64,000 bases of DNA from Convolutriloba macropyga (taxonomy: Eukaryota). Positions 1-64,000 of the stretch are shown piece after piece (the stretch's first letter is position 1; the number at the start of each line of letters is the position of its first letter). The stretch lies in NCBI RefSeq assembly GCF_964194025.1, contig NC_134481.1, forward strand, positions 47,988,001 through 48,052,000, written 5' to 3'. The notes beneath the pieces are model-generated. The model saw only the letters and a list, made by a program, of their open reading frames with translations. It searched no databases and was not told where the DNA came from. A program made the position numbers and the translations under genes.

Positions 1-496
1 CATTATGCTTAATTGTGTAAAGTAAAACTAAAGCATAGAAGATTACTTCTAAACACTATAAACAGCTGAAAACGACTTCAAGATTAGGAATATGGTCAAA
101 AAGCTAGAGAAAATCAAGCGACCGCGTGAAGATCAATTGGTGACAAGACAAAAAAACTTCCGACAATGACTTAGCCAAAATAAGTCCACCAATCGAAGAA
201 ACACCACGAGTCGATGACATCAAAAACTTGAAGCAGCAAAAATTCTGAACAATTAGAAGGCAACTGAAGTTCAATTAGATATCAAAGCACGAATTGATAT
301 TCATAATTTATAAATTTGAATATACAGATATGCAGCAAACTCTGAAATATCACGGCTACATTAGACATTTTTGGGCAGAAACTGGAAAGCATTTGGCACT
401 GAAAAAATTGTATTATAGCTCTTGTCACTTATTTTACCAAGTAAAGATAACCGACTACCGTTTGACTTTCCGCTCTCGAATGAAGCAATCGTAAAC

Positions 497-885
497 ATAA
501 CCGACTAACGACGGGCGAATGGCTTTCAAACGAATGACGAGCGGTTGGCTTCGTCAGAAGCTGCAGTCTAAAGAGGCTTGCTTTAGTTTAACTGAAGGGC
601 GCGTGGGGTGATCCTGGGGGAGGCGAGGGGAGCGCGCGGTTGGGGTCAATCATATAAGAACTGCCCTTTAAGCTACGAAGTTTCGGCGAATCGCACAATT
701 AGAGACCAGTAAGCCGTAAGGCTCGAAGCGAACTTGATGCCTCCGCGCGCTAACACTTGATCGCGTTTTTGAAAAGCATCAGATGAGAAAAAGATCAAGC
801 GAAAAATCGCTAAAGACCACAGGACTATAATTTCTAATAACTTTGTTTGAGAGCAATAAGAAAGTTTACCAAAAAGTCGATTTAT
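497..885. repeat. Dispersed repeat family beginning ATAACCGACTA (copy A1; A2 at 3016-3404)
   Basis: Homologous to 7946-8390 (shared gagcggttggcttcgtcag, tgaaggg..gccctt stem, caagcgaaaaa, ttgagagcaa). Short copies at 447 and 7496. Confidence 0.75.
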
Positions 886-1334
886 TCGAAATTCGAAATA
901 TATGAGAAATGATTGCGACTCAATTTTGGGAGAAAACAAAATCTAATCAGAAAATAAATTAATGATTCAGAACTAAACAACGCTGAGCTCTGTTGCTAGC
1001 TCAATACTCATTCTTTGGATTTCAGTTAATGAAATACTTTGCGCATATTCAGTGTTAATATTGCAGTAAACCTACACCTAGTAGCGCGTCTAACTGAGTT
1101 CTTCAGCTGCAAGAATTTGAAAGCACATTGCTGTAATAGCTGCAAAAGAATAGACTTGCGTGCCGTATAATAGACACAGAAACATAAAATTGAAAAAGTT
1201 ATCGACGCCGACGAAATTAAAAAAGTTATCGACGCCGCCCAAAGAGCTATGTTGAAAAATATTCAGCGATCAATTAAAAAAGCTTGTTAAAATTCCTTGC
1301 GCGGAAGCCTTTCCATTAGGAACCTTTAGTACAC

Positions 1335-1369
1335 AGTTTAAAGTCAGGAACTCATCCTGACTTTAAACT
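1335..1369. repeat. Perfect 15-bp inverted repeat hairpin (duplicated at 3863-3897)
   Basis: agtttaaagtcagga-actca-tcctgactttaaact. Confidence 0.9.
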
Positions 1370-4300
1370 AATTCAAATTTCGAAGTGTAAAAGTCAAATT
1401 CATTGAGTCACGTATGATCAAAATCTGATCACGCAACTGAGCTGAAAACGATGGTTAAAAGTGTGAGAAATGACGTCAAGCGCAAATTCCGTAAGTGAGA
1501 GGCAGAAGTCATGCAGAATTTTTTTCTTCAGCTTTGCTGTGTGAACAAATATAAAACCAAAAAGAGCGTCAAACGACGAAACAAAAAACATTGCCGGAAG
1601 ACTTCCAGAAGCGACTCGAAGCGTCGGAGCCTCAAAGAAAACCGTAATTTCAACTGAATTGCCTTTTGTCTTAAATCATTAACTCGTTACCTCACCAGAT
1701 TTGATTTAAGATGGAACCTACATCACTGTTACCACGAGAACTACTTCAGCTTTGGAGTTATTGAAGCAAGTTAAAATATAAACAATTACAATATCATTCA
1801 GTAAATATATAGAAGGCAAAAAATACAACATAAAAATTTTGACAGAAAAACTCAATGAAATCATGATGCCGCAAAACTTTGTAACTGAACAGATTTGGTA
1901 ATTTTGGAAAAATAGACTAAATTCTTAGGATAGTCCAATAATGCTCAAAAAACTGCTCGGAAATTTTTTTTCCATGATCAAGATTCTGATCTAGAAAAGA
2001 AAGAACTCGGAAATCAACTGTATTACACAAAGACATTACAAACGCATACGGCAGATAAAATTCTCAGAACCAAAACCCAATTTTTCATAATACAAAAATT
2101 TAGACCTCCAAATACCACTACTTTTATCGGTTTAGAGTCACAGCAATTAAGACAAAAATAGGATAAATTTCAGTCTTTCACTTTTTCTGAAGATATATAA
2201 GGAATTATACAATTGCAAAACTTAAAGCATAGACTGCAAATTGCCGAAAAAAGCCGCCACTGACCCGCTTGGCGCACATTGACTGAAACAGAAAATTAAG
2301 AGATGAAATTGAAGAAACTCCCGAAGTGTCAAAGTTCTTAATTGGTGTATATTCTGCATATTGGATTAGATTCTACTATTACACTTAATTCAGCTTCTCA
2401 ACTGAAGGCTATTAAGGATAATACTAATGCCAGCTCGCAACCGGTTTAATAAATTTTGATAACCTTATGCACTATGACATAGTGACCGGTCTTTATCGGT
2501 TTCTCCCGTTCCGTTTGCTCTTTTAAACTTGACCATACTCACTACATTACGTAATTCAATACATAAAAGAATTAAAAATTCATTCAGTTGAAACAATGAG
2601 TGAAGTAAGTCCGAAGTTAAGCGCGAAAATCATGACTTATGTAAAACGAAAAACGTGATCAAAAGGTGAAGCGAATTAAAAAAAGGAGAGCGCCTAAATC
2701 CAAACAGAAAAAAGAAAAACTGGACAAAAACTCCCAAAATCAGATTAACATGTGTACATTGTAAAACTAAAAGAACGAACGAAAAAGACCCGAAAATGAA
2801 ACTGACGAAAAAATTGTGAAGTATGTGCCCATTTGAAACGCATTAGCAAGCTCCCAAAAACACCGTGGTAGGAATTGGCGATGGTCACATTTCAAACCAG
2901 GTATCGAATAAAAAATTTTATCAAACTAAATTAAAAGTAGGGCCGATAGGACAAAAAACTGCCTAAAAACGGTTATCTATATGCACCATTCTGTCAAAAT
3001 GAAGCAATCGTAAACATAACCGACTAACGACGGGCGAATGGCTTTCAAACGAATGACGAGCGGTTGGCTTCGTCAGAAGCTGCAGTCTAAAGAGGCTTGC
3101 TTTAGTTTAATTGAAGGGCGCGTGGGGTGATCCTGGGGGAGGCGAGGGGAGCGCGCGGTTGGGGTCAATCATATAAGAACTGCCCTTTAAGCTACGAAGT
3201 TTCGGCGAATCGCACAATTAGAGACCAGTAAGCCGTAAGGCTCGAAGCGAACTTGATGCCTCCGCGCGCTAACACTTGATCGCGTTTTTGAAAAGCATCA
3301 GATGAGAAAAAGATCAAGCGAAAAATCGCTAAAGACCACAGGACTATAATTTCTAATAACTTTGTTTGAGAGCAATAAGAAAGTTTACCAAAAAGTCGAT
3401 TTATTCGAAATTCGAAATATATGAGAAATGATTGCGACTCAATTTTGGGAGAAAACAAAATCTAATCAGAAAATAACTTAATGATTCAGAACTAAACAAC
3501 GCTGAGCTCTGTTGCTAGCTCAATACTCATTCTTTGGATTTCAGTTAATGAAATACTTTGCGCATATTCAGTGTTAATATTGCAGTAAACTTACACCTAG
3601 TAGCGCGTCTAACTGAGTTCTTCAGCTGCAAGAATTTGAAAGCATAGCCAGCACATTGCTGTAATAGCTGCAAAAGAATAGACTTGCGTGCCGTATAATA
3701 GACACAGAAACATAAAATTGAAAAAGTTATCGACGCCGACGAAATTAAAAAAGTTATCGACGCCGCCCAAAGAGCTATGTTGAAAAATATTCAGCGATCA
3801 ATTAAAAAAGCTTGTTAAAATTCCTTGCGCGGAAGCCTTTCCATTAGGAACCTTTAGTACACAGTTTAAAGTCAGGAACTCATCCTGACTTTAAACTAAT
3901 TCAAATTTCGAAGTGTAAAAGTCAAATTCATTGAGTCACGTATGATCAAAATCTGATCACGCAACTGAGCTGAAAACGATGGTTAAAAGTGTGAGAAATG
4001 ACGTCAAGCGCAAATTCCGTAAGTGAGAGGCAGAAGTCATGCAGAATTTTTTTTCTTCAGCTTTGCTGTGTGAACAAATATAAAACCAAAAAGAGCGTCA
4101 AACGACGAAACAAAAAACATTGCCGGAAGACTTCCAGAAGCGACTCGAAGCGTCGGAGCCTCAAAGAAAACCGTAATTTCAACTGAATTGCCTTTTGTCT
4201 TAAATCATTAACTCGTTACCTCACCAGATTTGATTTAAGATGGAACCTACATCACTGTTACCACGAGAACTACTTCAGCTTTGGAGTTATTGAAGCAAGT

Positions 4301-6020
4301 TAAAATATAAACAATTACAATATCATTCAGTAAATATATAGAAGGCAAAAAATACACAACATAAAAATTTTGACAGAAAAACTCAATGAAATCATGATGC
4401 CGCAAAACTTTGTAACTGAACAGATTTGGTAATTTTGGAAAAATAGACTAAATTCTTAGGATAGTCCAATAATGCTCAAAAAACTGCTCGGAAATTTTTT
4501 TTCCATGATCAAGATTCTGATCTAGAAAAGAAAGAACTCGGAAATCAACTGTATTACACAAAGACATTACAAACGCATACGGCAGATAAAATTCTCAGAA
4601 CCAAAACCCAATTTTTCATAATACAAAAATTTAGACCTCCAAATACCACTACTTTTATCGGTTTAGAGTCACAGCAATTAAGACAAAAATAGGATAAATT
4701 TCGGTCTTTCACTTTTTCTGAAGATATATAAGGAATTATACAATTGCAAAACTTAAAGCATAGACTGCAAATTGCCGAAAAAAGCCGCCACTGACCCGCT
4801 TGGCGCACATTGACTGAAACAGAAAATTAAGAGATGAAATTGAAGAAACTCCCGAAGTGTCAAAGTTCTTAATTGGTGTATATTCTTCATATTGGATTAG
4901 ATTCTACTATTACACTTAATTCAGCTTCTCAACTGAAGGCTATTAAGGATAATACTAATGCCAGCTCGCAACCGGTTTAATAAATTTTGATAACCTTATG
5001 CACTATGACATAGTGACCGGTCTTTATCGGTTTCTCCCGTTCCGTTTGCTCTTTTAAACTTGACCATACTCACTACATTACGTAATTCAATACATAAAAG
5101 AATAAAAAATTCATTCAGTTGAAACAATGAGTGAAGTAAGTCCGAAGTTAAGCGCGAAAATCATGACTTATGTAAAACGAAAAACGTGATCAAAAGGTGA
5201 AGCGAATTAAAAAAAGGAGAGCGCCTAAATCCAAACAGAAAAAAGAAAAACTGGACAAAAACTCCCAAAATCAGATTAACATGTGTACATTGTAAAACTA
5301 AAAGAACGAACGAAAAAGACCCGAAAATGAAACTGACGAAAAAATTGTGAAGTATGTGCCCATTTGAAACGCATTAGCAAGCTCCCAAAAACACCGTGGT
5401 AGGAATTGGCGATGGTCACATTTCAAACCAGGTATCGAATAAAAAATTTTATCAAACTAAATTAAAAGTAGGGCCGATAGGACAAAAAACTGCCTAAAAA
5501 CGGTTATCTATATGCACCATTCTGTCAAAAACAATTTTCAAAGTCGAAAAGTCATCACTGTGCGCAGCGCATGATCAAAAATCTTCTCTCGCTCCTCGCT
5601 AACACAATATTAGTTCACACGACAAGTTTACACACTTTCGCTTTTAGGTCAAAACGCCGTCTGAACGAATAGTACCTCCGGTAAAAAAACCTAAAGAAAA
5701 CCAACAATCCTCTTTGAGTGGTAAAAAAAACCAAGAGCATCGCAATATAGCTCCGCACAGTTTACAGCTATTAAAAACATGAAAATTAGCGCCTCTATTG
5801 TCGATTAAAAATGAATACAACGGATTGAAACAATGCCAACTTTCGGATTAATACATAACGAATCAATTGTCGATTGGTCCATAAGTTTTATAAGAAGGAT
5901 TGTATGGACTAGTACAAAAATGTCATGTAGCTGGCAAATTACACAGCCCATTGCCGTCCGTAAAATCTATGCGGTTTTCTATGCCAGTAAGATTCAAAGC
6001 GATAACTTAGTGGAACTGAC

Positions 6021-6795
6021 CAAGAAATCCTCGTTGTTGCTCTCCTTGTTCTTGATGTCGGTGAGAATTTCTCCGGGCTCTACTTTGAACTGATACTCAT
6101 TGCCATCCTGGTCGATGACATTGACATAGCTATCGTCATCATCCAAATGAGTGAATTGGAAGTCAGTGCGCTTCACATTGGGCACATTCATGTTGTGGGT
6201 CGATGGACAAATGTCCTCCAACTTCTTACCAGTGAACAGATCAATACCAACCAAGTGTACCTAAATTTACACCCATCCCATAGCGGCAAATAAATGACCT
6301 TCTACAAGCCAGTCCCTTAGACGTGCAGTTTGAGCCCAATTCGAGCGTTATGCTTGCACGTTATGATAAAGTTAACGTAGCACGTGCTAGTTCGGGGTGC
6401 ACATATGCTTACCACAGTCTGTGCGTGCGTGCTTGTATTTGGGGCGCGTCGGAGGTAAATATAGAACACAATTTAAAACATTATTTAGCTACCAATTACT
6501 GTAACCACACCTTTAAAACCTTCGAATTTTCTATCAGTTTCTATGGTTCAAAAATTCTGGAGAACAGTTCTGATTCGACATTTCTGGGAAGTCTTCACCA
6601 AATACTGTAGTTCAAAGGCATTACTTTAGCGTGTCCGTGCTTTCCAGTTTTAGAAGTGCTCATTTCCACAATTTTGCATGGACGGTCCTTGATCATCACG
6701 TGGCCATTTTTGCGGAGGGCACTGCATTGCATGGGATAAGTTTCTGAAGCTCCAGCTCCAACTTCATCAAAATTCTGATCTTCAATATCGCCCAT
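6021..6795 (-). CDS. eIF5A: Eukaryotic translation initiation factor 5A, coding exons 6795-6625 and 6260-6021 (137 codons); last short coding exon not located
   Basis: Hypusination motif [12 protein letters not shown], followed after splicing by [28 protein letters not shown] intron 6624-6261. Donor TTG|GTCAGT at 6020. 5'-UTR acceptor ttcag|gtagagacATG at 6804. Confidence 0.97.
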
Positions 6796-7945
6796 GTCTC
6801 TACCTGAAATTCAGTATTTTCAAATATTAAACTCCGATTGCTTTTATAAAACAGTTAAAATCAGTTATTATTGGTTTAAGCACTATTTACATACTCAAAG
6901 TGCTGTACAAGATTTCTTAGAACAAAGTTTCTAGCTTCTTTCTGAAGGCGTTTTCTTGGTAAACGTTTAGTTTCAAAAGGAAGTCGATTCTATTCGTGAG
7001 GGACTGCAAAACTGAAACATTGTTAACATATAAATAGTTAAACTATTAAGATTTGTTGAAATGCTTACTACCACGTTGTGAAAATCGAAAACGCGTAATA
7101 AACGACACTCAGATGCTCCGAAATTTTAAGTCGCGTTAAATTTAATATCAATTCTGTCTCAGTCAACCAGTAAAAAAACAGCTCGTTGAAAAACTATTTA
7201 CGCCAAATAGAATCATGTCCACCATTAAAATATCGAATGCAGCAGATATGAATTTAGCAAATCAACTGAACAAACCTCAAAAATCCTGACTGCTTAGGTT
7301 CAGTTTACGCGAAAAGTTTAAAACCTCGTATCACTCAATGTAACACTTTCTTGAATTGACCTGGATGAGTAGTTGTGCAACAGCCGAACCATATGAGTGA
7401 TTTTCGTTACTTTTGACGAAAAATCATCGAAAAAAAATCAAGCACAAAAACAATGAGAAAACAGGCTGCATCGGAGACAACGGTACTCTTGAAACATAAC
7501 CGACTAAAGTCAGAGGAACTGCTTTCGGACTAGTGGGAGCTGAAATCTATTGCAGCCTGTTTCAGCCGGGGGTTATACTAAAACTTGAAATGAAAAAAAC
7601 AATTTGCCAATTTCGGCGCAATTCAGTTGTTTTGGATGTTGTTTCCGCAGGCACCTAAAAGCAGGTAATATAGGAGACTATTTTTGCAACGAGTCACCAA
7701 TTGATCCACTAAATAACAACTCTAATTTATCTTAATAACCAGTCAGTGAAAATCACCATAAGCAATCAAGCAGCAATTGCAGAACTTGCAACCAGCGAAA
7801 TAAGGAGCAAAGAAAAAGCGAGTATTGCAACAAAACCTTGCATTTAACAGAATGCACAGATTCGCACCGGAAAATTATCCTATTCAAGCTAGCTTTACAT
7901 TTGCTTCACGTATAAATCAATCGTGTACAAAAGAACAATCCTTCC

Positions 7946-8390
7946 ATAACCGACTAACGTCGGGCAAATTGCTCTCAAACGACCGGCGAGCGGTTGGCTT
8001 CGTCAGTAGCTAGCCACGGTTTAGTAAGGCTAGCTTTAGATTAATTGAAGGGGCGTAAGGTGAGCGCAGCAGGGGTGCACCGCAGCGGAGGTGCAAAAGT
8101 GGATTGGGGGACTGATGTGGCGGTGGGTGGGTTTTGGTGTGGGATCAATTTCTAAGAACCGCCCTTCACACCGTGAGTATGAGTCTCCAAAACAGCTTCT
8201 GTCAGTCGCATATTTGAAGACCAGTGGGCTGAACTGCTCGAAGAGAACTTTATCCCGTTTCCGAAGACGAAAGTCAAATGGGTCATACGAAAAAGCGGCC
8301 AAGCGAAAAACTGCATAAAAGAGAAACAGGAAAAATACATTTACCACAAATTGCTTTTGAGAGCAAATAACAATGATCTCCTAAAAAGTG
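7946..8390. repeat. Diverged copy B of the ATAACCGACTA repeat family
   Basis: Colinear similarity with 497-885, with conserved stem-forming segments. Confidence 0.75.
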
Positions 8391-8405
8391 GCGGTTAAAT
8401 CATTT

Positions 8406-9177
8406 ATGATTAAAATATTTCCACTAACTCATTGTTAATGAGGGTCAGAGATGATGACATTGCGCCAAATAACAGCAGCTGAAGTGCGGCATCAACGAAG
8501 AGAGTGAGAGAGATAAAACGTGTACGAGAAAGAGAAGGAAAGAAACCCTAACCGACAGTGAGAGACAGGAATATTTTCCATGATGCGATTCGACTCTGCA
8601 ACTTCTAGTTTTCTAGCCTTGTTAGTAAATAAATCAGAAAAAACTGAAAAAGGCAAAATTAGAAAGTTTTCAACTTCGCGGTAAAAAAGCTTACAGCCAT
8701 TTGTCTCAAAAGTTCTGTCAAGTAACCCATCTTCAAGACATAAAAGATTAATTGGCCAGTAATGGTAGTTAAATTCAGAAAAGGACAAAAAATGATTAAA
8801 GTGATTTCCACTAACTCATTGTTAATGAGGGTCAGAGATGATGACATTGCGCCAAATAACAGCAGCTGAAGTGCGGCATCAACGAAGAGTGAGAGAGATA
8901 AAACGTGTACGAGAAAGAGAAGGAAAGAAACCCTAACCGACAGTGAGAGACAGGAATATTTTCCATGATGCGATTCGACTCTGCAACTTCTAGTTTTCTA
9001 GCCTTGTTAGTAAATAAATCAGAAAAAACTGAAAAGGGCAAAATTAGAAAGTTTTCAACTTCGCGGTAAATAAGCTTACAGCCATTTGTCTCAAAAGTTC
9101 TGTCAAGTAACCCATCTTCAAGACATAAAAGATTAATTGGCCAGTAATGGTAGTTAAATTCAGAAAAGGACAAAAAA
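8406..9177. repeat. Tandem duplication, unit ~387 bp
   Basis: ccactaactcattgttaatgagggtcagag at 8421 and 8808; duplicated spurious ORFs at 8492-8788 and 8832-9173. Confidence 0.95.
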
Positions 9178-9179
9178 TT

Positions 9180-9880
9180 GTGGAAACTGCAAATTTTAAC
9201 AAAATCTCGCTAAAATTCAAGATAATAGTATCTTAGGAACCATTTCCTTGTGTCAATTACATCTAGAAATCATACAGTAACCTATTTTCAAACTCTAGAG
9301 GAGGTTCCATGGCTCTTGAGGCTGAAAAAACCTTAAAAAAAACAAACATTTCAAAAAACTTGAAAAAAAGCAAGTTTTATCACAAAAATGCTAAAATTTG
9401 TGACATTAAGTTGAAAAGCTATTCAAAAAATCTATATTTGTCAGTATTTTTATTATCAAACCCCTTAGGAGGCTTTCTAGCCCCTGGGTCTGGAAAGACC
9501 TGAATAAGGAAAAATAGATGTCAAAAAATTTGTAAATTGCACGTTTTGTCAAAAAATGAAAAATTTGTGATGTTAAAACGTTGAAACAATTCCATTACCA
9601 CTGGAAACTATGCAGTAACCTATTATCAAAACCTAGAGAAGGTTCCTTGACACCTAGGGCTATAATAAAAATCAAAATTTTCAAAAGCCCGAAAAAAATT
9701 GCAAAAGTATAAATTTGCGTGTTTTTAGCGAGCGATTGTTCCTTAGTAGCTACAAACGGGGGGGGGGGGGGGGGATTACCGCAGGATGGATTACCGGATG
9801 AATGAAAGAGCGGTTGTTCCTTAGTAGCTACAAACGGGGGGGGGATTACCGCAGGATGGATTACCGGATGAATGAAAGAA
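9180..9880. repeat. Degenerate ~170-bp tandem repeat plus a 2x ~77-bp repeat with poly-G; probably part of a non-autonomous element
   Basis: aaac(c/t)ctagaggaggttcc-like motifs near 9291, 9460 and 9630; ttgttccttagtagctacaaacg(n)attaccgcaggatggattaccggatgaatgaaaga occurs twice in 9736-9879. Confidence 0.7.
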
Positions 9881-10399
9881 TGCATTCTGACAATCAAGAA
9901 ATTGAAAAAATTCCTGATCTGAAATCGGATAAGCTATTAAGTAGAATACAAATACTTGGTCAGGGGCGACTCACGTACTTTCATAGAATTAAAGAGGTTT
10001 CTTAAAATCAGCAGTACGTCTAAAGGATAACGATTACCTAGTACTCAAGCCAAATCATCAAAATGCATTTCTCAAGACTGGAGAAGTTAGGGAACTTAGA
10101 AAATTTCAGCTTAATAAAAAATCGATTTTGTCCCAAATTGCTTTCAACTTAGCTAGGGTAGGAACCTAGAGGGCAACATTGGCCCGTCCTCTCCGAGATA
10201 GTCTGGTGAATTTTCTATGTATAAAATTTCTTTAGAGGAATAAATTCTTTCTTTCTAAGCCCTGAGATTAAACGCCAGAGGAACTGAAAACAGAAAACAA
10301 TTTGCTTCGCAAAAGACGTAAAACATTAAATATGAGAGCTTACTTCAAATAGACGTACGTCTCACACATCTAAAGTTGAATCGAAGATGTACTAACATC

Positions 10400-12179
10400 T
10401 AACAAGGCAACTTAATGGAAGTCAAACAATGACCTCGTACCAAACTACACTATCAAAAAGACATGGGTAAATCAAATCCACAATATCTGATCCCCGACAG
10501 ATGGACACTCTCGAAGTTATAAATCTTTTTTTGCAAAACAACAACCACAGAAGAGCACAGCAGCATCAGCGTATTACTCCTGGTGAATAATTCACCCAAA
10601 TATTAGTTGGAATCAAATGATGTTCAGCGACGAACATGAAAAAGCAATTCTTGAGCTTCAATCGAAATCAACTCAAATTCAAAACATTGTTGTATTCGTC
10701 AGCAGTCCGGATCCATCGATCCTACCAACTGATGAAAGCTTAACAATCACACAGTATTAACACAGAAAAACAAACCTGTTTCTCATCACAAACCTATTGT
10801 AGCGCGACCTATAGCTCGAAAAGCTGCGCATTCCGAGAACCGCTCCTCAGAAAACAAAATGGAAAACGTTGAATAAGGCCATCTTTAAAAATCTTCTCAA
10901 GACTTATTACTTCTGTAATTTCACGTCCTTGTAAAAATCTGCTATACTTGGCTCGGTAAACACCTCCATGGCCACATTCAAAAGAGCACACCATGGATCT
11001 CTTGATCTACTACATATCTTATTACAAAACCGGCAATTGAAAACCATCAGCCAAATTCCAACCTTCCCAGAGAAAGGATCCAGTAACTTCCTAAATGGTT
11101 TAAATCTGGACAAAAGCGCCCTGAAATAATTGTAGACGAAACTGACAGCCAAAGCTAACTTACTCCGTTGCGGTTTTAAGAGCGTTTTGACATTGAGAAT
11201 TTACGTCAAAATTGAATCGATAAACAAAGTCCAGCAAGATAGAAGATAGCGAAGGTAAAGTTTCAAACGCACTCAAAGTCTACAATTATAGTCCCGGCAT
11301 TATTGTTAAAACTATTTTGAAGTACTGCTCGGAAGTACATAGCTTAACTTTCAAATCATTGTAAAAAGGTTACTTTCCTCTGCACTGGAAGGTAAGTCAA
11401 GTTTCTCGAATCTTCAAATATGAAAAAAAAATGATGTTTGCTGTTACGGTCCAACTTCACTGTATTGTACTTTTGAGAATATTTCTGATCAATTACAGAA
11501 ATCTAGTCACGATAAATTACAAAAATCACCATATGTTTACAAAGCGCAGATCAACAGTTAGCCAGCTTCTAGTGTTTCTAGATTCGATTTATCATTAAAA
11601 CGACGACTAGCGAACTAACCGTTTGTATATCAATTTCGCAAAGGCCTTCGATAATACATAACTCGTTACAGATAGAAACTTGAAAGTCGGAGGAAAGCTA
11701 CTGCTCCCAACATCCTACTTAGAAAATTGGCGACAGCTGGCATAAATCTGATAACGAGTTCTCAAAATTGAAGCACGTGGCATATGATTTTCCTCACGTA
11801 CCAATACTTGGTACCCCTCATTTGCAATCTTTATGATTTGCCCACCTCATATCCTATCCTTCAATTAAAATTATGGTTTTGCTGATTATAAGCTACTAGC
11901 AACAATCAACCATTAACTTCAATTGGCAGCCACAGAACTTAAATGGTGAAACGACAACTGCGTGTAGGCAAACACGTCGTGTGAATTGCTCAATATTAAA
12001 AGGAACATCTCGGCAAGTCGAAATTCCTTATTACCTACAAACATGCAAAAGGAACTAGGCTTAAAGATCTCTCACCTGCTTTAAAGTGGAATGACAACCT
12101 TAGACTTAAAGGCAACTGAAGTTTTTCTTGTTAAAATGAAATATATCGCCAAAGGCAGCTCGGGTTCCAATACGAGCTA
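10400..12179 (+). pseudogene. Decayed non-LTR retrotransposon (CR1/L2-like) reverse transcriptase, truncated by the LTR insertion at 12180
   Basis: Broken-frame motifs: LYINFAKAFDN (~11625; D-F-x-K-A-F-D motif), ILG-P remnant (~11805), GFAD (~11876), KELGLKIS...KWND (~12050). Confidence 0.65.
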
Positions 12180-15100
12180 TGTAACAAATAATAATGCAGA
12201 CTTGAGAGCAAAAATCTAAGGGTTCCCCACACCCTCAGTTTTAGGAGTTACCAGTCTTAAGAGAAAATTAGTTTTGGCAATTAATACATTCACAATCGAT
12301 TCTCCAGGTACATGTCATTCACGTAGTAGTTTCTGTGAAAATCCAAGTACAGATCCAAAAGAAGAGATCCTGTGGTCCTCTTCAATATGAACTTCATTTT
12401 TGAAATAATCATAAAATACGTTTGCCAGGTTACAAGTTCGCATCCAAAAATCAGACTCGAATTTCTTTAGACAACAATTGGAGAAATGTTCACCAGCATG
12501 GCTCTCAAGTTAGACTAATACCTCTAATACGCAAAATTAAGACCGCGTACAGTTCCGTTGTCGACGTTACGAGAACTATGGCAAAAGGCTAAACAAAAAA
12601 CAATAGTAGTAGTAATAAAATCTTCGGGCTTTTTCCCGTGGGGTATCAATCCCCGTGTTCATCAGTCCATTTCAATTTATCTTTTTCCAGTTGTTACATG
12701 TTCCATATTTGCGCACTATTCGCCAGGTGCACCTGTTCAGTTGATTGAAATTGTGTGAAGTATTCCCAGTAAATGTTGGTGATTGTTTGCTTATTGAGTA
12801 CTTCGCCGTAGTTTCTGTATACGCGGGAGACAATTTTATAAAAGAAGCTTTGTTTGATGGAAGAAGTTTTCATCCGCTTTTGCATGCCTATTAAGACGTG
12901 TTCTACGGCTTACCTTCTTTAGGGTACTGCTGGAACTGTCTTATGGTTGTCTCAAGAATAATAGTTAATCTTAAGGCTTACCTGACTAACTAAAGTTCTA
13001 TTCCTCTAGTCTGTTACTCTTCTATCTGAGCTTCAGTAGACGGTGCACGGGCCCCAATGCTACGGTCTAACGTTTATCTCAATACAAAACAAGAGCGGAG
13101 TAGAGAGAGAGAAATATACTTTATTATTATATCAGGATGGTAACTGGTACTGACTAAATAACTTTCTCTTCTGCTGAGAGAGGGTAGATGGGTAAACACA
13201 TAGAGGGAAAGAAGGATAAAATAATATATTATTTTTATCCAATCAGAAAAGAGTATTTCAGTCTTTCTGAATAAAGTCTTTCAAAATATTAAATATTCCT
13301 TTTTGGAAGTCATATCTGACTCCATCTTTCCGGGGTTTAGAGTTGTTTTGAAAGTCTTCCAATAGAATATAGTAGAATATTGTTTATTAATTTCTCTGTA
13401 ATCTCTCTGAAGGATTTTCTTTCTTTTTGGTTGTGTTGCTTGAAGACCGGCTTGTCTGTGAGTCGAATCCGAAACATCGGTTACCCAAAGAGCAAAGAGT
13501 GAACATCAACAACCACAAAAGTATCTATTCCACCACCACACTATCCAGTGGACGGAGATCCTTCTGGGTAGGCCCGTCGTTGATGTTGTAGGTGTCCTGA
13601 TGTCCGGCGTCGACTTACCTGGTTTGCTTGGTTTTGTTAGCTGTTAGGTGTTAAGAATCGTTTTTAGATTCACTACATGTTCTAATACGTAGTATCCCTT
13701 CCGGTTGGAAAGAAAATCGAAAGAAGTATGTTATGTTTTGTTGTTTTAATTGTTAGAGAGTGACATAAAGGAGAGTATGTCAACGAAATGGCGAATAACG
13801 TGTTTGGTTTTAGTGACATGGGATTCGTCGGCCATGCTGATTGGTAATGTTGTTATAGCAATTGAACATGTATTAATTAATGCTCCTGCTTGAAATCATG
13901 AGTTACTGAATGGTATTAGTTCTTACAATTGTTTTGTCATACTTCACTGAGGAAACATTTTCCGTATCTGTAAGATTTGAAAATGCTGCTTAGCGCTTTG
14001 TTATATTTTTACATCTACCTGCCAGTCTCTTATGAATTTGTTTAAAGGCTTATAGATCTCGCTTATAGTAGTTTGTAATGGGTATGCCCACAGATGACAA
14101 GTTCTTAGTCCCAATCAACAGTTATTTATTTAATTACATAAATTAAATTAACGTCTCTGTCTGCGCGCTTATAAGTCAAAATCAGTGTACCCAAAGGTCT
14201 GAGTACTACCCATTATGTGAGTTGTTACGATATAAAAGATTATTTTGTTAGCTGTTACTATAATCAACATAGTTTGGTGTTTACATGTGTTGCATGTAGT
14301 CCGTTCATGATGTCTTAATATTGCATGTGAAAATTTCGATTTGAAGGAAAATTCTGTTCTTTTTTGTTTTTAATCTGACTGTTTCGTATATGTTACTCTA
14401 TGTTAAATTTATAGTTTGTCATAAACAATAAATTTGTAATGTACCTTGGGTATGGTAGACTGTAAATTATCCCAAAGAATTCATTATGTTATGATCTGTT
14501 TTATGAGATATTCTCATGTCCTATAGTATTGTGTTACTCAGTGTTGATAACATGGCTTATGAGTCATTTATTAAAATGTTATACACAGTATGCATGTGCA
14601 ATAGTTTATTTGTTCTGTTTTTATTTGTTCTGATTTTATTTTATTTGCCTATTTGCTTTATTTACAAAATTGCATGTGTGTTGCATATAACTAACTATGG
14701 GAAAATCTTTGCATATTTACATATACAGTATTATAAAGTAGGTTGAGTTTGTATCTAAAAAAAAATAAAAACTTGTTTTTGGCTTTAAACTTTTTATTTC
14801 AAAACTGATGAACATTGAGTATCAGAAATGGGTATGAGGAATAACATATGAATAACATATGATAGGTATGTTCCATAATCAGGGGGTAAGATTCAGAATC
14901 ATGAGTTTACAAATTGGAAGAATTTGTTTGAAATGATAAAGATAAAGAGTTACAAACATATGCAAAGATTACAAACATGGTTTGGCGATGTTACAGTTTG
15001 TTCGTTAATTACGAAGACATTGAATTGTTACTTGTTACACTGGACGTTACTATAGCTTCTGCGTTTGTTTCGGGTGATTACTCCTTTCACAGTAGTGATT

Positions 15101-15278
15101 ATATTCTTTCAAGAAGTATTCGTCCTTTGAGAGATAATATCCAAGTAAGTTGACGATTTCCTTTAAGGGGGTTTCTGTTATTGATGCTTGTAAGGCATTG
15201 CAAATTTCTCTTTCTGTGTCTTGAATTTTTCGTTCGTTATTAAAGTTTAGGCGGTTTGTAATTGCCTTATTAGTTACA
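12180..15278 (-). repeat. Candidate 3' LTR, ~3.1 kb
   Basis: Ends form an 11/12 inverted repeat: minus-strand start TGTAACTAATAA (15278) and end TTATTTGTTACA (12180). Preceded by a short purine tract CAGGGAG (15285-15279). Left boundary cuts a LINE fossil. The second LTR is not in the window. Confidence 0.65.
13120..13246 (-). promoter_or_regulatory. Putative LTR promoter / R region (CCAAT box, AT palindrome, Inr, polyA signal)
   Basis: ccaatcag 13239-13246; near-perfect palindrome ggataaaataatatattatttttatcc 13214-13240; Inr-like TCAGT 13153-13149; AATAAA 13125-13120 followed by a CT/GT-rich tract. Confidence 0.5.
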
Positions 15279-16693
15279 CTCCCTGTGAGGTGATATACAT
15301 GGTACTCCTCACAAGGTTCGATCGCTTCCAGAGGTATCATGAGCGGTCGCTCTGGTGCGTCCTTTGGCTGGAAGACGTAGTAGTTTTTAATTGGATCAAA
15401 GTTTCTCAATGTTCCAATAGTGTACTCCCATTTTAATTTGTAGCTATAATTGAGGAAGTATGGTGATGTCAGTTGGTCATTGATATGAACGTAGCTTTTA
15501 GATTCTGAATTTTGTTTGTCTCTAAGGAATGTATAATATATCAGATTGTGAATTAATTTCGTCTCGTGAACTCTATAATTGTTGCTTTGAACGTCCTTTG
15601 GTGTAGGGTGGAGGAAGTTAAAACTCAGTTGGAAAATCTGGTGTTGCTGTGTAAAGGCGCTGTATGCGGATAGATCTTGAGAGGCTTTTGCCACTAAAAG
15701 ATCAAAGTTACAGTTTACTGGTAATCGAAATTCATAGTCGTAGTCGTACAGGAAACGTTCTGTGAGACTGTAGAATTGTTTTAGCTTAGGGTATTGAGAC
15801 TGGTGTATCTTGTCTCTACCCATATTTTTTGTGCTTCTTTTTACGGTATTTGTGTTTTCCGACGGGAGTGGCGGAAAAAATTCTGACACACGATCTTTCA
15901 GCGTGTGTAAAGGTGCCATAAAGAAGTTATAGGATCGAGAATCGAATGGCATATCTGCCCAATTTCGGTACGAGAGGAGTGGGTTGTAGTTCATTCCGTG
16001 AGGGTTACTAAGATTTTTTGGATCCTTGTTTTGGAACCAAATCGTTTCCATGACCGTCTCGGTCGGGGTCTGTTCGTTCGTTGATTGATGAAAGAACGAT
16101 TTTCTGTTATTAGAGCGGGGTGTCACCGCATATGGAAATCTTAAATTGTTAGTGGTAGGCATTGTTGTTCTTGCGAATAAACGTTGTCTAACATTGTTCT
16201 GTGTTTGTGGTTGATCAATTACGTAGTTGTCTGATGGTGGGGGTGGACGTACTGGCGGGGGGTAATTCGGTAGGGGTGGTGACATATATGTGTCACTACT
16301 GTTATAATTATAATTTTGTCGTGGTCTTGTGTTTTGATAGCTATGTGTAGCTATATTTGTTCCTTGTTCCGATATATTGTTAATATTATTGTTACCAGTA
16401 TCAAAAGATTGCAGATTTCGTCGATTACCAAATCTGTTTTGTATCTTTCGGGCTATGTCTTGTGGTGTCTGCACAATGTGTGTTTCGTTTTCCAGTTCGA
16501 CTCTGAGTGTTTTGATATTCTCGTCATTTGTGATCATATTTGTTTCAGTTTGAGTCCCACAGTCAGATGCACAGTCCCGAATAGTCCCGGGGCTGGATCT
16601 GCCTGACTCACAACTCAACTCTCCTTCTTCCACTTCGTAGGAAAATGGCGAGTCGGATTTGTATGGCGAGTCGTACTCCATGTTAGATGCCAT
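15050..16693 (-). CDS. Intact 547-aa accessory protein of unknown function, downstream of env
   Basis: Long uninterrupted ORF in AT-rich DNA. Disordered Pro/Ser/Asn-rich N-terminal half and aromatic-rich, globular-looking C-terminal half. Branch point TACTAAT (16725-16719) plus ttttag acceptor 9 nt upstream of the ATG. Confidence 0.85.
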   Translation of the reverse strand: MASNMEYDSPYKSDSPFSYEVEEGELSCESGRSSPGTIRDCASDCGTQTETNMITNDENIKTLRVELENETHIVQTPQDIARKIQNRFGNRRNLQSFDTGNNNINNISEQGTNIATHSYQNTRPRQNYNYNSSDTYMSPPLPNYPPPVRPPPPSDNYVIDQPQTQNNVRQRLFARTTMPTTNNLRFPYAVTPRSNNRKSFFHQSTNEQTPTETVMETIWFQNKDPKNLSNPHGMNYNPLLSYRNWADMPFDSRSYNFFMAPLHTLKDRVSEFFPPLPSENTNTVKRSTKNMGRDKIHQSQYPKLKQFYSLTERFLYDYDYEFRLPVNCNFDLLVAKASQDLSAYSAFTQQHQIFQLSFNFLHPTPKDVQSNNYRVHETKLIHNLIYYTFLRDKQNSESKSYVHINDQLTSPYFLNYSYKLKWEYTIGTLRNFDPIKNYYVFQPKDAPERPLMIPLEAIEPCEEYHVYHLTGSVTNKAITNRLNFNNERKIQDTEREICNALQASITETPLKEIVNLLGYYLSKDEYFLKEYNHYCERSNHPKQTQKL

Positions 16694-17018
16694 AGTTGAA
16701 TGCTAAAACTCAAATATGATTAGTATAATCTGTATTATATCTTCGATTTAGTATATGTTTGTGATAATAAAAGTTGTTATACGTTGTTCTAATTATAAGT
16801 TGTTGGAATTATATGTTTTGTTAATTATGTGTTTGTTATAATAACAATTGTTATACATTCTGATGTCGTTTTTGTGAAACTAGTTTATAAGTAGTTTGTT
16901 TTAGTCTTATTGTTCCTTATGAATGAATAAAAATCAAAAAATGGTATGGTAAAAAATTTGGCAAGTAATGGCGGGTGATTAGGTAATGTTAGTTGTTACT
17001 AAATGGAATTGTTTGTTT

Positions 17019-20000
17019 TTAGATTTCGTATGTATCAGCCGAATGGGTATCATAATATGTGACTTCATTCGTATGTGGCTGATCATTTTTAAGAATATCT
17101 AGGCTGTAGCTACGATTCTGCATTTTGTTATTTGCTAGTTTTAATTGGTTGAAATCTATTGGTGGCGGGTTCTGAATTTCTAAAAGTCTGGGAGTTGGTA
17201 TTAGTTTATGTTGATTATGTTGATTATTTGATGGTTGAGGAATTTCATATTGTGTCTGTTGTGTTATAGGTGATTCGTATGAATAGGGTTTAATCTGTAT
17301 GTGCGATTGTTCTATATTAGGTGCGCTTGGAGTTGGTATTGGGATTGATACAGGTGGGAGACTACTCAAGCGTTGGTACGCTGGAGGCGGTGTTATAAGT
17401 TGTGGTGGTATTGGTGGTAGTGGTTGGGTTTTGTTTTCATTTATTGTTGTTAATGTTTCCATTTTGAATTGTTCTGTTTTGTGTTTTCTTTCTGGTAGTG
17501 GTGGTGCTTGTTTCTTTGTTGGTGATTCTAATGTACGTAATTGTAGACCATGTTCTGTCCTACGTATAGTAGTGTTATAGTGTTTGTAGTTCGTATCTAC
17601 ATAATGTTCTGTTGGTTTATCTCTACGCGTTAATGTTGGTATTTCTGTTGAATGTCGTCTGAAATGTTGAATATGTATTCGTGAAGTATTATGTCCTTTA
17701 TTGTAATGTGAATTGTTATCATCATTACTATTATCATTATTATTGTCGTAATCATCTTCTTGTATTTGTGCAACTAGTTGGGTTAGTGTTTGTGAGAATA
17801 TTCCGAATATTCCTGTTAGGAGTATTTTTGTTATGCTTGCTTGTTTCCCAATCGCTTTGTGTATTGCAAAAGCGTTGTAAAATTTTATGATTAGGTTTGT
17901 TACAAATAATATCATGCTCATCATCGCATAGATGATAGCCATCTTTTCAAGTATGTACCATGGCCAACCAAAGATAGATAATATCTGATCTTTCAGCCAT
18001 GCTGCATCGAAAATTTCTTTCCAGTTTACACTTGGTTGATCAATCTGGAAGTTATATCCGTTTATATTTAAGTCCTTTAACCATTTAAGTGAATGTTCAT
18101 AATTTTTGTATGTTTGTAGTAATCCTAATTGTTCTAATTCTAGTAGTTTTTGTGCGTTAGCAGATTGTGCTTCTTGAAGCGGTTTTTCGCGGTCTCTCAT
18201 ATATTCGTGTAGTAAATCTCTTTTTCGTTCCTGTATTAATTGTTCCTTGCTGAAGATTCCACTTTCAATGAGGCTTGCTTTGCTGAACATGTTATCAAGT
18301 ACTATTTCTTCTGGTGATATTGTTTCTAATATTGTTTCTACTTTTATTGGATATGGTGTCAATCTGTATCTTACTGTTCCTTCTGTGTCTATTGAAATTA
18401 GTTGATCGAAATTACTATGTGAACATGGAACCGTTTTCGCCCAAAGGTAAGTTTGTCGTGTTAGTTGGTGTACATATTGTACTCTATTTTTGTATAGTAT
18501 TGGTATCTTGTCGTAACATTCACGTGTTTGTGGTACGTATAGTGGTGAAGATTTCTTTGCACATTTGTACATTTTCATCACATTAACTCCTTCTTGTTTC
18601 ACAAATATGGATCTATCTCCTGTAAGGATGTATCCTAATAGTGGTGTATTCTTTTGTACTTGTGTTAGAGCCAACTGTCGAATATTGCGAGTTTGTTCGC
18701 ATATCTGTGAATAGAATTCTATTGCCTGAAGACTAATGCGTGAATATATATTACTCATATAGAGGTCCATTTTCATTTGTAGATGTGTGTTCTCGTTTAC
18801 AAAACGATAATAATAATTTTGATGTTCCTCGTCTTCATATCTTGTGTATGCATTTGACATAATTTGTTGTGGTTTGATTTTTATAAATTTTTCTTCTTCA
18901 AATTTGTCTTCTTTTCTTGTTACTTTAAGTCCTGTATGCATGTCAAAACCATATTCGTATATTATATAAATATCATCGTATTCTGTTTTATGAAGTGGTT
19001 GTGGTGATCCTTATTCTCGTTCAACCAATGGGTAGATTTCAAATCTTGTTGCTATTGATGATGTATCATTATATTTTACTTTTTGATGTACATCTGGTTT
19101 TTGTACTGATGACCATTCCGCGTTTGTTTCTATCCAATACCGTTCCTGATACTTAACCATATATGCATCAAACCTAATAAGTTCAAATAGTTGGCAATGT
19201 GTTTGAGGTTCCCAAATGATTGTTGCTTTTGTAAATGGTGTTGGTAAACATTCTCCCTTGTGGAGATCACATGGTAGTTTTGTTCCCATATATGATATGT
19301 CTTTTGTATCAAGATTTAGTATTAACGAGACTTCTTTTATCTCTAGAGTCCAGTCTAAAATATCAATTCTATTTTGTTTTTTGACGCCTGATAGGCAGTT
19401 TGATTGTGCATTTTTGATTTCATTCGGTACCCACATTGGATTTGTATAATCATATACCAATCTTCCATATGGTGGTACCATTGGAGTGTCTATTCTGAAT
19501 TTTATATTTCCTTGTACGTTTTCTAGTCTCTTTTGTAATGGTGGGTTTGATAAGTAATTGAACGATATGTTATGCCTTGTTGGCTTGTATTTTGTATTTT
19601 TAAGAACGTTAATTCTGGCGAGTTCGTTACGAACTTCGTCTGGGTCTAGGATTTTCGTTCTTCGTGCATCTGATACGTAATAGCTTGGTCTGTTTGCTCT
19701 AATGTAATGAGTGTGTTGTGAACACCATTCTACTTTTTCTTTGATTGTTCCTGTAACAGCATATGCTTTAATTTCTACAGCTTGTGCTTTTGATAGTAAT
19801 TGGACTTCTGTTTTAGTCATTTCTAAGTCTAATGGTTTAAATTTACATGTGCTGATTTTGTTCAGTTCGTAGTATTTTACGTTTGTTATTTCTTCTGCAT
19901 CGCAGTCGTAGTGTTCGATAAAAATGTCTTGAGGTCCGACTGCTGATCCATTAATATTTTGTCCTTTCAATTCAACGTAATCTTCTTGTGTCTGTCGTTT

Positions 20001-20451
20001 ATTTCTTTTATTATTTAGTTGGAATTTTTCCAAAATACTGTCTGTTAATTGTTCTGTAGAAATTCCAATTTCGTGTCCATTTATCTATGGCTATTTCCCA
20101 CATTTGTTCGTAATCTGTACTATTCGTTAATTCCTTTAAGTCTGGTGAAGTGTACTTCGATGGTAATTTATATATTTCCATATCAAATGTTGTTGTATTA
20201 TCTAATACATGATCTATTAACGTTTTAAAATTATCTTGATCAGTTCCATTTATGTTATTTGTGTTTATTTTGTTTTTCTTTTGTAAGCGTTCCATATGTT
20301 TTTCCATACGCTCTTGTACATGTTCTTGAATTTGTTCTCTAATATTTTGTTTTGTTTTATATTTTGATCTTATTTCAGTGTCTATTTTCATATAGATAAA
20401 TAATGTTATTAGTAATAATATTAGTATGAGAGATTTTAATTGAAGCGGCAT
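17019..20451 (-). pseudogene. env: Envelope glycoprotein (chuvirus G-like), ~1143 aa, disrupted by one frameshift (~20085-20035) and one in-frame TAA (19013-19011)
   Basis: Joins ORFs 20011-20451, 19011-20033 and 17019-18941. N-terminal hydrophobic LILILLLITLFI; furin site KRNKR (~19995-20009); Cys/aromatic pattern IEHYDC..C..VQLL..WCSQHTH, CDLHKGEC..IIWEPQTHC, FYSQICEQ..KMYKC..ECYDKIPILYKN..VPCS; C-terminal TM WPWYILEKMAIIYAMMSMILFVTNLII. Confidence 0.85.
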
Positions 20452-21890
20452 GTGTATGATAGTCCGGTGTGTGGATTATAGAATGTTGCAAATCCTAAAG
20501 TTTGTTTTGTGTATCGATCGAATTTGTAGATGAAATCAATGCAAACAAATGGTGCTGGTATCGTTGTTGTTACAGTAGATGGTGTTGTCGCGTGGAAAGG
20601 ATGGTTGTATATGGTGTCGTATTTTATTGTAGTATTGAATTTTAGTTCTAGTGATGGTGTTGCTAGAACTTCAAGTGCTGAGTTTCGTTGGCGATGTGTT
20701 AAGTTTAAGGTATTTGTAAGTCTATTTCTTGACCAATTTGTGAGAGTATCTCCAAGATTAGTTGGTCCGTATAGTGGTGGAGGTGGATTCCAGGTTTTAT
20801 GATCTAATGGGAAAAGATATGTATGATCATTAGTTCTACTTAAAGTAGGTGGATTTGGGTTGAGTACGGGTGTTGCTCTAGTTCTTCCAGGGTGTGTAGA
20901 TGATAATCTTATTTCTGGTATAAATGAAGTAGGTGATAATGCTCTATGTTGCGGTGGTTGTAGAGAATTTGCTATTTCTATTCGTGGTACGCTAATAGAT
21001 GTATTTGTCAATGAGGATGTTCTTGGTGTTCTTTGTGGTGTTGAACTTGTACTTGCTGATTGTTGTGGTGATGTTGCTGACCAAAGTGAGCTATTTGGTG
21101 ATTGTATTGGTTGTACACGGAAGTGTTCTTGTACAAAATTGAAATCTTGTCTTTGTTGTGTTGTTGGCGGTAAAAATGGGTTAGCTCTAAGTTCTGATGA
21201 TGTGGGTGTTGGTATAGTATGCACACTTGATTGGCTTGGTGACGCGATACTAAAGTTTGATAGTGTTGGTGTACCTATTCGAGTTGGTGTTTCTGTTCGT
21301 TCTGCTTCTAAAGGTCTTATTATGTTTGATTCTATATCCGTTGATCCGTATGATACTAATGTAGAGTCTTGTGTAGGAAAAGATAATGATGCTCTACGTC
21401 TACCTCTTAAAAGGTGTCGTGTATCTGTTCTTGCTCGTCTTACTGTATATGGGTTTTCGTTTTCGGGGTTTGTTTCTTCTATTTCTGGCGATGTGGGTAT
21501 ATTTGTTAAGTCTGTTACTTCGTTATGATGAGGTCTTTCTGGGTGATTGTTACTATTGTTATTATTATTTGATGAAGCAATTTTTGCTGTTTTTAAATAA
21601 TTTCAGGCTCCAGAGCCTGGTCCAGGTGGTGGATGTGGTATGAACGGTGGGGCTAGTATAACTACTGGTATTAATTCTTGTTCTGGTTGGTGTGTTTGAG
21701 CTCCTAGGTTTGTAATCCAAATTTCATTGGTTGTGAGTCTAATATTGAGTTGATATATCACAATGTTACCATGTAATGGGGATGTGTCGGGGAATCCAAT
21801 TTGGAGGTAGAACTTTTGTGTATGTAGTGTATGATATATCGATTCTTCAATGTCTGGGTTGGTATCAATTTTTATGGATTTATAAAGTAT
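20436..21890 (-). pseudogene. ~485-codon Ser/Thr/Pro-rich accessory ORF with one internal TGA (21605-21603); overlaps the env start
   Basis: The frame of ORF 20436-21224 stays open upstream to 21890 apart from a single TGA (GSGA*NYLK). No ATG is present at its start. Confidence 0.65.
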
Positions 21891-22028
21891 TCAATTAGTC
21901 CTAAGCACGTACGTACGAAGAAGTATATTATAATTGCAATTTTTTTAAATTTAAATATTTCTAGTTCGACAATATCTATGTTTGTTTTGCATATATGATA
22001 AATATCGGAGTGAGTTTCATGCATCGAT

Positions 22029-22325
22029 TTATTGTACTGGTGGGCTTGCATATACCACTCGTCGGTTGCGTAAAACTTCGCTTATTGTTACAATAGCTAA
22101 ATATGCCGATACTACTACAATGCAAGGTACTAAGAGTATTGTTAGGAAGAATATTACTTTAGATAATATAAAGTAGATTGCGATTAAAGATTCGTTGAAA
22201 TCTATTTTTGAAACTGATAAATAAACTACAACTTTGTTAGTAATTACGTAAGTGTGAGGTGTAATGCTGCACTGCGAAGTGACAGTTATTTGCTCAATTG
22301 TAACTGACACTAAACCGTGCCGCAC
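22029..22325 (-). CDS. Putative small membrane protein (accessory)
   Basis: 98-aa ORF co-oriented with the element; long hydrophobic stretch LIAIYFILSKVIFFLTILLVPCIVVVSAYLAIVTI followed by basic RNRR; starts at GTG. Confidence 0.4.
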   Translation of the reverse strand: MRHGLVSVTIEQITVTSQCSITPHTYVITNKVVVYLSVSKIDFNESLIAIYFILSKVIFFLTILLVPCIVVVSAYLAIVTISEVLRNRRVVYASPPVQ

Positions 22326-22439
22326 TACAGATATTATTATACTGTATTTATCTGTAGATTACTATGACAATTACTGGTATCATATTTGAAAGTTTGTGTG
22401 GCAATATATTTCTTAAAATGTTTCTCTTTGGTTTTGTTT

Positions 22440-22913
22440 TTAAGACGTGCTTTTATCGTCTATGAGGGTTATAGCGTCCTTTTTACACACAACTATAAAA
22501 ACTGTTTTTAGTTTGTTAAGGTCAATACATTGGTCTGTTTGAATCTGTTGTTTCAGTAAGTTATACTCTGTGATTGTTTCGTTACAAACGGTTATTTGTT
22601 TTAGTAATTCAAAATGTTTTTCTCCCCAGAATAGTTTTACTTCGTGTCCGCTTTCTGTTTTTCCTTCAATAATAAATAAACAATCTTTATCCGAGAATTG
22701 ACAAAGTGTTGTTCGTATACTATCGTTATCAAAATGAATGTGATTACCAAAAGTGTAATCTATATTTGCAAAATCTTCTCTTTGGACTTGTATTTTTATA
22801 CAAAACTGTTTCGTATTCAAAGATTTGAAAAATTCTGACACTTTTATCATTGGTGGTTCTTCATCACTGTGGTGACTGTAGTGATGAATTAGTCTTTGGT
22901 AGAAGAAGTTCAA
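22440..22913 (-). CDS. Putative 157-aa accessory protein of unknown function
   Basis: Co-oriented ORF with globular protein-like composition; the annotated start is TTG, with an internal Met in PPMIKV. Confidence 0.55.
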   Translation of the reverse strand: MNFFYQRLIHHYSHHSDEEPPMIKVSEFFKSLNTKQFCIKIQVQREDFANIDYTFGNHIHFDNDSIRTTLCQFSDKDCLFIIEGKTESGHEVKLFWGEKHFELLKQITVCNETITEYNLLKQQIQTDQCIDLNKLKTVFIVVCKKDAITLIDDKSTS

Positions 22914-23994
22914 ATAGTTTAATGAATATTTAAATGGATTCAGCTTACCTTGTGTTTGTTGAAATGTTGAATGAAAAGGATAAATGAACGACTTGCGACA
23001 AATATGGAAAAAGTTGTGAAAGAAGTTATGAAATTATTCAAAACTTGTTTAGTTATTGAGGAATTTGAATTTCTCTTTTAAGATAGAATATTTTCAGTCT
23101 TAAGACTAAATTTTGTTTGTGATTTAGAGTTTTCAGCTTAGCTGAGTTTTTTCACAATTTTTTGAGGTTTTTTAAACAAATTTAACGGTTGTTGTTTTTG
23201 CGAAGCAAAATTAGAATTGTGATTTTTACTTTCCTTTCGAAGGCTCTCTACAATGTTGGTGACATTTTCATATCTTCCGTTTTTCATATTTTGGATTTTA
23301 AGTTGTCAATTTTAGTAATTACTGGGTCCAATTATGGTGTTAGTTTCCTCGTTTGATGAATTGGACTTTTCTGTAATTGTTCCGATGCTCTTTGTTCTCG
23401 AGGTTTTTGTTTTCCTTGTAATTGGTATGTTGACATTTGTTTGATGGTGTGATGGTATGCTTTCAGCATGGTATGTTTAGTCTTTCCTGGTGCCAATTAT
23501 ATGGTATCAATAGAGTTGGTCTGTTGTTTTTATGTTCATAATGCCATATCTATTGTTCTGAAGTAATCTCTGTCATCATTAGAAAGGCTCGTTAACGATG
23601 GTTAGTGGCGCTTGCGGGTGGTGGTTAGTGGTGCCAGTTATCATCAGCTTGGTACTTTTTGTTCCAATTAGCTGTATGGTATATTTGTTGTATACCTTTG
23701 ATGGTGCAATTCTGCAGATGGTGCAACTCTGCAAATTGTTAATTATTGACGTAGATGAAATGTTTATTTCATCTGCTAATGGTCTTGGTAAGACCTGTCT
23801 TGTTTAATCACCGTTGTGTTAGGTGAAAATGTTAATTGGTTTACCCTTTGTATTTTGTTACTAATTGCGTCTGCATGGAGACTGTTTGTCTCTGACGTGT
23901 GTCGTTTAAGATATCTTTGTTCATTATTGATGGTGTCAATTTGGTACTTTCTTCTCTTTAATTGGTTTTAGTTTTAGTTTGGGTTTCTAAAGAT

Positions 23995-24141
23995 AACGTC
24001 CGTTTCGTTACTAATGATGTCTGTGACATTTCAGTTATTGACGTCCGTTAAATAATAACGTCCGTATTTTCACTAATGAGTTGTATAATGTCCGCATTTT
24101 GCACTAATGAGTTGAATAGCGTCCGTTTTTCACTAATGAGG
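23995..24141. promoter_or_regulatory. Array of four CGTCCG-N(6-8)-ACTAATGA units, ~30-bp period; enhancer-like
   Basis: acgtccgtttcgttactaatga; acgtccgtattttcactaatgag; atgtccgcattttgcactaatgag; gcgtccgtttttcactaatgag; one extra acgtccgt at ~24041. Confidence 0.55.
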
Positions 24142-25983
24142 TTTATGACGTGTTAGTTACTGACGTATGTAAAAGTTATGCAGATTGGTTTGCAAAAGTG
24201 TGTAGAACGTTCATATTATCGAAGATTTCTTAGCCGAAGTATTCAGATGTATCATGGGTTTTATGTGGTTAATATACAGAGGTATGTTCTGATTGTAATG
24301 AAATGGAAATGTTTGTTTATGTTTTAGATCTGATCTCTGGTGTTTATGATGCAGGAAATTATGAGATGATGGGGTGGTAACAGATTCTGTATTTATTATT
24401 TCGTATGGACGAAATTATTCGTTATAGTTGGAAATTGTTATTTGTTGAATATTGTTGCTGAAAGTTGTTACGTACTTATTCGGTTTATTTGCTTATTCGT
24501 CTAATCGACACATTAATGAAGTTATTCCGCATGTTACTTTACGCTCATTATTTTGTAACTTCCGCTTTTTTCGTTTACACTTGTCATTATGCTACGGTGT
24601 ATATTAATTGTATTTTGTATCGTTATTTTAATTAGTTCTTTTTCCTTATTTTCATTATTTTCCACTGTGATTAGTCATCGCTAATATCCTTTTTCTATCT
24701 GTAGTCCTTAAATGGGATACGTTATTAAGATTGTTAACAATCTCAAAATATCTATTCCATTCCGCGAGGTGGATATGTGCATGATCCTTTGTGGTCAAGA
24801 TCATTTATTAATAGTTTGATTATTTGTTATTTTGATTTATTGACTTTTTGTTTGCTTTGTTTACTGTTAATATCAACTATCTCATAACGTCTATTCCAGT
24901 TTTAAGCTTCTGAACATAAAAAAAATAATAAACCGTTTGTTATTTGAATTTTGTTTTTGCTTTCTTGTTTATATGAGAATTTACCCTGTGTGTTAATCTT
25001 CAGTGGGGTTTCATGGGCTACTATCAATACCCATCTGTTTTAGTATATCCAGTTCGGATATTTTCATTTATTTATGTGTTTATTTGATTATTTGTTCTTT
25101 GTTTATTGTTCTGATGATGGAGATGGATGATGGCCATTATGAATGTGGATTAAGATGGTGGAGATGTATACTGTTGTCAGTTAGTACAGACTCTTCGGTT
25201 TTTGTACTTTCATCAGTACAGAGGTGTATTCAGTGATCGTGTGTGTGCCGTTAACAAACTGAGATGTATTTCTTTAACTGTTTTATATTTTTATCCCTTT
25301 TTGTTTTTAGAAATCTTTCCCATGTTACTAAAAGGTGTGAACGGTAGGCAATATAACATTTATTAATGGTTGGATAATATAGCATTTGTTAAAATCTTAA
25401 TTATGGGTCTTGCATCAAATGAAATGAAATAGTTAAATTACATTGGTATTATGTGGTTTTAACTATAGGTTAGAGGTTAGTTGGAGGTTAGGTGGATTTG
25501 AGCACCTTTTAGTATTGTTCTTTATATATCTGTTCTGTTTGTTATTTATATTGTTTATGTACTTTTTTAATTTATATGTCCTTTTGTATGTTTTGATTTT
25601 ATTGGGGGGGGGGTTATGACACACTAGGTTCGGGTTAGGTGGGAAAGTGTGTCTTGTATAAATACCAAACGTATGAAACATATTATGAAAAAAGAAAAAA
25701 AAATGTTGGATATAAATTGTAGAAATACTAAACACTATTTAGGTGTTGTATTGAATGAAAAGAATATTTTACAGCTAATATGCGCTAATATGGCTGTGGT
25801 AGTATATTAGTTGTTGAGTTGATAATCTTTCCACTTTAGATTATTACAATAGCTGTAGTTTGACAAACCATTTGAGGAGTAACAAACTGTATATTCTAAT
25901 CGAAGGTAGTGCTGTAATCGTATTAATACTGTTATTATTATCAATATTATTATTATTATTATTATTACTTATAATAAAATTGA

Positions 25984-28104
25984 CTAATAAAGTTGGGGAA
26001 TTGTTATTTTCTTCTTTCGAAGATTGTAATTATGAGATTGTGTGATCCCATCAGGTGGTGTATATTGTTTTGTTGGTGTTTGTGTATTGGGTTGTTTTAG
26101 CGTTGGGATTTCTTTCGTTAATAAATAATTTTGTAATTCTAATTTAATATGTTTTTCTTTCGGAAAGTATGGTACAATATGATTTCTATGTAGTGTAATG
26201 TGTTTATTAGTGTTGTCCTTCAGTATGTAGGTTGTTTCTGTAGGCTTATCAATAATTAAATATGGTCCCGTTTTTAGAGGTATTAATTTCTTTGATACTC
26301 CGTCAATCTGTTGTTGATTTGTGATCAAGACGAATGTGTTTTTATCAAGTGGTTTCGCCGTTCTGAACCGTGAATTTAATTCATCAGTTAACTTTTTTCT
26401 ATTTCTTAATATCGTTGTTATTGTTTGATATGTATCATTATAATGTTTTTCTTTATCAAGAAACCATTTTGCGAATGTTCCGTTTTGTAGTTTTGCTATT
26501 TTGGGGTGACTGAATTGTTTATCTAAGTGAGTATGAGTGGGTTGTGTATTGCATGCGCTTGTTCTTGTTGGGTTACAGTTTCCCATCTCGTCTGTAGTTG
26601 TTCCAAGTTTAATCTTTGTTGGTTTTCTAGGTTTTTGATTGAAAACTACTTCATAAGGTGACATGCCTAATCTTGTCTGGTATTGGGTATTATATGCATA
26701 CGGAAAGAATTTTGCTTTTCTAGACCAATTTTGGTACTTTTCGTTGAGTAATGTCCTTATAAATTGTCCAATTATTCTATTAGTTCCTTCTACTAATCCG
26801 TTTGTCCAAGGTGCATATGTTGTGCTTGGTTTAAATTTGATTTCGAAATAATTACAAAGATGTGTTAATTCTGTATTTATATATTCCGATCCGTTATCGG
26901 AACGAATTTCTTCGGGTAGTCCGAATTTCATAAACCAATGTTCAAATAATGCTGTAACTGCGTAGTGTGCATTGTTCTGAGGCGCACACATTATTGTTAC
27001 GTAATGCGAGAATGCATCTACTATCACAAAAATAAAATTGTTTCCTTCAGATGTAGGATGTATTGGACCTTTTGTGTCTATCATAATCATTTCATTAAAG
27101 TATGTTTTTGTAGGTGCTAATTGTTCTTGTTTACTTTTCGTTTTTGTGTTAGCGAAAACTTTGTTTGTTTGACATTGTATGCAGTCTGCGATCAGTATCT
27201 TGATCCAAGTTGTTAAGTTTGGGAAATAATATTTTTCCATTATGTTTCTTTTTGTTTTTTCAAGTCCCGTGTGACCAACTGTATCTACGCAATGGTTTTC
27301 GTAGAAAACACATAGTAGTAATGTTAGTGGCAAACAGATTCTTTGTATTGTTTGTTTCTTTATTCGGATAATCATTTTCATTATGTTTGTTTTTTCGTCA
27401 ATAGTAATTGACTTAAACTTTCTGTAATATGCGAATAGACCTTTATTTCCACGTATGTCCATTGTTACTGAATGTGGTTTATTGTTATTTTTCTTCCACA
27501 TTTTGACTTTATGAAGTACTGGGTCTATTATTTGTGTTTCCTTAATCAATTCTTCTGTTACTTTTGTTTTTTCATCATAGAAAATATCTGTTATTTTTGC
27601 ATGTTCGAAATTATGTTCTTGTTTCACATTGTTGATTAATCTAAGATAATCATCGTCGTGATGGGTTATGTATGGTCCTTTTTGGTTTTTCTCTATGATT
27701 AAGTCATCTTTTTCAATGATTGGTGATTGCCAGTTTTTTGTTTTTGGTTTGTATTTCGGTACTAAATTTGTTTTTGTTTCAGTATTATATTTTTCATATG
27801 ATATCGGATGGTATTCGTTTTTATCAATATTAATTTCAAAGTAGTTGTTATGTATATTGGCTAGAACTGGATAATGTGTTGTGTCTTTGTTATCGTTGTT
27901 TGTATTGTTACAAATACTGTATTTACATTCTAGATTATTTGCAAATGGTGATTTCGCAAAGAAGAATTTTATGTTTTCAGGTATTTCCACTGTAATATCA
28001 CGTGTTTTTGTAAAATGTTCTTCATCTATTGTTCTACTTAGTAGGTCTGGTAAAGCTAAGTTTTTTCCTTCAGTCCATATGATATGTAAGTTAGGAAATT
28101 TCAT
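25984..28104 (-). CDS. pol: Gypsy pol, 3' part: end of RNase H, long spacer, integrase (HHCC, DDE core, GPY/F)
   Basis: GKNLALPDLLSR (RH end); H..GHTG..CIQC; MIDTKGP, IVDAFSHY, IRSDNGSEY, NGLVEGTNR; KTGPYLI..LHRNHIVPY; terminal YNLR. Confidence 0.95.
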   Translation of the reverse strand: MKFPNLHIIWTEGKNLALPDLLSRTIDEEHFTKTRDITVEIPENIKFFFAKSPFANNLECKYSICNNTNNDNKDTTHYPVLANIHNNYFEINIDKNEYHPISYEKYNTETKTNLVPKYKPKTKNWQSPIIEKDDLIIEKNQKGPYITHHDDDYLRLINNVKQEHNFEHAKITDIFYDEKTKVTEELIKETQIIDPVLHKVKMWKKNNNKPHSVTMDIRGNKGLFAYYRKFKSITIDEKTNIMKMIIRIKKQTIQRICLPLTLLLCVFYENHCVDTVGHTGLEKTKRNIMEKYYFPNLTTWIKILIADCIQCQTNKVFANTKTKSKQEQLAPTKTYFNEMIMIDTKGPIHPTSEGNNFIFVIVDAFSHYVTIMCAPQNNAHYAVTALFEHWFMKFGLPEEIRSDNGSEYINTELTHLCNYFEIKFKPSTTYAPWTNGLVEGTNRIIGQFIRTLLNEKYQNWSRKAKFFPYAYNTQYQTRLGMSPYEVVFNQKPRKPTKIKLGTTTDEMGNCNPTRTSACNTQPTHTHLDKQFSHPKIAKLQNGTFAKWFLDKEKHYNDTYQTITTILRNRKKLTDELNSRFRTAKPLDKNTFVLITNQQQIDGVSKKLIPLKTGPYLIIDKPTETTYILKDNTNKHITLHRNHIVPYFPKEKHIKLELQNYLLTKEIPTLKQPNTQTPTKQYTPPDGITQSHNYNLRKKKITIPQLY

Positions 28105-30020
28105 ATTAGTATCAATTGAAATCTGTAAACTCTATGGTTTGGTTTATTCTTTTGTATAAAGAGGTAAATGATTAGCTTGTGGTCTGTAAATAAAATTATT
28201 GGGTGATTTGAACCTGTTAATAAGAATTCGTATTCTGTGAGTGCGAAAATGATCGCTGAACATTCTCTAATTAGTGTAGATAATCTCATTTCAATCGGTG
28301 TGAAAAGTCTAGAATTTGCTGAAATTAGTCGCATTTTCTTTTCAGTTGGATGTTGTTGCAGTAGTGCTGCTCCAATGCTTGTGTTGGATGCATCTGTTAT
28401 AATGTAAAATGGTTTTGTTGTATCCGGTATTGTTAATTCTAGGTTGTGTGTTATTGTCTTTTTCATTTGTTCAAATATTTTTTGATGTTCTTTAGTCCAT
28501 TTGAAATCATTTTCTTTGTGTAGTAGATTGTATAATGGTTGTAATATTGGTTGCATTCCGTATACGTATTTGGCTAAAAAATTTATTGTTCCTAGGTATC
28601 GTTGTAAAGCTTTCATACTTGTTGGAGGTTCCAGTTTTTGGAATCCATCAATTCGTGATGTAAGTGGTTTTACTTTTTTGTCTTCGATGATATGACCTAA
28701 AAATTTTACTTTCTTTAACATGAAGTATGTTTTATCAGGTGCTGCTTTTAAGTTCTCTTTAAGCAGTACTTTGTGATATTCAATCAATGTCTCGAACATT
28801 TGTTCGTAAGAGTTTGTTTGAATAAAAATATCATCCACATAGGTGATGACTGTTCCTTTTCTAATTAAAGGGTAAAGGAAATGTGTTAAAATTGAAGCGA
28901 ATGCTGCTGGTCCGATTGATATTCCGTAAAATAATCTTTTGAAACAATATTGTTCGTTTCCAATTGTGAAATGTGTATATCGCATTGATTCTTCATCTAA
29001 TGGTATTTGGTTATATGCGCTATTAAGGTCTGCAGTTGTGAATATTGTTCCGTTTATTCTTGTTAAAGCTACATCAACTGGTTCAATTGGCCAGTTACAC
29101 TTTGATTCATCTATCATGCTGTTCAAATATCTTGCATCTATTACAATCTTTAAAGATTCTCCTTTTCGTAGTATTATTACCGGGTTTGTGAATGTGTTTC
29201 CTGTTGATAGTTGTTCTTTATTCACGGGTGCGATTATGTCATATTTTTTAAGAACATCTAACAGTTTTTGTATCCGTTCTCGAAGATGTATAGGTACTTT
29301 ACTTATTCTTTGTTTTTTGAATATTGCATCTTTTTTCATTGGTAAATTCAATTTTACTTTCGTTTTTCCTACGTCAAATTTTGTTGTTGCGTAGACTTGT
29401 TTATAGTCTAATATGATTTTTACTACTTTTTCAAATTCTTCTTGTGTTAAGTGTGAGTGTTGAAAATCAAACATTGTTATGAATTCTTTCTCTTGTTCTG
29501 AATATTTGTTAATGTTAAACTTGCATTTGAAGTTTGGTTTTCTTTCAAATGTTGCAACTTGTTCAATAGTTTCGTTTTCTTTGATGTTTAATATTTCTTC
29601 AATATCGTTTTCATTTTCGTATGTCAGATGGTACAGTGCTTGGAATAAGTCGATAGAGTTTGTGTAGTATAGTTCGTTATCTTGTTTTTTGAAGTTAATA
29701 TTCCTGTTCATGAAACCAATGAGTCCTGTATTTATTGTTATTCGATGTCTGTTTTTGTTGATCAATAGTATATCCATAAAGTATTCTTCGTCTGAGGAAA
29801 AATCTTTTATATCTGTAAATGATACGTTATGATATTTGTTTATTGGTTCGAAATAGAATTTCGATTTCTGTATTGTTTTATCATTTGAATGTTTCATTTG
29901 TTTAAATATTGGTATTGGAAATGTTATGCTTTTTTGTTGATTTGGTTCTATATAGATTGTTTCTCTATTAATGATTGTGTATAATCGGGAGTAGTAAGGA
30001 TAACCTTTAGTACTATTCAT
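28101..30020 (-). CDS. pol: Gypsy pol, 5' part: reverse transcriptase and RNase H (truncated by gap; frameshifted relative to the integrase ORF)
   Basis: NPVIILRK, IVIDARYLN, TADLNSAYNQI, RLFYGISIGPAAF, YVDD (28841-28830), FLGHII, ITDASN..GAALLQ, RECSAIIFAL, FTDHK. Confidence 0.96.
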   Translation of the reverse strand: MNSTKGYPYYSRLYTIINRETIYIEPNQQKSITFPIPIFKQMKHSNDKTIQKSKFYFEPINKYHNVSFTDIKDFSSDEEYFMDILLINKNRHRITINTGLIGFMNRNINFKKQDNELYYTNSIDLFQALYHLTYENENDIEEILNIKENETIEQVATFERKPNFKCKFNINKYSEQEKEFITMFDFQHSHLTQEEFEKVVKIILDYKQVYATTKFDVGKTKVKLNLPMKKDAIFKKQRISKVPIHLRERIQKLLDVLKKYDIIAPVNKEQLSTGNTFTNPVIILRKGESLKIVIDARYLNSMIDESKCNWPIEPVDVALTRINGTIFTTADLNSAYNQIPLDEESMRYTHFTIGNEQYCFKRLFYGISIGPAAFASILTHFLYPLIRKGTVITYVDDIFIQTNSYEQMFETLIEYHKVLLKENLKAAPDKTYFMLKKVKFLGHIIEDKKVKPLTSRIDGFQKLEPPTSMKALQRYLGTINFLAKYVYGMQPILQPLYNLLHKENDFKWTKEHQKIFEQMKKTITHNLELTIPDTTKPFYIITDASNTSIGAALLQQHPTEKKMRLISANSRLFTPIEMRLSTLIRECSAIIFALTEYEFLLTGSNHPIILFTDHKLIIYLFIQKNKPNHRVYRFQLILI

Positions 30021-30023
30021 GTA

Positions 30024-30223
30024 NNNNNNNNNNNNNNNNNNNNNNNNNNNNNNNNNNNNNNNNNNNNNNNNNNNNNNNNNNNNNNNNNNNNNNNNNNNNN
30101 NNNNNNNNNNNNNNNNNNNNNNNNNNNNNNNNNNNNNNNNNNNNNNNNNNNNNNNNNNNNNNNNNNNNNNNNNNNNNNNNNNNNNNNNNNNNNNNNNNNN
30201 NNNNNNNNNNNNNNNNNNNNNNN
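30024..30223. other. Assembly gap separating the Gypsy pol from unrelated sequence (other gaps at 37213-37570, 53678-53828, 55520-55674)
   Basis: Runs of N. Confidence 1.
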
Positions 30224-31399
30224 TGCTGATTTACTATGTAAGGACACGTGCTCTGTATCTGGGGGCTGCCAAACGTACGGGGGGTGGGAGAATAAACGGA
30301 AATCAGGGATGTCCAATAAACCAAGAGTATATATTTGGGTTGTGCAAATAGACTTGCTATGTAAGGCTAGGGGAAGAGCAATTACAGAAAAGAGCCGATA
30401 AGTGTAGGTTGAAAATTAATTCTATGCGTTTCAAAAACAACTACCATTTCCTTAACGGTGAATTTATTAAATCAGATACAGCAAAGCAGCGCGTGTTTTT
30501 TTCAAACCCCAACAGGTTTTGCAATCTTTTAGCACCTTACTTGCGTGTCAGTGACAAGTATATGAAAACTGAATATGACAAACCTTGGGGTTCAGGGTCA
30601 AAAATTTAGATTAAAAATAAATTTATTACCTGATTTATGGCTGACGCAAGGTTGATAGGTGTCAAGAAAACAACAAAGTCATTTGAGCAGACGAAGCTCG
30701 GGCTTCGAGCAGTAATAAAAAACTGACATAACATTGTTGTCTTGGTTAATTTACCACGGCGACGGAACCGATATTTGGCACTGACTAAAGAAAATTTTCA
30801 TTGACAGTAGACACCAATGGTGAACTGGCGGCTGCTATACGTGGACGTCATCCGGAAAATTATCTATCCTGTTTTGCCCAGCGCCATTTTGTTGGCACAC
30901 AACTCGTACACTTCCAAATGCGATAATCTAATAAATAAACTTGTTGTTTTGCACCTCTGTTCAGATTATCTGAAATTAAAACATCAAGACGAGATGGTTC
31001 AAATTAAAAAAAACTCTGCAACCAAAGAGGGCAAAAAATGACAGCTATCATCTTGTGGAGTATACTGAGCCAGTGGTTGATGGGAATGACTGAATCATCT
31101 GGACAAACATCGGGGAGCCCAAACTCATCCCTAAAACTTTTCCACGGGGCCCTTCTTATGTGGTGTCGATGTTGTCCAGGAAAGAAGCGTTGCTGTGCTG
31201 TAGAAACTTGTGTTTAGTCGTGGAGGCTGACAGCGGTGAGAAATACAGCCACAGGAAAAAAGTGAGTTTTTTGGTGTGGATAACGGGCCAGATGAGGATG
31301 TCTTTGCAAAGGGGATAAGTGTAGCTGGGAAGGCCGGTGTCCTAATCATTTCAAATCATGTCAGTATATGTCATCGCTTAATAAGTGGAAGTAAAATGC

Positions 31400-33550
31400 C
31401 CAAAGCTGAAAACTGCCCATCTTGTAGATGTGGTTATAAACGCCACTTAATAAAGAAAATAGGAGTTTAAAAAATGAACACTAATATAATTGTTGATGAT
31501 GACTTGACCCCAATTAGTGCACAAGATAACTGGTAAGTTGAGGAAGACGAAAATTTTTGGTAATCTTAAATTTGATGAGAACAATTTTGTCTTTATGCGG
31601 GAGAATATTGTTCGACAATCTGTACAATTTCAAAAAGTTGAAGAATTAGCTTTTTTCTGATGTTCGTAAGAATCTACGAATGTTTGCTTTTTGATGCAAT
31701 GGGATATCTGACACATAAGATTCTGCATTGATGTTTTTTCAGTATGCTGTACTATTTTGAGACAGTTGTGGTGACGATGAACAATCTCAGAGATCTGAAA
31801 TTGAACACAAAAATTTGCACAATGTGGGAGAAAAATAAACAAAATTTACGCGCTGCTCATTTTAACTTTCAAAGGGTATCTAAAAAACGTCTGCAACTGA
31901 AATCTTTTGTTTACGGTATGGGCAAAATGCTATTGTGGTTATATCGGAAACTTATTTGACAGCACTTGATGAAACGTCCTTATCGAATCTAGTTCTCAAT
32001 ACTTTTGAACTCTTTAGATGCGATAGAAAAGCTATACAACTCAAAACAGAAACGGGGTGGTTAAAAGCTTTTTTATGACCCTGAGAATCGCTAGAAAACT
32101 AAGGGTTGTTTTTTGGTTTGATAAATCAAATTACGACTCATTGTTGATTGAATGTCTGTGAATTGTTTCAAATAACTGAATGTTTAAGATGCTTTTGAAT
32201 ATAACATACAACCCCCTCAACTTATAGCAGAATGAGTTCCGTGAGCGAATTATTGATTTTTATATGCAATTCATCTTGCACATCCATGTGTGGCATTCTA
32301 TTGGGTGATTATTACAAATGTCGCCTTAATCTTCGCAAAAAAATCTCGAGTCAGTTTTTCTGCTATTGAAATTTCCAATAGTTAGTGTAAATTTATCGAT
32401 GCGTATAAGTAAGACATCGAAAGCTCTCATTGATTGCATTTTAACTGAAATTGTTGCTGATTATAGAAGCTTTGTTCTTTACAGTCCTTTCAACACAGCC
32501 TTCTTTGGTTTTGTATTGTTTACCAGAATAAGCATAGGAAACCAAAAAAGCATCATGTTAACAAGATTCGGTATGAAAAATTATGATTAAATCTTCTTTT
32601 GCAAATCGTTGTCAGATATGCCTTGGTTCAATGTATAAGATTATTCAAATTTCAATATAATATTGAAAATGATTGTTTATTTTCTATCGAGTGCAGTGAA
32701 GAAGCAAGCCCTCCCTAAGAAAGTTTTTATAAAGAAAAGAGCTCCAAAACTGCTAAAGGAGACGTGGTTTGAAGGATAATGCAAAAGTTTACTGCGAGAA
32801 TAAGAAACAGCGTATGAAAAATTTTGTTTGATTTTATCGCTAGAAAACTGGTCAATATACAGTAAGCTCCGAATCAAATTGTCCAAAATATTGAAAAGAA
32901 AACAGGAGAAAACAGTAGAATTTCTATACAGTGTTCTCTCTTTCATTCTCTGCACGTGAATTTTTTACATAAAAACCTGCTTTACATCAACAAACATTGC
33001 GTTTAGGTTGGGCACAAAAAAGGAGGTTGAACAAGAACCGATCCGAGAAACCTTGTAAATAAAAAACGATAACCACCAGCATCTCCAAACCAATAGAAAA
33101 AACGTAAAACATTAAAGGTCCAAGATTCGACTTATGCCGAAGTCTATATAGTCTATATAGGAGAGGGGTTAAAAGGATTTTATTTACATATCTGACCAAC
33201 TAGTTAAAGCTCATCTGAAAACTTTTCGTAAGTCCACCCAAATATTATTTATATACAAAAATGTGTCAAACTAAAAAGATCCACTATCACCTGGGTTCAA
33301 ACTTGTGAATATCTTTAACAAAACGAATTAGTTGATGGTTAATCAATTGTGCTATATGTCTCTAACATTGTAGAATGTTGAAAACAAGACATAGCTACGA
33401 TTGGAGCATAATTCCTGAAGACATTTTTTGTCAATTAAACATACAGGCCACGTAGTATTTTTCAGTCAGATTCCAGGACCCGTTAGTGTTGTCTTATAAG
33501 TGATATCCAGCCACTTCCTATCAAAAGATGGCTGGATACCACTTTTTATA
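31400..33550 (+). pseudogene. Decayed LINE (CR1/L2-like): Cys-rich ORF1 remnant, APE endonuclease and RT start
   Basis: AAHFNFQRVSKKRLQLK (~31851; APE motif I), FELFRCDRK..GG (~32005), LIDCILT (~32425; IDY motif), CPSCRC (~31415). Confidence 0.6.
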
Positions 33551-34359
33551 CACTACTATTCTATCAATTGAAAAAAAAACAAATAAAAAAATTATTTACT
33601 GATTTTTTATCAACAAAAAATAATCAATTACTAAGAATAATTGATGATTCAGCCATAACAAGAAAATTCACTGAAAGATTCATAATAAAAAATTGTTTGT
33701 TTTTCAAAAAAGGTAAACACACACAACAAGTGTTCCCTGATAAAAAATCAAATAGTTACGCGCACATACTAAACAGCTAAAACAATTGAGAATGAATGAG
33801 AACTGGAACTCTGAATGATTGAATGAAAAGCTTCCAGTTCTGTCTTTGTACTAAATATAATAGCAAGATGTGAAGCTAAAATGAAACTTTTTTTATCTCA
33901 CCTGCCCTAGTCTTCGTATTTGAAGAGAGAAATAGTAGAAAGAAGGACTAGGTTACCTCCGTCAGAGTCATCAGCAAACGGTACCCAGACTTAGTGAAAA
34001 CCACGAAACGAAGGGATTCAAAAACCAAACTGACGGTACCTAAAAAGGAAAATCACTGCTGAGTGAGTACATGTATGAAAAAAATTGTAATGGGTATATT
34101 GTTGAAAAAAAATAAAGAAAAAATCAAGAGCGATGGAAACATTATGATCACAATTTAAAGAAAACTGAATCTGAAACCTAAAAAAATTGCAAAAAGAATA
34201 TAGTTAGAATAATTAAAATGAGTTAACTAGAAACACAAATAAAATTAAACAACCTAAAAAACAAACACAGACGAAATAAGTTGGAAAATAAAATAAACAA
34301 TATAAATATTATAGTAAAATAAAGCAAAGATTTCATCCGTTAACAAAATTTTAACTAAC

Positions 34360-35560
34360 TATAAATCATCGGTTATATTGGAAAAATTTTACTGATAAGT
34401 CTCTATGAGACCATTTCAACTCTGATGCTATAACACTAATAACTCTTCTTGTTACTACTAGTGCTTGAGAAAGAACACTATCAACAGCAGCAATGAAATA
34501 AAATTTAAGTTTTATTGTTGGTATCCAATGTGATCATTTTTATATCTAGTATCAAATAATTTTATTCTATAACCCATTTTAAATATTTTGCTATCTATAT
34601 ATTGTTACCTATAATCAAGTAATTGATTATCATCTTTATTGAAATTTTTTATACATTTGGATTGCTTTTTCATGATTACTTCTTTAATGATTAATATTGA
34701 CTTTAGCTGCAAGATAGAACTCTTTACCAATCTTGCAAAAACATTCAGTACACTTTTTTATATTGAATATACTAGCTTGATGCTGTCAAACATTAACATT
34801 ATTTTTCTTAATACCAAATAAATACTATATATATTGTAGGTCTCTCCATGCCACTCTTCATCCGAAGATTAAACGAGAAGTTAGTTCCGTTAGTTAAATT
34901 TTATAGAATGTCAACCTTCCATAATAACCCAAATCAACTTTACATTTTTTATTTAACCTTTTTGGTAGCATCATTACTCGGATCTGGTCAATTTATATGC
35001 CAAGATATATCATTCGTTCCAAAATTAGCGTCGGCAGCCACTGCACCAGCATTATTTCTAAATAATGATATATTCTTATTTCTTGTTGAATTTAACTTGA
35101 GTCCCAAAACGTATATAATCTTTTCTAAACCACAAACAGAACCAAGTGGATCACTCATCCTAACCATCATATATATGATCACTTTGACTTGCTACATCAT
35201 ATCTTCTAATCTGGTTATCTGTTTTGCTCTGATCTCTAACAAAACCACTCTCAGTTTAATCAACAGTACAAGTAATAATTTATACTTCAAAAAATTAGGA
35301 TTTAAGTGACCTATATATTCAACCGTTTTCCACAACTTCAAGATTAACTGAACTAAAGAAAGGTAACGCACCATAATAAGCCAATCTTATAGCAGCATCA
35401 TTTGCAAATTCAGCTCCAGCATTATCATTTACATCAAATAGAGTCTCATGTTAAGAATCACGCATATTCAAACAGCTTTTCTCTATTGAGATTGATATTG
35501 AAAAAAGTATTAGTAGTATTTATATTTGATAGATTATTTCGTTTATGTTTTATGATGTTA
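34360..35560 (-). pseudogene. Polinton double-jelly-roll major capsid protein remnant
   Basis: IRLAYYGALPFFSSVNL, VEYIGHLNPNFLKYKLL and LEKIIYVLGLKLNSTRNKNISLFR..DISW match the pattern of Polinton MCPs. Confidence 0.65.
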
Positions 35561-35629
35561 CTTTTCGTATATCAATATTATAACCATGAGTTGTATCTAA
35601 GTTAAGTTTCATTTTTAAACATTAAAAAA

Positions 35630-36350
35630 CGACTGATAATTTATTGTCACAGGAACTACAAAAGGTCAGTTGAGAGTTAACTAAAACTGAAGATGAACAA
35701 AAACTCAATTTTGAAATTGTAAAATCAACAGAAAGATCTAACTTCAAAGAACCAATGCTCAAAATTTCAAAGTTAGGTTTCATTAGATTACCTGTTTTTT
35801 ATTCACTATTCAACATAACTGAAAAGAAAAACACATAAAAACAAAGTGTTTTCTCAGATAAATTGGAACTATCAAGAAACATCATGAAGGTGAAAAATAA
35901 CAGCTGGGTCAAATGAACTCTCTGAAATAGCTCAGATAATAAGAGAACAAACATGTGATTATGTATGCTATAATCAAATCTGATTAAAATACAATGACAT
36001 GTAATATGGGCATTACCAAGAAATTGACTTGGACGTTGATAACTTAAAGTCATTATTACCAAGATATAAGAAGGAGAAAATTTCAACAGGTAAATATTAA
36101 GTTGATAGAAACTTCGATATCATGGGTTTGAATAAAATTAAAATTGACATGTAATATTATATCCGGTACAAAAGTTATGGTAAGGACTGTGGCAATTTAT
36201 TCTTATTCAATTTAATGGAACCACCAGTTTATATGATAACTTTGACAATAACAACAACTTTTTATCGAAATGTCCCGAGAGGAAGAATAGATTAAATTGA
36301 TTGTAATATGAAAAATGAACATGGAAGATCAATTGCTTTAATGGTTATTC
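35630..36350 (+). pseudogene. Polinton minor capsid (penton-like) remnant
   Basis: LNFEIVKSTERSNFKEP..YSLFNITE at the start; FNLMEPPVYMITL..YRNVPRGRID..NEHGRSI at the end. Confidence 0.55.
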
Positions 36351-36369
36351 ATTATTGTTCAATATAAGA

Positions 36370-36680
36370 GTATTAAAAAAATCAATTATAATGTTAATCA
36401 AAATATCAATTATAATATCAATTAATATATCAAATTTAATGTCAATTATAATACTATAACATCAATTATAAAGTTAATCAAATTATCAATTGAGCTGTTA
36501 ATCATAATTTTTAATATACTCCTAATAAAAATATCAATTATAATATCAATCACAATATGAATTAGACTATCATAATTTTAACTATCATATCAATTATAAA
36601 ATGAATGATAACAATTATAACATCAACAGTCATATTAATTATTATATCAATTATATTTCTAATCACTCAATTAACTAAAT
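36370..36680. repeat. Degenerate ~11-12-bp AT-rich minisatellite (atcaattataat)
   Basis: Many tandem variants of atcaattataat / aatatcaatt. Confidence 0.75.
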
Positions 36681-36699
36681 CTTATCATCCCAAATAACT

Positions 36700-37040
36700 C
36701 TTTATTATTTTTTAATTTTCTCAGTGTTAGACAAATTTATTGCCATATATTGCACTGATAACTTTACATCTCTGTTAGAAGAATATATGCAGATTACAAA
36801 TTTCTCTAACAAGTTCTCTATCTTTTGAGGATATAATTTGATTCAGATAGTCCATTTTGCAATTATTATATCTACCTCAAGAGAAACATTACCTAATAAC
36901 TGTTTATTTTGCTCATGCAACATCAAATATTATAATGTTCTGTCCCTTTCTAGTTGACTAGTCAAGTGTAGGTAAAATATTGATATCTTCAAAGAAGGAC
37001 CAACGATACATAAATATCAGAGTATAAAATTCTTATGTTT
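36700..37040 (-). pseudogene. A32/FtsK-like packaging ATPase remnant
   Basis: LCIVGPS (Walker A start, ~37013-36993); S*GRYNNCKMDYLNQ..LVREICNLHIFF*Q matches the RGRH..YLSQ..IRxN..IF motif. Confidence 0.6.
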
Positions 37041-38240
37041 ATATTCCTTAATCTATAAGCCTTACCACATTATCCTGGTTCAAAACATCTTAAGTCTTCT
37101 TGGAATTATATATTACAATCTATGATCAGGGAACCTGCTTCGCAGATATTATTATTATCTGTGTAATCATCCATACTATCTGTAATATTTTTCTATTTCT
37201 TATTTATATTTTNNNNNNNNNNNNNNNNNNNNNNNNNNNNNNNNNNNNNNNNNNNNNNNNNNNNNNNNNNNNNNNNNNNNNNNNNNNNNNNNNNNNNNNN
37301 NNNNNNNNNNNNNNNNNNNNNNNNNNNNNNNNNNNNNNNNNNNNNNNNNNNNNNNNNNNNNNNNNNNNNNNNNNNNNNNNNNNNNNNNNNNNNNNNNNNN
37401 NNNNNNNNNNNNNNNNNNNNNNNNNNNNNNNNNNNNNNNNNNNNNNNNNNNNNNNNNNNNNNNNNNNNNNNNNNNNNNNNNNNNNNNNNNNNNNNNNNNN
37501 NNNNNNNNNNNNNNNNNNNNNNNNNNNNNNNNNNNNNNNNNNNNNNNNNNNNNNNNNNNNNNNNNNNNNNATTATCATTGTTATTATTTTTATTATTTTT
37601 ATCTTTATTATATTTGTTTTTTTTCATATCTATTACCAACGTTATTATCCATATGAACCGTAATTTTAATATCATTTTATATCTGTTTCACAGATACTAT
37701 CATTACTTCTACAGCATAAACAATAACACATTCTGCATGATTGAAGACATTTACGTTGACTAAATACAATATGTACGGCACTCATTATATTGAAGCCATA
37801 ATCAAAAAGATAGATCATATGTAAACATTAAGCACCGCAAAAAATTTGCTCTCTTGTATTCTTTCGTCAACGTAATTGCTGCGTAGTATAATAGATCCTA
37901 GATTAACAAATTGTTGGAAGAATTTTAGTGGTATCTCTAAATCAAAATTGTGAAGTTAATCAACCTATTCTTATAACTAAATCCCTATGTGTACCATAAA
38001 GTGGATGTCAATTATGAGTATCATTAAAATCGGGCAGATTAATATTTTTTGGTTTTTGATCTCTCATTACTCTTTCAATTGGTCATTAGCTTTTGTCACC
38101 AACTATTTTCTCTATTTCGATATCACTCATAACCGTTTTCTTAAAGCCATATCTAATATTAATTTATTCTAATGTTAATATGATTCTTTTTATAAAAAGA
38201 AAAAACCGTTTTCAGCAATAAAGTTTTTTTATAGCATAAG

Positions 38241-38243
<3 letters not shown>

Positions 38244-38282
<39 letters not shown>
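38244..38282. repeat. (AT)n microsatellite
   Basis: About 19 AT units. Confidence 0.98.
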
Positions 38283-38285
<3 letters not shown>

Positions 38286-38899
38286 TCGAAAAGAACGCAA
38301 AATTCGTTGGAAAATGTAAAGTTTATGAAGAGAAACCACACCAAAAAAGAATATAAATATGAAAAATCACGACTACATACTATTGTCTAAGGTGCAAGTG
38401 GTAATGCAAAACATTTTTTACTGAACAACATTAAGAAGAATAGTCGAAAACTCTAACGCTAACGCCGACGATGGTGAAACATGGCAGGCCCATTATTATT
38501 ACTATCTACAAAGCAGCGTCGCTTATAACAACAACATTCTAAATGATTCAAAGACCGAAGATGTTTTTCATTATAGCAACAACATTCTCAGTGACACTAA
38601 TAGCAATTATGAAATTCACAACAGCATTGTCAATGGTACTAACACTAATGATGAATATAGCTATAACAGACATTCTCACCAATATCAACACCAATGGTGA
38701 ACATAAGTACAACATGTTGAAGGGTACCAACACCAAGGATCAATATAACTACAACAACATCATTCTCACTAATACTAAAACCAATAATTACACTAACAAT
38801 AATAATAACTCTAACAATAACAGTTACACCACATTTGAAGATTGTACATACAAATCAAATTCGGAACATCACATATTGAAGATCACACTAAGAAAAATA

Positions 38900-39275
38900 G
38901 ATCAGAGATCAGAACTTGTATTATAGTACATAGTGGTTTGGTTGATAAATTAAATAGTGGCATAAGTGAATGCTTTACAACAGGTAGACATAACAAACTA
39001 CATAAAACAATAATGTGTCATAAACTAGCACAACTAAATAATACATCTAGAGCGATTAAAAATACTAATCATAACAGAACTAAAACTAACAATGCATTCT
39101 TCAAAAGTTTCAATGAGACCTATAAATAAAACAATAAAGTCTTTGAAATAGGTAACGAGTATGAATATGCTATTAGTAAATATGAACCAAAAGATTATTC
39201 AGTTATTGCTATCGATAAAGATAGAAATATAAATACTGACTATAAAGTAGATGAATTAGATAAAAAAAGCTTGTA
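38900..39275 (+). pseudogene. Second ATPase-like remnant (A32-type C-terminal half)
   Basis: IIVHSGLVDKLNSGISECFTTGRHNKLHKTIMCHKLAQL: degenerate Walker B followed by the GRH arginine-finger and sensor motifs. Confidence 0.45.
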
Positions 39276-41449
39276 GCTTAAAATAATCATTATTTATTGA
39301 TGAACAAGTAATAAAAAAAATTAAAGCTAAGAATGATAAATGATGTTATTGAAAACATTATTGATAAGAACGATTGAAATTTCAATTTCTGTAAATTTAA
39401 AGATATTAAGATTCATTATGATGTAGCGAGTTAAGTTTCTAGCGATAGGCGAGTTTTGGAAGATTTGGTAGATGGTCATCACAATTTATTAGTACCATTG
39501 GTGGTGTATCAATGATATGTCTTTCTGCATCATATGGATGGTGTTAGAATAGTTTGTCACGTAGCTAATTGAGCAAGTAAAGTCCTATACAAAACTGATA
39601 AGTTTGCTAACAGAGGTGATGGCTTAAATTAACAATTAAGTAAACAATTAAACGAACAATTGTACGAACAAATAAATTTAGAAAAAACTGAACAATCAAA
39701 AGAGAAACCAAGTAAACAATCAAGGGAGCAATTGATCTTAGGTATTTCTGAAAAAAATTCTAGGAAGAAGACTGAATGTTTAAATATTGAGGGTAATAAA
39801 TGTCTACATTATTTATTGAAAAATAAAAAATACTAAAAATATTAAAATGTATGTATTAACCAACTCTACTAAACAGCGGCAAAAACACTCCTAACAAACT
39901 GCTTATATCAAGAGATCGTGTTAATAATATAATTAAAATTTTATCTAACAATAATTGAACTGTTTTGATTGTGGTAAAGAAAGAGCTGGATATTTTCAAA
40001 TAAAAAAGCTATTATAAAAACAATCATAAGGCTTTTATTACTAATTTTCAATGTGGGTAGATCTTAGTTAATTTTACCTGTTTTAAAAGTTGTTGTATTA
40101 CTAAACGAAAACGCCAATAATCTTCAGAGTAGCTTCGCCGATGAGACGTATGTTTGAATCATCAATCCTAACACAAAATAACACTCGTAATAAACCAACA
40201 TTCCCGACAATCAGGGCACATAATAACATTAACAAAAATCCTACCAACAACAATAACAAAAAAAATTATCATAACAATAAATTTGTCAATACAATAACAC
40301 TAGCCGTAAAACTATCAATCTGCTATTGATTAGGAAAAAATACATTTCGATGTTAATTGATACTCAAGTAAAAAGAACAATTAGAAAAAACCTAAATGTA
40401 CATATTGTACCAAATGTTTAGATAGAACTATATCAAATATGCATACTAAATAGTTATATCCCGTTGAATTATGCAAATATTTTGGCTTATTGTAAATCAA
40501 GTAGTAGTTGTTGTTGTTGGTCTAATCTTTTATATCAATTAGATATAAAAAATACTCATATTAACAAATTTCACGAATTCTTAAATCAAAGCTTAAGCAT
40601 ATTCTTAAGTCTCAATAAGCTAAAAAAAACAGATTACTACCTAGATATGTACTTTCGACATATTTTTCTTAAGTATATGCTTAATTATATGAAGCAAAAT
40701 GTATGCTTAAGTATACATTGATATTCTAACATTGATTTTTTTTATAACGTTGATATCTTATAACATTGATATTTTGTGTGACCTCGGTAATTTTATAACA
40801 TGAATTTTTTGTAACAAAAAAGTTTGGTTTTTTAACAACAATATTATCTTTAACTATAATTATCATAACTATAATAATATATATTCAATAACATAAAAAC
40901 AACCTTTACAATAAATATCAATAAATCAACTCTGAATTTTATAATTAAATTCATATTTGAAAGTTTCATCTCTAGTCTTTCTATATCCATATCTGTGAAA
41001 ACATACACAAATGCTGCATTTTGTTTACATAAATTGATTGAAGGATATGTTTCTTAAAATAAAATACATATAATAAGAGTTTTGAAATAAACCCGGCTAT
41101 ACTGTTTTTCCAATTGTTGGACATAATATTTGACTTTTGTTTTTTCTATGTCATCTCATAATTTTAAGATTTCTACATCTGAACCATTGTCCCAATTTTG
41201 TCTCCAGGCTTTTTACATTTATCACAGTTTATTTTTGTTTTTAAAAATTTTACGTAAAAAAACACAAGGTGTCACACACAGCTAGTGGAATTGTGTCTAT
41301 GCAATAGGTCTTTTGTGTTTGTGAAAACAATTTTCAACTCAGAGAGGAAAATATTCAGACATCAGTTGACTGATAAAATAATCAAAATTATAAGTCATAA
41401 TATAGTCATAATATAACTTCAATAGAAAAAGAAGAAGAAAAGTAAGAGT

Positions 41450-44400
41450 TTATTACAGAATCTATTTGTTTTGGCAGGCAGTTATATTTTAGAGATAGTG
41501 AGAAAACGTTAATGACTTAAATCAAGTGATTAATGCAATTAATAATACTGAATCAAGTTGAACAATTGATTCAATCATTTAGTTGGGTTAAGGTTTAAAA
41601 ATATAAGATCACAGCTCATTATAAAAATAAGAAAGGATCAAATTATGTTAAAAGAGACTTTCGAAGTGAATAAATAAAAATTAGTTATACACATCTGAAG
41701 ACCCATCAGACGCTAGAGATTTTGATCATTTGTTAAATTTTGAAGTAGAGACTAATGTTGGTTCTAATTTTGATTATGGTTTTTTAGATGTAATAAATTT
41801 ACAGTTATATGTTGTACCAATTAAGGCATCTATGGGATCTTATATTGCGATACCAGATAAACTAAGAAATAAAAATCCAGCAAATTTGAACTATTGAACA
41901 GTAAAGACACAATCGTTTGCCATTGATTCTTTCAGCTGCATAAAATTAGTTGCAACTTGTGAAACTAAATATATATTAATAGTTTAAACATTCCATGGGA
42001 AAACGAAATCTATATTATTACTGAATGATTATTTTATTAAAATACCATTGGAATACAACCTTTATATGTGGCATAAATAACTAAGTGAAAAGTTTAAATA
42101 ACAATAAAATTGATTTCTCAAGAAGGACTTTTGACATAAGAAAAGAGGGACAAGATTTTAGAATATTGGTTTGGAGTGGTCACTCTGCATGAATTGGGTA
42201 TCCAGATGGTTTATTCGAATGAGCGAGTACTAACAAATGTATGGTATGGCATTGACATAGATGTACAAGTTCGTAAAGATCATAGAGTAAAAATGAGGAA
42301 CGTCTCTGTGGTCAAATATTTAGCCCTAATTTTGTTCTGGAAAGAATGAGAATAGTTTCATGAATGAGCACTAAAGACAATAGATAAAAGATGTTACATA
42401 TAGCATGGCAGAAGATATTTGTGTAAATATAGAGTCAATAACAGTAAATATATAGTTTATGAACATGTACCAAAAAAGTGGGACACAAAAACAGTTACAT
42501 AAGAAAAGAGGGACGAGATGTTAGAATATTGGTTTGGAGTGGTCACTCTGCATGAATTGGGAATTCAGAAGGTTTATTAGAATGAGCGAGTACTAAAAAA
42601 TGTATGTTATGGCATAAAAGATGTTATATATAGCAATGCAGAAGATATTTGTGTAAATATAGAGTCAATAAGCAGTAAATATATAGTTTATGAACATGTA
42701 CCAAAAAAAGTGGGCTGGTTGATTGGTGAAGAATACCAGGATTTTTAAAAATAGATTGTATTTAAAGATGTGCTGTTGACTTACTAAAGATCGCTAAATT
42801 AAATAATTACATAATTAAAATATAACATATCATACCAGCAAGAATGATTGTAACATATGTAATTTCAGATATAAGCGCCAAAACATCATACCAGTAATTT
42901 TTTCACAATGGTATTAGCAATGACTTTAGCTAAAATTTGGAGTGATCTTTAAACAAAACAATGATAAATGAAAAGACCTTATCCGTAATACTTATGACCC
43001 AAAACTGGTAATTCTGAAGCCTAGTATTGAGTATTGATTGTTTAATATTCAGTGATAGTCATAACTTCTTAACAAAATCTCTTGATCAGCTACCTAAAAC
43101 ATACGGACGTAAAACAAGAACAATATATTCATAAGAATACTTTGGAATATGAGATTACGATGAATTTATAGATAATCTAAAAAATATTTCAAATTATTAC
43201 TATTTGCCACCACAGGAGCAATTTGATGAATTTAGTAAACTGATTCGATATTAAACTGGAGTTGAAATTACATTGGAATAATCAGAGATTGATATTTATA
43301 ATTATTAATTTATTGCTTTAATGAATATGTTAAGCTTAGTATGCGAGAATGTGGTGTTAATCCATTGCATCATGTCCGTCATCCTGCTGACACTAATGAT
43401 TGTTGGATAAGGTCCAGTAGAATTAAATTGGATACAGTACAAAGTAAACAATTGTTTGATGAATTCAGTAAAGGTAAAAGTGATGCCATACAAAGCCAGG
43501 AAATTGAAGGTAGGAGACTATGGCATATATGTGCTGAAATATTAAATGGTTTAGCGCTAATGCAAAGAATAAGAGAGTTGATTTAGTAATAATATTTGCA
43601 AGTGATGATGGTGAATATGATAATTGGTTGTTCCTGATAGTGAATTTGTCCTGATAGTGAGTTTGTCTGAAACGAGAGCAAGAAGCCAGCCACTAACGCC
43701 ATTTAAGAAAAAGATTTAATATCATAAATTGGGATATAACAAAAGACTGAGGGCTGGCTGTAAAAATGACAGGCTGATATTTGATCAAAACAAGAAATTT
43801 GAGTATGTTGTACATTTTTGATTGCTAAAATTTTATGTATCTATAGATTTAAACATAACTAAAACACATAGAGCCAAAAAAACTAAAGAGGACAACATTA
43901 TAAGAGATTAAATTCAAAATAATACTAACTAGAGAGCATTACAGAAAAAAGATGCCGAAAACAAAGATGTGAAAACTATTGAAAAAAATGAACGACTCTC
44001 CATTTGGAAGAGCACGTATAAATGCCTCAAAAGTTAGTCAGGCTAAACTCTTATAAGATGAATGAACGATAATGAAAAGTGTTAGGAAACCATCATGATT
44101 GAATGTAACTAAGGATGAGGAACATAGAGTGGTTCAATACACGAAAAAACGCTAGATTTTGATGAACCTGTTTATCTTGATACTGGTGTTTTAGAATTAT
44201 TCAAAGTACATGAATTCCTCCTAGATGTACCTGCACCCAATTTTAAAGATCTATTTTCAAATTATATGGATAATGCTAGTTTCACATTGAGTTTTATTGA
44301 TAGTAATATTGATAATAAATAATTCATCTAAGTAATCTTGACATACCAGACAATATCAGCAATGATGATCCTGGTAAGTTTGAACATGATCTTGGTAGTA

Positions 44401-44680
44401 AGGTTATAGATGAGATCATAACAATTCACCAAAAAATATTAATTTATTTGTGGATCTAAAGAAAAAGAAAGGATTCTAAAGAACTAATCAAAGTAACACG
44501 TTGATTACTATTTTGCGCTAATGCATGATACAGAAAGAGTTAATACCTATCATAGATTACAAAAGACAGATGATAAAGTTGTTTCAACGAAACATACCAA
44601 GAGAAATTAAAAACATGTGACGTCAAAGGACTTTATGAAAATAATTTGTAGGTTAACCACATGATAAGATATACTACTTA
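41450..44680 (+). pseudogene. Protein-primed family B DNA polymerase remnant (Polinton type)
   Basis: GSNF..VPIKASMGSYIAIPDKLRNK (~41760-41870), IIPVIFHNGISND (~42885; exo II), FSDSHNFLTKSLDQL (~43048), SPFG (~43997; NS.FG), FDEPVYLDTGVLEL (~44158), YMDNASF (~44264; YxDTDS), PGKFEHD (~44370). Confidence 0.75.
42136..42712. repeat. Local duplication within the PolB fossil (second copy carries a deletion)
   Basis: cataagaaaagagg..tagaatattggtttggagtggtcactctgcatgaattggg at ~42135 and ~42498; atagtttatgaacatgtaccaaaaaa occurs twice. Confidence 0.9.
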
Positions 44681-45399
44681 TTTAGAAAAGATAAATGAAG
44701 TATGGTAATAAATTCGGATATGGAGAAAAACAGTGGTAATAGATAATATTCAGAATATGAATTTCGATATAGAAGATGCAATCTGTTTTTTTATGACTTG
44801 CAGGGTTTAATAAAACTTAAGCATACACATCATGTTTCTTTTCATTAGACGGGTTAACTTCAGGTTTAAGTTAAGTTTTTGTAGTTCCAGTACCCTTAGT
44901 AGTTTAAATACAATCATCTCTGATGGTGATAAACTTTTAATAATTGGATTATATTTTGAAGTCGCCTTTTTGATTTTTTAATTTTTTAAAATGTCACAAT
45001 TACAAAATTTTAGAAAACTATTCATTTTTTTTGGTGGTAGACAATATTCTGGTACCACTATTAAAAAATGACAGTACCTGATGTTGTTATTAAGCAGAAA
45101 TCTTAAAAGAATTTTTAAAAAGTTGCTGAAGCAGCAGAAAAATTTGGAGTAAAAGTTGCCAATAATCCAGTAAGCGCGTTTGGGATAGCTAGTAATATTT
45201 CTAAATGATTTAATCAAATTGTTACAATTGGTGAAAGTATAGAAGAAGTAGAAAGAAAAGCAAGCAAGAGAGTTATATCCAGGTGAAAAGAAAAATAAGG
45301 TCGAGAACCTGCTTCGCAGACTTTTATTTATATTATCACTTCATCTTTTTAATATTATTTATCTATCTGGTTATAAAAATACTGATCCTATTGTTAGTA

Positions 45400-46450
45400 A
45401 ATTATTAATTTTCCTAAATACTCCTATCTTTAATTTAACAAAACAATTATTATAACCTATTTCTCGTGTTCTTCCTATAGTCCTAATATACGCAAACTAA
45501 AGCATTATACTCATTATTCTCTATTCCAATAGCGTTCATTGACTAAGTGTATAGATTACTTAACTTATTACTAAACTATTTAGTTTGAGCAAAAATCTCT
45601 GGTGGTTTAGTTTCCTTCTTGGTTAAATATTAATTGTTTGTGATAGTGATCGACATACAGTTGCTGTTGTAAATGCTGTTGGTACTGAGCAAGTTATTCC
45701 TGTTCCTGTTATTGCAACGGATGCTTTTGTTGCAGTTGTTGCCATTGAGGATAATAATTATTCTATTATTTCATCTGTGTTAATATGAGTTTTATGTCTC
45801 CTAAATTTGTTAATGTAATTTTACGTTTCAGTTTCATAATAAACTTGAATACCCTTTGTTAATAAAGTTTTTTGCTAGGTTTTTCTCATTTATAATAAGT
45901 TCTGAAATAGTTGAAAGATTTGGAGTATGTTGTGATTTTTAATCAGCGAAGCTTCTACGCAGCAAAAGTGGTGGTGCTGTTTGTTGAGCCATTTTCTAGA
46001 GGAGAGAAACAGCTTTGAATTTTTTATAGGGTCTTGATTGAAGTCATAATCCATCTCTAATCTTACTTGTTCTTTGTTGTCAACTAATTTACTTTCAAGT
46101 AATTTTGCAAAAATGTGTTCAATTGTTGGATTTCTATTTATTAGATTTTTATTTTTTTATTCTCTCAATCCTCGAGTAAGTATATCATCTAAATGACTAT
46201 TAGTTACATTTTGATTACAACTATTATTATCAAACTCTTTTTTATTAATTTTATTAATACTATCACCACCAAATATATTGACAAATTCAATTAAATTGTT
46301 GTCAGCTTCAGCAATTTCTAAAGATAAGGGAACTAAATTGTTTGAGTTTTTAGCTATTTCAACAAATGTTTTATCATCAAACGAATATGTGGGAAATGAA
46401 AAATATATGTATTTAATTGACCTGTTGTAAGCTCTTTAAATGTTTCTTTT
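45400..46450 (-). pseudogene. Polinton accessory gene remnants, including a predicted membrane protein
   Basis: LLSSMATTATKASVAITGTGITCSVPTAF hydrophobic small-residue segment (~45760-45670); adjacent interrupted ORF KTFVEIAKNSNNLVPLSLEIAEAD. Confidence 0.4.
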
Positions 46451-46689
46451 CGTAATTTGTATACATTTACTTAATATAATGATTATTTACAGGATTTTAT
46501 TAATTTATTTTTACAATGCTTTTTTTAATAGCATCCTCAACATTAGTAGGAGTAGAGAATTTCTGAAAAATGTTTTTTATTCATATTAAACTTTCATTAT
46601 CTTCCAAGAGTAAGTGTTGCACTTTACTTGTTGTTAGATTGTTTGCCGGTTATTAAAATATTATATTATGCCTGGTTGATTCTGATTTT

Positions 46690-49600
46690 TCATATTTAAA
46701 CTAAGATTAAATTAGTAGTTCCAACTGTATGCTCGTTGTTTGAGGTTGTTTTGTGAGGATCTTGGCTTGTTGTTGGCTGAGTGCAATATCGTCCATGACT
46801 GTGGTGTTGTTTTCTGTGTTCGTAATGTCGGTGTCGTTGATTTAGATGATTTTTTTTTGGAAAATAGTGAAACGATGACTTGTTGTGTTTCCACAAATTC
46901 ATTACTGCTTTTTCTATTTTTGGCGTTGGTTTAAGTGAAGCGAAATTTTTTTCAGCTGGTTCGGAAATGGTGTCTATATCATCTTGTGTTGTGTTTACCG
47001 GGGGACTATCCGGTGATATGCACATGAATAACTCTCCAGAAAATTGCTAGCAGTTATTTGTTGATTTGGGTTGGAGTAGCTGTCTACGTTGCATTTTTTA
47101 TTGAAGCTGATTCTTGCACATTTCTTGTGTTCCATTGTAAAAAGTATCCATTTTCTTTAGTATTTTGCAATGCTGCTACTTTAGATTTGTTCTCTAAAAC
47201 TTCTCCCGGGCTTTTTTCTTTGGGTCTTTTGGTCTTTTCTTCGTTTTCCCCCTTCTTTTTTCAACAAGTTGGTGGCTGATTTTAATATTGGAGTACTGAT
47301 GGGCTTGGGTTTTTTGTGTGCTTTTTATTTGATTCTTGGATGCCAATTTCTGAACCTGCGCTTGGCTCCAATTTCTTTTGGAGAGACTCTTTGGCGGCCC
47401 TGGATTTTTCTTCTGTGCCTCTTCTAAACATATTTTTTTGTTTTTTCTTGATTTTTTTTAAATATTCGCCAGTTGTTTTGAATGCGACCATATGTATTAA
47501 ACTCGGTTTTCTTTCTGTTACCGCTGCTAGATCCTTTTTTATGAACGTGTTTTTTCTTAGTTATGTAACAATGGTGATTGTTTGGGGTGGAAATTTTGTG
47601 ATTGTTTCTTCTTTTACAACGTTCCATTGTGGTGATAGTGTGTGACGTGGTTCCTTAGTTTTTCGTGCTAATGATTTTCGTGCTAACTTTTTTTGTTTTT
47701 TTTTTGTTAATTTAGGTGTTTTGTCTCCTATAGTGAAATTCATTTGTGAAGGGTATCACTTACGTGGAGAGTTTCTGATTATTGGAATTTATCGCTAAAC
47801 ACAACTTCTCGAAGTCGTCACTCTCGCTGTCCTCTAACGGTGGCGTGTTGCCAATTGTTTGGGAAATTTCAGCTTGAGGTTCTTCTTGGTACCTTTTGTC
47901 GAGATTGTCCCCCTGTTATAAGTCTCCTCTTCAGATCTGCTCTGACGTGAGTGCCTCCTGTTGCTTAAGATATTCTTGTTTAAACAGTTTTATATGAAGT
48001 TTTTGAATGAGAAATTGAGATTTAAAGGTTTAAATTTGTTGGTTTTTCTGCTTGTGGTCGTCAAAGGTTGCGATTTTTGTTGTTGCGTTGGGAGTGAGTT
48101 TTATCTTTTGTATTTCATTTGTTAAGCGGTTGCTTAATGTTTCATTTACCCAATTGGGATCTTTATCCAATACTGCCATTCTTCTTTTTATTATTCGTTT
48201 CACCATTGTTTCTACCATTCCCGTTCCTCTGTAGTCTTCGGCTGCTGCAAATAATAATTTACTTCTTTTGTTTGGACAGCTTAATTCAAATCTTTTCCCT
48301 TTGATTGATTGCGCTTGGTCGGACTATATGGAACATGGTATACCGTGCAGTTTGCAGTAGCTTTCTAATTTCTCGATTGCAGTATTTGTTTTACAGTTAT
48401 TATAAGTTTCTTCAAGTGGAAACGTTGATAATCTGTCTACTTTGACTAATATGTATTTACTTAGTGTACTGTTTTTTTATTTGTTAAAAGGAGCAACGAA
48501 ATCCATTTGGATCTCTTCATTCGGTTCTCTTAGTTTAAGTAATGATCCTAAAATTTTTTGGTTATTACTGTTTCAGATTTTTATCTCTATCGATGCGGTG
48601 TCTGCAACTTTGCGTGTTTTTTTTGGAAGGAAAATGAGGGTGCCAAACAAGTTTGGCCAACGCCAAGATTCCAGCCTGTCCGGGGTGTTCATTAAGGATT
48701 TTCCGTGACTCCATAGGTTAAAATTGTGATACAATTACAATCTTAATGTTGTATAACAGACTTTCGGCGGGAGTAACTAATAGCTCTCTGTGTATTCTGT
48801 AATAGATTAGGTTATTTTGGTTTAAAAGTAATCCAATCTTTCCTTTTAACCAAGTCAATAATCGGTAGTAAGTACTTTTTTGAATTTTTGGTTGGGAATT
48901 CTCCGTTGAAAACTGCACTTAGATTTTCACAATATTCGGTTGGTGGGGCTTAGTCGAAGGATGGGAACAAATTACGGTGTTTTTCCTCTTGAATTAACCT
49001 AATTCTATTTACTTGTATGAATCTGGATCTGTTTGTGTGCTCGTGTCTTGTCATAATTTTGGAGCATTTGGTTCGTTCTGCTAACCCATTTGGTTGTGTT
49101 TCTTGTTTGTTGCTGTTTTCTCATTTGTATTTTATAACAAAATTCTTTTTGTGAGGATTTTGTATTGTGTTTTTACGAATGAATTTCGAGTTAAATTGTG
49201 GAGTTAAGTTTTCTCAGTGGTGTTTTTAAAGAAACCAGTTGTTTATTAAAACGACTAAAGCTAAAAGCGGTTTTTATTTTTCTTGTGTTTTTATTTGCGT
49301 TATTGACGTCATTTCGTTCGATTTCTGTGCTGCTTACCGATTGATTGCGGGAACCGGTTGATATATTATTAACAGTTGGTTTTAAATCGTGTTTAGGAAG
49401 TGAATGCATTGTCTCTTGAATTCTATTGATAACAAAGTTCTCATCAACTTGGCTTTGTGGTACGGGGTCTCCAGATTGATTTCTACTAAGGTATTCAGCA
49501 AAGCCCGTGTTTCTTCCTGGTATATGTTCTGTTTTGAGAGTGAATGGCAGCAGTCTGTCTACCCGTTCTGTTATTTGCTCTGATTTGTTCGATTTATTCT

Positions 49601-52600
49601 ATTTTTTATAATGCTGAAAGTAAAGTTTGATGGTCAGTTTGCATGGTAAATTGATTTCTGTATATGTAGTATTTGAAAAGCTCTAGTGCCCATACAGTTG
49701 CAAGCAATTCTGATTCATTGGTGCTATGTCTTCCTTCTGATTTTTTAAAGAAGCTGCTTGCGTACGCTACTGGTTTCCAGATGAAGTCGTGTTTATGACC
49801 AAGACATACTCTTCAGCCTTTTTTCTTGCTCCCTTTTTAATCTAGATTTCATATTTATGCCTATTTTTACAGTTTTGATTTTTTACTCTGATTACTACTG
49901 GGCTGATGAAGTGTTCGTCTGAGAATTTCTCTAGTATAATTATTTGTTTTTCGTCATTCAGTTTCTCCAGCTCTTTTTCTACTCCTTGGAGTAGATTTAA
50001 CGGCACACTCCTCTTTTTATGTTGAGTACGCATGATTTTTTGAACGACTTAATCTAAAAATAATGGCGGATAGTTTTTGAATATCCATTTTATTTTATTT
50101 TGTTTGATGGTCGTATTATACGTAATCAATTGTCTTTGTCTTCCAGCTGGTTTGGAGGCTGTTAATCTGATTGCCGGTTTGTGTAGTATGTCTCTCCCCA
50201 TTATATTTTGTCACTGGTGGTTAACTGAAAAAGTTTTTTAACACTCCTTTTATTTGTATATTTTGATTGTTGAAGCATTTGTGTTTCATTTATATCTTTA
50301 ATTGTTGTTATTCGTGCTGCTGAAGTTTTTGTCGATTCTTCCACGTATGGTCTTGGTGATCTGTTGTCTCCAATTGAATTGGATGTTGCTGTTTTGTGTA
50401 ATTTTGAGCAAAAACTCTTTTCCGTTTTCTTTGTTCATCGCAAGTTCTTTACTTCTTTGAGCATTGATGGTTTTACTATTCCTATAGTGGCCCAACCTTC
50501 CAACACTTCTTTTTTATAGAGAGCTGCTGTCGCGTCTGCTGCAATTAGATTTTCACAATATTCGGGTGGTGGGGCTTAGTCGAAGGATGGGAACAAATTA
50601 CGGTGTTTTTCCTCTTGAATTAACCTAATTCTATTTACTTGTATGAATCTGGATCTGTTTGTGTGCTCGTGTCTTGTCACAATTTTGGAGAATTTGGTTC
50701 GTTCTGCTAACCCATTTGGTTGTGTTTCTTGTTTGTTGCTGTTTTCTCATTTGTATTTTATAACAAAATTCTTTTTGTGAGGATTTTGTATTGTGGTATT
50801 ACGAATGAATTTCGAGTTAAATTGTGGAGTTAAGTTTTCTCAGTGGTGTTTTTAAAGAAACCAGTTGTTTATTAAAACGACTAAAGCTAAAAGCGGTTTT
50901 TATTTTTCTTGTGTTTTTATTTGCGTTATTGACGTCATTTCGTTCGATTTCTGTGCTGCTTACCGATTGATTGCGGGAACCGGTTGATATATTATTAACA
51001 GTTGGTTTTAAATCGTGTTTAAGAAGTGAATGCATTGTCTCTTGAATTCTATTGATAACAAAGTTCTCATCAACTTGGCTTTGTGGTACGGGGTCTCCAG
51101 ATTGATTTCTACTAAGGTAATCAGCAAAGCCCGTGTTTCTTCCTGGTATATGTTCTGTTTTGAGAGTGAATGGCAGCAGTCTGTCTACCCGTTCTGTTAT
51201 TTGCTCTGATTTGTTCGATTTATTCTATTTTTTATAATGCTGAAAGTAAAGTTTGATGGTCAGTTTGCATGGTAAATTGGTTTCTGTATATGTAGTATTT
51301 AAAAAGCTCTAGTGCCCATACAGTTGCAAGCAATTCTGATTCATTGGTGCTATGTCTTCCTTCTGATTTTTTAAAGAAGCTGCTTGCGTACGCTACTGGT
51401 TTCCAGATGAAGTCGTGTTTATGACCAAGACATACTCTTCAGCCTTTTTTCTTGCTCCCTTTTTAATCTAGATTTCATATTTATGCCTATTTTTACAGTT
51501 TTGATTTTTTACTCTGATTACTACTGGGCTGATGAAGTGTTCGTCTGAGAATTTCTCTAGTATAATTATTTGTTTTTCGTCAATCAGTTTCTCCAGCTCT
51601 TTTTCTACTCCTTGGAGTAGATTTAACGGCACACTCCTATTTTTATGTTGAGTACGCATGATTTTTTGAACGACTTAATCTAAAAATAATGGCGGATAGT
51701 TTTTGAATATCCATTTTATTTTATTTTGTTTGATGGTTGTATTATACGTAATCAATTGTCTTTGTCTTCCAGCTGGTTTGGAGGCTGTTAATCTGATTGC
51801 CGGTTTGTAGAGTATGTCTCTCCCCATTATATTTTGTCACTGGTGGTTAACTGAAAAAGTTTTTTAACACTGCTTTTATTTGTATATTTTGATTGTTGAA
51901 GCATTTGTGTTTCATTTATATCTTTAATTGTTGTTATTCGTGCTGCTGAAGTTTTTGTCGATTCTTCCACGTATGGTCTTGGTGATCTGTTGTCTCCAAT
52001 TGAATTGGATGTTACTGTTTTGTGTAATTTTGAGCAAAAACTCTCCTCCGTTTTGTTTGTTCATCGCAAGTTCTTTACTTCTTTGAGCATTGATGGTTTT
52101 ACTATTCCTATAGTTGCCCAACCTTCTAAAAGTTCTTTTTTATAGAGAGCTGCTGTCGCGTCTACTGATTCCTTTTTTGGTTCCTCTGTCTCTTCTGCTT
52201 CTTGTTCTTACTCTTCTGGTGTGTGCTTGAAATTAGGTTGGTTGGCTTTTTATTTCTAATTTCTTGAGTGTATGTGCTCGGCCTTCTCTTTCTGGCATTA
52301 GTCTTTTGCACATTGAAAAAAACTGCATTACTTTTTCACAAACATCACATGTACAACTTTGTGCTATGCAGTTTCGGAGATGATTTTTTATGGTTGTCCG
52401 CATTTGTAGCATGGTTCAGTTTGTTCCGTTGAAGATGTTGGACCTGGTTCGATTTTGATGTATGATACTTGAGACCATTTGCTCTTGCTTGAGTGTGCTC
52501 TGATGATTTCCTGCTGGTTGACTTGTCCTCTTTCTCTGTTTACTGCAAAATTTAGCACTTGCTCTGGCGTGCGAACTTCCAATAACTGACCCATTTGTAT

Positions 52601-53867
52601 TGAAGTGTTGGTCATGCTTGAAATTTATAAACCTTAACCAGCTCCTTCCATTATATTGAATTTATAATCTAAGCCTGCTTTTCTCATCTCGGTATGGAGT
52701 GTTTCTTGTGATTCGAGTGGTTTTTGCATAGGTTTGAAAAAATTGAATCTGTCGAATGTTATATTTCCGGGGATTCTGAATGGGATGCTAAATTCGTCTA
52801 CAAACAAATGTCTGTGCATTTCACTAAGTTTTTGTGGGTTTTTTATGGTGATATATGCTTGCTTCAAATCCTAAAGATAGGTATCTTAAACTCTTTGACT
52901 TGGTGTCCGCTCGTTCCCACGGTATTATGTCCACTAACTCGCTCTTTCTTTCTATTGCATTGCACTCATTTTCAAAAGCCACTCTTCTCCTCTCATTTCT
53001 TTGTACCGCGTTCCTCGCTTCAAATTCGGTTTCGCCGTTGATTTCGTCTTTGAAGGTCAGCAATGTGGGATTTAAAATGTCTGCTGGAGATGGCTTTCAA
53101 CTTTAGTTAATTGTCTACTTCAATGTTGTCACGCGCCATTATTGGTATCTTTAGCGTGGCAAACAATTGTTTTGACTCTATCGGGGGATTTGCTCCCGAC
53201 TCCCAAAACGGGTTCACTACTAATAGAAGTTTTGCTGACTGCATCATGATAAGAATAGGAAATCTGTATACCAATTGGTGTTGGGTTTATTGTATATTTG
53301 TAAATGAAGAATTGTTATCTTCTACCGAATGATTTTAGTGGATTTTAGTAGGAGAGATATAGTGGGTTGTGAAGTGTTATCGTTGTTGGTGTAATCTGAT
53401 ATTGAAGTATTATGTCCTATTGAATCTCGAATAAAAGAGTAGTGTGCAATATCTTTAGTTAAACCACGGTGTGACTTTAGCATAATCGCTATCTTTCTCA
53501 TCTGCAAATATGCAGGACGCGCACACACTCAAACAAAAGCTTGACAGGTGGCAGTAAATGAACAACGGTAAACCACTTGGTAACAGACTATTTAGATGAA
53601 TAACTTTATATAACATAATAGTTATATTGTTTATGAGAAGACAGTATAAGTTCTCGGTTTCAGTTTTCAACTCCTGTNNNNNNNNNNNNNNNNNNNNNNN
53701 NNNNNNNNNNNNNNNNNNNNNNNNNNNNNNNNNNNNNNNNNNNNNNNNNNNNNNNNNNNNNNNNNNNNNNNNNNNNNNNNNNNNNNNNNNNNNNNNNNNN
53801 NNNNNNNNNNNNNNNNNNNNNNNNNNNNTATAAATACTTATATTATTCCAGACGAGCATTGCTCCCA
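46690..53867 (-). mobile_element. Decayed Ty3/Gypsy element (gag, partial RT, RNase H, integrase remnants, candidate 5' LTR)
   Basis: gag PFWESGANPPIE.., ERGQVNQQEI..CYKCGQP; RT start VPLNLLQGVEKELEKL..FISPVVI; RH WKPVAYAS.F; integrase EIQMDFVAP, GMVETMVKRIIKRR; PBS-like TGGTATACAG (53273-53264); candidate LTR 53276-53867 (TG..CA). Confidence 0.8.
48917..52165. repeat. Tandem duplication, unit ~1626 bp, inside the decayed Gypsy
   Basis: Duplicated ORF pairs 49191/50817, 49842/51468 and 50298/51924, each offset by 1626. Confidence 0.96.
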
Positions 53868-56485
53868 CTCTTAGCTGTTTGTCATTGGTTTTTTTCGAGC
53901 TACTGTTCCGTTATTCTCAGTTGAATTTTCAACTGTGCCATTTTTATGTTGATTTTCGATGCAACTCGTTCCTGATCATTATCTGAAAATTAAAATAGTT
54001 ATGATTAAGTGACTCTTGGACGCAGTGCTATAAATTTTGCTGATTGAAAGGAAACTGAACAAGACAAAAATGATCATTCTCTATGCGAGAAATTCGGAGG
54101 AAAACAGTTTAGTTTAGTTTTAAGTCTGAAAACGAAGAAATCACGACTATTTTTACGTCTGGAACAAAAAAATGGAAATGAGGACTATATTTTCATGTCT
54201 GGAACAAAAACGCGAAAATTACGACTCTTTCACAAACTGTAAATTAAAACATAAATTAAATGCTCAAATATTTTTAGAACAAACTAATTGAAGCTTTGTC
54301 TACCGTTATATTCTTATAAAAAGTATGAAATGAAATAAAACTTACATATGCGATTGCTTGCGTTCAATATAAACTCAACAGTTTCAAATTGAGCAGTTTT
54401 AAGATAACCGCTTTGAAGTTTTTTCATCAAGTATAGCGCGTTTTTTGTGCACTTTTTCCTGGATATCATCTAAAAATCTGAACCAATTCTGTTTTGCACA
54501 TCCAGCTTATTGGACACAAAATTATCTATTAAATTAGAAACTTGTTTTACTATTGAAATGAAATTTTAGGTAAAAGTTTTCGGCCCACTAAGCTGGCTGC
54601 GCAAAACAGAATAGGTTCGGATTTTCAGATGATGTCTAGGAAAGAACTTCACAAAAAATGCACTATACCTGATGAAAACTTCCAAAACCTCTAAACTCTT
54701 TGACTTGGTGTCCGCTCGTTCCCACGGTATTATGTCCACTAACTCGCTCTTTCTCTCTATTGCATTGCACTCATTTTCAAAAGCCACTCTTCTCCTCTCA
54801 TTTCTTTGTACCGTGTTCCTCGCTTCATGTTCGGTTTCGCCGTTGATTTCGTCTTCGAAGGTCAGCAATGTGGGATTTAAAATGTCTGCTGGAGATGGCT
54901 TTCAACTTTAGTTAAATGTCTACTTCAATGTTGTCACGCACCATTATTGGTATCCTTAGCGTGGCGAACAATTATTTCGACTCTATCGGGGGATTTGCTC
55001 CCGACTCCCAAAACGGGTTCACTACTAATAGAAGTTTTGCTGACTGCATCATGATAAGAATAGGAAATCTGTATACCAATTGGTGTTGGGTTTATTGTAT
55101 ATTTGTTAATGAAGAATTGTTATCTTCTACCGAATGATTTTAGTGGATTTTCGTAGGAGAGATGTAGTGGGTTGTGAAGTGTTATCGTTGTTGGTGTAAT
55201 CTGATATTGAAGTATTATGTCCTATTGAATCTCGAAAAAAAGAGTAGTGTGCAATATCTTTAGTTAAACCACGGGGTGACTTTAGCATAATCGCTATCTT
55301 TCGCATCTGCAAATATGCAGAACGCGCACACACTCTAACAAAAGCTTGACAAGTGGCAGTAAATGAACAACGGTAAACCACTTGGTAACAGAATATTTAG
55401 ATGAATAAATTTATATAACATAATATTTATATTGTTTATAAGAAGACAGTATAAGTTCTCGGTTTCAGTTTTCAACTCCTGTATGTCAATCATTTTTGTT
55501 ATTAATATTATTATTATTTNNNNNNNNNNNNNNNNNNNNNNNNNNNNNNNNNNNNNNNNNNNNNNNNNNNNNNNNNNNNNNNNNNNNNNNNNNNNNNNNN
55601 NNNNNNNNNNNNNNNNNNNNNNNNNNNNNNNNNNNNNNNNNNNNNNNNNNNNNNNNNNNNNNNNNNNNNNNNNNTTATAAATAATTATATTATTCCAGAC
55701 GAGCATTGCTCCCACTCTTAGCTGTTTGTCATTGGTTTTTTTCGAGCTATTGTTCCGTTATTCTCAGTTGAATGTTCAACTGTGCCATTTTTAAGTTGAT
55801 TTCCGATGCAACTTGTTCCTGATCATTATCTGAAAATTAATATAGTTATGATTAAGTGACTCTTGGACGCAGTGCTATAAACTTTGCTAATTGAAAGGAA
55901 ACTGAACTAGACAAAAATTATCATACTCTATGCGAGAAATTCGGAGGAAAACAGTTTAGTTTTAAGTCTGAAAACGAAGAAATCACGACTATTTTTATTT
56001 CTGGAACAAAAACGCGGAAATTACGACTCTTTCACAAACTGTAAATTAAAACATAAATCAAATGCTCAAATTTTTTTAGAACAAACTAATTGAAGCTTCG
56101 TCTACCGGTATATTCTTATAAAAAGTATGAAACGAAATAAAACTTACATATGCGTTTGCTTGCGTTCAATATAAACTCAACAGTTTCATATTCAACAGTT
56201 TTAAGATAACCGCTCTGAAGTTTTCATCAAGTATAGCGCGTTTTTTGTGCACTTTTTTCCTGGATATCATCTAAAAATCTGAACCAATTCTGTTTTGCAC
56301 ATCCAGCTTAGTGGACACAAAATTATCTATTAAATTAGAAACCCGTTTTAGTATTGAAATAAAATTTTAGGTAAAAGTTTTCTGCCCACTAAGCTGGCTG
56401 CGCAAAACAGAATAGGTTCGGATTTTCAGATGATGTCCAGGAAAGAAGTTCACAAAAAATGCACTATACCTGATGAAAACCTCCA
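52887..56485. repeat. Tandem duplication, unit ~1.8 kb (gag 5' end + LTR + flank)
   Basis: taaactctttgacttggtgtccgc at ~52887 and ~54692; both units end gcactatacctgatgaaaac; each unit contains a gap at the same position. Confidence 0.93.
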
Positions 56486-56760
56486 AGCGGTTATCTTAAA
56501 ACTGTTGAATATGAAACTGTTGAGTTTCTATTGAACGCAAACGAACGCATGTGTAAGTTTTATTTCATTTGATATATTTCATAAGAATATACCGGTAGTC
56601 AAAGCTTCAATTAGTTTGTTCTGAAACAATTTGAGCACTTGATTTATGTGTAAATTTACAGTTTGTGAAATATTCGTCAGTTCAGCGTTTTTGTTCCAGA
56701 CATGAAAATATAGTCGTCATTTCCTCGTTTTTGTTCCAGACATAAAAATAGTCGTGAGTT
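55975..56760. mobile_element. Fold-back / MITE-like element with ~240-bp inverted arms
   Basis: gcgttcaatataaactcaacagtttcatattcaacagttttaagataaccgc (56162-56213) is the near-exact reverse complement of 56488-56539; the arms extend to the tctggaacaaaaacg / cgtttttgttccaga motifs. Confidence 0.8.
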
Positions 56761-57779
56761 CTTTTTTTGTTGCAGATATCAAAACTGATAGTTGAAAAGT
56801 CTGGTTGAAGCAACAAGGGGCTAAAATCTGGTTCGTACATATCAACTACCTATCATGACTTCCTTTCGTTTTTCCAATCTTTTGCTTCTCAATTTACGCT
56901 CTTCCCAAAGTTTGAAAACTGTCATCTATACAAAGGAAAAGAGGTTTGAAAGAATCCTAGAGCCAATAGAGGAAAAGTTCTGCTTTTATTTGTTATAGAA
57001 ATTTCACAGGAGCACACGAACTTTTTCACAGGAGCATCAGCAGAAAGAGCTTTTTTTTACTATTTAGTCCAGTTTTTGACCTAAGTTCGCATCACGTTAT
57101 AAAGCTTCGGTTGAACGAAAAGAAACAAAGAACTGAAGAAAATTGCAAGCTCTAATGATTGCGGGAAAACATTGGACGTCATGGACTGAAGTTCATTGCG
57201 ACATAAATTTGTGATACCCATGTCAAACCAATCCTTCATTGCTTTGCCCTTCAATTTGTACTAAATTTGACTTCTAATTTAGTTCATTTGCGTGTTTCCT
57301 TTAGTTGACCATAAGTAGTGTTTTCATTAATCATTTCAAATGCTCCTTCAATTGAGTCATGGTCTGTTGCGGAAGTCACATTTTAATTTGTTCTTCCAAC
57401 TTTAATTTTGTTTGCATGTTTTATTCTTTTTTGTCCCAAACTGATTTTAGTTTATTTCCTTAGATTTATTCTAATTTCATTCTGTTTTAATTTAATTTAA
57501 AAATCAATAATCAAAAATCTCTACAAGTCAGTTAGACAAAAAATTGGCTAAATTGAAGCTAAACAATTGACAGTAAATTGCCCGGCTGATTACAATAAAA
57601 TATTGTCACTAGATTCCGCTCCGCTAAATCAAACAAAATTATGAACAAAAACGGCTTTAAATTTAGAAGCAAAATTAAGCGTAGTTTTGCACCGTGAAAT
57701 CAATCAACTAAACTCAAAAAACAAATCCAGAATTCGCCTCGTGAGTTCAGCATAAATTGCAAACGCCGTGCTAGTGAGG

Positions 57780-59990
57780 ACATGTTGCAGTCAGCACACA
57801 GGGAGTCAGCATGTAACACGCCCCTCTCCATGTGATCTGTCTGGGAAAGGCAAACTTCAGAGACCCCAATCACATGGGAGAAGTGGAGAATTCAACACAA
57901 ATTCGCCATTCCAACTTGTGAAAATATTGCAAATGACACCACCTCGGTGAAAACCTAAGAGGTAAACCCACCGAAATGTCAGAAAAAGATTGAGACAGGA
58001 ATTTTATGTGACTGAAGACCTTTGACAATGTGCGAGAAGAAATGTGTCGCACTCCTATTGATAAGTATTAGAAAAGAGAGCACTAGAAATTTGACACAAA
58101 AAATTTCCCCATCAGGAAATTCATGACCTTACGAATCGACGCTCGTGAAAAATGCTCAAACAATCATTTTTTAGCACTCAAAACATCACTTTCGTCAAGT
58201 GATTTTGTTCTCAAGCAAGCAAAAAAAGGAGAAACATGGAACAAATCTATACAATTCTTAAAAAAATTGGCAGCAAATTGCCATTTCGAACCACACGGTT
58301 AAAAGGAGGTAATCAGAGAAGTTTTCATCACGAATATGTCCAATGCTGATATACAACCCGAACTGTTGCGAGATACAGTGGCACCCAAACGAGCGTTGAT
58401 TGCTGAGATAAACATTGAAATGGGTCAGAGAATTCAACAAAGCAATGCAACCAACAATTTTCAGGGTGTAAATGTGTTACAACAACAATAACGATTTTGA
58501 GGGGCGAATGCAACTCAATTAGAACGCGATCAAAACCCGAACAAGCGATGAGGCAATACCTCAAAAAATGACAGTTGTAACAACATATGCCGAAACTGTG
58601 GCCACAATTGAAGCTCTACTCACAGACCGAATTGTCCTGCAATCATTAAGAAATGCAACTATTGTGGTCAGAGGAATCAATTTGCAAAGGTGTGTCCTCG
58701 ACGTTTTCAAGAATTTAGAACAAGCGCCGCTTGCAGACAAGTGAATAAAGTTGAAAAAGAGAGTGAAACAGAAAAAACAGCAAATAAATTTGAAAATAAC
58801 GGGTCCCATTACAATTAGTCTAAGGATAAATTTGTTTCAATGATTTCGAACTTGACTTGAGTTTGATAGTCGGAAACACTGATTTCTCCCTTCTATCAAA
58901 TTCGGGCAGCACTTATTCATTTTGGAATCCCTCGTTGGCAAAGCCAATTATGTACAATCGAGTGATTGCAAAATGGTCCGAGAAGAAGATCAACGAATTA
59001 AGAACCTTTTCAAATGAAATAGTTGATACACATGAATATTTAAAAATACCTGATAAATAAAAAAGATTGGATTATCGGAAAAGCCAACTTTATCGCAGAA
59101 GCAGATGGCAGTCGTGCAATTCTCGGAAGAGGACTATTCGATAAACTTGGAGTTTGCATGACACAACAATAATTATAACAAAATAAATATAATTGCGGAA
59201 ACAACCAATGGACAATTGTGGAAGAAATAGCTGAAGAAAGGCTTAACAACGCATATCAGAAAACAAAAAAATCGGGTCGTGCCAAACTATAGAGCACTTC
59301 ATCGAAAAAAAGGAAAAGTATCCGTTCGCCTCCAACCAAAACTCAAAGTTCAACTAGAAAAACTGTTAGCTGAAGAACATCTAGAAAAACTGTCCACTTG
59401 TTGGGATCAAAAACTTGTTTCTCCAAAAATCTGATTCAAAAGTTCTTTATCAATCAAAACACAAACACAAATACCAAAAGCCAAACATACACTTAATGCT
59501 ACAAACGGTATCTCAAACACTTAGCTCTAACGCTCCTTATGAAACGGCTTGTTTTTAAGGAATGATTTCGCGGTACGCATACAGCGAAGTGAGCTTACAT
59601 CCCGAGACGGCCAGCCACTGTAACTTCGAAATAGTTAGTGGAGACATGACTGGCACAAACCGCTTTAAACAGGGTTCTACGGAATAATGGATATGCCCGC
59701 TCAGTTTCAAAAAGCCCTTGATTTTACACAAATTGGACTGGACAATACCTGTTTTCTGGACGATATCCTAAAAAATAGCAGACGAACTTATTAGAAAATA
59801 CGACACTGGCTAGAAAATGCTCTGGAAGACTAGATGAGGAACATCTTCTAATCGATCGGGTAAGTTAACACTTTGCTCAACAAAAAAAAAAACAAATTGT
59901 TGGCTCACAAAACTACAGCAACAGGTCTGGCACCACTGCATAATGAAATAGAAGCAATTCAGGTGCCAAAAATGCATTGCATAAAAAGTT
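57780..59990 (+). mobile_element. Highly decayed Gypsy element (gag, protease, RT remnants)
   Basis: LLSNSGSTYSF (protease D-S-G remnant), ILGRGLFDKLG, RYAYSEVSLHPETASHCNFEIVSG, GFYGIMDMPAQFQKALD, FLDDIL. Confidence 0.7.
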
Positions 59991-60469
59991 TTTGATACCC
60001 AGGTCTAACCATTCCCTTGAGTTCATTGTTCTGTGTTTTCATTAATATCCTCAAATTCTCGTTCAGCTGATATTGTTTTGCGGAAGTCACATTTTGTTAT
60101 CTTCTTCCGACTATAAATTTGTTTACAATATTTGTTCTTCCTTATCGTGAACTATTTTTAGTTGAATTCCGATGATTTAAACAATTTTTTTGGGTTCATT
60201 TTAATTTACAAATCTGTAATCAAAAAGTCTTTTCAAACCAGCGAGGCAAACTTAGCTAAATTTAAGCTAGACAATTGACAGTAAAGTGCCAGTAAAATTC
60301 TGTCCCTTGATTCCGCTCCGCTAAATCAAGCAAAGTTTTGTACCAAAACAGTATTAAATTCTTAAACAAAATAAAACGTAATTTTGCACCGCGAAGTCAA
60401 TCAAATACACTTAAAACACAAATCCAGAATTCGGCGATCGATTTCAGTATTCATAGCAACAGCTTTGCT

Positions 60470-63400
60470 GGTGACAACACAGAGAGCAAGCGCGCCTCTG
60501 TTCCAAACTTTTACGGGAAAGACCAACTTCAAAGCCCCAATCAGATGCGAGAATTGGGGAATTCAACTCAAACTGGCGTTCTAGCAAATTAAAAATTTGC
60601 AGTTTACTACCTCCTCGGCGCATAACCTAAAAAATTAAAACTACCAAAAAACCCAAATATGAGGAGCCAATCGAGTGACCCTACAGACCAGTCTGAACGA
60701 GACAGCCAAGCTAAAATTAGTCAATTTAAATCTCAGAGGGGACAAAATGTCAGAAGGTCATCAGACATGCATTCTATGTGGCAAAATACCTTGGAAAATA
60801 AGCGACAAGAAATGTGTTTTACTCCTATATATAAGTAAAAAAACAGCGAATAGAAGATACTTGACACAAAAATTAGCCCACGAAGAAATTAATCACTTGA
60901 TGATTGTGAGAAACGCTCAAACATTCCTTTTTTGCACTGAAAACATCATTTTTGAATCATCTCTCCAAGGTGTGTCCTAGACGTTTTCATGAACTTAGAA
61001 CAAATTCCACTAGTAGACAAGTAAATAATGTTAAAACTGAGACTAAAACAGAACACGCAGTAAATAATATCGAAAATTACAACAAAAATTATGCGTTCAA
61101 CAACAATTAAACTGAGGATAATTTTGTCTTGAATATGCATATACAATGAAAATGAGTATATAAAAGTGATCACTCCTATGGAATTGAATTTAATCATTGG
61201 AAACTCTGATCGCTCCTTTCTATTAGATTCGGTCAGCGATTGTTCAATTGGAAATCTCCCGTGGGCAGAGCACGTGAAGTACGATTGTCTGATCGTAATT
61301 TAGTCTGAAAAAAAGATCAACGAAATGAAAAAAATTTTAAAGGAAAAAGTTGATGCCCTTGAATGTTTCAAGACAGCTGTAAAATATAATGGTTGGACAG
61401 TTTATGGTATTAAGAGCTGGCTATTGTGCAATTATTGGAACAGACCATTTCTATAAACTTGGAATTTGCATAATACAACAACCATTAGCAAAAAATACAG
61501 TAGATTGTGTTTACAAAAAATATCCAATAAAGAACGAAATAGTTGAAGAATTTCCAGTCTTAACAACATGTATCGGAAAATCAAAAACCGTTTCGTCAAA
61601 TCAAACTTCCACAAAAAATAGAGCACATCAACAAAAAGGAGAAAAGGTACCCATTCAGCCCCAAACGAAAGTCGAAGTCGAACTAGAAAAACTGTTGGTT
61701 GAAAAACAGCTAGAAAACTGTCCGATTGTTGAGACCAGAACTTTCTTTCTCCAAAAAATTTTACTCAAAAATTCTTAGTCAATCAATCCACAAGCACAAA
61801 TATCAAATGCCAAAAATAAAATCACTGCTACAAGTAACCTCTCAAACACTTAGATCTGATCCTTCTATTACCACGATTTATTTTACATCCATAGACTTGC
61901 AGTACGCTCAAAGCCAATTGAAATTACATCCGGATATGGCCCGCAATTGTAAATTCAGATTAACTGATATGCCCGCTGAGTTTCGGAAATTAGTTGATTT
62001 TACGGTAATTGGACTGGATAATACCTTTTGTTATTTGGACAATATCCTGATAGTTAGCAAGGGAACTTATGATAACTATATGACACTAGTTAAAAATTTC
62101 CCTCATGGAATAGTTGAGGAAAATTTTCGGATCAATCTGAGAAAATGCCACATGCTAAACCAAAAAAAAAACAAAATGTTTGGTTCGTAAAAAATTACAT
62201 CAACAGGTATGACAGCACTTCATAATAAAATAGAACCAATTCTATTACTAAAAAAGCCGGGAAAGTCGAATAGCTAACGATCATTCATAGGATTGGTTCA
62301 TCGTCTTCGAAATATCATACCAAATATATCACAAGTGTCACCCAATTAGAGCTCTCTTAAATAATAACGTAAAATACGAATGTTCTAAAAACCAAGAAGA
62401 AAATTTCAACGAAATAAAAGCCAGGATCGCAAACGCCACAGAATATCGACCTTTCAATGCTTAAATGGAAGCGCGCTTTATTTGTGACGAATCACGTCAA
62501 GGATTAGGAGCAGATTTAGAGCAGCTAGCTCATAATGGTCGGTAAGCAGTAGCATTGGCGTCGCAACTTCACTACGATGTCGAGGAGAGCTATAGCGTAA
62601 TTGATTTAGACCTATTAGGTGACGTTTGGTCGGTTTAGCATTTTAAATACACTCTATACGGACGACCATATTTCGAGTCATCACGGACCATAGAGTACTT
62701 TTGAAAAAAACAAGCGAACCGTATAATAGCAGAACAAAACTTTGGATCGATACACCAATACAATTTCAATTTGCAAAAGACCATCAGCCAGGCTCAACAG
62801 TAGCATTAGCAGAATACTACATATCCAGAGCCACAACAAAACAATGTCAGAAAGTGAACATACCATTTTTGCACCTTAAAATCACCCTCAAAATAAGACA
62901 AATGTAAATAACCGGGATTATGACAAAATTAGTGCGGAATTTGCAGCGCAAAAAGCAGCCTTAACTAAAACAGCCCAAATGGACGTTAATAGCTCTCCAC
63001 AAAAATTCAATTTCATTGCCTTCACAAAATAGACAACTACAAAAAACAAATGGCTTTTCGCCAAATTGTCTTTCCGCAAACAGTTGAATTCATTTTCATC
63101 GAAATTAAATCAATTTTTAATTGCCAACCAATTTCTATTCCTTTTCACGATGTCTAACTCTGACAACGAGCCCCTCAATGCAATGAACTCAAATACGCTA
63201 AAAAAGCACGGTTCACTGATGAAGCCGGCACAATCTACCCAAACTCTTGAGATCGATAACAGCAACTCAAGCGCAACACCATTGCCTCCCAATTGATAAA
63301 ACAATGTGTTCAAATTAGCACTTTCAAATCCTCACAGAGACTCTAGTAGCCAGTCTGAACTCCAAAGATGCGGTACTGAATGAAATTAGAGACTGCATCC

Positions 63401-63620
63401 TCACTCAGAACGAAGAAAGATGCAAGCAGATCTCCTCCTATATACACAGTTTCTGGAGGGATTCGCACGTCCAATCAAGCTTCATATGTGAAGATGATGG
63501 AATTGCCATACCAAATTCGATCAACGAGGCATATGTGGAAGCATTTCAAGCAACTCACCAGGGCGCTGGGCCATGACGGACATAACGATACATGAATGGC
63601 GGCAGTATATGGAGGACAAA
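60470..63620 (+). mobile_element. Decayed Gypsy element related to the previous one (protease, RT, RNase H, start of integrase)
   Basis: FLLDSVS (~61216), YFTSIDLQYAQSQLKLHP, LTDMPAEFRK, CYLDNILIVSKG, CDESRQGLGADLEQ, YSVIDLDLLG. Upstream flank 60070-60480 resembles 57360-57780. Confidence 0.8.
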
Positions 63621-64000
63621 TATTCAACGAAAGGACTCAAGAAGTATATTTCCTAGCATGCATTGATCAATTCTTTATATAACCTACAGCAGAAAACTTT
63701 AATAATGCCAATAAAAATAATGCACAACAATTTAACAAAGCTATTTTCTTTCGTAAGGCGCTCCACGCTCAATAAGTTTAGAACAAACCAAATGCCAGAT
63801 CGGCCAGCAAGTAAAGACATTTTGTAGGATCAATAGTATCGAGTTATTTGAGGAGCCAAAACACGATATTAGAGCGGTTGGATTAGAGAAACGAATAATA
63901 AAAACTATTAAAGTTTGTTTATCTTATTTCATAGAGGCAGTTAAAGACAAACTTAATCTGAAAGCATCCTTTGATTCATTAACCTAACAACAAAAAATTT

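Follow-up and report, generated by a model that had tools for sequence, protein, structure and literature searches.

A recently mobile 21-kb Ty3/gypsy family of Convolutriloba macropyga with a chuvirus-class env and six accessory genes under purifying selection

The stretch analysed here (the window) comprises 64,000 nucleotides of the Convolutriloba macropyga genome (contig NC_134481.1, positions 47,988,001 to 48,052,000) and contains one damaged copy of a Ty3/gypsy family of about 21.3 kb. This family has been mobile recently, carries a chuvirus-class env together with six accessory genes under selection, and is likely an analogue of the complex enveloped retroviruses, a reading to which a probability of about 0.65 is given. 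Its architecture, its copy number, its recent transposition of the LTR type and the purifying selection on its six accessory frames are direct observations. A wider proposition, held at somewhat less than even odds, is that a new gypsy clade independently turned into a complex infectious retrovirus, with elements of 16-21 kb, a self-budding chuvirus-class Env, six accessory genes shuffled and duplicated between lineages, AUU scanning in the style of pararetroviruses and hundreds of young copies. Accessory-gene complexity around env is usually viewed as a trait of vertebrate retroviruses.

Extent, LTRs and copy number

The window holds only the 3' 17 kb of the element, which lies on the minus strand with an A-rich sense strand; the match to other copies ends at a run of 200 N (30024..30223, no strand), which cuts off gag, protease and the 5' LTR. 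The window copy is further damaged by a frameshift near 28103 in pol, another near 20052 in env, and an in-frame stop at 19011-19013, also in env. The whole unit is seen in other copies, which have the gag-pro-pol frame, env, 433-bp LTRs, a primer site for tRNA-Met and target duplications of 4 bp.

The first-pass annotation had proposed an LTR of about 3.1 kb and an element longer than about 22 kb, and both figures have to be replaced. The match of five copies to the window ends at 12889-12892, and only 12892-13324 is repeated upstream of gag in four of the five stretches, and likewise in the fifth, while 12180-12891 is flank and in part a different repeat. The 3' LTR is thus 433 bp long (12892..13324, minus strand), with TG...TA ends, an AATAAA at LTR position 200 and two strong splice-donor-like sites at 12981 and 12913 (minus strand). 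It adjoins a 3' internal non-coding region (13325..15049, minus strand) that has a purine-rich tract at the end next to the LTR and a perfect donor-like 9-mer at 13613-13621, present as a tandem pair in other copies.

Both LTRs were found in 22 of 24 copies, 19 of these 22 being 21.1-21.5 kb long and 21 having a 4-bp target duplication. The two LTRs of a pair differ at 0-5 of about 433 sites, and 10 of the 22 pairs are identical. The genome contains 314 exact junctions of LTR and primer site, the latter being complementary to a tRNA-Met(CAT) gene array, and 426 occurrences of the C2-start motif described below (2 in the control). ORF-E gave 79 scored matches among 2,520 candidates, 72 of which have no stop. 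Paired LTRs, primer site, purine tract and target duplication are all features of the Metaviridae.

Gag-pro-pol and lineage

The 3' part of the gag-pro-pol frame (25984..30023, minus strand) encodes reverse transcriptase (RT), RNase H, bridge and integrase, as first annotated. In full copies gag-pro-pol is a single frame of 2,576 aa (~2,570) with Retrotrans_gag at 592-666, a CCHC motif at 800 and a protease motif at 1116, together with RVT_1, RT_RNaseH, Integrase_H2C2 and rve domains, and this order of gag, protease, RT, RNase H and integrase is of the Ty3/gypsy (Metaviridae) type. The best solved relative of the RT is Ty3 Gag-Pol (173 bits, E 3e-50), followed by Pr125Pol (85 bits, E 2e-23) and HIV RT at about 31 bits, which places it nearer to Ty3/gypsy than to the retroviruses and outside the retroviral RT lineage. 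The polyprotein is not of the BEL/Pao type: its Pfam domains are those of gypsy elements and its nearest RT is that of Ty3, and BEL/Pao polyproteins match other Pfam families. Named RT matches are at most 32% identical, and in a quick RT tree of 37 rows, 17 rows, representing the families of this genome and their relatives, form a clade with an SH-aLRT of 100 and a long stem. The family may be independent of the vertebrate complex retroviruses, judging from the RT being closest to Ty3 rather than from a reference-clade tree.

Between pol and ORF-A lies a non-coding spacer of about 3 kb (22950..25983, minus strand). A block within it, at 23123-23311, is about 75% kept in subfamily 3, has no coding signal and is a candidate internal promoter. 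A 55-codon frame at 23141-23305 was rejected as coding (dN/dS 0.79-0.85).

The accessory frames

The co-oriented block of frames downstream of pol stands as first described, and the accessory set, counted before as at least four, is redrawn as A, B, B2, C1, C2 and E. ORF-A (22440..22943, minus strand) had been drawn with 157 aa; the frame is real, but it measures 136 aa from the AUG at 22850, and coding constraint reaches about 33 codons upstream of that AUG. If counted from a conserved CUG at 22943, directly behind an AG|GT site (22949/22948), it would measure 167 aa. An 11-codon AUG mini-frame follows (22348..22383, minus strand) with weak constraint (p = 0.02). ORF-B (22029..22205, minus strand), with an acceptor-like AG at 22214, retains the transmembrane (TM) segment, a single strong one, of the 98-aa frame seen earlier, but its constrained part is 58 codons without an AUG, the 109 open codons in the window being due to a small indel. 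The overlooked ORF-B2 (21872..22024, minus strand) starts at an AUG and encodes 50 aa with a hydrophobic C-half.

A supposed single frame of about 485 codons is in fact two: ORF-C1 (21603..21869, minus strand; 88 aa), whose predicted AUU start lies two bases past the B2 stop, and ORF-C2 (20436..21581, minus strand; 381 aa), also with a predicted AUU start. The stop between them is present in all three subfamilies and is thus not a lesion. The C2 protein has no Met, an S/T/P-rich N-part and a conserved 120-aa C-domain, and the end of its frame overlaps the env AUG. An antisense 233-codon frame over C2 (20827-21528, plus strand), with a dN/dS of 0.59 and 3 shared stops, is a shadow of C2. ORF-E (15050..16693, minus strand), confirmed at 547 aa, has its own AUG behind an acceptor-like AG at 16703, a disordered N-half and a conserved C-domain.

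All six frames evolve with dN/dS values well below 1 (0.10-0.41), as counting estimates from copies that are related and probably recombining. From shared variants in 29 rows, dN/dS is 0.41 for A, 0.18 for B, 0.26 for B2, 0.39 for C1, 0.27/0.11 for C2 and 0.11/0.32 for env, with no shared stops; ORF-E gives 0.25/0.10 in 25 rows, while 30 window-frames of non-coding control give 0.69-1.60. The frames are open in most of 29 other copies (A in 25, B in 29, B2 in 28, C1 in 27, C2 in 23). The family thus has several selected accessory genes around env, as complex Retroviridae do. The block comes after pol in 22 of the 25 stretches selected through ORF-E and in 6 of 6 subfamily-3 copies selected through pol alone, and the gene order is fixed between paired LTRs with target duplications. 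Neither of the two outcomes named beforehand as refuting the first-pass interpretation, a pol without the downstream block in other copies and accessory frames with dN/dS near 1, was therefore observed. Chance juxtaposition, which the window copy by itself would have left open, is refuted by this comparison of copies. With every frame under purifying selection and nothing found in favour of such a reading, the probability that the frames came together by chance or are neutral cargo picked up by a gypsy element is practically nil.

The env gene

The env gene (17019..20451, minus strand) was correctly recognized as chuvirus-type, with two stretches above cut-off for PF24664, a chuvirus-class fusion glycoprotein (50 bits, cut-off 27). 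It is a chuvirus/gB-like env with hydrophobic segments at 5-23 (N-terminal) and 838-856 (TM) and a furin site at 150. Its profile found no match among solved structures, and no env relatives were found in viral contigs. The tail of about 240 aa is Pro-rich and contains a PPAY and a PSAP motif, each of them present in 28 of the 30 tails compared; no motifs of these types occur in Gag-Pol. In sister family S, env has none of them, and both motif types occur in the homologue of C2. Pro-rich tails can yield PPxY and PSAP by chance.

Related families and protein folds

Family S (16.5 kb) has an RT 59% and an env 29% identical to those of the 21.3-kb family, and its env is flanked by homologues of C2 (41% over 120 aa) and E (34% over 234 aa). 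ORF-A belongs to a small beta-rich protein family common to other families of the genome. An 18-kb family has three paralogs of it in tandem ahead of env, matched at an HHalign probability of 91.5%; a direct match of ORF-A to the A4 alignment profile failed (probability 0.3%), and the link runs only through those paralogs. Compared by Foldseek with viral and PDB libraries, the ORF-A model (pLDDT 66) had no match at E<=0.001, and its best VIA Z of 4.9 (SAS-6 head, rmsd 4.3, 113 aligned) is within noise. ORF-E has no sequence match in Pfam or PDB, and no relatives of it were found in metagenome contigs; its homologues form 234 clusters. The ORF-E model is of low quality (pLDDT 37), with a Z of at best 7.2 over 49 residues, and an SH3-like (KOW/Tudor) barrel in its C-domain is a low-confidence suggestion of that model. 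Neither P0174, a 65%-identical relative, nor P0192 occurs in the genome.

Expression of C1 and C2

C1 likely starts at an AUU, and C2 likely does so as well, with leaky scanning to the env AUG, because C2 has no Met, is poor in AUG in all frames, and begins to be conserved at an invariant AUU. The C2 frame has 0 in-frame and 2 out-of-frame AUG, compared with 9.6 expected by codon shuffle, and 0 of 500 shuffles were as low. Its family S homologues have 2-5 (7.6-8.7 expected); subfamily 3 (p 0.016-0.042) and one of the S copies (p 0.10) show a less marked depletion. Over the 2.4 kb that extend from A to env, 29 rows have 9-14 AUG, as against 17-21 per kb in pol and env. The conserved part of C2 opens with ATT-GCN-TCN in 29 of 29 rows and in 4 of 4 family S copies, ATT invariance by itself being weak since 4 of 10 conserved Ile sites of C2 use a single codon.

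A less likely rival, which nevertheless carries real weight, makes A, B and C2 a set of alternative last exons, each joined by splicing to a short exon further upstream that provides the AUG, as in CERV of Cer1; a non-AUG start would then be unnecessary. The acceptor-like AG before A, B and C2, at 22949, 22214 and 21587, are all in phase 1, the constraint on A starts at its AG|GT site, and the LTRs of family S contain an AUG exon, open over its 100 or 109 nt, that is in phase 1 at the donor, with a conserved CAG|GT directly before the first accessory AUG. However, the LTR sequence of the 21.3-kb family has stops in the frames that precede its two donors, and a strong donor in gag or pol is absent from all 8 stretches of subfamilies 1-2 that were scanned; just 13 of 30 positions at the C2 acceptor are pyrimidines, the AG beside ATT-GCN-TCN is not kept in family S copies, and splicing alone leaves the loss of AUG in all C2 frames unexplained. 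Quite improbable is the production of C1 and C2 as one protein of about 480 aa by stop-codon read-through: the two share a frame in most copies across spacers of 6, 7 and 9 codons, as read-through would require, but subfamilies 1-2 use TGA as the stop where subfamily 3 has TAA, family S has the Ile-Ala-Ser-Ser start without an in-frame C1 partner, and C1 itself would still have no AUG. AUU initiation remains the preferred reading. Internal splice donors number 2, with 4.1 in shuffles, which is not a significant scarcity. Contigs of four runs, of a kind not given, span the stretch, and joints at the predicted sites are absent among the 15 of 122 listed, which has no bearing on splicing.

Proposed life cycle

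A full-length RNA would be translated into Gag-Pro-Pol and its reverse transcription primed by tRNA-Met, while shorter RNAs, arising from the LTR donors by splicing or from a start in the spacer, would serve the block behind pol. On these RNAs A, B2, env and E would start at AUG and C1 and C2 probably at AUU, while most ribosomes would pass over C2, in which AUG are scarce, and initiate at the env AUG in the manner of rice tungro bacilliform virus. Membrane fusion would be the task of Env, and, Gag being without such motifs, PPAY and PSAP of the Env tail would likely recruit the host budding machinery, so that particles could move between cells and reach the germline. ORF-E, with its possible KOW/Tudor-like barrel, is the best guess for a regulator of RNA or transcription.

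The element might instead move only inside cells, with env and the accessory genes serving cell-internal or cell-to-cell roles and no infectious particle being formed. The env frame is open in just 13 of 29 other copies, and thus broken in over half of those sampled, and the close relatives found are all ENA-source proteins or belong to this genome, with no sign of spread to distant hosts among them. Yet the env ectodomain has a dN/dS of 0.05-0.11, below the 0.24 of the pol tail, and the furin site, the TM segment and the tail motifs are retained across three subfamilies, which makes purely intracellular movement rather unlikely.

Comparison with known systems

A chuvirus/gB-type env beside a gypsy pol has been published as widespread (PMC13524379), and the env capture is therefore not the novelty here. 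That survey, which has 1,512 elements, describes the Ty3/gypsy elements with gB-type env ("ancient errantiviruses") as three-ORF elements, found with filters that let pol and env lie no more than 1 kb apart and the whole measure no more than 10 kb for non-insects, and its main text does not use the word "accessory". The present family resembles them in its gag-pol-env order, its chuvirus-like glycoprotein and its many near-identical recent copies, but has 5.5 kb with five selected frames between pol and env, a sixth frame after env, and 21 kb in all. It does not have the compact three-ORF layout, which in PMC13524379 is a search filter and not a biological definition, and elements built like the present family are excluded by the filters of present surveys.

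Among other invertebrate elements, Tor of Oikopleura is likewise gypsy-like, with a glycosylated, furin-cleaved Env and env RNA made by splicing or from an internal promoter, but in the available part of the source (PMC4402516) it has three ORFs and no accessory-gene block. Planarian Burro (PMC6431247) shares the size above 20 kb, the env homology and the accessory content; it exceeds 30 kb and has its extra domains and env inside one polyprotein of about 4,900 aa, in contrast to the separate env and small frames, 2,576-aa gag-pol, 21-kb length and short LTR found here. Accessory genes in invertebrate gypsy elements are also known from Cer1 of C. elegans, whose CERV exports genomic RNA as Rev does (PMC10309623), and from bdelloid ORF3 types (PMC5408684), but there one extra gene replaces env, whereas here six stand beside it. 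No sequence link between ORF-E and CERV is shown.

Foamy and foamy-like fish retroviruses (PMC7828637, PMC6431247) have accessory genes near env, spliced RNAs, a possible internal promoter and at most 17 kb; they are Retroviridae, however, whereas the present element has a Ty3-like RT, a chuvirus-class env and only donor- and acceptor-like sites. Experiments on a plant pararetrovirus, rice tungro bacilliform virus (PMC5902531), have shown that an AUU-started first ORF and about 900 nt without AUG let ribosomes reach a later gene; for an LTR element, a comparable path to env by leaky scanning past an AUU start is here a prediction from sequence only. The env-bearing gypsy elements of invertebrates in the literature examined have three genes or one extra, and a literature search found no such multi-gene gypsy clade. 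The family offers new small protein families (A, C2 and E), and with a young high-copy family and its variable relatives at hand, convergence on the plan of the complex retroviruses becomes testable.

The complete element and its copies

The main family is real, young and high in copy number, a 21-kb gypsy element that carries env and six accessory genes under selection. Domain order and a best match to Ty3 place it in Ty3/gypsy. ORF-E, the frame behind env, has 79 scored places out of 2,520 candidates in a genome of 1.18 Gb; their identities are 87-100%, and 72 of them have a stop-free frame. Twenty-four ORF-E-bearing copies were examined stretch by stretch for LTRs and target duplications; both LTRs, of 431-434 bp, are present in 22, and a 4-bp target duplication in 21 of these 22. 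The LTR pairs differ at 0-5 sites (10 are identical), 19 of the 22 copies measure 21.1-21.5 kb, and eight carry a gag-pol frame of more than 2,500 codons, as counted inside the fetched stretch.

The 3' end of tRNA-Met(CAT), a tRNA that occurs in large arrays, pairs with the primer site, and exact LTR-primer junctions number 314 genome-wide. In one of the 22 copies (L119, copy C1c) the primer site matches the tRNA-Met end over 18 bases, not 14; a longer match is expected where a tRNA copy becomes fixed in reverse transcription. Long tandem arrays of tRNA-Met genes lie on chromosomes C1 (77.67-77.77 Mb) and C4 (55.03-55.08 Mb), with 97 pattern matches genome-wide and tRNA-Thr interspersed in stretch L132. 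Main-family copies are dense near mid-chromosome, at C9:42.96-42.99 Mb and comparable places on C1, C3, C4 and C5, and two on C9 are only 1.1 kb apart.

The copy in the window

The window copy runs along the A-rich minus strand from 30023 to 12892 and encodes, in that direction, RT, RNase H and integrase, short frames, env and the 547-aa orphan frame E (15050-16693). Because the match to other copies stops at a run of 200 N (30024-30223), the window lacks gag, protease and the 5' LTR. Comparison with other copies places the 3' LTR at 12892-13324 (minus strand), and the LTR of about 3.1 kb proposed in the first-pass annotation turns out to comprise this LTR together with 1.7 kb of non-coding DNA internal to the element and 0.7 kb of flanking sequence. 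Pol is frameshifted near 28103. Env is split into three pieces, with two stretches matching PF24664 (Monjiviricetes fusion), and is damaged by a frameshift near 20052 as well as a stop codon at 19011-19013.

Near-identical tandem duplications are also found at 479-5530 (2.5 kb, 99.3%), 48913-52167 (1.6 kb, 98.5%) and 52887-56486 (1.8 kb, 91-97%), and are either genuine repeats or a doubling made by the assembly. The inverted repeat at 55957-56750, whose arms measure 333 nt (88%), is possibly a MITE or foldback element, and 57318-62242 holds two diverged copies (66-77%) of a decayed RT-bearing element, including an RVT_1 fragment at 61714-62190 on the plus strand.

Linkage and selection of the accessory frames

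The first-pass annotation had assigned the block of frames behind pol to the same element, and this order recurs in 22 of 25 stretches chosen via ORF-E, the exceptions being two with internal deletions and one truncated, and in all six subfamily-3 copies chosen via pol alone. Subfamily 3 has a DNA identity of about 73% and a length of 21.0-21.1 kb in three measured copies.

The accessory frames are under selection. dN/dS was counted from variants common to at least two of 29 rows; copies L020, L028 and L051 were excluded from the alignments for their deletions, and L066 also from the 25-row set. The values, which are counting estimates on related copies rather than codon-model fits, are 0.41 for A, 0.18 for B, 0.26 for B2, 0.39 for C1, 0.27 and 0.11 for C2, and 0.11 and 0.32 for env in the 29 rows, where wrong frames of the same regions give 0.97-2.75 and these six right frames have zero shared stops. 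In the 25-row set, E gives 0.25 and 0.10, two env rows 0.05 and 0.12, and the control of 30 non-coding window-frames 0.69-1.60. Among 29 other copies, A is open in 25, B in 29, B2 in 28, C1 in 27, C2 in 23 and env in 13.

Probable translation of the accessory block

B, C1 and C2 contain no AUG. C2 (20436..21581), with 381 codons, lacks Met altogether and has two out-of-frame AUGs, one of them the env start, against 9.6 expected from codon shuffling, and its homologues in family S, a sister family in the same genome, have no in-frame AUG and 2-5 AUGs in all against 7.6-8.7 expected in the same way. Between the A start and the env start, 9-14 AUGs occur in 2.4 kb in 29/29 rows, whereas pol and env have 17-21 per kb. 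The conserved part of C2 opens with ATT-GCN-TCN, where position -3 is A and position +4 is G, in 29/29 main-family and 4/4 family S sequences; used as a start, it would give Met-Ala-Ser, resembling the Gag and E starts. The ATT of C1 lies two bases downstream of the B2 stop, and a CTG is kept in 28/29 just behind the AG/GT site where constraint on A begins. The available part of PMC5902531 describes an AUU start with AUG-free scanning in rice tungro bacilliform virus, a scheme that the predicted C2 start and the AUG-poor stretch match.

C2 probably initiates at AUU (probability about 0.55), although single-codon Ile sites are common in these data, with four of ten in C2. A start spliced on from upstream is a tentative alternative, in line with the acceptor-like sites that precede A, B and C2, all in phase 1, and with a phase-1 AUG exon in the family S LTR. 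Read-through from C1 into C2 is improbable, and what favours it over the AUU start is that both share a reading frame at three different spacer lengths.

In 26/26 other copies, drawn from three subfamilies, two 9-mers that match a 5' splice site perfectly stand in tandem ~290 nt upstream of the purine tract (in copy L011, 6588-6605); the window copy keeps one of them at 13613-13621 (minus strand). By analogy with papillomaviruses, the pair may be a U1-binding element restraining late RNAs or polyadenylation.

Env, candidate budding motifs and predicted folds

Env carries a hydrophobic segment at its N-terminus, a furin site and a TM segment, and its long tail contains PPAY in 28 of 30 copies and PSAP likewise in 28 of 30. 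Motifs of this type would recruit ESCRT budding factors. Gag-Pol has no PPxY, P(T/S)AP or YPxL, and in family S both motif types are located in the C2 homologue instead. The ORF-A model (pLDDT 66) consists of a helix and a small beta-sheet and gave no significant structural match. The ORF-E model is poor (pLDDT 37), with about 50 residues forming an SH3-like barrel whose best matches, Spt5 KOW domains (Z 7.2, rmsd 1.5, 49 aligned), are within the range of common arrangements.

Related families in the same genome

Family S (16.5-16.6 kb, LTRs of 318-328 bp) has the primer site of the main family, an RT 59% identical and an env merely 28.5% identical, and keeps the C-domain of frame C2 upstream of env (41% over 120 aa) and that of E downstream (34% over 234 aa). 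An AUG exon of 33-36 codons, open and hydrophobic, lies within its LTRs (L154-L156) and runs up to a phase-1 splice donor that fits an acceptor-like site preceding the first accessory gene.

Another gypsy family, of 18.2-18.4 kb (C15:43412813-43431023, C6:25225486-25243860, C12:29345337-29363533; stretches L071-L076, L086-L088), has ~810-bp LTRs and a Macro-like match in pol. Its pre-env ORF-A paralogs are three tandem frames of ~105 aa, two joined by an overlapping stop/start; three frames follow env, namely a 284-codon frame without AUG in any frame and two further paralogs. HHalign links the pre-env frames to ORF-A (91.5%) and also to an alignment that combines family S ORF1 and two post-env frames (81.8%); ORF-A gave no direct match to that alignment.

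In other env families, env is followed by a frame of 611 aa or by a RING frame. Two smaller gypsy families are located at C2:74480977-74493410 and C5:24945263-24956080 (L078-L079, L084-L085), one measuring 12.4 kb, whose two 368-bp LTRs are identical and whose post-env frame has 611 codons, the other with a post-env RING frame. A 7.7-kb LTR element at C10:8010526-8018216 (L081-L082) lacks pol, has an open env together with a RING and a 320-codon frame, and is likely a non-autonomous env carrier.

In a quick RT tree, these families and unnamed relatives group in a single clade with a long stem (17 of 37 rows, SH-aLRT 100), and named proteins are at most 32% identical. Homologues of the E domain fall into 234 clusters at 50% identity; none of seven looked up has a name, and none of ten scanned has a Pfam match above the cut-off. 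The main family sits in a clade that varies its accessory gene set.

Comparison with known elements

No description of such a multi-gene family was found in the literature searched, outside which lay most subscription papers and Repbase, and the element tables of PMC13524379 may hold relatives. According to the available part of that source, gB/chuvirus-type env adjoining gypsy pol is widespread, and its filters would discard the present layout in most of its searches. Compared elements, as far as the accessible portions of the sources describe them, are Tor (PMC4402516), Burro, Ogre and 17-kb foamy-like elements (PMC6431247) and CERV (PMC10309623), together with those of PMC7828637 and PMC5408684. 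The family is outside Retroviridae, and we infer that it works like a complex retrovirus.

Follow-up and report, generated by a model that had tools for sequence, protein, structure and literature searches.

The window, a 64-kb stretch of DNA, carries on its minus strand a copy of an env-bearing Ty3/Gypsy element of 21.4 kb with the order gag-pol, ORF197, ORF388, env, and ORF547. The gag gene and the 5' LTR are absent from the window. The features present are:

25984..30230, minus strand, pol (RT, RNase H, integrase) with one frameshift
22440..23033, minus strand, ORF197, a further accessory frame, 136 aa from the first Met
20436..21602, minus strand, ORF388, Met-less and Pro/Ser/Thr-rich, whose C-terminal domain is conserved and whose frame overlaps the start of env
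17019..20475, minus strand, env of the class III fusion type (PF24664, Monjiviricetes_fusion)
16703..16725, minus strand, branch-point-like CTAAT and 3' splice-acceptor-like GTTTTAG, candidate exon start at 16702
15050..16693, minus strand, ORF547, accessory gene of 547 aa, the last gene of the element
16544..16564, minus strand, LC8-type motif DCGTQTE, residues 44-50, with D at -4 and E at +2
16235..16279, minus strand, proline-rich segment PPLPNYPPPVRPPPP, residues 139-153, in the low-complexity N-terminal arm
15464..15796, minus strand, first part of the core, residues ~300-410, mostly helical in models (low confidence)
15308..15463, minus strand, predicted SH3-like beta-barrel, residues ~411-462, Tudor/KOW/PWWP class (low confidence)
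15089..15268, minus strand, C-terminal helical domain, residues ~476-535
14755..14798, minus strand, conserved AATAAA with a U-rich tract behind it, putative internal poly(A) signal of the env/ORF547 mRNA
13325..13717, minus strand, conserved non-coding stretch before the purine tract, with donor-like CAG|GTAAGT at ~13618 and a candidate long hairpin
13325..13331, minus strand, polypurine tract GGAAAGA, directly before the 3' LTR
12892..13324, minus strand, 3' LTR of 433 bp with TG..TA ends

The element was assigned to Ty3/Gypsy on the gene order RT-RNase H-integrase, paired LTRs, a PBS-like site (TGGTGCG, directly after the 5' LTR copy), a polypurine tract, 4-bp target-site duplications flanking each of the six full copies, and an env gene that encodes a viral fusion protein. 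Among solved structures its RT is closest to that of Ty3 (E 7.6e-35 vs 3.7e-24 for foamy Pol). All six copies end in TG..TA and not in the usual TG..CA, a variant that does not affect superfamily membership. Troyka was rejected because its members, as described in PMC12440569, have CG..CG termini, a 3-bp target duplication, and no env, whereas this element has TG..TA ends, a 4-bp duplication, and env. The genome holds at least 140 copies, and the LTR pairs are identical at 429-434 of 433-435 columns; the family is, by comparison of its copies, young and abundant with recent multi-copy activity. PF24664 scored above its cut-off in both pieces of env, which is interrupted here by one frameshift and one in-frame stop whereas other copies have a single frame of ~1,160 codons. 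The preliminary description held that ORF547 is the only long open reading frame of the element free of lesions. This is true with respect to pol and env, which are broken, but ORF388 and ORF197 match their C1 and C6 counterparts in stop-to-stop length. ORF197 is 56% identical in the C13 lineage.

It had also been claimed that ORF547 runs into U3 across an LTR boundary at 15278, in the manner of HIV nef and foamy bel2, and that the purine tract is embedded in its LTGSVT codons. In each of the six full copies compared, 12892-13324, and nothing else of the region, recurs at the 5' end. The true LTR therefore starts 1.7 kb downstream of 15050, the outcome that the preliminary description itself had said would overturn it, and the positional analogy with nef and bel2 fails together with the overlap. 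The LTGSVT codons are plain coding sequence, with LEGSVT in their place in another subfamily. From the ORF547 stop to the LTR there are 1,725 nt in the window copy, and 1,623-1,904 nt in 19 of 20 more divergent loci (the remaining locus is rearranged). For the C13 and ~30%-identity lineages the distances are 1.66 kb and ~0.7 kb. A Nef/Bel2-like gene with its 3' end in U3 is suggested by features that mimic an LTR, namely, a purine run followed by TGTAAC at ~15280 and AATAAA at 14798, but given the duplicated segment and the size of the gap there is practically no chance that this is correct. The part that was first placed inside the LTR is the C-terminal helical domain, which has a pLDDT of 72-86 in model 2; the dN/dS of residues 471-547 is 0.04-0.15.

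The claim of an intact frame of 547 aa is borne out, the frame being open from 16702 to 15050 (550 codons stop to stop) with an ATG at 16693. A frame of 548 or more codons is open in 15 of the 20 best DNA matches to ORF547, dN/dS over the gene is 0.02-0.11, indicating strong purifying selection, and the protein is soluble, with a maximum 19-residue hydropathy of 0.52. Calling ORF547 an orphan was right in that no family match was found in Pfam, PHROGs, PDB sequences, and ESM Atlas, and wrong in that it has 127 relatives at E<=0.001 among 50%-identity representatives. All homologues found are in ENA proteins and in its own genome. This restricted distribution would fit a captured host gene or a non-functional open frame, but ORF547 lies behind env or pol-derived sequence in all extended loci (6 close, 5 of the ~30% lineage, one of which lacks env, and 1 of C13) and its dN/dS is far below 1, so that this explanation is most improbable and for its own genome is refuted. 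A host gene unlinked to element copies, which had been raised at the outset, is ruled out in every extended locus examined.

The branch-point-like TACTAAT (16725-16719) and the TTTTAG that ends at 16703, 9 nt before the ATG, are both present as reported earlier. Of 40 related loci 39 retain TTTTAG, and an acceptor-like site is also present in the 63%, 47%, and ~30%-identity lineages. The exact TACTAAT occurs only in the window copy, and the others have AACTAAT, GACTAAC, or ATAATC, the TAAY core being common. The spacing from the acceptor AG to the ATG is 1, 3, 4, 9, or 16 nt, and this variation does not preserve the reading phase, so that an upstream exon would probably be non-coding. The ~30% lineage has no in-frame ATG close behind the acceptor, so expression differs there. 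The LTR holds AATAAA (13125) and two donor-like AG|GTAAG sites (~12981 and ~12914), of which the first is kept in 18 of 20 divergent loci; a donor-like site is also found in the ~30% lineage. Thus, at the sequence level, ORF547 has the conserved acceptor and the upstream donor consensus of a spliced accessory gene. A further AATAAA lies 225-345 nt past the ORF547 stop in 18 of 20 divergent loci, followed by a U-rich tract in all 11 loci inspected, and is missing from one of the two copies of the ~30% lineage. With several candidate donors and acceptors, a Met-less ORF388, and this internal poly(A)-like signal, the element would have a retention and read-through problem to overcome in its full-length RNA. 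Comparison of the loci shows that ORF547 has a fixed position between env and the 3' LTR, no LTR overlap, a conserved acceptor-like site, and a history of purifying selection, and that its soluble product has a conserved core in addition to the low-complexity N-terminal arm. It is supported that ORF547 is an element-encoded, selected, soluble accessory protein, and by these comparisons it is a long-standing accessory gene of an env-bearing Ty3/Gypsy (Metaviridae-type) clade and a new accessory-protein family, with no name in the libraries searched, in a known kind of element.

The LC8-type motif DCGTQTE is present at residues 44-50 (16564-16544), as first noted. TQT occurs inside the first 70 aa in 120 of 120 close database relatives, which are near-identical copies and not independent. 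Its counterparts are TCSTQTD in the 63% lineage and DTAVQTS (D-x-x-VQT) in the 47% lineage, and no such motif was found in the N-termini of homologues P0153, P0162, and most of P0253-P0281. In a shuffle test bare TQT appeared in 17% and the fuller motif pattern in about 1%. LC8 is described as preferring D at -4, a large residue at -3, a small residue at -2, and E at +2, and many TQT peptides fail to bind it (PMC6607443). ORF547, a candidate partner, resembles known LC8 (DYNLL) partners in having a predicted anchor in a low-complexity region with the preferred residues at -4, -2, and +2, and differs in having Cys at -3 in place of the large residue. The host genome has a canonical intronless LC8 gene. 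A literature search on retrotransposons, LC8, and TQT gave no paper whose title or abstract opening concerns an element-encoded partner.

The proline-rich segment is likewise present at residues 139-153, and it is kept in the 72-100% subfamilies and the 63% lineage. Residues 1-60 are acidic (pI 4.05) and the Pro-rich arm comes next; in the full-length homologues compared the N-termini are acidic and Ser/Thr/Pro-rich. ORF547 also has ten SP/TP sites. This composition, a location after env like that of foamy tas, and a 31-bp tandem repeat (24054-24140) within the 3 kb between pol and ORF197 would suit a Tas/Tax-like transactivator acting on the LTR or on an internal promoter in that spacer. We consider it unlikely, for no DNA-binding fold was recognised, no Tas/Tax homology was found, and a scan of ORF547 for basic RNA-binding/NLS clusters gave none that was clear, the one match being KRSTK. 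The LPxY/PxxP motifs (LPNY, PxxP) are conserved, as is TQT, and rabies P is linked to LC8. A particle-associated or trafficking adaptor that works through LC8/dynein and through WW- or SH3-type motifs, whether in the transport of cores or RNA or in helping budding, would make use of both sets of motifs. In addition, env is of the class III type of negative-strand viruses, and the phosphoproteins of these viruses have been linked to LC8 (PMC8615749). Nevertheless, an adaptor also seems improbable: no viral P or M protein matched in BFVD at E<=0.001, the motif is missing from several lineages, and LC8 is mainly described in the literature consulted as a dimerising hub.

The last part of the conserved core (residues ~300-465) is modelled, at low confidence, as an SH3-like barrel at residues ~411-462, which supports the C-terminal beta-rich stretch that had been pointed out. 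Invariant residues in the core are F354, L356, F358, F360, L361, P363, D367, K379, H382, N405, and T409-S410, and those in the barrel are Y418, G427, R430, N431, D433, P434, R449, P450, and E456, the latter being chiefly Arg, Asp, Asn, Pro, and Gly and including a single aromatic. The whole-protein models are weak (mean pLDDT 49.5 and 58.9; pTM 0.38 and 0.33). In model 1 a five-stranded barrel forms, with a pLDDT of 64-71 and best Z scores of 8.1-7.0 (rmsd ~2 A over 49-64 residues), a range that the search tool labels a common arrangement; in model 2 it forms only in part, its first strand is missing, and the best Z is 3.9. The model 1 matches include PHF19 (Z 7.5), Shuguo PWWP (7.3), SGF29 (7.0), and SMN (6.7), and the tied matches include Spt5/NusG KOW domains, PWWP, and unrelated SH3-like folds.

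As Tudor, PWWP, and chromo-barrel domains fill the fold list, ORF547 might be a chromatin reader with a Royal-family (Tudor/PWWP-like) barrel, or a competitor for LC8 or piRNA factors, that shields the element from co-transcriptional silencing. In Drosophila, piRNA-guided silencing is reported to require LC8/Cut-up (PMC7861614), one Gypsy element with a Tudor domain has been described (PMC12477816), the family is young and has many copies, and in the C13 lineage ORF547 diverges faster (63% identical) than pol and env (79-88%). On the other hand, dN/dS indicates purifying and not positive selection, and because the barrel has only one invariant aromatic across five lineages, compared by eye with known Tudor cages, no methyl-lysine/methyl-arginine cage is evident. 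Anti-silencing is a possible but rather doubtful function and a close rival to the Rev/CERV-like reading that we prefer.

Our best reading, which we put forward tentatively, is that ORF547 is a spliced, LC8-dimerised regulator that would most likely favour full-length genomic RNA as Rev or CERV does. ORF547 would very likely be translated from a subgenomic RNA in which splicing joins 16702 to a non-coding leader, with the AG|GTAAG sites in the late part of the 5' LTR as the probable donors. The internal poly(A)-like signal near 14.8 kb may mark the 3' end of this RNA. Host LC8 would probably bind the TQT motif and clamp two arms into a dimer. The dimer could conceivably have the RNA of the element itself as its target, in the manner of Rev or Cer1 CERV, and would favour unspliced, read-through genomic RNA, either by export or by letting it evade splicing and the internal poly(A) site; the core and the SH3-like barrel would bind RNA or the host elongation/export machinery. 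The barrel invariants and the KOW domains among the tied fold matches speak for this reading. The weak structure of the candidate RNA target before the LTR (hairpin at 13325-13717, z -1.6, compensatory change in 1 of 74 pairs), the lack of a clear basic cluster, the weak models, and the absence of the motif from several lineages count against it, and sequence searches and the weak models gave no sequence or fold likeness to CERV, Rev, or other export factors.

The closest parallel is CERV of Cer1, a C. elegans Ty3/Gypsy element, a spliced accessory protein of 517 aa described as solving an export problem (PMC10309623). Both are accessory proteins of Gypsy-type elements of similar length (517 vs 547 aa), from RNA whose splicing was shown for CERV and is deduced here, and both evolve fast, have no homologues outside their clade, and carry phosphorylation-type SP/TP sites (S214 in CERV). 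CERV as described has exons in common with gag and is built of H, M, and G-protein-like domains with a Cys finger, whereas ORF547 is a single frame after env with a predicted SH3-like barrel and an LC8-type motif, and no homology between them was detected. Foamy virus tas/bel2 (Bet) and lentiviral nef/rev are likewise accessory genes between env and the 3' LTR. The element further resembles these viruses in its donor-like sites near the LTR poly(A) signal, where poly(A) control has been described (PMC3694450), but ORF547 has neither U3 overlap nor homology to their genes and the RT is Ty3-like. The 'ancient errantiviruses' (class III HSV/gB-type env, PMC13524379) and Oikopleura Tor (PMC4402516) share the gag-pol-env order, class III env, Ty3-like RT, and recent multi-copy activity; they are described as three-ORF elements, in contrast to the 21.4 kb, three extra frames, and TG..TA ends here, and the eLife main text on the former makes no mention of accessory or extra ORFs.

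Env-bearing Gypsy elements are usually described as simple, with three genes, and this clade keeps up to three more. Even between lineages that share only about 50% identity in RT, ORF547 keeps its position, which suggests regulation on a par with that of complex retroviruses. The clade could even be an invertebrate 'complex retrovirus' of independent origin within Ty3/Gypsy, with a class III env, ORF197, an ORF388 that may be matrix-like, and an LC8-dimerised KOW/Tudor-like regulator that either switches short spliced RNAs with an internal poly(A) end to full-length genomic RNA or disarms LC8-dependent piRNA silencing, a picture we regard as speculative and rather unlikely in its entirety. 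No element-encoded protein of this type, both LC8 partner and processivity or anti-silencing factor, was found in the literature searched. Interest is tempered by the fact that extra ORFs without an assigned function are common in LTR elements, by the error over the U3 overlap, and because we infer the role of ORF547. The family nevertheless offers handles, namely, the LC8 motif, the SH3-like barrel, the invariant residues, and the internal poly(A) signal, that make the export of unspliced RNA or piRNA evasion by an invertebrate retroelement testable. Gypsy-10_Ec32 of Ectocarpus also has an SH3-like reader domain, a Tudor that is C-terminal on an element protein (PMC12477816), whereas the ORF547 barrel, whose Tudor identity is not established, belongs to a free-standing gene after env. 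The extra ORFs described in plant LTR retrotransposons are similar in being conserved, often disordered, and Pro-rich (PMC11728184, PMC7264820).

The minus-strand frame 16702-15050 is open for 550 codons and encodes 547 amino acids from the ATG at 16693 (ORF547). The preliminary description gave correct positions for the TACTAAT..TTTTAG signal, the DCGTQTE motif at residues 44-50, the proline run at residues 139-153 and the beta-rich stretch.

Genes of the element in the window, in the order of transcription
upstream of ORF547, minus strand: pol with RT, RNase H and integrase
upstream of ORF547, minus strand: 3-kb spacer
23033-22440, minus strand: ORF197, upstream of ORF547
21602-20436, minus strand: ORF388, upstream of ORF547
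upstream of ORF547, minus strand: env, matching PF24664 (Monjiviricetes_fusion) above the cut-off in both pieces
16693-15050, minus strand: ORF547

Compared with solved structures, the RT of the element is closest to Ty3. The window copy has a frameshift in pol and a frameshift and a stop in env, and gag and the 5' LTR are absent from the window. ORF547 had been called the only long unbroken frame but this is not the case because ORF388 and ORF197 have the same lengths here as in other copies. ORF388 has 388 codons with no Met and overlaps the start of env, and its translation must need splicing or read-through. Its C-terminal domain is conserved in the distant lineage at 36-41%, its PPPPLY segment is of the PPxY type, and its placement directly before a class III env recalls that of a matrix gene. 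ORF197 has 136 amino acids from its first Met, 56% identity in the C13 lineage and a donor-like AAG/GTAAG just upstream at ~22949; it had no match in PHROGs and none in Pfam at E<=0.1. The C-terminal tail of env (17019-17400, minus strand) is very long and Pro-rich with a PPPAY motif, and a 31-bp tandem repeat of 2.9 copies at 24054-24140, in the spacer between pol and ORF197, is a possible internal promoter or enhancer.

The 3' end of ORF547 had been placed inside U3 of an LTR starting at 15278, and comparison of 5' and 3' LTRs refutes this. Searches of the C. macropyga genome gave 40 scored DNA matches of 667 candidates (identity 90-100%) and 140 scored protein matches of 1,686 candidates. 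In all six full copies that were compared, the sequence duplicated at the 5' end corresponds to 12892-13324 of the window and not to 15278 onward, and 4-bp target duplications flank the copy. The LTRs are 433-434 bp, start with TGGAG and end with GTCTTA, a PBS-like TGGTGCG lies directly after the 5' LTR copy, and the element is ~21.4 kb long. LTR pairs within one copy are identical in 429-434 of 433-435 columns and therefore the insertions are very recent. The gap between the stop of ORF547 and the LTR is 1,725 nt in the window copy. It measures 1,623-1,904 nt in 19 loci out of a set of 20 that are more divergent and were chosen by us in part for long open frames, 1.66 kb in the lineage with 63% identity and ~0.7 kb in the lineage with ~30% identity. 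ORF547 therefore does not overlap U3. The LTRs end in TG..TA and not TG..CA in the six full copies, and the LTR comparison also led us to reject an identity with Troyka, which has CG..CG termini, a 3-bp target duplication and no env.

The start of the LTR in the preliminary description was probably suggested by the AATAAA at 14798, which is followed by a U-rich tract. Such a hexamer lies 225-345 nt past the ORF547 stop in 18 of the 20 divergent loci and, of two copies from the ~30% lineage, only one keeps it after the stop; the one at 14798 is a candidate internal poly(A) signal. A T-rich "acceptor" at 14755 was rejected because its AG is not conserved, and we take it for a U-rich poly(A) element. 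Before the purine tract there is a conserved non-coding stretch of ~400 nt (13717-13325, minus strand) with a CAG/GTAAGT site that is often tandem-doubled and has no evident acceptor downstream, and in the ~30% lineage a similar donor precedes the LTR by ~420 nt. This site may bind U1 and control the choice of poly(A) site. We also rejected a small coding gene in 13325-13800, since no reading frame persists from one subfamily to another.

On sequence evidence, ORF547 is a real and old gene of its element clade. Among the 20 best DNA matches, 15 have an open frame and five a broken one. Pairwise dN/dS values are 0.10-0.11 for members of the close family and 0.02-0.05 between subfamilies where dS is measurable, dS being saturated against the 72% subfamily, and the part that had been put in the LTR is under the same constraint as the rest. 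That ORF547 belongs to the element is borne out by its homologues at 63% and ~30% identity in the same genome, which occupy the same slot between env and the LTR; the RTs of their elements are 88% and ~50% identical, respectively, to that of the window element, and one of five copies of the ~30% lineage is without env. In the 63% lineage ORF547 is more diverged than pol (86-88%), env (79-82%) and ORF388 (78%). A profile search of 1.84 billion representatives found 127 proteins at E<=0.001, and a second search found 43, three of them known from before. At a 45% identity threshold, 108 of 113 well-covered sequences fall in four groups and five are single, and among the matches listed all the sources are ENA entries. 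The homologue lineage P0162 had no match in the C. macropyga genome at E<=1e-20 and lineages P0156 and P0260 had matches of only 30-42% identity, and thus these three lineages probably come from other genomes. No related loci were found in viral contigs, nor in JGI metagenomes with P0260 as query, and a scan of 3,378 candidates for longer fused forms gave none, which is weak evidence.

The family is without a name in Pfam, PHROGs, PDB sequences and the ESM Atlas. Pfam gave nothing above the cut-off for ORF547 and nothing consistent over 58 aligned members; PHROGs gave nothing for ORF547 and, among seven proteins, one homologue with a marginal match (E 0.0099); PDB sequences gave no match to the protein and one to the profile (E 0.21); and two attempts on the ESM Atlas gave no usable match. 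Earlier reports describe extra ORFs in LTR elements (PMC11728184), Gypsy elements with class III env (PMC13524379; PMC4402516) and one Tudor-bearing Gypsy (PMC12477816). Among the papers listed in searches of openly accessible main texts, we found no account of the ORF547 family or of an element-encoded LC8 partner.

Conservation of acceptor-like and donor-like sites supports the view that ORF547 would be made from a spliced RNA. Of 40 loci, 39 retain the acceptor-like TTTTAG and, ~20 nt upstream of it, a TAAY core, and so do the 63%, 47% and ~30% lineages. The distance from the acceptor to the ATG is 1, 3, 4, 9 or 16 nt across loci, a spread that does not preserve phase and makes a non-coding upstream exon probable. 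The ~30% lineage has no in-frame ATG near the acceptor and coding conservation sets in ahead of the first Met, suggesting that in this lineage a coding exon lies upstream. Donor-like AG/GTAAG sites, at ~12981 and ~12914 in the window, lie late in the LTR, past its AATAAA; 18 of 20 loci retain the first of them, and the LTR of the ~30% lineage also has one. In foamy viruses an LTR donor controls poly(A) choice (PMC3694450). Four contig runs from one study over 12700-30000 have no bearing on splicing because their even low depth on the flank is like that of genomic DNA and 16702 is absent from the 15 joints listed, of 124.

To produce its unspliced RNA, the element has to get past several splice sites and an internal poly(A)-like signal. 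Among Gypsy elements, the nearest solution on record is that of Cer1, whose CERV is a 517-amino-acid protein made from spliced RNA and needed for export of genomic RNA (PMC10309623). On these two grounds we rank first, tentatively, a role of ORF547 as a Rev/CERV-like regulator of element RNA.

The protein has no transmembrane segment (highest 19-residue hydropathy 0.52). Its head is acidic (pI 4.05), the arm, which runs to about residue 215, is basic and rich in Asn and Pro, and the sequence contains ten SP/TP sites. A short beta-type motif at residues ~65-72 of the arm, with the variants LRVELE, LVVHVD, LRLYID, LHITID and VLYID, recurs across lineages (also in loci L069 and L087 and in P0162 and P0258), and resembles a PxIxIT docking motif. 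The TQT of ORF547 has D at -4, C at -3, G at -2 and E at +2. According to PMC6607443, LC8 binders prefer such residues at -4, -2 and +2 and a large residue at -3, and many TQT peptides fail to bind; ORF547 agrees with these preferences at -4, -2 and +2 and departs from them at -3. A bare TQT occurred in 17% of shuffles and the fuller pattern in 1%. All 120 close relatives retain TQT; these sequences are not independent. The motif is TCSTQTD at 63% identity, DTAVQTS at 47%, where the surrounding sequence has changed, and VCEMQTP or VCETQTP, a poorer fit to LC8, in the ~30% lineage. An LC8-type motif was not found in P0153, P0162 and most of P0253-P0281, of which six carry HTQTT. The host genome encodes a canonical LC8 at G000:C1:20514378-20514647, and in the Rev/CERV-like reading binding of LC8 would dimerise the arms of ORF547. 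LC8 is also essential for piRNA silencing in Drosophila (PMC7861614), which favours an anti-silencing role for ORF547, a reading that we rank second and consider rather unlikely.

Structure prediction and a Foldseek search, suggested in the preliminary description, gave an SH3-like barrel, weakly, and no match at E<=0.001 in the PDB (Foldseek) or BFVD. Confidence is low in both AlphaFold2 models, with a mean pLDDT of 49.5 and 58.9. In model 1, residues ~411-462 form a five-stranded SH3-like barrel.

Matches of the model 1 barrel
YfhH: Z 8.1, rmsd 1.9, 55 aligned
PHF19 Tudor: Z 7.5, rmsd 1.7, 53 aligned
a PWWP: Z 7.3, rmsd 2.3, 53 aligned
DSIF KOW6-7: Z 7.3, rmsd 1.6, 50 aligned

These scores are tied and within the range of common arrangements, and in model 2 the first strand of the barrel is lost and the best Z is only 3.9. 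A helical domain follows at residues ~476-535 (pLDDT 72-86). Twenty-seven core positions agree across five lineages; the invariant barrel positions are mostly Gly, Arg, Asn, Asp, Pro and Glu with one Tyr and, judged by eye against known cages, do not look like a methyl-reader cage. A HEPN or PD-(D/E)XK site in the core was dropped by eye because key residues are not common to the lineages. The Tudor-like folds among the barrel matches are a further point for anti-silencing. In the Rev/CERV-like reading, the core and barrel would act on element RNA or on host elongation or export factors, and a candidate target would be the conserved ~400 nt ahead of the purine tract, which only read-through RNA contains and whose structure support is weak. 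A transactivator and a trafficking adaptor are ranked after anti-silencing and both appear improbable. Sequence and fold searches found no homology of ORF547 to Rev/CERV, anti-silencing, transactivator or trafficking proteins and hence each proposed role is an analogy.

Loci L080 (G000:C12:44.01 Mb) and L077 (C2:43.24 Mb) are internally deleted copies of the distant lineage that are without integrase or env and keep the ORF547 homologue. In locus L023 (G000:C1:34263000-34266288) the gag region is unusually long, ~1,000 codons in the same frame as pol; it has a large N-terminal domain, and its C-terminal stretch is rich in Asn and Arg. Locus L072 (G000:C3:891822-894539), beside a distant-lineage element, has two long frames of 358 and 547 codons, the second with a P-loop-like GPQDAGKT motif. 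Outside the element, the window has segmental duplications with 1.6-2.8 kb spacing at 479-4648, 48913-50838, 52887-56768 and 57593-61956, and a 333-nt inverted repeat at 55990-56710.

Follow-up and report, generated by a model that had tools for sequence, protein, structure and literature searches.

A Predicted Class III Fusogen Encoded by the env Gene of a Large, Multicopy Ty3/Gypsy LTR Element in Convolutriloba macropyga

Results

The env Locus

The window, a 64,000-nucleotide stretch of the Convolutriloba macropyga genome (RefSeq assembly GCF_964194025.1, contig NC_134481.1, positions 47,988,001 to 48,052,000), carries on its minus strand a pol gene, an env gene, several accessory ORFs, and a 3′ LTR (Table 1). 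Three minus-strand ORFs lie at env (20011–20475, 19011–20084, and 17019–19010). In a tblastn search, a natural sister protein matches the window in two frames, 20451–20053 (residues 1–133, 85% identity) and 20054–17022 (residues 134–1144, 97.7% identity), which places a frame change at 20054/20053, inside the interval (20085–20035) where the original prediction had put a frameshift. The in-frame stop proposed at 19013–19011 does lie in the same frame as the downstream ORF, and all eight of the motif groups tested from the proposed motif spacing are present in the window translation, together with the tetrapeptide RNKR (20006–19995).

Table 1. Features of the element in the window, in the order in which they would be read
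Feature	Position	Strand	Basis
pol (RT, RNase H, integrase), in two frames in the window copy, stopping at the N run	25984..30023	-	Pfam RVT_1, RT_RNaseH, Integrase_H2C2, rve
Accessory ORF, 136 aa from Met	22440..22850	-	variable sites 17/8/37 by codon position, 7 copies
95-codon ORF, no ATG, in frame with the 388-codon ORF	21603..21890	-	weak codon bias, 8/3/11
Accessory ORF, 388 codons, no ATG, overlapping the env start	20436..21602	-	variable sites 52/28/116 by codon position, 8 copies
env, piece 1: Met, hydrophobic leader (residues ~1–24), most of the ~130-residue helical pro-region	20053..20451	-	tblastn of sister; sister model helices 3–63, 70–95, 112–143
Frame change, private to the window copy	20053..20054	-	sister alignment; break-spanning word check
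env, piece 2: leader end, furin site, start of class III ectodomain	19014..20054	-	PF24664, 30.8 bits; sister alignment
Furin-type site R-N-K-R, putative cleavage	19995..20006	-	window translation; sister conservation
HYDC motif (ectodomain start)	19913-19902	-	window translation
In-frame stop, private to the window copy	19011..19013	-	ORF list; sister frames; break-spanning word check
env, piece 3: remaining ectodomain (long central helix, crown strands), membrane anchor, tail	17019..19010	-	PF24664, 30.1 bits; model and fold searches
Predicted transmembrane helix, then a second, weakly hydrophobic helix	17877..17957	-	hydropathy; model helices 817–868, 874–899
Cytoplasmic tail, ~250 residues, Pro/Asn/Thr-rich, under purifying selection	17022..17774	-	shared pN/pS 0.08
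Tail motifs PPAY and PSAP	PPAY 17387-17376; PSAP 17330-17319	-	window translation; 16/16 whole-frame sisters
Post-env accessory ORF, 547 aa	15050..16693	-	core shared pN/pS 0.02
3′ LTR, 434 bp, TG...TA	12892..13325	-	blastn to sister LTRs

Both larger window pieces of env pass the Pfam cut-off for Monjiviricetes_fusion (PF24664; 30.1 and 30.8 bits against 27), and a natural sister env scores 46 bits; feature matches in the Atlas (0.94–0.95) fall in the same family as PF24664.

Sister Copies and Selection

A search of the same genome with env piece 3 gave 67 scored copies (95–100% identity), the best 67 of 5,654 candidates. By hand count, with the window included, 49 of these best 67 have a stop-free reading frame of 1,140 codons or more, a share that is biased towards intact copies because the 67 are the best of the 5,654. 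The whole env frame, 1,138–1,150 residues from the same Met, is found at 16 of the 20 sister loci examined, and window words spanning either break are absent from every other locus examined. Since sisters hold the whole frame at the same place and the break-spanning words are found nowhere else, the three window ORFs are one env gene that has been damaged in the window copy, as originally predicted; the sisters do not keep the ORFs apart. Real mutation and sequencing or assembly error cannot be told apart from the data as the source of the two breaks. A programmed frameshift combined with read-through, or three separate genes, would suit the layout of the window copy taken alone, but either is scarcely credible when 49 of the 67 scored copies have one frame and the break-spanning words recur in no other locus examined.

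Selection was estimated from the 16 whole-frame copies (93–99% identical), leaving aside the four of 20 loci without a whole frame. Shared pN/pS falls from 0.32 in the leader to 0.08 in the tail, 0.03 in the ectodomain, and 0 in the membrane region; across the sister copies, env is under strong purifying selection.

The Host Element

Six sister insertions measure 21,260–21,410 bp, giving an element length of about 21 kb. LTR pairs in five copies (433–434 bp, 99.1–100% identical) have TG...TA ends, and four of these five LTR-paired copies are flanked by 4-bp target duplications; for the sixth insertion the best match is a flanking duplication. In four of five copies, 14 nt of the primer site are complementary to the 3′ end of a host tRNA, which ARAGORN assigns to Met(CAT) in three of the four genes found. 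In one sister, gag and pol form a single 2,570-codon frame that matches RT, RNase H, integrase, and, at 30.5 bits against a cut-off of 24.1, Retrotrans_gag. The window copy ends before gag at an N run (30024–30223), and the DNA past this run has no match to the 5′ part of the element family. The order of Pfam domains in pol is RVT_1, RT_RNaseH, RT_RNaseH_2, Integrase_H2C2, and rve, a set that we take to mark Gypsy rather than BEL/Pao elements. On these sequence features env is carried by a recently inserted, multicopy Ty3/Gypsy LTR element, and the Gypsy setting named in the original prediction is supported by this anatomy. Troyka elements were considered and rejected: as described in PMC12440569 they need CG...CG termini and a 3-bp duplication, and the copies here have TG...TA and 4 bp.

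The gap between pol and env is 5.5 kb and carries the 136-codon and 388-codon ORFs; a conserved TGA separates the latter from the 95-codon ORF. Variable sites in the 136- and 388-codon ORFs are biased towards the third codon position, in contrast to those of a non-coding control (55/61/63). The 136-aa ORF has no Pfam match. The 547-aa ORF downstream of env shows a weak profile match (E 0.017) to a module common to the post-env ORFs of related elements, which may be Tudor/SH3-like. Its fold model has a mean pLDDT of 42, its look-up in the Atlas gave no usable match, and a PDB sequence search with the profile of the shared module returned nothing at E up to 10. By their substitution patterns, three accessory ORFs under selection (136, 388, and 547 codons) flank env, and they are among the new features of this element family.

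Fold of the Predicted Env

An AlphaFold2 monomer model of residues 1–900 of a natural sister (74 sequences; mean pLDDT 74, pTM 0.51) combines long strands with a long central helix and a crown rich in strands. The top viral matches in Foldseek are chu-like, Chuviridae, Xinmoviridae, and Qinviridae glycoproteins (E 1.6e-24 to 1.2e-20), with 12–15% identity in the structural alignments and TM-scores of 0.2–0.44. Chu-like G ranks first, xinmo- and qinvirus G fall within the same top nine ranks as chuvirus-type G, and the first herpes gB stands at rank 22 (E 5e-12, against about 1e-24 for chu-like G). The match to Chuviridae, Xinmoviridae, and Qinviridae G (PF24664; BFVD models) extends over nearly the whole ectodomain; these top viral proteins have 620–750 residues, whereas Env has 1,144, with the leader and a long tail added.

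Herpes gB was matched in fold searches of the PDB (E 7e-10; Z 10.3, with an rmsd of 15 Å across 407 residues), with rhabdovirus G below it (Z 6.0–6.9). Herpesvirus gB (9e5v, 6vn1) shares the order of elements over model residues 175–765 at a Z of about 10, but identity is about 10%, rmsd about 15 Å, and there is no sequence-level match; domain movements in the monomer model are the probable cause of the high rmsd. Queried by sequence with the sister protein and with an env profile, the PDB gave nothing at E up to 10. Neither baculovirus F nor a class II fusogen is among the fold matches listed for viral models and the PDB.

Env is accordingly best described as having a predicted class III fold with modest global structural agreement, and the original call of a class III-like fusogen is in keeping with both sets of fold matches to the sister model. 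The core class III motifs are retained in the window family, and its Env has 12 cysteines, compared with mostly 13–21 in full-length relatives. The original prediction had further labeled Env a chuvirus-like (Jingchuvirales) glycoprotein. Chuvirus-type G proteins are indeed its best viral structural matches, but the name Jingchuvirales is too narrow because G proteins of Xinmoviridae (Mononegavirales) and Qinviridae score in the same range. Chuvirus G has itself been modelled as class III in a preprint (bioRxiv 10.64898/2026.08.30.748148).

Origin of env

A full HMMER search with env retrieved 509 proteins, including full-length distant matches at 25–31% local identity. Word-based homologue searches had close relatives alone among the matches listed, the clusters of 20 distant Envs carried no informative names, and the viral contigs searched contained no env relative. 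The same genome encodes further env families matched by PF24664, families B, C, and D among them. Families B and C lie in LTR elements, with pol 31–39% and env 22–26% identical to the window family; no pol was found in the DNA stretches examined for family D. Nine metagenome loci carry a related env: both of those with long upstream DNA have a Gypsy-type pol, and the remaining seven are too short or lack a known gene.

The nearest relatives of env are Gypsy envs (22–24% identity, against 12–15% for viral G). Across five elements with both genes, identities in pol (38–70%) and env (22–46%) rise together (Spearman 0.95; exact Mantel, 1 of 120). Because env tracks pol over these five elements, the sequence comparison is best explained by an env that was present before the compared Gypsy elements split, having been acquired long ago and inherited with pol. 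In an env tree of 29 rows (midpoint root, no viral rows), the branch of the window family is very long (4.2 changes per site) and its placement is weak.

The original prediction had a viral fusogen captured by a Gypsy element; as an event of the element described here this is not supported, with Gypsy envs as the nearest relatives and env identity following pol. Direct capture of a chuvirus G by the element or a near ancestor, of the kind proposed for the mosquito element Anakin, draws on the PF24664 match and on the several places that Chuviridae and chu-like G hold among the first nine in Foldseek, far above herpes gB. We nevertheless consider it unlikely: xinmo- and qinvirus G score alike, closer relatives reside in Gypsy elements (the two long metagenome loci and sister families B and C), env tracks pol, and the ORFs of the element matched no N or L gene family in Pfam. 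Mosquito chuvirus-derived glycoproteins are reported as 29–56% identical by BLAST (PMC7642597) and the env here is 12–15% identical to viral G in structural alignments, measures that are not strictly comparable. A recent chuvirus donor finds no support in these sequence relationships; descent of env and of chu-, xinmo-, and qinvirus G from a common ancestor is the best explanation, with exchange possible in either direction.

The N-Terminal Leader

In the window family 156 residues separate the hydrophobic leader from the first conserved motif, compared with 16–38 in 16 other homologues in which a leader was detected (in 8 of the 25 homologues none was). An R-x-x-R sequence before that motif occurs in one of the 25 homologues, the window family itself. 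R-x-K-R is kept, with x varying, in 16 of 16 whole-frame sisters and also in most relatives of 40–83% identity that reach the site; a Trp-rich helix ahead of it is conserved in the same range of relatives, and the middle of the leader is variable. A cut at R-x-K-R would leave 27 residues before the first motif, as in other homologues. Among these 25 homologues, a leader of about 130 residues with a conserved furin-type end is a new feature confined, as judged from the alignments, to the window family; the original prediction of an added, furin-ended N-terminal extension agrees with this distribution, with cleavage itself putative.

These features suggest a pro-leader that would be removed by furin, and one that perhaps tethers or shields the ectodomain until cleavage. 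The hydrophobic leader may serve as a signal peptide that is cleaved off, not as an anchor. No need for a priming step of this kind is known among class III proteins. In family B and two further homologues (P0111 and L104) the long leader is of another type, with a second hydrophobic segment at its end, consistent with the two-TM form described in the survey of Chary and Hayashi (PMC13524379).

Tail Motifs

The PPAY and PSAP motifs of the Env tail are present in all 16 whole-frame sisters, and both are kept in most relatives of 55–87% identity that reach them. Of 24 env tails, each representing a different lineage, 8 have P[ST]AP (0.14 in shuffles), 4 have PPxY (1.16 in shuffles), and 12 have ΦYPxΦ, a pattern drawn from these same data (0.29 in shuffles). 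As a control, 15 Pro-rich regions of the same elements (2,756 residues) contain no P[ST]AP or ΦYPxΦ and have PPxY in two. The signal is weaker in eight further tails: P[ST]AP in one (p 0.053), PPxY in one (p 0.28), and ΦYPxΦ in two (p 0.0045). The p-values for the tails are overstated because the pattern was seen before testing and the tails are related by descent. Late-type motifs are absent from the first 1,100 residues of the window family's Gag-Pol, and sister-family Gags do carry such words (PTAP in family B, a YPxnL-like word in family C). Across the clade, the sequences of env tails appear enriched in motifs of the ESCRT late-domain type, a new observation.

In retroviral Gag, according to PMC7995964, PT/SAP, PPxY, and YPxnL bind TSG101, NEDD4-type ligases, and ALIX, respectively. 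The same article describes herpes gB tails as directing sorting to multivesicular bodies without driving budding by themselves. An Env that keeps its fold but no longer fuses virions, acting as a trafficking or interference protein with tail motifs that serve only for sorting to endosomes or exosomes, would be in line with these gB tails, with the position of the window family as the most diverged member of the clade, and with its reduced cysteine count. We regard such a protein as improbable, since selection on the ectodomain is stronger than on the leader or tail (pN/pS 0.03), the gene rides in recent full insertions with near-identical LTRs, and the core class III motifs are kept.

Discussion

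The env in the window is a damaged copy of the single env gene of a multicopy, approximately 21-kb Ty3/Gypsy LTR element; it is predicted to encode a class III fusogen of the gB/chuvirus-G type that, in our judgment, probably lets the element's particles enter other cells. The hydrophobic leader would take Env into the secretory path, where host furin could cut at R-x-K-R; the new N-terminus of the ectodomain would then lie approximately where the ectodomains of relatives begin behind their signal sequence. The ectodomain would trimerize and fuse membranes in the manner of herpes gB. The PSAP and PPAY motifs of the tail might bind TSG101 and NEDD4-type ligases, in which case Env, not Gag, would bring ESCRT to the budding site.

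A broader proposal, which we put forward tentatively and hold to be rather less probable than its opposite, is that a widespread, gene-rich Gypsy clade has moved its budding signal from Gag to Env. Tail motifs of the PSAP, PPxY, and YPxL type would recruit ESCRT, so that fusogenic vesicles or virions might be released by the action of the fusogen itself, and in the window family the class III fusogen would also be under the control of furin through its N-terminal pro-leader. A literature search that left most subscription journals outside found no report of late domains in retroelement env tails; searches on Monjiviricetes class III proteins with retrotransposons, and on giant Gypsy elements with accessory genes, likewise found no report of the tail pattern.

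Gypsy elements with a chuvirus-like env have been published before. Chary and Hayashi (eLife 2026; PMC13524379) describe 1,512 env-bearing Ty3/gypsy elements across animals, with HSV/gB as one env type; they report that gypsy POL, too, can have as its neighbor the chuvirus-like glycoprotein found in mosquito BEL/Pao elements (114 elements), argue for ancient co-inheritance of env and pol, and note that conservation of a furin site is not universal. The family described here shares with their HSV/gB-type errantiviruses the gag-pol-env order between LTRs, a tRNA primer site, many similar copies, a gB-like class III ectodomain flanked by a leader and a TM helix, and an env that co-diverges with pol. 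At the family level, pol domains, gag, LTRs with a primer site, and a gB-like ectodomain (in the monomer model) were all found; an uninterrupted multicopy env is seen in 49 of the 67 scored copies and not in the window copy. The differences are the size (~21.3 kb), the 5.5-kb pol-env gap, at least three further coding ORFs, the 130-residue furin-ended leader, and the PSAP and PPAY motifs in a tail of 250 residues. In the main text of PMC13524379 the terms "late domain", "ESCRT", "PPxY", "cytoplasmic", and "accessory" do not occur; its table has no row with the primer sequence of the window family, and its text and table contain no acoel or xenacoelomorph entry.

Anakin (Dezordi et al.; PMC7642597, PMC10084718) comprises BEL/Pao elements with a chuvirus-derived glycoprotein; as described in those articles it is likewise an LTR retroelement with a chuvirus-G-like env, but the element here has Gypsy-type Pfam domains and an env far more distant from sampled chuvirus G. 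The Tor Env of Oikopleura (PMC4402516), also an invertebrate Gypsy env, is likened here by description only: it is reported there as a membrane glycoprotein with furin-sized products, and env can arise from an internal promoter. Tor4b is placed beside F-type elements in PMC13524379.

The likeness to chuviruses is not new; the leader, tail motifs, and accessory genes are. The 5.5-kb spacing between pol and env shows a class of large elements that is missed by a search with a 1-kb limit; the non-insect search of PMC13524379, as set out there, allowed 1 kb between pol and env with limited extensions. That article calls the entry and exit route of gB-type errantiviruses unknown. The tail motifs offer a cheap and testable handle on release, as the leader does on activation, and if Env carries late domains, this element family would have a division of labor unlike that of retroviruses, whose late domains, according to PMC7995964, sit in Gag.

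Env Families and Gene Layout

Three more env families were found in the same genome. Family B (L069-L072 and L077-L078) has 816-bp LTRs and a pol-env gap of several kilobases, family C (L073-L074) has the same primer site as the main family (the ~21-kb Ty3/Gypsy element), and for family D (L076) neither pol nor an LTR pair was found within the stretches taken. The gene for tRNA-Met, the primer tRNA, occurs in large tandem arrays (L109-L112); two contigs hold most of the 96 matches to its pattern. The gene-rich layout of the main family is also present in a distant element (L106), in the order pol, two extra ORFs, env, and a post-env ORF; one of the extra pol-env ORFs has 1,032 codons and lacks an early ATG. 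The window also contains two duplications unrelated to the element, one in tandem (~2.5 kb) and the other of ~1.8 kb with 300-bp inverted arms.

Coding Regions of the Main Family

Between pol and env, two ORFs without an ATG lie in the same frame, separated by a TGA that is kept in 5/5 ungapped copies examined; it is possible that they are joined by splicing or read-through. A frame antisense to the longer ORF is open in several copies and may be a shadow of that ORF's coding strand.

The env tail ends in T-Y-E-I in all 16 of 16 copies. Several more words centred on Tyr are conserved in the tail; these and the terminus resemble SH2 or PDZ ligands. Gag has ~530 residues N-terminal to its capsid-like domain and a long stretch rich in Arg, Ser, and Asn C-terminal to the zinc knuckle.

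Coordinates of the features described
Feature	Location	Source
Post-env ORF	15050-16693 (-)	window, main family
Env tail	17022-17774 (-)	window
388-codon ORF	20436-21602 (-)	window
95-codon ORF	21603-21890 (-)	window
233-codon open frame	20827-21528 (+)	window
Tandem duplication	479-4648	window
Duplication, inverted arms	52887-56768	window
Gag	L035:578-8287	main family
Post-env module	L070:6104-6403	family B
Post-env module	L074:5602-5991	family C
Post-env module	L076:7676-8053	family D
Post-env module, two stretches	L100:10251-10550 and 11577-11861	
Post-env module	L101:2766-3035	
Post-env module	L103:2984-3277	
Post-env module	L106:13533-13838	distant element

The Post-env ORF

In an older, diverged copy (L098), the post-env ORF is tandemly duplicated. 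ORFs located 3' of env in distant elements have in common a module of ~90 residues, which belongs to no known family. A profile built from six sequences recovered two additional modules (E 1e-11 and 9e-10) and weakly matched the post-env ORF of the main family (E 0.017). The ORF containing this module may be a fourth gene, conserved across the clade.
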